Source of the DNA: Diploschistes diacapsis
Taxonomy: Eukaryota
Assembly: GCA_023645945.1 (NCBI GenBank)
Contig: JALAIB010000089.1
Span: 1-34,030 of the forward strand
Direction: 5' to 3'
Length of the DNA: 34,030 nt
Shown: piece after piece, positions 1 to 34,030 of the stretch
Position numbering within the stretch: position 1 is the stretch's first letter
How the letters are laid out: every line of letters starts with the position of its first letter
Translations under genes and position numbers: made by a program
Notes under the pieces: model-generated
The model's database searches: none
Told to the model about the DNA's origin: nothing
Seen by the model: only the letters and a program-made list of their open reading frames with translations

Positions 1-1978
1 GGCCCAAGCTGAGCGCCGTATCCGCCCCATCGTGCCCACGCCGCGGCAAACCCACAGCAACATCCACCTCCTGCGCGGGCCCGCCCACGCCGAGCAGCGT
101 CCACAGCAGCGTCGCCAGCACGCTCAGCACCATCGCGGCGATCACCGCAAACACAATCTTCTTCTCGCTCCAGGACTCGAGGATCTCGATCGCCACGCCG
201 CTGCCGCGCTGGGCATCGAGGAGGGACCAGAGGTTCGAGACACAGGTTGTTTGGATCGCGCCGCTAGCCGGCCGCTGGAGAAGGGCGCGCAGGGAGGACT
301 CGAGTTCCCGGCGTGCGACGGCTGTTGCGGGGGAGTTCCTTGCCGTGGCTCCGGCCGGGTGGAGGGAGGCGAGGGGGCCGTGGCCTTCTTCTGCAGCGGA
401 GAGGGCCGAGATGGGGGCCCCTTGGGGGTGAAAATCTGGAGGAGGGCCGATTGGAGGGTAATGCGGTGGCTCTTCTTTCTCGTCTATTCCGGCGCCGACG
501 GGGAGGGGTTTGTAGTGGACTTTGACGGATGCGATGCCGCGGGCGTTGAAGATCGTTCGGGGCCAGCCTTTGAGGCGAGAGTATTCCTGGAGGATTGAGA
601 GGGCGAGGGAGGAGTCGTCAAAGAGCTCGGATTTGAGAGTTTTACTCACTTCGGTTGTCGTGGTTTGGGATTTCTGAACTTCAACCTTGCCGAGCTTAGT
701 ATCTAGGTCTCTTGCATCGCGCACAATGACTGGCAGCGTCGCGTGTTTAGAGATCGCATGTGTGTGCACGGCATTGGTCCTGAGATTTTCTCGTGGAGAT
801 TCTCGCTGTTTGTCGGCCATGGATCCCGAGTGTGGATAAGGCGTACTGACGGTGCTTTGGCGCTCGAAGCGACGTCCAGGGTTGGGATCGATCGGAGCTG
901 GAAGGAAGCTTGCGTTACGACGGCGCGCATTATGAGGAAGGGTCGCAGACCGGTACAGAGGTTCTCTACCAGGGGGAGGATTGGCGCCGAGAGGATACTG
1001 AAGAATGTTTTCATTGTTTGACGCTTCGTTCACCTGGACAACTGCAGGCACCGGCAAGAAGTGCTGCGATGAAGGTATGCGCGAAGCCGCTGATCTTGGG
1101 GGGGAGCTGAAGGTAGGCGAAGCAAGGGCGCCGGCTGAAACACTCCCTTGCTCGGTTGCTAGGGCTCGGAGATCTTCGCCCAAGATGCGGTTTGCTTTTA
1201 CGCGAGTGGTCCTTAGGTTGCTGAAATTCGGGTTCTTATTTGTTGGCGCTCCCTCTCGGTCCAGCTTCATAGTAGACGGTCTGTTGAGCCTTGCTTGTTG
1301 TGCTGCTGCCATAACCAGATCTTCATGTGCTTCTTCTTCGATACCTGACTCTCCTCTAGAAGATACCGTTGAAGAGCGGGGTGAGGTCGTCACTGACAGG
1401 AAAGAGCTTGGCTCGTTGAGAAGAGAATAGCGAGAGTCCGGATAGACCTTTCCTAAAGCCACGTCACTTGAAGTCGGCGCAGTAAATATGGGTGTATTGA
1501 GCGAAGATCGAGTGGATTTCAGAATTTGCGTGTAAGCCTTTGGCGATTGAATCGGCACGAATTCAATGTTCGGCAAGTCCAAGCCCGAAGTCTCTGGATA
1601 TACTTCTTTCCCCCCCGAGTAACCGGCTATACTACTCAATGTGCGAGTTAAAGAAGCCCGGAAGACTGTATCTGAGCCCCTTCGATCATACTCCGGTTCT
1701 TCTTCGACTACTTCAAATTCTGTGCTCTCAATGTCATTGTGGATGCTGGGTATAGGGCTCCTAGGGGAAATAACGCTTGGAGAGCGAGTTGGAGTTTGTG
1801 CAATTGATACGCGGTTGCTCTTTACCTCGGTCTTAGGAGGTAGATTCGACTTAGTATAGGGTCCCGCGCGAGAAACAGACATGGTTCTTCCCAGAGCTTT
1901 GCGGGCGTCAAGGAGATGTTCGTTTTTTAAAGCCCAAAGAATTGTACTCTTGCCCATTGTTAGCGTCGCCAGTGACAT
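1..1978 (-). CDS. Hypothetical membrane protein, 3'-truncated by the window edge (long S/P/R-rich N-terminus, C-terminal hydrophobic helix)
   Basis: By manual translation, one open frame runs from ATG 1978 (or in-frame ATG 1957, MGKSTILWAL) off the left edge. The ORF track omits it because no stop lies in the window. It contains FDDSSLALSILQEYSRLKGWPRTIFNARGI, and IEILESWSEKKIVFAVIAAMVLSVLATLLWTLLGVGG as a likely TM segment. Confidence 0.75.
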   Translation of the reverse strand, partial: MSLATLTMGKSTILWALKNEHLLDARKALGRTMSVSRAGPYTKSNLPPKTEVKSNRVSIAQTPTRSPSVISPRSPIPSIHNDIESTEFEVVEEEPEYDRRGSDTVFRASLTRTLSSIAGYSGGKEVYPETSGLDLPNIEFVPIQSPKAYTQILKSTRSSLNTPIFTAPTSSDVALGKVYPDSRYSLLNEPSSFLSVTTSPRSSTVSSRGESGIEEEAHEDLVMAAAQQARLNRPSTMKLDREGAPTNKNPNFSNLRTTRVKANRILGEDLRALATEQGSVSAGALASPTFSSPPRSAASRIPSSQHFLPVPAVVQVNEASNNENILQYPLGANPPPGREPLYRSATLPHNARRRNASFLPAPIDPNPGRRFERQSTVSTPYPHSGSMADKQRESPRENLRTNAVHTHAISKHATLPVIVRDARDLDTKLGKVEVQKSQTTTTEVSKTLKSELFDDSSLALSILQEYSRLKGWPRTIFNARGIASVKVHYKPLPVGAGIDEKEEPPHYPPIGPPPDFHPQGAPISALSAAEEGHGPLASLHPAGATARNSPATAVARRELESSLRALLQRPASGAIQTTCVSNLWSLLDAQRGSGVAIEILESWSEKKIVFAVIAAMVLSVLATLLWTLLGVGGPAQEVDVAVGLPRRGHDGADTALSLG

Positions 1979-2187
1979 CTTTCCGAAGTTGCAGCAACCG
2001 GCGCCTTTGTTTGCTGTTTGCGGAGATGCTTGAGCCTCTCTGCAAGCGGAAATGTAAGTATAAAGTCGCTCGACATGATCGATGGTTGTTTTAGGCTTCT
2101 GACTCGAACTAGATGGAGTTGAAGATTTCTGTTATGTTTGATCTAGCACACGTTTGCGGAACTGAGAATCAAGTTGCTGCCGTGGAG

Positions 2188-4191
2188 TTATTGTGGATAC
2201 ATACATTCCTCATAGAACTTGCCATGGCAAAGAATGCACTTATTGAATCTCCGAAAGAATTTGGTCAGAAAATCACGAAACTGCGCTTCCCTCTCTTTCG
2301 ATTTGCTAACAATTTTGTCTTCGTTAAGGTACGCCGTACCACATGTTTCGCAGTATTTGGATATCCCGGGTTCTTGAATAGCCAAAAGCGTCAAGGAACA
2401 CCGAACTGTAGGAATTAGCCAGACATCCGTGCTTGGGGCAAAAGATGATCATCTACCAGATTGATGGCCTTCAGCGCATTCTGCAAGGCGCATTCCGTCC
2501 CATAGTATTCTTTGATCGCAAATCTCGCAATACTCGAAGCCAAGGTTCCTTCCAGAAGCGGCAAATAAGACGTCCATTTCCTCGATAGACCCCAAGCAAC
2601 TTTCATCTCCCAAATTTCCATGCAATGTGGCCATTGTATTCTGTATTACATCCAGAGCATCTGTACCCTTTCCAAAGGCCCACGTTGCTAGGTTTCCTGC
2701 TCTCTTGTCAATCTCCCAACCATAACACAATGCAGACAAGAAATATGAGTGAATCATCTTCCGGCAGATTCGTTCGCTAGACATGTCTGGGACCGCCTCC
2801 TCAGGAGCGGCATCGACACTGCTCACTGCTTGCCTCTCACTTAGTCCTGTGATATGTTCGAGAGGAAACTGTTCATTAATGAAAAGCCACGGCTCGATAC
2901 AGGCTTCAGCATGCGTTATCAAAGTATGAGACAGGTCCCAGTCAAAGGAGACAGGTTCAGCGGTGTCCATTGACGTCTCAAGTATCTCGTGTGAAAATAC
3001 AATGTATGACATCTCATTCGAGAAAATAGCATACTGTATCATGAGCCTTGGATGTAGCGATATATGAACTGCAACAAACTGCTTATAAGAACAGTATCCC
3101 CAATAATGGACGGACACTTGAGACCCTAGGCCATGCTTTTCACCAAAAGCCCTTTTAAGAGACTCAATTTGCTCCGAAAGATAGAGATTCGTCGACGCCA
3201 TGAGCTGAGCCGGATGTAAGGGCCATGACCTTGATATACCATTAGCATGCTCCAACCTCGTGGATCCTATCTGCACATGGCAGCTTTCTGATGCTGTTCC
3301 AGGAGCTGGTTCCCATTGTAGCTCTGCAGTTATCTTCCCCAGCTTAGATGCACAGGTTATACTCGAGACTATTCCCTTGTTCGTCCGAAGCCACGGATGC
3401 CATTCTATACGGTCCGAGATTGCTGTCTGATCGAGTGCTTTGGAAGATTCGGGAGCAAATGAAACCCGAGAGAGTGCTTCTACGGAAGGGTCGATTTGAG
3501 TCTCGGTCTGGCGGCTAAGCTTTAGGAGAATAACCTCGGCGTTGTCGTTCAAGATAGCCAGAAGACCGACTGGGTCGTTCTGATCCTCACCTCCGTATCT
3601 GCTCCGATCTGGATAGGCTGGAGCCCATGTTGCTGCCCGCACGCGCCCTCTCCTTCGAAGACTGTCTGCGTTATCATCCAGGTTCGGATTTTCGCACTCG
3701 AGATAGCTTTGTATGGAGCGATTGACAACACACACCCTTCTCCATGACCCGACATTAGCAACATCGGTTGTCGCGAGCCAGATCGACAGCAGTAAATTGG
3801 ACGTCAGAACGGCCAAGGCACAGCGGTCATGCTTCATGATGCCTGGTGGAGACCATGCAAGAGCAGAGACATGGCTCTCAGACTGTTCTTCTCCGACAGA
3901 GAAGTCCTGAAACCTTGCTGGACTAACTGAAGGCCACTCGCGGTAATTAAATTGACTCGCGCAGAACTTTACGTCCAACCAAGAGGCTGGAGTTTCGCCG
4001 TCAGTAACCTGAACTTTGCGACGACGATTTGGCACCTAATCCAATCATTCACGGTTCAAATATCGCAAATAGGGTCAAAGTACGTATATGTATACTTGAC
4101 TACCACCCGCCGCAGCAAGCTCGCCGTCGGAAGACCAAGCCAAAGAGTCAGTCGAAGATGGAAAGAACGGCGTTTCGAGTTCCTTGAGCAT
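2188..4191 (-). CDS. RNA polymerase III transcription factor TFIIIC 90 kDa/delta-type subunit (N-terminal WD-like domain plus C-terminal Cys zinc-binding domain)
   Basis: Three exons: ~4191-4084 (MLKELETPFFPSSTDSLAWSSDGELA), ~4035-2452 (ALAWSPPGI...RCALAVLTSNLLLSIW; CEICD...AECAEGH) and ~2407-2188 (TLLAIQEPGISKYCETC...CILCHGKF). These motifs match the TFIIIC_delta and zf-TFIIIC domains. Confidence 0.85.
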
Positions 4192-4505
4192 CTTAGAGAA
4201 TGACTTGCGATCTAACCACTTTTGATCCTATACTGATATATGCGTGTGACAAATAGTGTGGATGCCGGATCCTCATAAAGGGTTACTTTATATTGGGCTG
4301 AAGCACGTTTATGAGATCTAAACCATCTTTCATCTAGAACTCATACTAATAGCATCTTGTAACGTTCGTAGCATATTGACTGTGGCCCGTGCGTCGCAGA
4401 CAATCATTACACCCTTTAACGTTACCATCGAAGCGTAGAATATAGTTAAGCTACAAAGTTAATACATAACATTAATACGAGCGCCTGGCTCCGTTCACCG
4501 AATCA

Positions 4506-7500
4506 TCAAGTCTTTGTAACCCCACCGCACCAACATCTCCCTTCGCCATCCCGCTCAACCTGCACTAGGACGCTCATCCCCTTCCCTGCCAAATACGCTG
4601 ATGCCCTCTCCCTAACGTCTTCCGAATCTGCGCCTTTACTCGCAATGACATGCATGACTCCCTCCACCTGTGCCTTTTCGCCACTGCTCACCCAGATTCT
4701 AGGCGCGCAAACATTGACGACGCCTCTTAATCCACTGACTCCGGCTAGAGCCTCACGAAGGTCGAATTCGGTCCCTTCCGGAACAACAAGAAGCAGGTTT
4801 TTGGCGCATGAGCGCACCAAAGGTATCGCAGATGCAAAAATAAGGATCGCTATCATGCAAGAAGCAATCGGATCCCAGCCAACCCATCCTGTGAAATGGA
4901 CCAGGATAGTTGATATCACAACAGCTACCGAGCCAAGCGTATCAGCAAGGACATGTAGGAATATCCCCTCCATGTTCTCATGCCCATGACTATGACCATG
5001 ATGGTGACCATGGGCATGGTGATCATGATCGTGGTCGTGGCCGTGCCCATGAGAGTGGCTCTGTGTATGAGAATCGGTTACCATGATTGCAGGAGCTGTG
5101 GGCGTTCCGATTGGAAACGGTGAGGGGGTAGGTGATGGCAGCGGCAGCGCCGAGTTGTGTGAGTCCTTATGAGAATGGCCGTGCTCATGTGAATGATCGT
5201 GATGATGAGTATGATGGCTATTGTGAGACGCTTCGTGGCTGTGAGAATGCTCGTGCCCACCATGATCGTGACTATGACCGTGACCGTGACCATGGCCGTG
5301 GTGTGCATGTCCAAATGCAAACATACCAACAAGATTGACAGCGAGACCGAGAGCACTTACCACTAGGAGCTCACCGAGCCTCTGCATGTGAGAGCCTTCA
5401 ATGAGACGTTCTAGTGCCTCATAAACAATTTCCACGCTGATAAGCCTGGTAAATGTAAGACTTTGATTTGATTGGCGATTGGGTTACTTACATAAGAAAA
5501 ATACCGTTGGCGAAGCCAGCAAGTGTGTCCATTTTCTCGAAGCCATAAGGAAAACGAAGACTGGGCGGTCGTTTGCTCAGCACAGCAGCACCCAAGCCTA
5601 CAAGAAGCGCGGCGCAATCGAAGAACATATGTACACTATCACTGAGCAAGCCTAGCGAGCCAGTTGCCCACCCGTAGAACGTTTGTACAAGCATGAATGC
5701 AAAATTTAGACTGACCGATTCTTAGCCAAAGGACTTAATTCGCAAGTTGCACCAACCTCATAAAGTAAAGAATCCGGCGAGAGTCCTTCTCCAGAAGAAT
5801 ACTGTGTAAAAGCGGCCAGTCTTGGGTCAACCGAAGCAGAGTGGTAGTGAGCCTGGATGTTGTCTCTTCATGTGAGTGAGACTGTGACGAATGAACCTGA
5901 TGATCAGGGCCAGAAGATGAGTTCTTTGTGTCAAAGTTGACGCCAAGCCAGGCAAACACCGTAAGCATGCATTGGAATAGAAGTGGTAGAAGAGGATGCG
6001 AGTCTATAAGCTCCTGGATGGCAATCGACACGCTAAGGCCAGTGGCAAGTGTAAGTCCTTTCCGAGAGGTTAGGGTCCGTGGATTGGCAAAGAGCAATGA
6101 CACTGCACTGGCAATCGCTACAATGCTACCACCGAGTAAGAGTCCTAGCGTCAGCGTCTGGGTCTGCTGAGAGGAAAACACAAAAACGATGAAGCTGATC
6201 ACCGTTGCTATAACTCCGGATGCGACTGTGAGATCAGTATCTCTTGACGTGGCAATCATTGGAGACCTTGCGGTTGCGAGACCCTTGAGATATGGAGTGG
6301 AAGGGTCTTGTGGTGAGGCCATTATAACGGCTGGTTTAGAACTTCGATCCGCCCTAGGAGAATTGATCATCGCAGTTTTCGAAGCCGTAGTAGGGTAAGG
6401 CCAAGGGAGCAGAAGCACAGAGACCCCGAGGGCCAAGTATCCTGATGAAATCTGCAACGGCAGCGAATTGTTTGTTAGATTCAACAGGTCAGCCAGACAT
6501 TGCAATGCCAGAGTTATGACCGTCCATTTCCGGGACACAACCAGTTGACTCCAACTTCCCGGGCGTGAAATCTCTTCGACTTTTGGATTTATAGACATTA
6601 ATTCCGCTGTTATGGCCACCAGGATTCCAATAGCAATCCTTTCTCCTCCTAGTTTACTTGCAGCATAGAATGGAAGACCGATTGAGAGGATACGTCCTAT
6701 GATGCGCCTAGCAGTGCTAACAGATAAAACGGCTTCTGATGAAGGCTTCGCCTCACTCTGCACACTGAACGTCGAGTTTGTGTGGCCAAAAATTTCCCCA
6801 ATGAAACCCACAAGGACGAGCGTAGCGGCAGTCAATGAACAAACACCAAGAAAACTAAGGAACCGAGAGGGGGAGCGTGGTGTGATCACTCCTGTCAGCT
6901 TAGTATTAACGAGTAACTCCACATCATTCCCCCTTTCTGCGCCGAGAGGAGTCAGTTGAGACGTAAGAACAAGAGAGCTCAAGACAAAAGGCAATGGTAT
7001 CAAGATTGAAGTTACAACTCCCGGTGCCCTAGAATTGTATTAGCCGAAGCTGGCAGACCACCTTAACGATGAGATTGCCCTACAGGAGCGTTTGACGATA
7101 TGACACAGCTCCTGGACGAAGACCCAAACCGACCTGGGTATCAGATAAAGTATAGCCATTAGATTTCGAAAATGCCAAACGGCTTTGCGAATCCACTTTC
7201 GAATCCATTTGCGGACCCATGTAGCCGCCCTCTGCCGAATGGTTTGACGTGGACGTTGAGGATCGGTTGGCTGCTGGATATCCGTTGTGCTCCACCATGC
7301 TCTTATTTTGCCTGTGAGATCCGCGAAGGCCATTGATGCTCGTCTTTTGCTGTGAATCGAATGGCGAGTCCAGCGTATATGGAGTCACTCGACTGTCCTG
7401 AACCACAGGAATTCGCTCTGGTGCCGCCTTCCTGTGATGTGAGCGACTTTGCCCATAGCCATTGGGGCCATTAGACTGGCTTGAGTTGCCACCTAAGGCA

Positions 7501-7520
7501 GGCGTTATTGAGAAAGACAT
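4506..7520 (-). CDS. MSC2: Cation diffusion facilitator zinc transporter, Msc2/Cis4 (ZnT5/7)-type, with a long N-terminal membrane region and a His-rich loop
   Basis: Spliced from ORFs 7080-7520, 5735-7003, 5488-5694 and 4506-5435. CDF motifs are SLGLLSDSVHMFFDC, FPYGFEKMDTLAGFANGIFLM and HENMEGIFLHVLADTLGSVAV. EKDSRRILYFM precedes the CDF domain and the protein ends in CWCG. Confidence 0.9.
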
Positions 7521-8029
7521 GCTGTAGCTGTTGTGCCTGGAGATAGGAGTAGTTGTTGCTCAATGTTCCTCACATGGTGTTACTGGGGAAAGGGCGATTC
7601 GTCCTCAAGACGTCATTTGCTGCAATGGGGAATGGACGTTGGTCATACAGTGCAATATAAGTAGACTCAGATTCAAAAGATGGAAGGAAGTGTAGATGCT
7701 CAACGCTGACTGGAAAGAGAGAGGTAACAGAAGCTGTAGCTCAGTGTCAAAACTGGCAACACGACGTTGTTCTTATTCGCGAACCAGGACCTACCATTAG
7801 AGGCAGAGTAAATAAATTACGACTTGTAATATTCGTTTTATTGGATCCAACGTCTCCTTGGCCCTTTGCCACACTGTTCTAACGAGTTTTCGCAAAGCAA
7901 GCACTGCTCCAAATTTGGAGTTGTCTAAGACGCGAGAGTTTCTGAATACTTTGACGATATCCTTTAATAGTGTTGGAATATACTGGCAGGTTCTTCTTTT
8001 TCGGTACTCTGGTGTTCTTCATTGCGATA

Positions 8030-9537
8030 ATGCCGTCCTGGCTGTTGCTCCTCCTGGGCCTTTCAAGTTTCTTTAGCTTCATGTTCATACTATTCCTGCT
8101 GCCAGATGATGCATATGGCGAAGAGGACACTCGAGTGTACTCGGAAGAGAAGATTCGTGCCCGAAACAGGACTCATGTGCTTGTGCTGGGTGACATTGGT
8201 CGAAGCCCACGGATGCAGAATCATGCCTTAAGTCTTGCGAGGAGAAACATCGCCGTAGACCTTATCGGCTACACCGGTATGATGTGAATACGGGGACTAT
8301 ACTTTTTGCTCACACCCACTAGACTCTGAATTGCATCCTGAAATTGCCCAGAGAAAATTCAAGTATCTCACGGTGCATCCAATCAGGAATCCTCCAAAGA
8401 TCCTGCAGACAGATAACCGAATTTTGTTTCTTGTGTTAGGCCCTCTAAAGGTGATATTCCAGTTCTGGGCCCTGTGGATGATCCTCGGTCATGATCTTAA
8501 GCCGGCGAGGTCGCTTCTAGTCCAGGTCAATTCCCAGCCACAAGAAATGGTTCATTCAATGGTATTCAATGGGTCTAATCTTGAAACAGAATCCCCCATC
8601 TATCCCAACCTTGATGATCGCTTCGATTATGTGCTGGCTCCGTAAAACTCAGCTGATCATAGACTGGCATAACACCGGTTATTCCATATTAGCACTTAAG
8701 CTAGGCCCCAAACATCCTATGGTCCGCATTTCAAGGATCTACGAGCGATGGTTTTCGCATTCTGCAGCCGTGAACTTCACGGTGAGTGATGCGATGAAGA
8801 GACAACTCAAGAGAGACTTTAGCATCAAGGCTCCTCTGTTACGGCTATATGACCGACCAACTGCAGATTTTGGAATTGTTAGCCCTGAAGAGCGGTTGAA
8901 ATTTCTTAAGGACATTGACCTGTCCCAAGCACAGCAAGCCTCCTTGGAAAATGGCAGGTTAAAGGTCCTTATAAGTTCCACTTCGTGGACACCCGACGAA
9001 GACTTTTCATTGCTCCTTGATGCCCTCGTCTCATACTCTAAGCTTGCAGTCACCACCCATCCGCAGTTACCGGAGCTTTTGGTTGTGATAACTGGAAAAG
9101 GCCCCCAGCAAGCACAGTATATTCGGAAAATAGAGAGTTTAGAAAAAGATGACGAATTGGAGATGGTCAAGATCACGACGGCTTGGCTACCGAGACCAGC
9201 CTATGCCATGCTACTTGCTTCTGCAGATCTCGGCATTTCATTGCACAAGAGTAGCAGTGGAGTGGATCTACCAATGAAAGTTGTTGACATGTTTGGAGCC
9301 GGACTTCCTGTTGTTGGGTACGGATTGTACGAGTCGTGGCCCGAGCTTGTCAAGGAAGGCGTCAATGGCAGAAGCTTTGGGGACTCCAAGGAACTGGAAT
9401 CCATTTTGGTGCAGCTACTCGGCGATGATGGAAGCAAACTGGCCAGTCTTCGATCAGAGGTCTCTAAAGAAAGTCAGCATGACTGGAACACAGAATGGGA
9501 TTCTGTTGCAAGCAAGATATTCCAATCCAGTGAGTGA
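8030..9537 (+). CDS. ALG1: Chitobiosyldiphosphodolichol beta-1,4-mannosyltransferase
   Basis: Exons 8030-8276, 8323-8525 and 8590-9537. N-terminal TM anchor, then VLVLGDIGRSPRMQNHALS, QNPPSIPT, IIDWHN, SSTSWTPDEDF and SLHKSSSGVDLPMKVVDMFG. Confidence 0.96.
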
Positions 9538-9895
9538 GCCAAGTAATTTCAGTCACAATGTCAAAGCCTTTGAGAGATTCTCTTCGTCTCTTGCCTTCAA
9601 CAATCAGCACGGTGGCATTGCATCAGTCGAAAGACGTTTAAGCTGTCGATTTTCATCGCTTCTGAGTCTCGATATGCCAAGACGCCCTTCAACAGTAATA
9701 CACTCATTACGTAAGCAAAGTCAATGGTAAAATATAATTCACAAGCTTTGTGAGGAACTTTCAATCTATGCAAATAGGGAGCAATGCTTTGTCAATATCT
9801 CGTTTGTTAGGCAGCGCTTCGATGCTACTTATCGCTTGTGTGTTAGTGATCTTGTGGATCTGTCAGTGATTTCATCAGTGTGCTATTTAGCCGCA

Positions 9896-11496
9896 ATGAG
9901 AGCCAGGAGAGCCTGCGAAGCTTGTAGGCGCAAAAGACGTTGGGTAACTTTATCTACATCTGATTTTGCAGGATCTTTGCTGAAACAAATGCAAGTGCGA
10001 CAAAGAGTTCCCCAGCTGTGTGCAGTGTTGCAAACTTGGCCACAAATGTCCTGGCTACACAAACTTCCGTACTCCATTTGTCAATCTTGATACTGGTAAC
10101 TTTGAGGGCCACAACACAAGAGAGCTTCTGCGGAAAGCGACTACGGAAGTAAAATCTAACTCTCTCCAGCCTTCCCCTGAAATTACGAAAGTAGCGAATC
10201 GAAGAGCAATAGCAACTAATTCCACCATCCACTCCAATGACTCAAGAGTATCGCATGACAGTCCCTCGCTGAGCGTGTCCGCAACTGACCTAAACGTTGC
10301 TTCCGGTACGGTGTGCTCCGATCCAACCAACGCATTCCTTCTCAATACCACGAATTTTCGTTGTATCTACGAATCATTGTGGAACGTGTTCTGCAATGAG
10401 TACTGCATTACGTCCAATTACTGGCCGTGTGGCTTGGCGCAACTCGCCAACCGTAACGCTGTTTTCGACTTGGCTCTTGTTGCGCTAAGCGCTAAAAGAA
10501 TTTCTTTTACCGGACATCCGGAGTTTCTTCATATGAGCTATGAGGCCTATGGAAAATGTTTATACCTATTTCGTTGTCAGCTAGGACGATTGCGTGGCGA
10601 AAGTAACGCTCTGTGGGCGACGATATCTCTTATCTTCGCTCTGTTCGAAGCCTCGTCGCTGGATCTCGCTGAGTTATTCAAACCTGAGCACGAACCATTT
10701 AAACACCTCAGGGGGGCGGTGTCTCTGATGAAAGAATGCGGACCTCGGCCCTTCGCTTCGTTTGGGTACCATGAAGCTTTCCAAAAGATCCGTGAGAAAG
10801 CGGTACGTTGCGCCTTGCTCTGGTAGTCATTGGCACTAATCTGGGATATAGATTGTCATGTCATTTGTTAGAAACGAAAAGTTGATGTTCTCGGAGCAGG
10901 AATGGCTCAGTGTGCCGTGGCAGATCCAACGGAAAGGGTGGCGTGATCTGCTTTACGATATGGCAGCAGTCCTTTCAAGCATTATATTCGATAGGAAAGA
11001 ATCACATCTATCTACCGAGGTCCACATAAAGCTAGTGCTCAAAATCGATACCCGACTCAAAGTTTGGCAAGAAGCCTGGGTCTTAAGTGCCTTCCCTCAG
11101 GTGCTTGCAGACTGCCAAAACCAATGCTCTTTCCGATCTTGCATCTGCTGTCAGCAGGATGTTGCATCCCTTAGTGGGCACGACCTGTTGCTCCAGGCTG
11201 AATTTTGGGCGCTGCAGCTTCTCATCAGTTGTGAACTTTCGCAGTCATTGAGCGAGGGGGCTCATTTTGCCATTGCAGGTCGTTCAGAAGTCATGACTTT
11301 CGCAACAGAGTATGTGCGGACATCCGCAGCTGCAGATAACTTGACCCAAGCTCTGGCACACTCATGTTTTCAAAGGCGCGGTGACGTGCCAGAGATGATG
11401 ACCGAAGCCAAGTGCCGATCACTGTTGCCCTGCTTGGCTCTCAGAAAGTCTGCAAAATTCAAAACCAGAGAGGGTGTTCTAGCAATTGACAGTTAG
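9896..11496 (+). CDS. Zn(II)2Cys6 binuclear-cluster transcription factor
   Basis: Exons 9896-9943, 9996-10802 and 10852-11496. Splicing gives CEACRRKRRWCDKEFPSCVQCCKLGHKCPGY (C-x2-C-x6-C-x6-C-x2-C-x6-C). A fungal TF regulatory region follows (HLRGAVSLMKECGP; FSEQEWLSVPW). Confidence 0.88.
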
Positions 11497-13898
11497 GACG
11501 GCAGCAGATCGAACCATAGACTAGGCAACACTCATGCGTCGTTGAGAGCTGACGACGCCTTAGAGTGCTTCCACTTAATGACTTACTTTTCTTCCGCATA
11601 GCGAAGGTATAATGTAAGGCTGTCGTTTGACTTGTTTGAAATGCCAAACTTTGCTAAGGTGAACGAAACCTAGAAGACCAGGGGGTGAACCATCACCTAC
11701 CCGATTGAGTAACTCGCTTCGCTAGCGTTGGTGTGCAACGTTGGCGGCATCATTTCTTGGCATGCTGGCGAACTTCTAGCTTTTCAAATCATCGATGCGA
11801 TGTTCGTTACCGAAGTGTTCGTTTGTGGACTGCTCTATACTCCCACTAAAGCTTGAAACCAACTGCAGGTTAAACTAGGGTGCTGTTCTCGATCGCAACC
11901 TTGAAGGCAGTACCTCGTCATAGCCGGCAACAGGCGGCTACCACTATCACAGCAGCTCTCAACCACGACCCCATCAAGCCCCGCGCGTCGCTTGATGGCC
12001 CAACCGCCAACTTTGGACCTCCGCTTGTCTCATTAAGACTACCACTGCTTGCTTAACTGTTCATACTTCCAATCCGATCTTAAAGACCCATGCATACTGG
12101 TCCGCGTCCACAACCTCCTCAGGACAGTGATGCCAAACTCCGGTTCCTAAACACCCAAATCGGCACCACCATGCCGGAAAAGTCACCTTCCACAACCGCC
12201 ACCTGTTCTAACTCCAGGTACTGCACCAGTGAGTCGAGCACCAAGCTACCATTAGGCGGACAAAGCATCGAAATGTAAGAGTTCCGATTTGCGTGAACCG
12301 CACAGCCTCTCCCTCCGAAGGCGTGGCTGCCTAGTACGTCGTGTCAAACCGCCTCCGCATGGCCCTTGATCCCACAACCGCCATGCAAAGGTTCCGCCAT
12401 TCTACGCTCGAGCATTGTCCCGTTCGCCGTGGCCCCCCAGTCCAGCATGAAATTTCCGTTCGGCGTAGGTCTTGTTCGCGCCCAGTTTGCCTCAGCCGGG
12501 AGCAGAGTAGATGGCCCCATTGGATGAAGATGCCGTATTTGGCGTCGTTGTATCATCGAGACTCCCGTGGGCATAGATGCTTTCGTTCGTAGGTAGGTTC
12601 GTAAGGGATAACGCCATATATAGCATTGAAAATGTAAGAGATTTCGACACATGTTCCAAATATTCTGACGGTTGAATCGCTTATGGTCACCTGCAAGATG
12701 CTGCTTGTATTAACAGCAACCTGGATCCTGGCTTAATCACTTGAACGAAGGCTGTTGGTACACCAGGTATGAACGTAGAGAGGCTAGAGACCTCCATAGT
12801 CACTCTGACGCCCCAAGACACGCTGGAGACGGTGCATACGCTTGCGTCAAGGAACACTGAAGGGATAAAACATATCTCGCGTATGCGATTATCATCACAA
12901 TAACTACCACGACAGTCATCGATATCACAATGCGAACAGCAGAGTGCAGAAGCTTCCAGGAAGCTCATTAGATAGATAAGTACCATCAGAACCACCTCGT
13001 GTTTTAAATACTTTTACCTCGCGCTATGTCCAGAAGAAACCGGTGAGCCGGAAGCTTCCCTCCTGCCCTTATGGGGATAGAACTTAGCGAAGAGGATGTA
13101 GGAAGTTGAGGATAGCTCGAAAACACCAAGAAGATCCATCTGAGACGATGATCATGTCCACTAAGGGTAGGCACATTTCGAGCCTGGCCAAACCTCCCTT
13201 TCGAAGATAAGTGGGCGCTTACACACTACTCTGTGGGCCTCAAGTTATCGTTAGGCATCCAGCATTACTCAATGAAAGGACCTCACGCACGTGATAGGAA
13301 AGGAGAAGAGCTTCACGTTTCGGATATCCGACGAGACATGAAAGGAATACTTTAAGTGAAACGAGATAGCCTCTACGTAGCAGAAATTGACATTCCAAAT
13401 TTGTAATGACGGTTTGCGAGTGTCTTTACTTGAAGCATCTCCTCTAAAACCCATTCTTGTCTCTTTCTTCTTCTTTTCCTTTTGGACGTGGAGGATGCTG
13501 TTGGTCTATCTACACAACATGTCAGCGATTCAACGCATTAGCTACCAGGCTGCCGCTGCAGATTTTGGGATACCTAAAGCATTAGGCTTTCGTTCTCTTG
13601 GATGGATTAGCACACAGCGCGACATTTAATTCTTGAAGCCACGACACGAATTCGACACGGAGCCACAAAGTATGGATACGTATGGCACTTAGGTAGCGCT
13701 TGGTTGCCTAATATCTCATAATGTATAGTGGTGGTAGCTTGCCGGTTACTGCACGTACATACATACATACAACGCGCGCCTGTAAATACCGGGACTCTGA
13801 GTTACTGCCATATTTATTTAACGGATTCTGCCAGCTGGATATCATTCTCTTCAATACCAGAAACATACCTCTGTGCCCATTGTTCTTCTCAGCCTACA

Positions 13899-15506
13899 AT
13901 GTCTCCATCTGCTGAAAGGCCGCTCCAGGATAAGAGCGTGGCACAGCTTGTCCATATGCTCAATGAAAAATGCCTGGAGAAAAACAGGCTTGGTCCATAT
14001 GGGGGGTCCCACCAATACGACGAGGGCAAGGAAATGCCATCCACCTTCCTGAAAGAGCCAGCTAGCGAAAGCGCCATTGAGAAGCTCCAGCGTGAAGTCA
14101 GAGCTGAACCTCACAACTTTATCCATGGCCTGCCACACGATTATGTTGAGTTCTTACGCACAACTGATGGCATCTACCGTGATGACAGTGACGCTGACAG
14201 CACTGAATTATTCCGGCCTATTTCTAAGGCCAAATTGGAGGAAGACGACACTTGCTTAGAGATGCTGCGGGATGATCTGTCCGACTTGGACGACCAAATC
14301 ACATGGCCAGTGGAGTCCTGGGCGCTTCAGCTTGGAGCGGGTGGTGACGAGGGCCTGCACTACTTGATGGCTCCGGCAGCCACGAAGCAGATAATTGGGG
14401 GTCTGCGGGAGGCTTACAACAAAGCAATTAAGAAAAAGAAAAAGAAAATTAAACAGTGGGCGACAGAGACAGGTGGTAGTCTAAAACAGTTACTCCGAAC
14501 GAAATACCTCATCGTAAGGATGTATCATTGGGCTGCCAAGGTAGAACTGTTCTCAAGCTTCAAACACTTGTTAGAAGACTTCGTTGAAGGCATGGACGAA
14601 AGGCAGAAAGAAATTGACAGCTCAGAAGACTACGAAAACGGTGAGGGAATGGCAGTAGATAATGGTGAACAGGGCCACGAGGAACCGGCAAACAGCCATC
14701 AAGCGAGCGACGATCGCTGCAAGACAGTTTTAGAAGCCAACTCCGACGTGCTCGAGGGCCTAACATTTTTCAGGGCCGGCACCCTGGTCTCTTTGACCCA
14801 GAAAACCTTCAAAACCACCGTCGAGCAACACGGGGGATCGGTCATCATCAATCTCGAGAAAGCGGACTACATTGTCCTCGGTGCGAGGGGCGGGCCCAAG
14901 ACGCTCGACATCATCAAAGACAAGGGCCTAACCACCATTTCCGAAGAAAGATTCTACCAACTACTCGAGGGTAATCAGCCAACTACTGGGACACAGAGCA
15001 ATCTCGCCAAAACAACTACTACAGCCATTCCCTTAAAGAGCGGAGGCACACGTAAGACGCAACTAAAAGGCAAGCCGGACGCGTTCAAGGGCATGGCAAT
15101 GCTATTTGCGGGGACGCTACACTCAGTAACCTTGGAGACGGCGGAGAAAACGGCCGAGGCACATGGCGCGAAGATCAGCAAGAAGTTAACAGACGCGGAT
15201 TTGGTCGTCCTCGGGGCAAGGCCGGGGCCGAAGAGGCTGAAGGAGATCCAGGAAAATGGATTGCAGACGTGCTCGGAGGATGAGTTCCTAGAATTGCTTA
15301 AGAACGGTGCTAATGGTGAGGAAGAGGGGAAGGAGGAGGAAGAGGGGAAGGAGGAGGAAGAGGGGAAGGAGGAGGAGGAGGAGGAGGAAGAGGAGAAGGA
15401 GGAGGAAGAGGAGAAGGAGCAGAAAAGACCTGCTCACAGGAAGAGAAGCGCAAGCACCACAAGCCTGGATAACACTAGGACAAGGAAAGCAAAGAAAATT
15501 GGCTGA
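13899..15506 (+). CDS. Intronless protein with an N-terminal SMI1/KNR4 (SUKH)-like domain, two RFC1-type BRCT domains, an acidic tract and a basic NLS-like tail
   Basis: First ATG is at 13899 within the 592-codon ORF. PASESAIEKLQREV...LPHDYVEFLRTTDG fits SMI1/KNR4. LEGLTFFRAGTL...HGG...ADYIVLGARGGPKTL...ISEERFYQLL and FKGMAMLFAGTL...HGA...ADLVVLGARPGPKRL...SEDEFLELL fit BRCT. Confidence 0.8.
   Translation: MSPSAERPLQDKSVAQLVHMLNEKCLEKNRLGPYGGSHQYDEGKEMPSTFLKEPASESAIEKLQREVRAEPHNFIHGLPHDYVEFLRTTDGIYRDDSDADSTELFRPISKAKLEEDDTCLEMLRDDLSDLDDQITWPVESWALQLGAGGDEGLHYLMAPAATKQIIGGLREAYNKAIKKKKKKIKQWATETGGSLKQLLRTKYLIVRMYHWAAKVELFSSFKHLLEDFVEGMDERQKEIDSSEDYENGEGMAVDNGEQGHEEPANSHQASDDRCKTVLEANSDVLEGLTFFRAGTLVSLTQKTFKTTVEQHGGSVIINLEKADYIVLGARGGPKTLDIIKDKGLTTISEERFYQLLEGNQPTTGTQSNLAKTTTTAIPLKSGGTRKTQLKGKPDAFKGMAMLFAGTLHSVTLETAEKTAEAHGAKISKKLTDADLVVLGARPGPKRLKEIQENGLQTCSEDEFLELLKNGANGEEEGKEEEEGKEEEEGKEEEEEEEEEKEEEEEKEQKRPAHRKRSASTTSLDNTRTRKAKKIG
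15318..15420 (+). repeat. GAG/GAA-rich coding low-complexity repeat (EEEGKE units, poly-Glu)
   Basis: Direct 18-bp repeats GAGGAAGAGGGGAAGGAG followed by (GAG)n. Confidence 0.9.
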
Positions 15507-16986
15507 ATGGAGCCTTGGCGCAGTGAAAGTCATGTTTGCTTGCATGCTGAGTTCGGCGCACTTATTCCATGCGCAGTTTGAAATGGCTTACATTGAATTT
15601 AGATGCTACGAGCGAGTTCGTTGCTACTATGGCAAAGCCCTGGGCTGTAGAAGCATCTAATCAATAAGCTTTGAAGCGCAGTAAATATTCACATGCTAAT
15701 CCAAAATGCTACTCGTGTCAACTCCTATATTGCTAGTAGGGCCGAGATGTACGTTCCTAGCCCCCTTCGACGAACTAGGATGATTGCCACCCTACCGTTG
15801 GGCGAACGCGTTATGGGTCAATGCATACACGTGGGCACGATACCTGCTTAAGCCCTCAGCATCCGACCTACCAGTTGTCAAAGCACTCGAAGCTTTCCCA
15901 GGAAGTCGACAGCCACGGGTTCCACCAACTGATGTGTGCTAATATGATACCCCACGTGTCAACCTCAAGCACATATGGTAATTCCAGCAGGCCTCTCCTA
16001 CCTTTTGCCCAAGCACCATGAGCAGCCCAGATTTGGTCCTATTTCCACCTACTAAGAAAGTATATGGCATCAGCTGGAACTCTATATGCGTAGTCGAAGG
16101 CGACGTTGCGTTCATGAGAACGGACTGACCACTGTCTAGGATTTGAGAAAGGTTGAATGCGGCCCCTATTTACCTATGCGCTCTATCAAGCCGAGTCGGT
16201 TGCTCTATACGAGCCGCGGGAGAAGATGGAGAGTGCAATACTTCATTGGTGTAGGGCTCTGGCGGGATAAGGAACATGTTCCCGTCGCCAGGATGCCTCA
16301 GGTTCTTCCATGGCTTTTACCATCACGATCTACCTCTAGTCGTAGAGATTGGGGTGAACAAGAGATATTGTTTCAGGGAATCCTGAGTAGGCAAGAGCAC
16401 CATCTGAGAAAGCGTCAACAAGTTTGGGGTGCCAGTAAATGCAATCAACAGTCGGGAGCATGGACTCTAACAAGAAGATCTGCTAAAGGCAGAGACTCCC
16501 TGCTATTTTTCCCTACGGAAGTCCCGAAATTATCCCCTGTAAGGAACGGGCCGATATCTCGCACAAATCAAACGTCCGAATTATGCTTTGCCTTATGCTC
16601 GGCAACGTCAAGTTTGAGATGGCAAGCTATCGACATGCAAAGAAGCAGCAATTACAACTTCAATGACCATGATTCAGACTGGTTGACAAACTGCTCTTGA
16701 GGCCACTTTACTATAGGAGCTGGCATTATGTATCTCGATGATCAATGGTTATTGGTCAGGTAAAGAATCAACTCGATCCAAACTTTGAGATTGTTTGAAT
16801 ACTCGACTGCGCACAACAGCTACTCCTAAACAAATCGCCCGATTCTTGATCGCTCTTTCATTCCTATAAACCTATCATCGACTACCATCTCCACATATAT
16901 AATGGCCTGCATGCCATTCGTGGATCAGCCAGCAATTGATTCCTTCTAGCTATCATCGCTGGGTCGGCGATTTCTTTCGTCTTGAC

Positions 16987-17741
16987 TTAGGCGGCGAAGT
17001 CCCGGGAAACCATGTCACGCGCTGCCATATCGCGAGCGGCAACGTCGCGGGCTGCAAAGTCGCGAGCAGCTAGGTGACGGGCAGCGATGTCGCGGTGAGG
17101 AAGGTCGCGAGCGACCATATCACGAGAGGCGAGATCACGGGGGATCGTGTCACGGGCAGCCATATCACGAGCAGCAACATCGCGGGAGGCAACATCGCGG
17201 GCAGCCATATCACGAGCAGCAACATCGCGGGAGGCAACATCGCGGGCGGCAACATCGCGGGCGGCAACATCGCGGGCGGCAACATCGCGGGCGGCAACAT
17301 CGCGGGCGGCAACATCGCGGGCGGCAACATCGCGGGAGGCGAGATCGCGAGCAGCCAAGTCACGGGTTGCCATATCACGAGAGGCGAGGTCGCGAGAAGC
17401 AAGGTCGCGGGAAGCGCTGTCTCCGGACGCAAGATCGCGAGCAGCGAGGTCCCTGGATGCTAGATCACGGGTCGCCATATCGCGCAGAGCAACATCCCTC
17501 GAAGCGAAGTCACGAGCAGCAAGATCGCGAGCGGTCAAGTCCCCAGATGCTAGGTCCCGGGAAGCCATGTCGCGGGAGGCCATGTCTCTAGCAGCAACAT
17601 CCCGGCCGGCAACATCTCGCTACCTCCAGGTTAGCTTTTTGGTACCTCTCAGTGACCAGGGTTCTGTTGACAAACCTTAGTTGGGGCGGCGATGGCTGCG
17701 CTCGCACCAGCGACGACTACCAATGCCTGGAGGAAATGCAT
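16987..17741 (-). CDS. Secreted tandem-repeat precursor peptide (Kex2-processed repeat protein; candidate RiPP precursor), 232 aa with 42 D-hydrophobic-x-x-R units
   Basis: Exon 1, 17741-17676, encodes [22 protein letters not shown] (signal peptide). A 56-nt intron 17675-17620 has GTTTGT...GCTAAC...TAG. Exon 2, 17619-16987, encodes [16 protein letters not shown]...[13 protein letters not shown]. D and R are conserved across varied synonymous codons. The gene is adjacent to a DUF3328 gene. Confidence 0.88.
16990..17616. repeat. 15-bp-unit coding minisatellite (~42 units)
   Basis: Period-15 array. It has six identical copies of GCGGGCGGCAACATC at 17242-17331 and a 45-bp duplication at 17152-17196/17197-17241 with one mismatch. 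Confidence 0.95.
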
Positions 17742-18874
17742 ATTGGAAGTTGAGATAGCCTTCGAAAATCTAATGGAATTGCGTTGATGGCCTGAAGGAG
17801 TCTGAATCGAGAGTCAGTCTGATGTGAGAAGCTGAGCCGTGCCTGATGAAAGAGATTGGGGGAAGTTTGAGACCTTCTTATACTCGACGAACGCCCCCAA
17901 AGTCCTACATTCTAATAGATGCCAAGGCCTTATCGTTTCTCCCTCCTAAGACAAGCGAGTCTGATCCTGCTCCCTCTAGCTATAGCCTTTCTTGGTCTAC
18001 CGGGGTTGAAATTGATCATCCCGTACTTTCCAAGTCAACCGGTTGCCACCACACCACACGCGTGTTCTGACTAAACGGCCATGCAGGGCCCATGAATCTT
18101 ACAAACCGGAAATTCAGCACCCAACGGAGAGTATTCCCTTACATACTAAGGGCTGGGCATCAATCAAGTTTGGATCTATCTAAAGGAGGTGTATGAGATG
18201 GCATGCTCCATATCCACTTTCTTTGCGGAACCCTAAAACAAGCGTCTGATCAACGCAACCTATCGCAACACCCAACGAGCACTTTGGAGATGATATTGGA
18301 TGCTGGATCATCCAAATTCTGCTTTGATCAACAGGTTATTACTGCACACTGTATCCTTTTTGGCAACCAGCGCCCTTGAAGAAAGAATAATCAACAGATC
18401 CAATCAGCTCGAACACTCATAGTCTTGCGGGGTTTAGCCCCAACAGCTTGCAGAGCTAAGAATTATAATGTATAGGCTCTGTAAACAATCCGCGGAAGTA
18501 GTTTCGTGTTGACGAGGGAGCTTCAGGCTGCGTTACCTACTAATAAATTTACAACAAACAGTAGTGTGCACACTGCAGGGTCTGGTACACCACGGCTACT
18601 GGTTGAAGCGGTCAACAACTTTTAGTACAGAAAGGTACATTTGCAGCGCTGTATTTACAAGCCTATTGGGGGTCTTGTTTGCATTGCTCTGTTCTCCTCA
18701 AGTGCGAATCTTGATAATTCTATTTTTTCTTCTCGGTGATACCAAAAGGCTGTAGGTATTCGGGCCTCTTTCTCCTATATTTCACTTCATTCAAGGACAA
18801 TACAAGCTATCCGTTTAACATTTGACATAGTGACAATAATAAAGAAAGAAGTCTTTTGTTCAAGGAAAACTAGT

Positions 18875-20110
18875 ATGGCTCCTGCATGGATGAAGTCCTC
18901 TCCTTCGTCGCCCAGGTACTCCAAGCTGGACCCAGAAGGAACATTCCTTCCAGCGGACGAGGAGAGAGCAGGCTACCTCACATCAGAGACGGGGAAAGCT
19001 TCAAGGTGGTCACGGCCGGCTTTCTTGAGAACTGTCCCTTGGCTTTTTACGGCGGGCTTCGCCGCCCTTTACCTATCCACCTTTGCGACTCGGACAGCAG
19101 AAAGTCAATGGGGTACTTTCAGCGGCGGGTTGAAGACCGAGTTCCGTAAGCAGAGTTTGTTGTTACATACGTGCATTCCTAATGATGGTCTTTCAGAGCC
19201 CGCCATGCCGCACATCGAGCTTGAACTGCGGCGCTTTACAAGCGGTGTCCTCTTCACTCCTGCCGGAGAACCCTACCGTACGAAGTACCCGGGCAAGCCC
19301 GAGTACGTAGGGCCACCCAGTCCAGAGGTAGACGCCAACTGGGAGAAACTTATTGGTTGTAAGTATCCCGTCAATATATGGCTTTGTTCCAGTCAAGCCG
19401 CGTCTAATCATTGTCACAAACCTCCAGCGCGCTACTTCAGCGTGACGGACGAAGAAGCAGAGCAGATCGCCGACAAGGAGAACAAGAAGACCTGGGATAA
19501 GCACGCAGACTGGGGGTTTCTGAGCGGGTATACTACCCCAGTTATTCACATCGCTTCCACTAGCTGACCATGCAAAGCTTCGACGTCCTGCATTCACTTC
19601 ACTGCGTGGTACGAGCCATAACCTCTCTTCTCTTTATTCTCAAACTACAGAACGCTGACCCAGAAGAACAGAACATGGTCCGCAAAGGCCTCGACGGTGA
19701 CTACTACTACCCCGAGAAGGACCTGTACGAGCACCACTCGCGCAACCATCTAGGTACTTCTGCTATCCCGTTCCCTCATCTCCTGAATGTACCTCGCTTA
19801 CTCTTCTGCCACGCGTACAGATCACTGCCTGGACCACCTCCGCCAGTCCACCATGTGCCACGGAGACCTCACGCCTCTGACGACGGTATACTGGCCACAG
19901 ATAGACGCCTCGTTCGCGCATAGCGAGCAGTGGCACGTCTGTCGTAAATATGAGCCCATCCGCGAGTACACCACCAGCCGTTTCAATGGTAGCGAGGCAG
20001 TAGTCCCGCTGAGCTTCCAGCGGCTGACAGCCGGCCATGGCCAGGGCAGGCTTGCCGAGGGTGGGCACTGTCCGGGTTGCTTGCCGGACATGCCTGGCGC
20101 TGCAAAGTAG
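18875..20110 (+). CDS. DUF3328 / UstYa-family (HxxHC) membrane-anchored oxidase
   Basis: Exons 18875-19145, 19197-19358, 19428-19527, 19578-19608, 19672-19753 and 19821-20110. TM segment (VPWLFTAGFAALYLSTF), then YVGPPSPEVDANWEKL, FDVLHSLHCVNMVRK, NHLDHCLDHLRQSTMCHGDLTP and HVCRKYEPI. These are the hallmark motifs, including both HxxHC. Confidence 0.95.
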
Positions 20111-20404
20111 GAGTGATGGAGGGGTTCGGGGATCGGGCGACAGGGGTGTGCAGATTTCCAAGGAGGGTGGAGATTGGAGAAGAAAGAGGGGTGAGGTAGA
20201 AAATCATCAGCCAGCCAATTGTGCATGTACGAGTAAGCTAGGACCTCACAAACAACCCAAAGAAAAGGAAGCGAGAATGATCAAAACTGTCTCGATTCAA
20301 AGCATACCATACATACTTCTCCGCGGCCTAGGGTATATTGTGTCCGTCCGCGCTCGGGCGCATAATGAGCCTTCTGCAGGCTGCACCCCAACGCAGAGGG
20401 CCCC

Positions 20405-20429
20405 ATGCAATGCAATGCAATGCAATGCA
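20405..20429. repeat. (ATGCA)n pentanucleotide microsatellite
   Basis: atgcaatgcaatgcaatgcaatgca is visible directly. Confidence 0.8.
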
Positions 20430-22635
20430 GGAGGTCCGTTGCGATCCCTTTTCCATTACCAGGCCCCACCTCCCGGTAACCTCTGTGCGTTGGGACGTCC
20501 AGCGGCATTCAGAATGGGGGTCGCCCTCCTGGCGCATTTCCCCGCGTTTCCTGTTTCATGCGGGGGGGCGGCCTTCTATGCAAGACAGATAACGTACGCA
20601 AAAACTTCGGCACAGCTTTGCATATATGGGCTTAAGAGGTTGGCTACAGAGTTTCCCCACCGCTCTTTGGAAGACCGGGAACGGGGATGCCAGAAGAGGG
20701 CGAATGAGGTTGGGGATTACCTCTGCGTGTCCGTCCGATAGGGTGTGAGAAGAACTATATCCCAAAGAGGTAAACGAAGGACTTTCCGTTGCGCCCTTGG
20801 ATGGAGGTACCTTTTTGCCTATTTGGGTATAGTCTCTCAAGAGGTGGTGCGCAACCTTTTCTGCCCCACAGATTGGGGGCCAAAGTGGGTGCCCATCTAC
20901 TGTTGTTCGCTAGATGTAGGAAGCAAGCGTAGGTGGCTTGAAGTAGTAGGTAGGATAGGTGAGTGCCTGGCCCTTTAGTTACAAGGAATATTGCTTATAA
21001 GCTGCATGTTCGAGCCAATTAGCATCTATGGATACTATTTTCCATAGGTATTAGCGCGCTGGCACCTACCCCCTCAACGAAGAGTCACACCATAGCCTCC
21101 AAATAGGCTGAATCTGACCCGTTATAACAAGCAGATGCAAGCTCACAATCGTGAGCTGGTAACGAGCCATGAAGGCGATGAAGTTACGCTCATTAATTAG
21201 TCCCATGGCGTACACCTGGCACTGCTTGGCCGTTAGTCTCATGACTTTACCTCTGCAGTTGCTTTTGCATAATTGCACCATCATGGCCTAGGCTGATAGA
21301 AGTATGATCGAACAGGCTTGAGATGCACGATGCAGACAGATCCTTACGGGCCGTTCCGCTAAGATTTCTAAATTCAACGTGACCATCTACGCACAAGGTA
21401 TGATACCAACATCCCAGCGCTGTCCGGAGTTTAACATGCTCAGTACTCAGCAGCAATTGATACCATTGGCTCCTTGCGGAGATTCATTTACATGTAGGGT
21501 CGCAGCGGAACAATATACTCTGTATGTCAATAGTTCCAGTTTCGCCTCAGCTGGTGTCGATTATCGCTTCTCCATTCAGCTCGTCAACCTTATTCGGTGT
21601 CCCTCTGGATGACCTACACTGCATGAGCACTCTATCCGGAATGGTTTGTACGCCGTACGGAGTACAAGCAGGGCCTTTGAAGTACATCCCAGCAGAAGTA
21701 ACAACCTGGAGACCCCTTTATGCAATATCCTTCCGGCCTCCTTTCGTTATTGACTTTGTGCAGTTAGAAGGTTTTAAAGGCCAGTTAGTGAGAAAAGCAA
21801 GCAGAAAGCATTGGTGAAAGTTTACGTCTTTTGCTTCGTATTAATGCCACCAATAACAAGCCATGATACTTACCACGCCACCACTTAGAACCTTACACAA
21901 AAGCTACTACATAGCATCAGGCCTCGTGTGGAGTGTCTCACATCTGGCGTACCTTTACTTGACACATACTACTGGCTCAGCGTTCCCCTTGTTAAGGTAA
22001 ACAATAAACCAAGCAGCGAAACCGTTTCCTGTACCATATCAATCCGACCTCGGCATCTCTGGGCCAGTAATTATCCTCACGTCTTGACTAGTCATATTGG
22101 GATTTGCTCACCGTTAGCAGTGCGTTCAAATGAGTGCGAATGCAAAACTTCTCCAATGTAACCCTGCCAGCAAACCTTGCAAGCCTGCTCCTGCTCCTGA
22201 AGGGATGGCATATTTGGCTTTGCTAGCGGAGCTTCCCAGTCTACTTAGCGGCAAGGCGGACTATCTTCCGAGCAAGCCACCGATGTAGCCATCATACCGA
22301 ACAACTCCTGCATGTCAGCCCTTGGCCGCCAGCATGCTCAGCACCTGACCGCTTGTGCAAGTCATGGGAGGGGGGAATTGATCTGCGAAGTACGGGGTCG
22401 TTCCATCAACCGCATAGCAGGTCGTGATCGCCATAAACTCCAGAATCATTCACTTGCTGTGAAGAATTAGCAGTTATGTGGAAAGGCAAGAACGTACGTC
22501 TGGCAGACAGCAGACAGGAGTAGTTTCAGGGGATTCGAGTCACACAGTAGGCGAACCCTCCTGAGGTTCCCCTATTCACCATTGTACTGTTATTCGATAT
22601 GATCCGTAGCTGCTTCTACTTCCCACGATATTAAT

Positions 22636-24524
22636 ATGGCACTGGCATTGAGGCAGCGTTGGCATCGACGTGCCTTAGTAGGTGAAGCTTCGCATTTTGG
22701 CCCTTCTACGCTCTTGTCCATACCATGCCGCGGACAGCTGCTCCTTTACTTTGTCTCTCGCGTCTGCGACATGCTCCCTCACACAGTCACAGCTACTCTT
22801 CTGCCACTCCAATTGAAGTCTCTCGACGGATACTGGGGCTCATCCAGCACTGTAAACCTTGACATCTCAACACAAGCCGGTATTGTGGTGGGCTGCTTCA
22901 CTATTGCCGAATCCCTGACAGCTATGCTCTGGATCCAGGCTGCCGACAATGTTGGACGAAAGCCGATTCTTGTAATGGCACTGCTCGGGAATGCACTTAG
23001 TTGCTTAGGTGTGGGCTTCTCGAGAAGCTGGATAGAGATGGCTATATGGAGGATGCTTGGAGGATGCGTAAGCCCAAATCCGGTAATTGTGTAAGTCAAC
23101 CAAAGGTTTCCAGAGACTCTCCCTCTCTGTTGCAGCTGAGGTACTAAAGATTGCTCGCAGCGGGACAATGGTAGCTGAGAAGGTTCCAGACAAAAGGTTC
23201 GTAGACCAAAGATGGCGGAGCTACTGAACCCAGATCTGAACAAGCTTCGTAGATGGCTTCCGCTCGCTTATTTACTCATGCCCACGAGTTTCAATTTGGC
23301 GGCTCTTGTTGGTCCAAGTATGTCAAGTCTGGTTTATTGAGTCATTTCCCCGTCGCTCCCAGGGTTGGCTAATAGAGGACCGGTAAACCAGTTGTCGGCG
23401 GTTTCTTAGGCGGCTTTTCTGAGAATTGGTGGAAAAAAGGCCCGCAGTTGGTACTTTATGCGGAGAGCAGCATGCACTGGTTGTCGCGTTTCCCGTATGC
23501 CCTACCGTATATTGCTGTCAGCACACTCCTCGTAATCATTGCAATTGTGGTGCAAAAGTGTGTTGATGAGGTTCGTGCTGGAAGCTCCAACCTGGGAATG
23601 GCTTGAATAACATGCTTAGACTTTGCCGGCAAAGCTTGCCAGAGAAACAAGAGATCACATAGAAAAGAAGATGTTCTTGGAATATGAAAGGACCGGGGGA
23701 GGCGAGTTCCACGAAGATCTTGAGCCAGCGCGCGAAGGCTCGTCGTCTACAAGGTTCGAGGACGACGATGACGACTTCACGACCTCCACAGACACGGCAT
23801 TTCAGAAGCCTCCGCTAAGACTCCTATTCACACGGATGTTTCTGCTCACCTTTCTTACCCAGATCTTCTTTGACCTCCACACTTCGTAAGTACATCTGCC
23901 CAGTACAGGAGTGTTCATACTGATACATGTTCCAGCGCCTTCAACAATCTCTGGTCCCTCTTTCTCTCAGCTCCACGATCCTCACACGAGGCAACAATCG
24001 TATCACCTCTCTCCAGCGGCGGTCTGGGAATGTCTCTCAAAAATATGGGCTATGCGAGCGCTCTACTCGGAGTCGTGGGTCTAGTGCTCCAAGGCTGCCT
24101 TTACCCCCCAGTTCAAGGACGCTTGGGAACATTGCGCTGTTATCAGGCATTCTGTCTTTTTTATGCGGTGGCATACTTCCTGACGCCCGTCCTAAATTTC
24201 ATTCCTCAGTCGATCGCGGCCCTTGAAGCTCTGACCTGGGCAGGAATAGGCGTGATAGCGTTCCTGATTACCATTGGCCGAACGTTTACATTACCAGCCA
24301 TCCCAGTACTGCTGAACAACTGTGCTACACACCCGTCGCGCATCAGCACCGTGCACGGCATGGGCGTCATGGTCTCTGGTGTTTCAAGGACGGTTGGACC
24401 CGTCTTCGGCGGCTTTTTGTATGGGGCAGGTCTGAAGCTTGGAATGGCAAACATGGCATGGGTGGGAATTGGAACATTGGCGATGCTGGGCTGGTTGGCT
24501 TCGTGTCGTTTGCAACGTCACTAA
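22636..24524 (+). CDS. MFS transporter, drug/H+ antiporter-like (YCR023C/ZIFL-type)
   Basis: Multi-exon model that splices without stops: QAGIVVGCFTIAESLTAMLWIQAADNVGRKPIL (motif A), WRMLGG, GTMVAE, SFNLAALVGPIVGG, RFPYALP, SAFNNLWSLFL, GGLGMS, LLNNCATHPSRISTVHG...RTVGPVFGG. The start codon is uncertain. Confidence 0.85.
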
Positions 24525-24854
24525 ACCGAAGTGATACAACGTTGTACTTGAACAAGGGGCTAACCGTTAGACAAACAGTGGTGGAAACTCAGCTGACGTC
24601 AGCGGAGCGAGTCGGAATATCTCCGGATATAACTCGGGCTAAACTCAGTATGTGAGAGATGCTACCATCGATTACCCTATTATTGATGTGACTGTAGGAC
24701 GGCGGACATGGTTTTGCCTCCGTGCTCCACCGCGCATCCTACACTCGCTATTATTCTGGCAAGCTATCTTGCCTCTCTTCTATCCACTTCTTGCCTTGCG
24801 GAAAAATTATCCCTTGACCGCCGCCATCTTCCAGCGTCCTCTGTTCTCACCACC

Positions 24855-26340
24855 ATGAATGCTGAATGCCAACCTCTCGCTCCTCTGCCGCTTGGCCTGT
24901 CCCGTCGACCTCCCACCGCTTCCAGCACCCTTCAAGTTTCTACCTCCTTAGAAGGTGGAACCCCTGAATTGAACGGTTCCGAAGAAACGGCGCTTAGTAA
25001 CGGAACTAGCAGTACCGACGACCTGCCTCCGGTAACTAGACGCCGGCAGTGGACCGTCTTACTCTCGGCGTTCCTCACAATCTGCATTACCATTGGTTTC
25101 AATCAGTCGTACGGTGTATTTCAGGCCGCATATTCTTCGCCAACGGACACCATATTAGTCCCGGACCAAATCAGCAATGGGGCTCTTATTGCCTTTGTGG
25201 GAACCTTGGGTGCGGGTCTCACGTGGGCCGGCAGTATCTTTGTCAACCCTCTTATGACCAGAGTGCCAAGCATGCGCTACATCACCACGCCAGGAGTTCT
25301 GTTGATGAGCCTAGGATTCGGGTTGGCAGGCCAGGCGACACAGGTAAGTTCATAGACGGCTAGATATGCTCGCTTTGGTTTTGCAATCCATCAAGTATGG
25401 CTCGCAACCTTACTCGTTACAGGCTTGGCACCTTCTGCTCACTCAAGGCTTATTGTATGGAATCGGCTCCTCCATGCTCTACTTTCCAATTCTAGCTGTT
25501 GTCCCGGAGTACTTCGCCAGTCATCGGGGTGCCGCCATGGGGTTTGTACTTTCGGGTGCTGGCATTGGAGCCGTTGTTTTCTCTTTGGTGATTCGGGCTT
25601 TGATTACCGCCATTGGAGCACGTTGGGCTCTTAGGTTCCTTGCCTTCCTCAACCTTTTGATATCCCTGCCCATCGCCCTGACGGCTCCTTCTCCTCGTTT
25701 TACCAGCAAACGGCCAACACATATCGACCTTCAGCTGGCGCTCAAACCGGCCTTCTTGTTGTCGGTAGGAGCCGCTTTGCTTCAAAGCAGCGGCAACCTC
25801 GTTCCTCTTACCTTCTTATCCGAATACAGCATCGCATTAGGATATTCTGCAAACTTTGGGGCCACTCTCATTGCTATCAACAATGGCGTTAACTCCGTCA
25901 GCCGAGTTCTAACCGGATTCGCCGGCGACGCATTTGGCCGCCAGAATGTCCTCATATTGACCATTTTGGGCAGCGCCGTTGCCGTGTCTGGTCTCTGGCT
26001 GGGGAGCGTGTCCAACGGGAGCCAGACGCTTTGGATTCTCTTCGTAGTATTCTATGGCGTGTGGGCTGGTGGATACAACTCGCTCTTCCCAACCACCATC
26101 GCCGAGGTGTTTGGCATTCATGCTTACGCCAGTGTGAATGGGTTTGTCTATTTTGTCCGTGGTCTAGGGTCCTTTTTCGGGAGTCCCGTAGCAGGCACTA
26201 TTCTCGGGGAAAATACCAGGAAGAATTATCTTGACGTTGTCTATTTTGACTCCGCGCTTTTGTTTGGCGCGTCTCTCTGTGTCATTGGAGTGCGGTATTT
26301 CGATGCGGTAGAGAGGGGTCGCTGGCAAGGCAAAGCTTAG
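24855..26340 (+). CDS. MFS transporter, monocarboxylate-porter (MCT/Mch) family
   Basis: Exons 24855-25343 and 25423-26340. Motifs QWTVLLSAFL...GFNQSYGVFQ, WHLLLTQGLLYGIGSSMLYFP, EYFASHRGAAMGFVLSGAGIG and GFAGDAFGRQN. Confidence 0.92.
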
Positions 26341-26867
26341 TAGCAGATTTAAGAAAAGACTACTGGATACCCGTTCGGCAGGCGCTTGTTGGTTCAAGGT
26401 TGGAGGAGGTTTTGAGGGTTTAGCAATCTTGAAGATGAAGAGATAAAGAAATAGAAGAAATAGAGAACAAAGGAGCCGTCTCTGAGAGATAAAATCGAGT
26501 TGTAGCGCGTCGCGTGCAAGACCCTTTTCCTGCAATCTCTCGTCTCAATCGAGGCTTTGTACGTGTAAATCAATTATGCTTGTCACTGGCCACTTTGGAA
26601 CTAATCATCCCATTCTTATGATCTATATCACCGGACATGGGAGAACGCAGGCGGCGCACGCAATATAAAGTGGGTCACATGCTTTAGTGCCAAGAAAGCC
26701 CGGAGCGGAAGCCACAGAAACGTGACGGGACGCCTTTTGGCTCACGTGATTTCTCGATAGCCGTGTTCCAAATCTTGCTTCTTCTTTGTGGTACGTTGGA
26801 TACGTTCAAGAGATGGCCCGTCTAACAATGCCACGGTGACATTGAGGAAGATACCTTAGCTCTCCCT

Positions 26868-29800
26868 ATGCACGGTGTGCTTCCTGGAAAGCCAAGGGCG
26901 ACTCCGCAAGCGGTCTGCACCAGTCAATGGACTCAGAAACGTCTAATTGTAAGCTCAGAGCTGAGAAAAGACGGCCACTAAGCTAATTACTCAGATATAT
27001 ATCGCCGGCAATGCCCTGGTCATCCTGGATGGACCAGCACATCTAGTGCAAACGATCTATCACGATGATGTGAGTCTCCTGGATGCTGTGGCAATCGACA
27101 AAGACACAGGCAAAATCGCCGTCTTAGGGCAGTCAAATGTATATGTTTACAGACCGTATGGGCTCGAGGAGGCATCGCTCAAAGTTCGTGGCATCGATAT
27201 TGTAATGACGTGGCTAACCCTGCTAGTGGTCCTTACAATTCTCGTTCACGACTGATTCAAACCCGGCACCAAGTACTCTCTCGTGGGGGCATTCAGAGGA
27301 GCTCTTGATAGCATCCGTGGATCTGAGGCTATACCGGACTTCAGACACATGTGATTTGATATGGCAGCGGCTGCTGTCCAGTCCAGCACGGGTAGCTCTG
27401 CAGTCGCCGGACGGTAGTCTCATTGCCTCCATTGCACAATATGACAGATTAGTCAAGGTCTGGAGGCGGTGCTCGTCAGGAGATGGAAATGTGCAGTTCG
27501 ACTACGGTTATCTTGCCCACCCTTCAATCGTAACAGGTATTTCATGGCAAGAGAAGCAAGACGAGAGTCATAATGGCAAACACGTGCTCTATACGTTATG
27601 TGCAGACAGCAAAGCTCGGGTATGGGTGTCCATCGATCCTCATGGACTTCAAGTCTTACAGATTTGGGCTGAAATCGACTTACTAGCCTCCATACAGCCA
27701 AGGCATCTTGACGAGTGTGTTGAGACTAAAGACCGATATGTATTCTTTATCGATGGCAACGATTTCAAAACCGCTGTGCAAAGCGTACAGGCGAGCGGAG
27801 AACAGAGTCCCGTGCTGGAGCACCTGGTTGAAGCTGTTCAGACCGCACCCGACCTTTGCTTTGTACTTGACCGTCTAGGGAATATGTGCGCTTGGGGTCT
27901 GAAGAGTGTAGGACGCGAATCTAGAGACGCTCCTAATATATTCAACATGGTATACGTGGAAAATGTTAATGTACTCTCTCTCGATTCTCCTTGCGCCACC
28001 GATGCTCCAGTTCATCTTTTGAGCTATTGCAGCATTTCTTCTGAGTCCAGCCTTTCTGTACTCTTGCATTCTTTCGATGGGAGCATACGGTGGTTTCAGG
28101 GTGGACTCCTCGATATCTTCGACCCTTCAAGTCGAAAACCTAGATTCATAAGTAGAGCTCTTTGGACAGGGCATGAGGGAAGCATCAAGAAAATCATCCG
28201 AACCAATGGAGGTCGTGCCATTGTTTCAAGGACCGACGGAAATGAGAGCCTAGTATGGAAACAGTCCGAAGAAAGCGATGCGATCGCTCTCAGACGACAT
28301 AGTTCTTTCATGACGCCAAATCATATTCATCGCACCTGCGTGCTCGATGGAGGAGATTTCGTTGCTAACCTATATCATGAGTACATTTCTATCTGGGATG
28401 CAACAGAATTTGCCAGCCAGGATGTGGCATCTTGCCGGTACGAGCTGGATGGAAATCCGTTGTGCCTGATACTGCTAGCTGCTCTGGATACTTCTCCCTC
28501 CACAAGATACATTGCTACCATTTCGTCAAGCATGACCGGCTTGGTTTGGCGAGCAAAGCTTCCGCAGCTTGAGGCAGCCAACGGGTGCTTTCATCGCCTC
28601 ACCGCTTCTATAGAGCAGTTCTGCACCTTTGATCTTGGTCACCACTCTGACTTAGCCTACGTGCTTCCTGTAGATCCCGCAGGCTCAATCCCTATTGTAA
28701 GTGGGTTCCTCGATACATTCTCAAAAGACATTGCCCTCTCCTATACTACCAACGGGGTTTTATGTACCTGGGCAGCAAAAGTGGACACTGAGCACAGGCG
28801 TGTTGATTGGCTGGCAACTGCCAAAGTTATTACAGGCATTTCCCAGCCTTCCCTCGCGAGTGGAAGCTCGATACGAAAAGTTGCTCTCGTCGATGCAGCC
28901 CGCAATGGCCTCACTATCTGGGATACGAGCAACGCGCAGCTGGAATATGGCAAGCAGTATTCCGCTGGCGAATCTATCCAAGATCTGGATTGGACGTCTA
29001 CGCCTGACGACCAATCGATCCTGGCCGTGGGCTTTTCTCATAAGGTCATGGTTCTGGCCCAGATTCGATATGATTATTTGGATCGAAGGCCGTCATGGGC
29101 GCCAATTCGAGAAATTTCAATCCGCGAATCCACTCCTCATCCGATTGGAGACAGTACATGGCTAGGTAGTGGAAGTCTAGTTATAGGAGCCGGCAGCCAG
29201 CTGTTCGTCTATGATAAGTTCGTCGCCTCCCACGAAGAGGGTGTGAAGGAGCTCTCGATCTCAAAACGCGACAACGCTGTAGTTGACCTTTTCGATGTTG
29301 TGTCATTGCTAAACGGGCCACTCCCCATGTTCCATCCTCAGCTCCTATCCCAGTGTATATTGGCAGGAAAACTACCCTTGGTTCAGAAAGTCATCATAGG
29401 CCTCCATAGAGGGTTAAAGTATTTCACAGACGGCGATGCTCTGGATAGCTCCCTATCGATTCCCATTGAAGAATTCTTCGAAGAGCCACAGGTAAGAATC
29501 CTGGTATAAGATACCACATCTTTCGCTAATAGCAGTGCCAGCAAACGTCTTTATCAAACTCAAGAATACTGAGAGTTGATGACGATGATTATGAGCCGGA
29601 TACTGTCACTGAAGACGTCGCATTATCGCTCAACGAAAATCTTACGAAAAAATCGATTCCATACCTTTCCAGTCAGGAAAAGTTCCATCTAGTTGATCTC
29701 ATTGAGTGTGTAGCTACTGCCGAAAAGCACCGGCGTTCGATGGATGAGAATGCTACGAGATTTCTATTATTTTTCCGGCGATATATGCTGCGCCGGTCTC

Positions 29801-31136
29801 AGCGACATAACGACGCGTTTGGTATAACGTGGCGAGAGATTGCTTGGGCCTTTCACAGCAATAGTCAAGACATCCTTGCAGATCAAGTATCCCACCACTT
29901 TCAAGGGAGGATGCTGTGGGAACATGCCAAGGAAAGCGGAATCTTTATGTGGATGACCGATATCAATGCATTGGTTGGTTGTCTAGTTTGGCCGGGAAGA
30001 GTCGAGGCTTACTTTTGCGTGGTAGAGGGCCCAATTCGAGATCATTGCTCGTAATGAATACACGAAAACCGACGAAAGAAATCCCATCGACTGCAGTATA
30101 TACTACCTGGCATTGAAGAAAAAGGCCGTACTCATTGGATTATGGAAAATGGCTACTTGGCACCGCGAACAGTCTACAACGCAGAAATTCTTGTCAAACA
30201 ACTTCAACGAACAAAGATGGCAGACTAGTGCTCGTAAGAACGCTTATGCATTAATGGGCAAGCGACGGTTCGGTAGGCCTGCGAACCTGCCTGCCGGTCA
30301 GGGTCGAACAGTCAACTGACTCTCTATAGAATACGCAGCTGCCTTTTTCCTACTCGCTGGTGACGTACGGGACGCGGTAAATATCTGCGTGAATCAGATG
30401 CAAGACATTCAACTCGCCATAGCCATCGCAAGGGTGCACGCCGGTGATGAGAGTGGTGTATTGTATGAGCTCCTGGAAGAGAAGGTTCTCCCGCTGGCCG
30501 CATTCGAAGGAAATCGGTGGATGGCTTCATGGGCCTTCTGGACGCTCGGCCGGCGGGACATGGCTGTACGATCGTTGATAGTATGCCATCAAAATTACAG
30601 TTCGAGAGCATGTATCCAAGCTAACGACATTCCAGACTCCAGTAAACAATCTTCTCGATAGTCCAGGAGCTCCTAGTCAAGAGGCACAGTCTTACCTTGC
30701 AACAGACCCTGCGTTGGTGGTTCTCTACAGACAACTGAGGGAGAAGACACTGCAGGCGCTCATTGGGGCATCTCAAGTCTCGCCTCGAACAGAGTGGGAA
30801 TTTGTCATGCAGATTGCCCGTCTCTACGACCGCATGGGCTGCGATGTACTCGCTTTAGATCTTGGTGAGCTCACTACGAGGCCTGTCCAATCTCAGAGCT
30901 GACGTTCCACAGTACGAAACTGGGACTTCTTGAAGCTTCCGCCGCCGAATCAAAGAACCCCCAAACCGCTGGCCGACCCTCGCAAGATGCTCAGGAGAAG
31001 GAGCAGTCTGGTCGTGACCGATCTACCATCACCGAAATCGCCAATGGCCTTGAAAACGCCCGCCTTCAAGCCACCGCCGTCAAAAGTATTCGAAGAGCCG
31101 ACGGCGAACTCACTTTTGGATTCTTTTGGATTTTGA
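26868..31136 (+). CDS. RAV1: RAVE complex subunit Rav1 (regulator of V-ATPase assembly; WD repeats plus Rav1p_C)
   Basis: Multi-exon gene starting MHGVLPGKP. Motifs include DLDWTSTPDDQSILAVGF, LNGPLPMFHPQLLSQCILAGK, SMDENATRF, WREIAWAFHS, NPIDCSIYYLALKKK, ATWHREQ, ARKNAYALMGKRRFEYAAAFFLLA and YDRMGCDVLALDL. Confidence 0.95.
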
Positions 31137-31784
31137 GTTATGAGTTATGATACCCCCGGACCGTTTGGTGTTCAAGGGTTTGTGCGGATTGTTCCCCGGT
31201 TTCTGCCTCTGCCCGTTTTACACTGTTCAGGCGCAGGAATATCTTGAGCACGGGCAGACTAGTTGGCATCGGCGTATACGCTTCAATCCCGTATCATCTT
31301 AGACTTCCTCATTTGAATAGGAGTATACATGTATCGAACTTCCGCCCGGCCTTGCTGGAGCTGGGTGATAATACTGGTAGCTCTTGGGCCTTTGTCCGAC
31401 GTGCGCAAGAACGTATCCTGCTCGTGAAGCTCCATTAGTAATGATCAAAATTATTATACATCATACACACGTAGTGACCTGACTTTAAGATGCCAATCAT
31501 AAAGCTCTGTAATCTCGGACGTATAAAGACGGAGAAGTAACGAGGATCGGCGGCACATGCTGTTTTTTTCGCTGTGTGGCAGTTGCCTTGCCTTGCGTTG
31601 CGTTGCCCAGGCTAGCGTCATCGCTTTTTGAAATTCTTGTTTGACCTTTTGACGTCGTCTCTTCAAACTTCTTCTTTCCTGATAACACGCGACCACTTCT
31701 TCCCACCTTGTTTCCAAAACCTAGATACCACTGCTCCCTTCACAAAATCAATTACGCTTTTTGTACGCTCATAGCATCTTTGCC

Positions 31785-33251
31785 ATGAGTGATACCCCTC
31801 CTCAGCTCGCAGATCTTCCCAGAGCTTCAGGCTTCAGCGTTCCGACCTTGGGCACCGCACCAGAGCAAAAGTACTCTGCTTCTGCCAACGCCAACGGCTC
31901 AGCAGCTATGTCTGACTCTCAGAACTCGTTCAATGATGCTAGGGATTCCGCTGTCAACAGTAAGGTGAGTCAAACTCCTTATCTCTGCAGCCACTAGAAT
32001 ATTAACCACTCTTCTTCCTTAGGTTCCTTGAGAAATACCATCATGCTAGATGATTCTGTTCGTTAACATTTGCAGGCGCCCAATCTGCGATGAACGCCGT
32101 TTCTAACCACCCAGTCACCCAAAACATTAGGGACACTGTAAACAATGGTCAGGTAAGCATATCGAACAAGCTACTCCAATGGAACTCGCTAATTTCTATA
32201 CAGTCTTCATCGTCAGTGTATGCCCACAAAGCCTAATCCGAGCAGGTCCGGTAGCAGATGCTGTGAAGGACCAGCATGCGAAGACATCGGCCGAGTTCAA
32301 CAACCTTGCCAATTCCCGCAAAATGCCTGAGACACGAGCTGCCAACGATCAGCCATTGACCCGTATGTATAAAACAATTGGCTGCAGATGAGCTTGTGCT
32401 GATCATCCGTAGATTATCACTCGTTCTTCTATACCCTTCTGAGTGTAAGGCTTATCAGACGAAATTTAAAAAAGCTGCATTATGCTAACAGATATAGTGG
32501 GAGAACCCTCGTGTAACCGGTATCGCATTTGGGAGCATCATCACGGCTATCTTCGCATTCCGCTACGTTCCAGCCGTCAGCTGGGCCTTGAAAGGGCTCT
32601 GGATTACGTTTGGTACGGTTGCATTGGTAGAGAGTGCTGCAAAGCTGTGCTTTGGTTCTGGTGTTGCACAATCTATACGTCCGAGACGATACCTCACTGT
32701 TCCTCGCGAATTTCTCGAGGCGTCTCTCGAGGATGTCGAACAGCTCATCAACTTCTTTGTGATTGAGTTCCAGCGAGTTCTCTACGCTGAGAATGTCTTG
32801 CACACTATTGCGGTGAGCTGTATTCCAGCGTTTCAACGTCGTGAATTGACATATCCAGGCTTTTCTTGCTTCGTTGCTCTCCTACTATCTTATCAGGATC
32901 GTGCCATTCTGGGGACTCTCTCTCATTGCAACCAGCATTGTCTTCTTGACTCCCATAATCTACATTACCAATCAGGAATTCATTGATCATCATTTGGCCA
33001 ACGCTAATGATATCATGAATTCTCAAAGCGCTCAGATCCGTGATCTTGCTGGCCAGCACGCGTCTAATGCGTCTAACACCTTGAAGAACTATGCTGGAGA
33101 CTACACGGCTAAAGCTCAAGAGATGATTGGTAGTGCAACTGGAAGCAAGAACGCGTCGGGGTCTAACGTCAAAGCCGAGAGCTTCCCTCAGGCGCCTACT
33201 CAGGAACCTGCGGCTAACAGCACCGCTGCCGAGCCGCAACCGGCTTCTTAG
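31785..33251 (+). CDS. Reticulon-like protein (Cwl1/RtnA-type)
   Basis: Multi-exon gene. Motifs GPVADAVKDQHAKTSAEFNNLAN, YHSFFYTLLSWENPRVT, QLINFFVIEFQRVLYAEN and SYYLIRIVPFWGLSLIATSIVFLTPIIYITNQEFID. Confidence 0.9.
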
Positions 33252-33797
33252 GTGGCTACCCACAGTACCCGGCGATGGATGAGTAAAGTAATTCAGCTGG
33301 AGAATGTCGATACATTGATACAAGTGGATCGACAACGCTGGATCGGCCAGAAGACTATCAACTATTTTGGGCGATTGGTGGATGCTGGTTGGAGGCGTAC
33401 AACTTGTCCGGAAATCTTGCACAGCAAGGGCATGAAAATTATGTATTTTTGATGCAGGCGGCCATTATTACGAAGGGATTGGCTGGACGGAAATTGTGGC
33501 GGACAAAGTGGCTCGGGGAGGATCGAACGTGCAATAGAGCATTCCCATCTTGCATGGTTCGCTGCGATGTTTGCTTGAATATGAAGTGTTTCTGCCCAAG
33601 TTCAGAGTCTCCGCAGATTTTCGTCTCACGGGCTCTTGCGCTGCTTTGCCTTCGTCTTCCCTTTAATCCCCAAAAAACCATGGGCTTCTCCATCACCACC
33701 TCCAACACTCAATGTTCCCTCTAGCCTGCCCATTTCGAACAGAATTCCCTTCAACCTTCCATAGTCCTCTTAAAACCTACGCCACCCCGTCCCTCAC

Positions 33798-34030
33798 TTA
33801 CTCTTCATCCTCGTTGGGATCATACAGATCCAGCCCCTCGAAAACCCTCGGCTTCTCCACTGCCGCCGCCGCCGCCGCCGCCGCCGGCTCCCGTGCAACC
33901 ACTTCTTCCCTCCTGGCAGCCTCCTTGCCCTCATTATCCTTATCCTTCCCCATCACAACTCCATCCATCCTGCCCTCCTGTCCTCCGTAGTTCCCGCTCT
34001 CCACACCCTCGCCTTCTGCCACCATTCCAG
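33798..34030 (-). CDS. Probable 3' end of a gene entering from the right edge (low-complexity acidic tail with poly-Ala)
   Basis: Open frame from the edge to a stop at 33798, ending ...AAAAAAAAVEKPRVFEGLDLYDPNEDEE. No family is identifiable. Confidence 0.5.
   Translation of the reverse strand, partial: GMVAEGEGVESGNYGGQEGRMDGVVMGKDKDNEGKEAARREEVVAREPAAAAAAAAVEKPRVFEGLDLYDPNEDEE
33861..33886. repeat. (GCC)n trinucleotide repeat encoding poly-Ala on the minus strand
   Basis: tgccgccgccgccgccgccgccgccg is visible directly. Confidence 0.85.

Follow-up and report, generated by a model that had tools for sequence, protein, structure and literature searches.

A pentapeptide-repeat gene head to head with a UstYa/DUF3328 gene in Diploschistes diacapsis: a candidate minimal peptide-tailoring pair

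Two divergent genes and their surroundings

We analysed a window of 34,030 nt, the forward strand of contig JALAIB010000089.1 (positions 1 to 34,030) of the Diploschistes diacapsis assembly GCA_023645945.1, in which a gene for a tandem-repeat protein lies beside a UstYa/DUF3328 gene (Table 1). The two genes together span about 3.1 kb (16987–20110), and a promoter shared by both is possible in the gap between them.

Table 1. Features of the locus, in window coordinates.
Feature	Position	Strand	Basis
Repeat-protein gene, exon 2: 42 tandem 15-nt units R-D-[V/L/M/F/I]-A-[A/S/T] and TAA	16987..17619	-	ORF and TRF reading
Repeat-protein gene, intron, 56 nt: GTTTGT donor, GCTAAC branch site, TAG acceptor	17620..17675	-	Splice model
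Repeat-protein gene, exon 1: start codon and 22-residue leader ending in Lys	17676..17741	-	Sequence read and spliced model
Divergent gap separating the two start codons, 1133 bp	17742..18874	.	Coordinates of both gene models
UstYa/DUF3328 gene, six exons, 311 aa	18875..20110	+	Splice model and Pfam PF11807
MFS transporter gene 1, multi-exon, limits approximate, membership doubtful	22603..24524	+	Pfam MFS_1
MFS transporter gene 2, neighbour	24687..26340	+	Pfam MFS_1, 86.8 bits, 25348-26340

The whole repeat-protein gene consists of two exons on the minus strand (17741–16987), and its spliced product has 232 aa. Leader exon and array exon are joined in frame across the GT..GCTAAC..AG intron; the ORF listing gives 210 codons free of stops in the minus-strand frame 16987–17619, in which 42 units of fifteen bases follow one another without interruption (16990–17619) and the TAA (16987–16989) sits exactly where the last unit finishes. 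Tandem Repeats Finder returned periods of 15, 30, 45 and 90 over 17024–17586. The leader, a putative signal peptide, reaches its hydrophobicity peak at residues 3–17 (Kyte-Doolittle 2.12, 15-residue window) and contains small-x-small sites (read by eye). Tyr, Trp, Cys, Asn and Glu are all absent from the spliced protein, and the array, which also lacks Lys, holds 40 Arg, 41 Asp and 3 Phe; the sole dibasic site in the 232 residues is K22-R23, at the leader/array junction. Position by position, the consensus is kept in nearly every one of the 42 units (Arg in 40, Asp in 41, a hydrophobic residue in 40, Ala in 37, and Ala, Ser or Thr in 38).

The codon statistics show selection on the array protein. 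Mean entropy by codon position across the units was 0.93/0.24/1.46, 34 distinct DNA units encode only 19 distinct peptides, and Arg is written with both codon families (37 CGN, 3 AGR). Several frames on both strands stay open across the array; the synonymous share of codon differences was 0.50 in the coding frame and 0.03–0.13 in four others, and one plus-strand frame reached 0.46 but contains stops. Third-position variability, the two Arg codon families and the synonymous share, taken with the leader exon and canonical intron, point to a real coding gene, which was apparently left uncalled in the deposited annotation, as no product in the protein collection matches it. The DNA of six central units is identical, which shows recent expansion of the array. 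No contig of the sequencing runs compared spans this central run, and single-copy pieces within the array have about half the depth of the flanks in run X1 (47–55 vs. 96–101), so variants present in the source sample may not all have exactly the same number of units.

The UstYa gene model comprises exons 18875–19145, 19197–19358, 19428–19527, 19578–19608, 19672–19753 and 19821–20110, separated by five GT..AG introns of 51, 69, 50, 63 and 67 nt. Two exon-bearing ORF pieces matched Pfam PF11807 above its curated cut-off of 25 bits (26.3 bits, profile 8–94; and 52.1 bits, profile 166–219 of 220). The spliced model carries the double copper-binding HxxHC motif (PMC12435403) as H-S-L-H-C (residue 183) and H-L-D-H-C (residue 214), the latter straddling the junction of exons 5 and 6; the deposited model (P0003) lacks this second motif, which we attribute to mis-splicing. 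A hydrophobic segment lies at about residues 49–72 (best 19-residue Kyte-Doolittle mean 1.31; no window above 1.6).

Protein and metagenome searches returned no homologue that shares the repeat protein’s architecture and no non-self relative of the UstYa protein. The locus was seen only in near-identical relatives (runs X2–X4, about 97–99% identity), whose synteny is for that reason uninformative. Run X2 and the rock-metagenome run X3 cover both genes at this identity, and they also cover the intervening gap. The leader differs in these two runs by one conservative change (I17V), the four intron substitutions listed for X2 (17650, 17651, 17661 and 17666) avoid donor, branch site and acceptor, and the 9 CDS substitutions listed in the relatives comprise 3 synonymous changes, 3 that restore the consensus (H204D, G88R and G27A) and 3 V/I exchanges.

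Every feature that a sequence-only reading of this DNA had described is present where that reading placed it. The 42 uninterrupted pentapeptides and the spliced leader were recovered; residue counts bore out an array with no Tyr or Trp, only 3 Phe, a single Arg per unit and no spacer; codon statistics, leader exon and the relatives’ substitutions agree on a protein-coding, secretory-type gene. The start-to-start distance (17742–18874) is the 1133 bp described for the head-to-head pair, and the suggested PF11807 check, with two matches above cut-off and both HxxHC motifs present, confirmed that the DUF3328 gene is intact. The X2 and X3 relatives retain both genes with intact splice signals.

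The remainder of the contig is housekeeping genes. A family scan of 110 stop-to-stop ORFs of at least 85 aa (E up to 1e-4) returned TFIIIC (two), Cation_efflux, Glycos_transf_1 with Glyco_trans_1_4, BRCT, HC2, UstYa, MFS_1, Rav1p_C and Reticulon; the HC2 match falls on the array and is a low-complexity artefact. Among these ORFs we found no tyrosinase, methyltransferase, peptidase or second DUF3328 gene, and no NRPS or other biosynthetic enzyme that could supply an alternative substrate. In the 2.5 kb between the UstYa gene and MFS gene 1, none of 14 ORFs of at least 60 aa reached a Pfam cut-off. The next recognisable gene is, as had been proposed, an MFS transporter, and MFS_1 matched twice, giving two such genes; the first scored 38.6 bits against a cut-off of 33.4 on 22603–23094, its further exons being read by eye. 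Its standing as a cluster member fared less well: given the 2.5-kb distance and the report that MFS_1 genes are not enriched around the genes of Kex2-processed repeat proteins (KEPs; PMC7329392), the transporter lends the system weak support.

The units as kexin sites

Kex2 almost always takes Arg at P1, accepts variable residues at P2, prefers Leu or another aliphatic residue at P4 and disfavours Asp at P3, a pattern described as an ‘expanded motif (LxxR)’ (PMC8528282). The repeat protein contains 37 overlapping [LVIMF]-x-x-R matches, 11 of them L-x-x-R, and one K-R; P3 of the array units is Ala in 37 of 42 and never Asp. By sequence, the units therefore fit the expanded motif at P1, P4 and P3, and cleavage is predicted, each of the 37 matching units being itself a putative site. 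The main difficulty in the sequence-only reading, a single Arg per unit with no dibasic site, disappears once the units are set against the expanded motif (PMC8528282). The P2 residues are Ala, Ser or Thr, and only Thr (2/42) is among the five best alternatives listed for this position (Arg, Thr, Pro, Glu, Ile; PMC8528282). A 5-residue unit leaves no space for a separate recognition sequence. The operational KEP definition asks for an ER signal peptide and for three or more tandem repeats, each no shorter than 8 aa and set between dibasic sites (KR, KK, RK or RR; PMC7329392); with its 5-aa units and lone dibasic K22-R23, this protein falls outside the repeat part of that definition.

The same Arg at P1, aliphatic P4, variable P2 and Asp-free P3 are found in the Kex2-processed pro-domain (K2PP) effectors with their LxxR motif (PMC8528282); these carry one site that removes one pro-domain from a folded effector, whereas here there are about 40 consecutive putative sites without anything in between.

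A linked pair and its alternatives

We tentatively prefer, while stopping short of calling it probable, a reading in which a cleaved RiPP-like precursor and a UstYa enzyme form a linked, minimal peptide-tailoring pair. The repeat protein would enter the ER via its leader, and in the Golgi a Kex2-type kexin would cut after K22-R23 and then after the Arg of every aliphatic-x-x-Arg unit, freeing about 40 pentapeptides, among them ten predicted copies of D-V-A-A-R and five of D-L-A-S-R, that a carboxypeptidase could trim to tetrapeptides. The UstYa/DUF3328 protein, as a predicted membrane-anchored, lumen-facing, two-copper, oxygen-dependent enzyme, may oxidise unactivated side-chain C-H in the units (by hydroxylation, desaturation or cross-link) before or after cutting, and the products would exit the cell through secretion.

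The functional link is argued from adjacency, from the published enrichment of DUF3328 genes beside secreted repeat precursors and from a shared secretory-pathway location. In the KEP survey, 31.8% of 9399 DUF3328 genes had a gene for a Kex2-processed repeat protein no more than 15 genes away, most often at the adjacent position (PMC7329392). CctR, a characterised DUF3328 protein, hydroxylates C(sp3)-H bonds in a reaction that depends on O2 and a binuclear copper site; it is anchored, facing the lumen, in Golgi, endosome and vacuole membranes, where kexin acts (PMC12435403). The orphan status of the repeat protein is usual for its putative class, since 2560 of 7878 KEPs are reported to have no homologues, and the Tyr-free array, correctly noted in the sequence-only reading, is less unusual than was implied there, since Tyr occurs in the repeats of only 65.6% of DUF3328-accompanied KEPs (PMC7329392). 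Poor P2 residues, the missing recognition spacer, the departure from the KEP definition and the lack of accessory biosynthetic genes count against a linked pathway.

The two genes may instead be unlinked neighbours, the repeat protein being secreted whole and the UstYa enzyme acting on something encoded elsewhere, which we regard as a real possibility but also not as probable. The repeat protein could then form a single Ala-rich alpha-helical rod of about 210 residues held by Asp(i)-Arg(i+4) salt bridges, with possible roles in matrix, hyphal surface or hydration. AlphaFold2, run on the single sequence, placed helices at residues 2–64 and 68–209 (mean pLDDT 85.7; 4 of 5 models above 65), each unit sets its Asp four residues ahead of the next Arg, and 40 Arg with 41 Asp leave the array almost charge-neutral. 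Designed helical peptides and linkers built on alanine use such Asp-to-Arg i+4 spacing. A continuous helix of this kind, if real in vivo, would be more fitting for a structural protein than for a protease substrate; AlphaFold, however, readily makes helices from Ala-rich low-complexity sequence, and the model is without alignment support. A salt-bridged helix would moreover tolerate Lys or Glu, neither of which occurs in the array. An Arg kept strictly at each fifth position, together with an aliphatic P4, answers to the needs of a kexin substrate. The genomic setting bears on the question from both sides. Stand-alone, cluster-free UstYa-type genes are reported to be widespread in Lecanoromycetes, the two lichen RiPP clans surveyed gave no repeated precursor as described in that survey (PMC12048977), and the window lacks accessory biosynthetic genes, all of which fit unlinked genes; against this, secreted tandem-repeat proteins make up only 69,264 of 14.49 million fungal proteins, so that chance adjacency to a DUF3328 gene should be rare (PMC7329392).

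It is unlikely, in our assessment, that the genes are linked through an intact protein, secreted whole, whose side chains the UstYa enzyme decorates (for example by Asp or aliphatic hydroxylation). Adjacency and shared compartment (PMC12435403) would be explained, the helix prediction and the poor P2 residues (PMC8528282) oppose efficient cleavage, and an enzyme acting on a secreted repeat protein was also named in the sequence-only reading; but the DUF3328 substrates named in the sources consulted are small ribosomal or non-ribosomal peptides, none of protein size (PMC7329392, PMC12435403), and a K-R site immediately precedes an array in which each unit finishes with Arg. Equally improbable in our eyes is a non-working gene, a 15-bp minisatellite that is open by chance in several frames and lies downstream of an ATG, a hydrophobic stretch and intron-like signals that are themselves fortuitous. 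The openness of several frames on both strands, the recent expansion seen in the identical central units, the half-depth pieces that suggest length variants, the lack of a matching product in the protein collection and the independent occurrence of R-D-x-x-x runs in many unrelated proteins would all suit this idea. Yet among the open frames, periodicity, synonymous share and the two Arg codon families fit only the leader-joined minus-strand frame, the relatives’ substitutions restore the consensus and leave splice signals unaltered, and the reading frame closes directly after the last unit.

Comparison with known systems and implications

The pair resembles DUF3328-accompanied KEPs of the ustiloxin type (Umemura 2020, PMC7329392) in its signal-type leader, array units ending in a kexin P1 Arg, directly adjacent DUF3328 gene, orphan protein and lack of Tyr (as in about one third of them). 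It differs in having 5-aa units rather than units of at least 8 aa and no inter-unit dibasic sites (PMC7329392), in an array with no spacer or recognition sequence, the unit itself being the cleavage motif, and in its 42 copies devoid of aromatic or His-His features.

With the dikaritins (ustiloxin, phomopsin and asperipin-2a) it shares a double-HxxHC UstYa enzyme beside a repeated secreted precursor, with a transporter nearby (PMC12048977, PMC7329392), and the asperipin-2a pathway likewise has a single DUF3328 gene (PMC7329392). The window nonetheless differs in lacking tyrosinase, methyltransferase and peptidase genes and in having its MFS gene 2.5 kb off, and the array offers no aromatic residue of the kind used in the known ether cross-links. 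Under the older five-gene definition, which expects several DUF3328 genes (PMC12048977), with one DUF3328 gene and neither tyrosinase nor methyltransferase, this is no dikaritin cluster, and with no Tyr or Trp in 232 residues its candidate cores are not of the type cyclised through Tyr. The earlier suggestion of a minimal RiPP cluster of a different class is partly supported.

The UstYa model resembles CctR in its HxxHC(x)nHxxHC arrangement (n=26 here), its C-terminal cysteines, and an N-terminal disordered stretch followed by a hydrophobic segment near the CctR helix site (38–59; PMC12435403). CctR acts on a non-ribosomal cyclic peptide of an NRPS cluster (PMC12435403), whereas there is no NRPS here, and the hydrophobic segment of our model reaches only the value given above.

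Ala-based salt-bridged helices and single alpha-helix (SAH) domains share with the array a five-residue period in which an acidic residue precedes a basic one by four positions, a high Ala content and, as predicted here, an unbroken helix. They pair Glu with Lys or Arg and are either intracellular or products of design, whereas the array has Asp and Arg only, stands behind a secretory leader and carries a hydrophobic residue per unit. Bacterial-type pentapeptide repeat proteins (PF00805) also have a five-residue period with Asp then a hydrophobic residue, but where they have a small, inward-facing residue two positions ahead of the hydrophobic one, the array has Arg; no Pfam match to this family or its relatives appeared at E up to 0.01, and the AlphaFold2 model is helical, not a beta-solenoid.

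The gene pair is a good lead, not a demonstrated system. That it represents a new class of fungal ribosomal peptide, with about 40 head-to-tail kexin sites, cleavage motif and core coinciding in the same five residues, and a lone two-copper DUF3328 enzyme acting on aliphatic or Asp C-H instead of an aromatic ring to give oxidised D-V-A-A-type tetrapeptides, seems doubtful though possible; if true, no multi-core precursor known would be denser, the DUF3328 enzyme would work on a ribosomal peptide free of aromatics, and lichen fungi would have a first candidate for a repeated precursor next to a UstYa gene. UstYa/DUF3328 enzymes have only lately been shown to be binuclear copper oxygenases, with substrates known for a handful of pathways (PMC12435403), and UstYa-type signature genes proved numerous in a 2025 survey that covered 111 genomes of lichen fungi. 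The large KEP survey, whose search rules required dibasic sites and units no shorter than 8 aa (PMC7329392), would not capture the repeat gene. If the array is a true substrate, precursors of this sort would be systematically missed, and mining rules for fungal RiPPs would need to be widened to short monobasic aliphatic-x-x-Arg units and unannotated 15-nt-periodic ORFs. If the genes are unlinked, the locus would still encode an unusual secreted Asp/Arg/Ala helical repeat protein from a desiccation-tolerant symbiotic fungus.

The repeat gene and its coding status

In the minus-strand frame that carries the array, 210 codons are open and consist of exactly 42 fifteen-base units followed by TAA, the same unit count that the sequence-only reading had given. 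Upstream lies a 22-codon exon encoding a hydrophobic leader (mean Kyte-Doolittle hydropathy 2.12 across residues 3-17, with two small-x-small sites), and a 56-nt intron connects this leader to the array and keeps the frame; its donor is GTTTGT, its branch site GCTAAC and its acceptor TAG. In the resulting 232 residues, the K-R at the leader/array junction, formed by the leader's final Lys and the array's initial Arg, is the sole dibasic site. Across the five unit positions, Arg is found in 40 of the 42 units, Asp in 41, a hydrophobic residue in 40 (V14, L13, M9, F3, I1), Ala in 37, and Ala, Ser or Thr in 38. Tyr, Trp, Cys, Asn and Glu are absent from the whole protein, which agrees with the earlier statement that the array holds no Tyr or Trp and only three Phe.

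Since multiple frames across the array are open, we assessed coding by comparing the 42 units with one another. In the leader-joined frame, entropy averages 0.93, 0.24 and 1.46 at codon positions 1, 2 and 3, respectively; the 34 distinct DNA units encode 19 peptides, with Arg specified by CGN 37 times and by AGR three times, and Leu by both CTN and TTG. Half of the codon differences among distinct units are synonymous in this frame vs. 0.03-0.13 in four others, while one plus-strand frame, which contains stop codons, has a synonymous share of 0.46. This combination of entropy and synonymy is what selection on the peptide R-D-hydrophobic-A-small would produce. In two DNA sequencing runs from near-identical relatives, X2 ('organism A') and X3 (a rock metagenome), contigs match the array flanks, leader exon, intergenic region and UstYa gene at roughly 97-99% identity. 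Among the substitutions listed, the nine in the coding sequence comprise three synonymous changes, three V/I exchanges and three that restore the consensus where the window residue departs from it (H204 to D, G88 to R and G27 to A); four fall in the 56-nt intron vs. one in the 66-nt leader exon, and none of those listed touches the intron's donor, branch site or acceptor. We conclude that the repeat gene is very probably a real protein-coding gene, a non-functional ORF being improbable. The deposited annotation probably lacks it, since the search that retrieved the neighboring NCBI protein gave no product matching the array; such short, repeat-rich precursors may routinely escape gene callers.

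No contig from any of the four DNA runs compared spans the six central units that are identical to one another. In X1, a run that is possibly the source of the window, unique in-array pieces have a depth of 47-55 vs. 96-101 for the flanks, and depth reaches 373.6 for a piece with 31-mers present five times in the window. These depths suggest that two array variants differing in length are present in the X1 sample, and that the unit count of 42 may vary.

Coordinates of features in the window, with strand and basis
Feature	Positions	Strand	Basis
Long ORF without Pfam family	2-2131	-	
Long ORF without Pfam family	5735-7039	-	
Long ORFs without Pfam family	9984-11496	+	
BRCT-bearing large ORF	13722-15506		
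GAGGAG-type repeat	15318-15419		
Array frame of the repeat gene	16987-17619	-	
Uneven-depth array region	17173-17337		X1 depths
Leader-array intron	17675-17620	-	
ATG of the leader exon	17741	-	
UstYa/DUF3328 gene	18875-20110	+	six-exon model
UstYa introns 4 and 5, mis-modelled in P0003	19609-19820	+	comparison with six-exon model
Interval from UstYa stop to first MFS gene	20111-22600		
(ATGCA)5 microsatellite	20405-20429		
First MFS_1 match	22603-23094	+	
Second MFS gene	24687-26340	+	MFS_1 86.8 bits, stronger of two matches
Second MFS_1 match	25348-26340	+	

The UstYa/DUF3328 gene and its surroundings

The UstYa gene starts on the opposite strand, 1133 bp from the start of the repeat gene, the head-to-head spacing originally described. 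Our splice model has six exons encoding 311 aa, separated by five GT..AG introns of 51, 69, 50, 63 and 67 nt, each of which carries a branch-site-like motif. Pfam PF11807 matched this gene in two pieces above the cut-off of 25 bits (26.3 bits for the exon 1-3 ORF, profile 8-94; 52.1 bits for exon 6, profile 166-219 of 220), and the proposed DUF3328 assignment therefore stands, as does the description of the gene as intact, because the corrected model holds H-x-x-H-C motifs at both residue 183 and residue 214, the second being built across the exon 5/6 junction. The deposited product P0003 (LQ340_001179, 318 aa) retains intron 4 and omits 35 codons at the start of exon 6, leaving it without the second motif; the Pfam match to exon 6 shows that this deposited model is wrong.

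The double HxxHC motif is described in PMC12435403 as a binuclear copper centre, and the DUF3328 protein CctR as a membrane-anchored, lumen-facing, O2-dependent C(sp3)-H hydroxylase located in Golgi, endosome and vacuole membranes. The UstYa protein encoded here has a disordered-looking N-terminus followed by a hydrophobic segment (~49-72) at the place corresponding to that of CctR, but with a hydropathy of only 1.31, under the usual threshold. In protein searches, 2 of 298 candidates passed for the N-terminal ORF, both being the window's own products, and only the window's own product passed among 56 candidates when exon 6 was compared with longer proteins.

We scanned all 110 stop-to-stop ORFs of at least 85 aa in the window against Pfam and recovered TFIIIC (two families), cation-efflux, group-1 glycosyltransferase, BRCT, UstYa and reticulon families, together with two tandem plus-strand MFS_1 genes and the RAVE subunit Rav1 in five pieces; none of these 110 ORFs matched an NRPS, PKS, P450, tyrosinase, methyltransferase or peptidase, and an Rfam scan of the window gave no matches. 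At E up to 1e-4, no Pfam family matched the long ORFs of 710, 434, 280 and 214 aa, which may represent genes that are specific to the lineage or weakly conserved. The GAGGAG-type repeat encodes a Glu/Lys/Gly-rich acidic C-terminal tail of the large BRCT-bearing ORF. In the 2.5 kb that separate the UstYa stop from the first MFS gene, none of the 14 ORFs of at least 60 aa reaches the Pfam cut-off, consistent with the MFS having been called the next recognizable gene; the same interval contains the (ATGCA)5 microsatellite. The further proposal that the MFS belongs to the system fared worse: given this separation and the finding of a survey of Kex2-processed repeat proteins (KEPs) that MFS_1 is not concentrated near precursor genes (0.7% of counts, mean distance 7.74 genes; PMC7329392), we give it almost no weight.

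Possible processing of the array and its link to the enzyme

Read as D-hydrophobic-A-small-R, each unit would present Arg at P1 and Ala, Ser or Thr at P2, with P3 occupied by Ala and P4 by an aliphatic residue. According to PMC8528282, where 'expanded motif (LxxR)' is a term used for Kex2, the protease takes almost exclusively Arg at P1, favors Lys at a variable P2, makes no contact with P3, where Asp is unfavorable, and prefers Leu or another aliphatic residue at P4. The repeat protein holds 37 [LVIMF]-x-x-R matches, 11 of them L-x-x-R, and the array can thus be regarded as a run of minimal kexin sites without spacing. Cutting after each Arg would be predicted to yield D-V-A-A-R ten times, D-L-A-S-R five times, D-L-A-A-R and D-M-A-A-R three times each, 16 rarer forms, and a lone Arg behind the leader. 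P2 is Ala or Ser in 36 of the 42 units and Thr in two, and the five best alternative P2 residues given in PMC8528282 include Thr and neither Ala nor Ser, which makes efficient kexin cutting less likely.

The protein may instead act uncleaved. AlphaFold2, run on the single sequence, placed helices at residues 2-64 and 68-209 (mean pLDDT 85.7), interrupted only where Gly takes the place of Arg in one unit. Asp stands four residues ahead of the next Arg, and salt bridges at this spacing stabilize alanine-based helices. Left uncut, the protein would be a rod ~30 nm long; however, helix models come easily for alanine-rich low-complexity sequence, and this result is therefore weak evidence. We consider it unlikely that the UstYa enzyme modifies such an intact repeat protein, and regard a pathway in which the array is cleaved and modified into small peptides as plausible, though only tentatively so. 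Either reading presupposes that the two genes are linked, which, given a real repeat gene, we judge to be rather probable. Because secreted tandem-repeat proteins number 69,264 among 14.49 million fungal proteins (~0.5%; PMC7329392), an unrelated one is expected beside a given DUF3328 gene only ~1% of the time, and true precursor partners are frequent in comparison: in the same survey, 31.8% of 9399 DUF3328 genes from 1461 strains have a KEP gene no more than 15 genes away, the adjacent position being the commonest. That the two are merely unlinked neighbors is a doubtful but serious alternative, favored by the 5-aa units and the lack of dibasic sites between them, which put the repeat protein outside the operational KEP definition, and by the longer units of all characterized DUF3328 partners named in the cited literature. 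Stand-alone UstYa genes are also reportedly common in lichens, and no repeated precursor was found for the two lichen clans examined in PMC12048977.

The locus most resembles a KEP accompanied by DUF3328, in a minimal layout that, like the asperipin-2a pathway, has just one DUF3328 gene. The likeness to dikaritin clusters (ustiloxin, phomopsin and asperipin-2a type) originally drawn holds for a putative repeat precursor beside a UstYa gene; under the five-gene definition of such clusters the locus is not a member, and the MFS is discounted. It is an interesting, unproven lead, in that a precursor of this type would slip through current mining rules and that lichen UstYa genes are still without known substrates.

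Relatives of the array and independent occurrences of its motif

A word-indexed protein search with the array passed 1 of 412 candidates, P0001, an unrelated 346-aa TPR/Sel1-like protein that carries similar units in a short run. A HMMER search against 1.84 billion representatives gave 2372 matches with E of at most 0.001. We considered the best 150 of these, ordered them by how often R-D-x-x-x-R-D occurs, inspected the N-termini of the first 45 and read 15 sequences whole. R-D-x-x-x-type runs resembling those that the sequence-only reading had proposed to look for do exist, lying as low-complexity stretches inside larger or unrelated proteins; none of the matches inspected consists of a secretory leader and then nothing but an array. 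One match, P0055, has a leader-like N-terminus, but its short L-A-P-R-D run is joined to a large unrelated domain. In metagenome contigs, 399 pattern matches reduced to 11 loci, all runs of ~2-14 units within unrelated ORFs or frames, and no UstYa context was noticed at these loci. In three text files of the PMC7329392 supplement, possibly incomplete, neither five of the unit pentamers nor the word 'Lecanoromycetes' occurs. An orphan state is common for the KEP class, with no homologue for 2560 of 7878 KEPs (PMC7329392).

Among named families, the array's match to HC2 (66.7 bits) is rejected as a low-complexity artefact, HC2 being a Lys/Ala-rich bacterial nucleoid family, and so is a Vps4_C match (22.4 bits) for which no stretch passed; a pentapeptide-repeat protein is ruled out by the absent Pfam match and the helical model. 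Short R-D-V/M-A-A/S runs also occur in unrelated, mostly bacterial-looking proteins (P0001 and the metagenome loci L003, 10001-10297, and L001, 10001-10252), whose hosts include a TPR/Sel1-like protein, a large helicase-like ORF and a DnaJ-tailed membrane protein. Judging from these sequences, 15-bp repeat expansions evidently arrive at this motif repeatedly and independently.

Follow-up and report, generated by a model that had tools for sequence, protein, structure and literature searches.

A candidate single-arginine, five-residue repeat precursor beside a DUF3328 gene in Diploschistes diacapsis

Diploschistes diacapsis is a lichen-forming fungus. In a 34,030-nucleotide stretch of its DNA (here called the window), we found a two-exon gene for a putative secreted chain of five-residue units bordered by single arginines, standing head-to-head with a DUF3328/UstYa gene (Table 1). 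We lean, with modest confidence, toward the reading that this gene encodes the precursor of a four-gene dikaritin-like module, in which the chain would be fully cut and the resulting tetrapeptide backbones would be oxidized by the DUF3328 enzyme.

Table 1. Positions in the window of the predicted precursor gene and of the other genes of the module.
Feature	Position	Strand	Description and basis
Last unit, DFAA-stop	16987..17001	-	TAA replacing Arg codon
Precursor exon 2	16987..17619	-	Opening codon CGA = Arg, then 42 units; gene model
Intron	17620..17675	-	56 nt, phase 0, GTTTGT..GCTAAC..TAG, between Lys and Arg codons; gene model
Precursor exon 1	17676..17741	-	22 codons, ATG at 17741, final codon AAG = Lys; gene model
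Divergent intergenic region	17742..18874		1133 bp between precursor and DUF3328 start codons
DUF3328/UstYa gene	18875..20110	+	Six exons, 311 aa; PF11807 matches and exon model
MFS transporter gene 1	22636..24524 (ends approximate)	+	PF07690; collinear matches beside the DUF3328 gene of metagenome locus L060
MFS transporter gene 2	24708..26340 (start approximate)	+	PF07690; monocarboxylate/oxalate-transporter-like

The spliced gene model gives a product of 232 aa. Eight AG acceptors were tried, and the one at 17620 alone yielded a long product (the other seven, 26 to 47 aa); the unspliced frame runs for 30 aa and then stops. A hydrophobic leader, judged by eye, points to a signal peptide at about residues 1 to 18, followed by a short pro-piece that ends in Lys. 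The sole dibasic pair of the precursor, K22-R23, straddles the intron just ahead of unit 1, as an earlier reading of the sequence alone (the first-pass annotation) had stated. That annotation also took the splice-created KR for a processing device, and this we set aside: no alternative splice form gives a useful product, and such precursors in this genome usually carry an intron behind the signal peptide (six of nine others by script, a seventh by eye). The KR made by splicing thus reflects a common place for an intron and does not act as a switch. The intron model itself is supported by a matching intron in the orthologue described below. A look-up of RNA runs for 17480-20200 listed none.

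Across the 41 full units, pN/pS was 0.31 in the modelled frame. The antisense frame that shares its codons gave 0.38, the remaining minus frames 1.06 and 3.92, and two plus frames 1.14 and 2.6. The border Arg is maintained through five different codons. Since the differences among units are mostly synonymous and the groups of DNA-identical units take in only ten units, the repeat looks like a selected coding repeat rather than a fresh satellite. Plus-strand ORFs across the repeat were rejected as antisense shadows, and Pfam HC2 and Vps4_C matches on it as composition effects.

The 42 units follow the pattern D-hydrophobic-A-A/S-R. They start with Asp in 41 cases and His in 1, and they end with Arg in 39 and Gly in 2 (both DLASG); the last is DFAA-stop, as had been noted at the outset. 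The earlier observation that most units place a hydrophobic residue at P4 and Arg at P1 also held, with L, V, M, F, or I at P4 in 37 of the 39 Arg-ending units and strict LxxR in only 11 of them. At P2, these 39 units carry Ala (21), Ser (12), Thr (2), and G, L, P, and H once each. The repeat region lacks Tyr, Trp, Cys, and Lys, and the precursor lacks Tyr and Trp throughout; Phe occurs in 3 of the 42 units. A patch of divergent units toward the C-terminus (17060-17160, minus strand) contains two His and has Pro at P2 or P3; minor products of a different character may come from it.

A homologue search with the precursor, over 412 candidates, returned a single match, to a TPR-type protein that is unrelated. 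In a second search, the matches inspected among the best 150 of 2372 representative ones were low-complexity five-residue repeats in unrelated proteins, and an atlas comparison gave scores of 0.80 and 0.76, within the chance range. Identity as a pentapeptide-repeat protein (PF00805; A(D/N)Lxx, beta-helix) was rejected, given the lack of a Pfam match, a helical model, and an atlas score of 0.78, again in the chance range. Neither the window precursor nor its metagenome orthologue found a paralogue in searches of the Diploschistes genome.

In the six-exon model, the DUF3328 protein has a weakly hydrophobic N-terminal segment and two HxxHC motifs, HSLHC and HLDHC, both retained in locus L060. A database model of this gene (P0153) treats introns 4 and 5 otherwise: intron 4 is left in, and wrong splicing of the final exons removes the second HxxHC. 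The L060 orthologue favors the six-exon model with both motifs. Two homologue searches with the gene returned only its own records, and no solved structure was found for its record. The best PDB matches of MFS gene 2 were OxlT, an L-lactate transporter, and MCT1/2/10 (E 1e-7 to 1e-4). The module thus includes the linked DUF3328 protein with two HxxHC motifs that serves as a dikaritin criterion in PMC12048977. The contig carries one DUF3328 gene, and the 18 window ORFs scanned include no tyrosinase or methyltransferase and no NRPS or PKS; the Ding definition of dikaritins, under which a cluster has a tyrosinase, a methyltransferase, and multiple DUF3328 genes, therefore does not fit what was scanned here. 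BRCT and Rav1 genes flank the module in the window. The ORF with BRCT matches (13722-15506, plus strand) has a Glu-rich 6/18-nt repeat near its end. A Zn2Cys6-type regulator gene (9896-11496, plus strand; its six-Cys motif, read from the sequence, spans an intron) lies 5.5 kb from the precursor; it was unmatched in 11 kb of L060 and gave no sign of module membership.

A scan of metagenome contigs using the final exon of the DUF3328 gene yielded 28 loci, one of which, L060, has the same four genes: DUF3328, a precursor standing head-to-head with it, and the two MFS genes, of which the second is inverted. Its DUF3328 gene is 67% identical over 240 aa to that of the window, with the same five intron phases, and MFS gene 2 is about 70% identical between the two. 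The intergenic region between precursor and DUF3328 gene is 1794 bp, and no promoter motif common to it and its window counterpart rose above shuffle level. The neighbors in L060 are a histidine phosphatase gene and a tRNA ligase gene; because these flanks differ from those of the window, the four genes move as a set.

In L060, the leader of the precursor is similar and likewise ends in Lys; a phase-0 intron lies after this same Lys, and then come Arg and 16 units. The intron measures 62 nt to the first AG past the branch site; an upstream CAG could serve as acceptor too, and KR stands ahead of unit 1 either way. The units are DLVNVER (nine times), DLVDV(N/S)KR (six times), and a last DLVNVAVK-stop, so that nine single R-D and six KR-D borders lie in the same register before D-L-V. 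The single-Arg border reads N-V-E-R, with Asn at P4 and Glu at P2, and the units contain no Tyr, Trp, or Phe. R-D-hydrophobic is common to both precursors, whereas unit length (five residues in the window versus seven to eight) and repeat number (42 versus 16) differ. Among the 28 loci, an orthologous precursor was found in L060 only; 25 loci, many of them short, had none. Locus L059 nearly duplicates the L060 region but ends before reaching the precursor. The remaining two, L066 (3-373, minus strand) and L071 (1-261, minus strand), hold unrelated KR-type precursors whose repeats are acidic, aliphatic, and free of Tyr; the DUF3328 genes that face them head-to-head share about 35% identity with that of the window.

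We then looked at other DUF3328 genes of the same genome. PF11807 matches fell on 27 contigs, and the 26 others were examined as stretches of 10 kb or shorter; nine held a repeat precursor, and 17 showed none. Single-Arg borders occur in six of the nine, with an aliphatic P4 in all (VEAR, IVNR/IANR, LASR/IASR, VHER, VAGR, LNAR), compared with 42 of 173 single Arg (24%) in ten window ORFs; the corresponding chance figure of 0.0002 is optimistic, as four of the six had their borders chosen by eye using a pattern that contained the motif. In L033, L047, and L048, a single-Arg border takes the position held by KR or RR in sister units. No inter-unit dibasic site is present in 4 of the 10 DUF3328-linked precursors (the window gene, L045, L046, and L050), and L052 has one.

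These paralogous precursors vary in other respects. L046 (2878, minus strand) has single-Arg borders only (LASR/IASR), and L048 (4689, plus strand), L033 (6434, minus strand), and L047 (2830, minus strand) mix single-Arg and dibasic borders; the units of all four contain Trp or Tyr. L050 (3556, minus strand; contig C106) is intron-less, with seven LNAR borders, 11-aa units, and a last unit that retains Arg; having no aromatic residue past its first border, it is a second aromatic-free case. In L045 (3397, minus strand; contig C291), STE13-type runs of Asp-Ala dipeptides come after the IVNR/IANR borders; its units end D-I/V-A/V-N-R, much like the whole window unit, the last ends DVAN-stop, and more than one HxxHC gene lies close by. 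L049 (4708, plus strand), L052 (3673, plus strand), and L057 (3827, minus strand) are dibasic-type precursors adjoining DUF3328 genes, characterized, in that order, by units ending RCLAGF, a 29-aa His/Tyr unit, and IGNGY. A short repeated DNA element that reads as TDTDT and so on, common to L041 (6456-6802) and L048 (near 6745) beside DUF3328 loci, is probably non-coding. The genome has one kexin gene, with a P domain and a membrane tail, and S10 carboxypeptidase matches on 8 contigs.

Can the single-Arg borders of the window be Kex2 sites, as the first-pass annotation predicted? Kex2 needs Arg at P1, tolerates a non-basic P2, and prefers an aliphatic P4 (PMC8528282; 10.1101/2020.05.27.120113), and its sites are enriched for Asp/Glu at P1' and A/V/L at P2' (PMC2515848). 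Cuts after single Arg in KEP peptides have been observed in Pichia (PMC9769878). The residues Arg, Thr, Pro, and Glu, along with Ile, are given as the best five non-Lys P2 residues (PMC8528282), and the Ala or Ser found at 33 of the 39 window sites is not among them. Because single R-D and KR-D borders share one register in L060 and paralogues swap single-Arg and dibasic borders, single-Arg cutting is supported, and we regard Kex2 cutting at these predicted R-D sites as well supported by comparison. The border NVER of L060 indicates that an aliphatic P4 is neither obligatory nor a family rule, so the hydrophobic P4 of the earlier reading was too narrow as a rule. With Asn at P4, the L060 single-Arg border may not be cut. 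The conserved positions all double as Kex2 preferences, and the sequence alone therefore cannot tell which residues form the product.

In the pathway that we favor, the intron, conserved in L060, would be spliced out, and the signal peptide would direct the chain into the secretory pathway. The single Kex2 of the genome would cut KR fast and the R-D borders more slowly; by packing an aliphatic P4, Arg at P1, Asp at P1', and an aliphatic P2', the five-residue unit would offset its weak P2. A Kex1-type carboxypeptidase would then trim off Arg. Full cutting and trimming are computed to give up to 38 tetrapeptides (17 sequences; DVAA 10 times and DLAS 5 times) and 2 nonapeptides per chain. The predicted [M+H]+ values are 375.187 for DVAA, 405.198 for DLAS, 389.203 for DLAA, and 407.160 for DMAA. 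The DUF3328 copper enzyme would oxidize the peptides, before or after cutting, at a C-H of Val, Leu, Met, or Asp, perhaps by hydroxylation, desaturation, or halogenation and not by forming a Tyr ether ring, and the MFS proteins would transport small acidic products.

Precedents for this chemistry exist. DUF3328 proteins are described as copper enzymes anchored in organelle membranes, among which CctR hydroxylates aliphatic C-H (PMC12435403), and phomopsin DUF3328 enzymes desaturate Ile, Asp, and Pro (PMC10880069). A precursor without Tyr or Trp allows no ustiloxin-type ring, which leaves oxidation of Asp or an aliphatic residue as the likeliest chemistry. Tyr is reported in 65.6% of repeats of DUF3328-linked KEPs (PMC7329392) and victorin is closed through Phe (PMC9233826), so Tyr-free precursors beside DUF3328 genes are not unheard of. 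The plain tetrapeptides first proposed as mature species become less likely given the DUF3328 gene, which that proposal did not include. Its companion claim, that the Arg-less last unit equals a trimmed product, survives in part. The last unit is exactly the trimmed form in three of nine paralogous precursors (L045, L049, and L057) and nearly so in L047; however, two of the nine (L048 and L050) keep a terminal basic site, three have a divergent tail, and dikaritin cores are only part of the Kex2 fragment, so that the product is not fixed by this resemblance.

The alternative that best survives, although we consider it rather unlikely, is partial cutting: only KR and the best single-Arg sites would be used, and the substrate or product of the DUF3328 enzyme would span at least two units (in L060, the 13- to 20-residue pieces between KR sites). 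The weak P2 residues of the window agree with this, as do the NVER border without an aliphatic P4 and the KR every one to three units in L060, and known dikaritin repeats are about 8 to 14 aa (PMC7329392). Moreover, substrate structure can block Kex2 (PMC2515848), and AlphaFold2 run on single sequences modelled the window and L060 repeat regions as long continuous helices (pTM 0.40 and 0.41; pLDDT 86 and 94). Yet the window gene has no internal KR, which leaves the piece length ill defined; single-Arg and dibasic borders interchange at equal positions in paralogues; and the last unit of the window matches one trimmed unit.

Full cutting could also be followed by further trimming, a less probable variant in which the leading Asp or the last residues would be a recognition sequence and a final di- or tripeptide derivative, such as Asp joined to one or two aliphatic residues, would be common to both orthologues. 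Orthologous units indeed have only D-hydrophobic-(A/V) in common, and the cores of ustiloxin and phomopsin are sub-parts of Kex2 fragments (PMC7329392). One conserved transporter resembles monocarboxylate carriers, but the resemblance is remote (E 1e-7 or weaker) and is no guide to the substrate, and the four-gene module has no peptidase gene.

The same helix models, with Asp and Arg four residues apart in a spacing that would stabilize a helix, are what an intact secreted helical polyampholyte would show, a structural or surface protein cut at KR only and possibly oxidized along its length by the DUF3328 enzyme. We consider this improbable: the six internal KR sites in L060 are expected Kex2 targets, neither repeat number nor unit length is conserved, and single-sequence helix predictions for Ala-rich repeats are weak evidence. 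Least credible of all is that the tetrapeptides stay unmodified, or that another Arg-specific protease does the cutting, with a different target for the DUF3328 gene. Units rich in Ala have few evident reactive groups, KEP peptides are commonly linear and unmodified (PMC9769878), and some DUF3328 proteins use non-ribosomal substrates (PMC12435403), but the head-to-head linkage is preserved in two different genomic settings and the scanned window ORFs supply neither an NRPS nor a PKS.

Fully cut, DUF3328-oxidized tetrapeptides thus remain our preferred reading, and the module makes it possible to ask, with just two genes, whether DUF3328 enzymes can modify ribosomal peptides without an aromatic ring. 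A lichen RiPP survey describes DUF3328 clusters without a recognizable precursor (PMC12048977). More speculatively, and below the level at which we would call it probable, the whole unit may be a compressed single-Arg Kex2 site, with a lone DUF3328 copper enzyme oxidizing non-aromatic Asp-initial peptides of four to six residues into linear bulk products (e.g., hydroxy- or dehydro-Asp/Val/Leu acids, possibly metal chelators), and single-Arg precursors may explain part of the precursor-less lichen DUF3328 loci.

How does the gene compare with known systems? Like KEPs, it has an N-terminal signal peptide (a leader read from the sequence, with a similar one in L060) and more than the three internal repeats that define them, in tandem, with predicted Kex2/Kex1 release of many peptides; its 42 units would rank second in one survey, after 129 and ahead of 38 (PMC6339444). 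Both main surveys, however, define KEPs by dibasic sites between units, and the window gene has none of these (KR/RR/KK, or RK), only the KR before unit 1. Le Marquer 2019 takes KR/RR/KK as cut sites and requires four fragments (PMC6339444); Umemura 2020 asks for three repeats that lie between dibasic sites and measure at least 8 aa (PMC7329392), longer than the 5-aa units here. The gene falls outside both rules as stated there, which bears out the first-pass annotation's view that KR-based screens would miss it. The surveys therefore have a blind spot for single-Arg precursors, and loosening the rule to R-D or R-E and aliphatic-x-x-R would be a cheap, testable fix in genome mining. The unit motifs of the window were not found in supplementary files of PMC7329392 and PMC6339444, which mostly list accessions. 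In the literature searched, which included few subscription papers, we found no description of a single-Arg, five-residue, aromatic-free DUF3328 precursor; supplements may list such proteins.

MiSSP8 of Laccaria bicolor (10.1101/218131) likewise has very short Asp-initial units, a predicted tetrapeptide, and a last unit without a basic site, and its DSDWRR is released by Kex2 in vitro. It differs in its RR borders, its four units, and its basidiomycete host; the accessible text of that report mentions no DUF3328 link, and the peptides were undetected in vivo. The K2PP effectors share the non-canonical aliphatic-x-x-R Kex2 motif (10.1101/2020.05.27.120113, PMC8528282). In these, however, one cut frees a folded domain that makes up more than half of the protein, whereas the repeats of the window precursor reach the stop codon with no domain past them, and LxxR is the exception among its borders.

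The closest likeness is to the dikaritins (asperipin-2a, ustiloxin, phomopsin, and epichloecyclin), which also combine a secreted multi-unit precursor, a DUF3328 protein with two HxxHC motifs, and transporters in a small cluster (PMC7329392, PMC12048977, PMC10540207). Their borders are KR and their units about 8 to 27 residues, in contrast to the single-Arg, 5-residue units here, and their cores are only part of the Kex2 fragment (repeats of about 13 to 14 aa, cores YAIG/YVIP; PMC7329392). Unlike the ustiloxin, phomopsin, and asperipin type, the window precursor has no core Tyr for aryl-ether cyclization and hence no Tyr-ether macrocycle, and unlike dikaritin loci, its conserved module has no tyrosinase, methyltransferase, or peptidase. 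The window gene resembles the precursor of a small dikaritin-type cluster in how it would work, and it is neither a canonical KEP nor an ustiloxin-type dikaritin.
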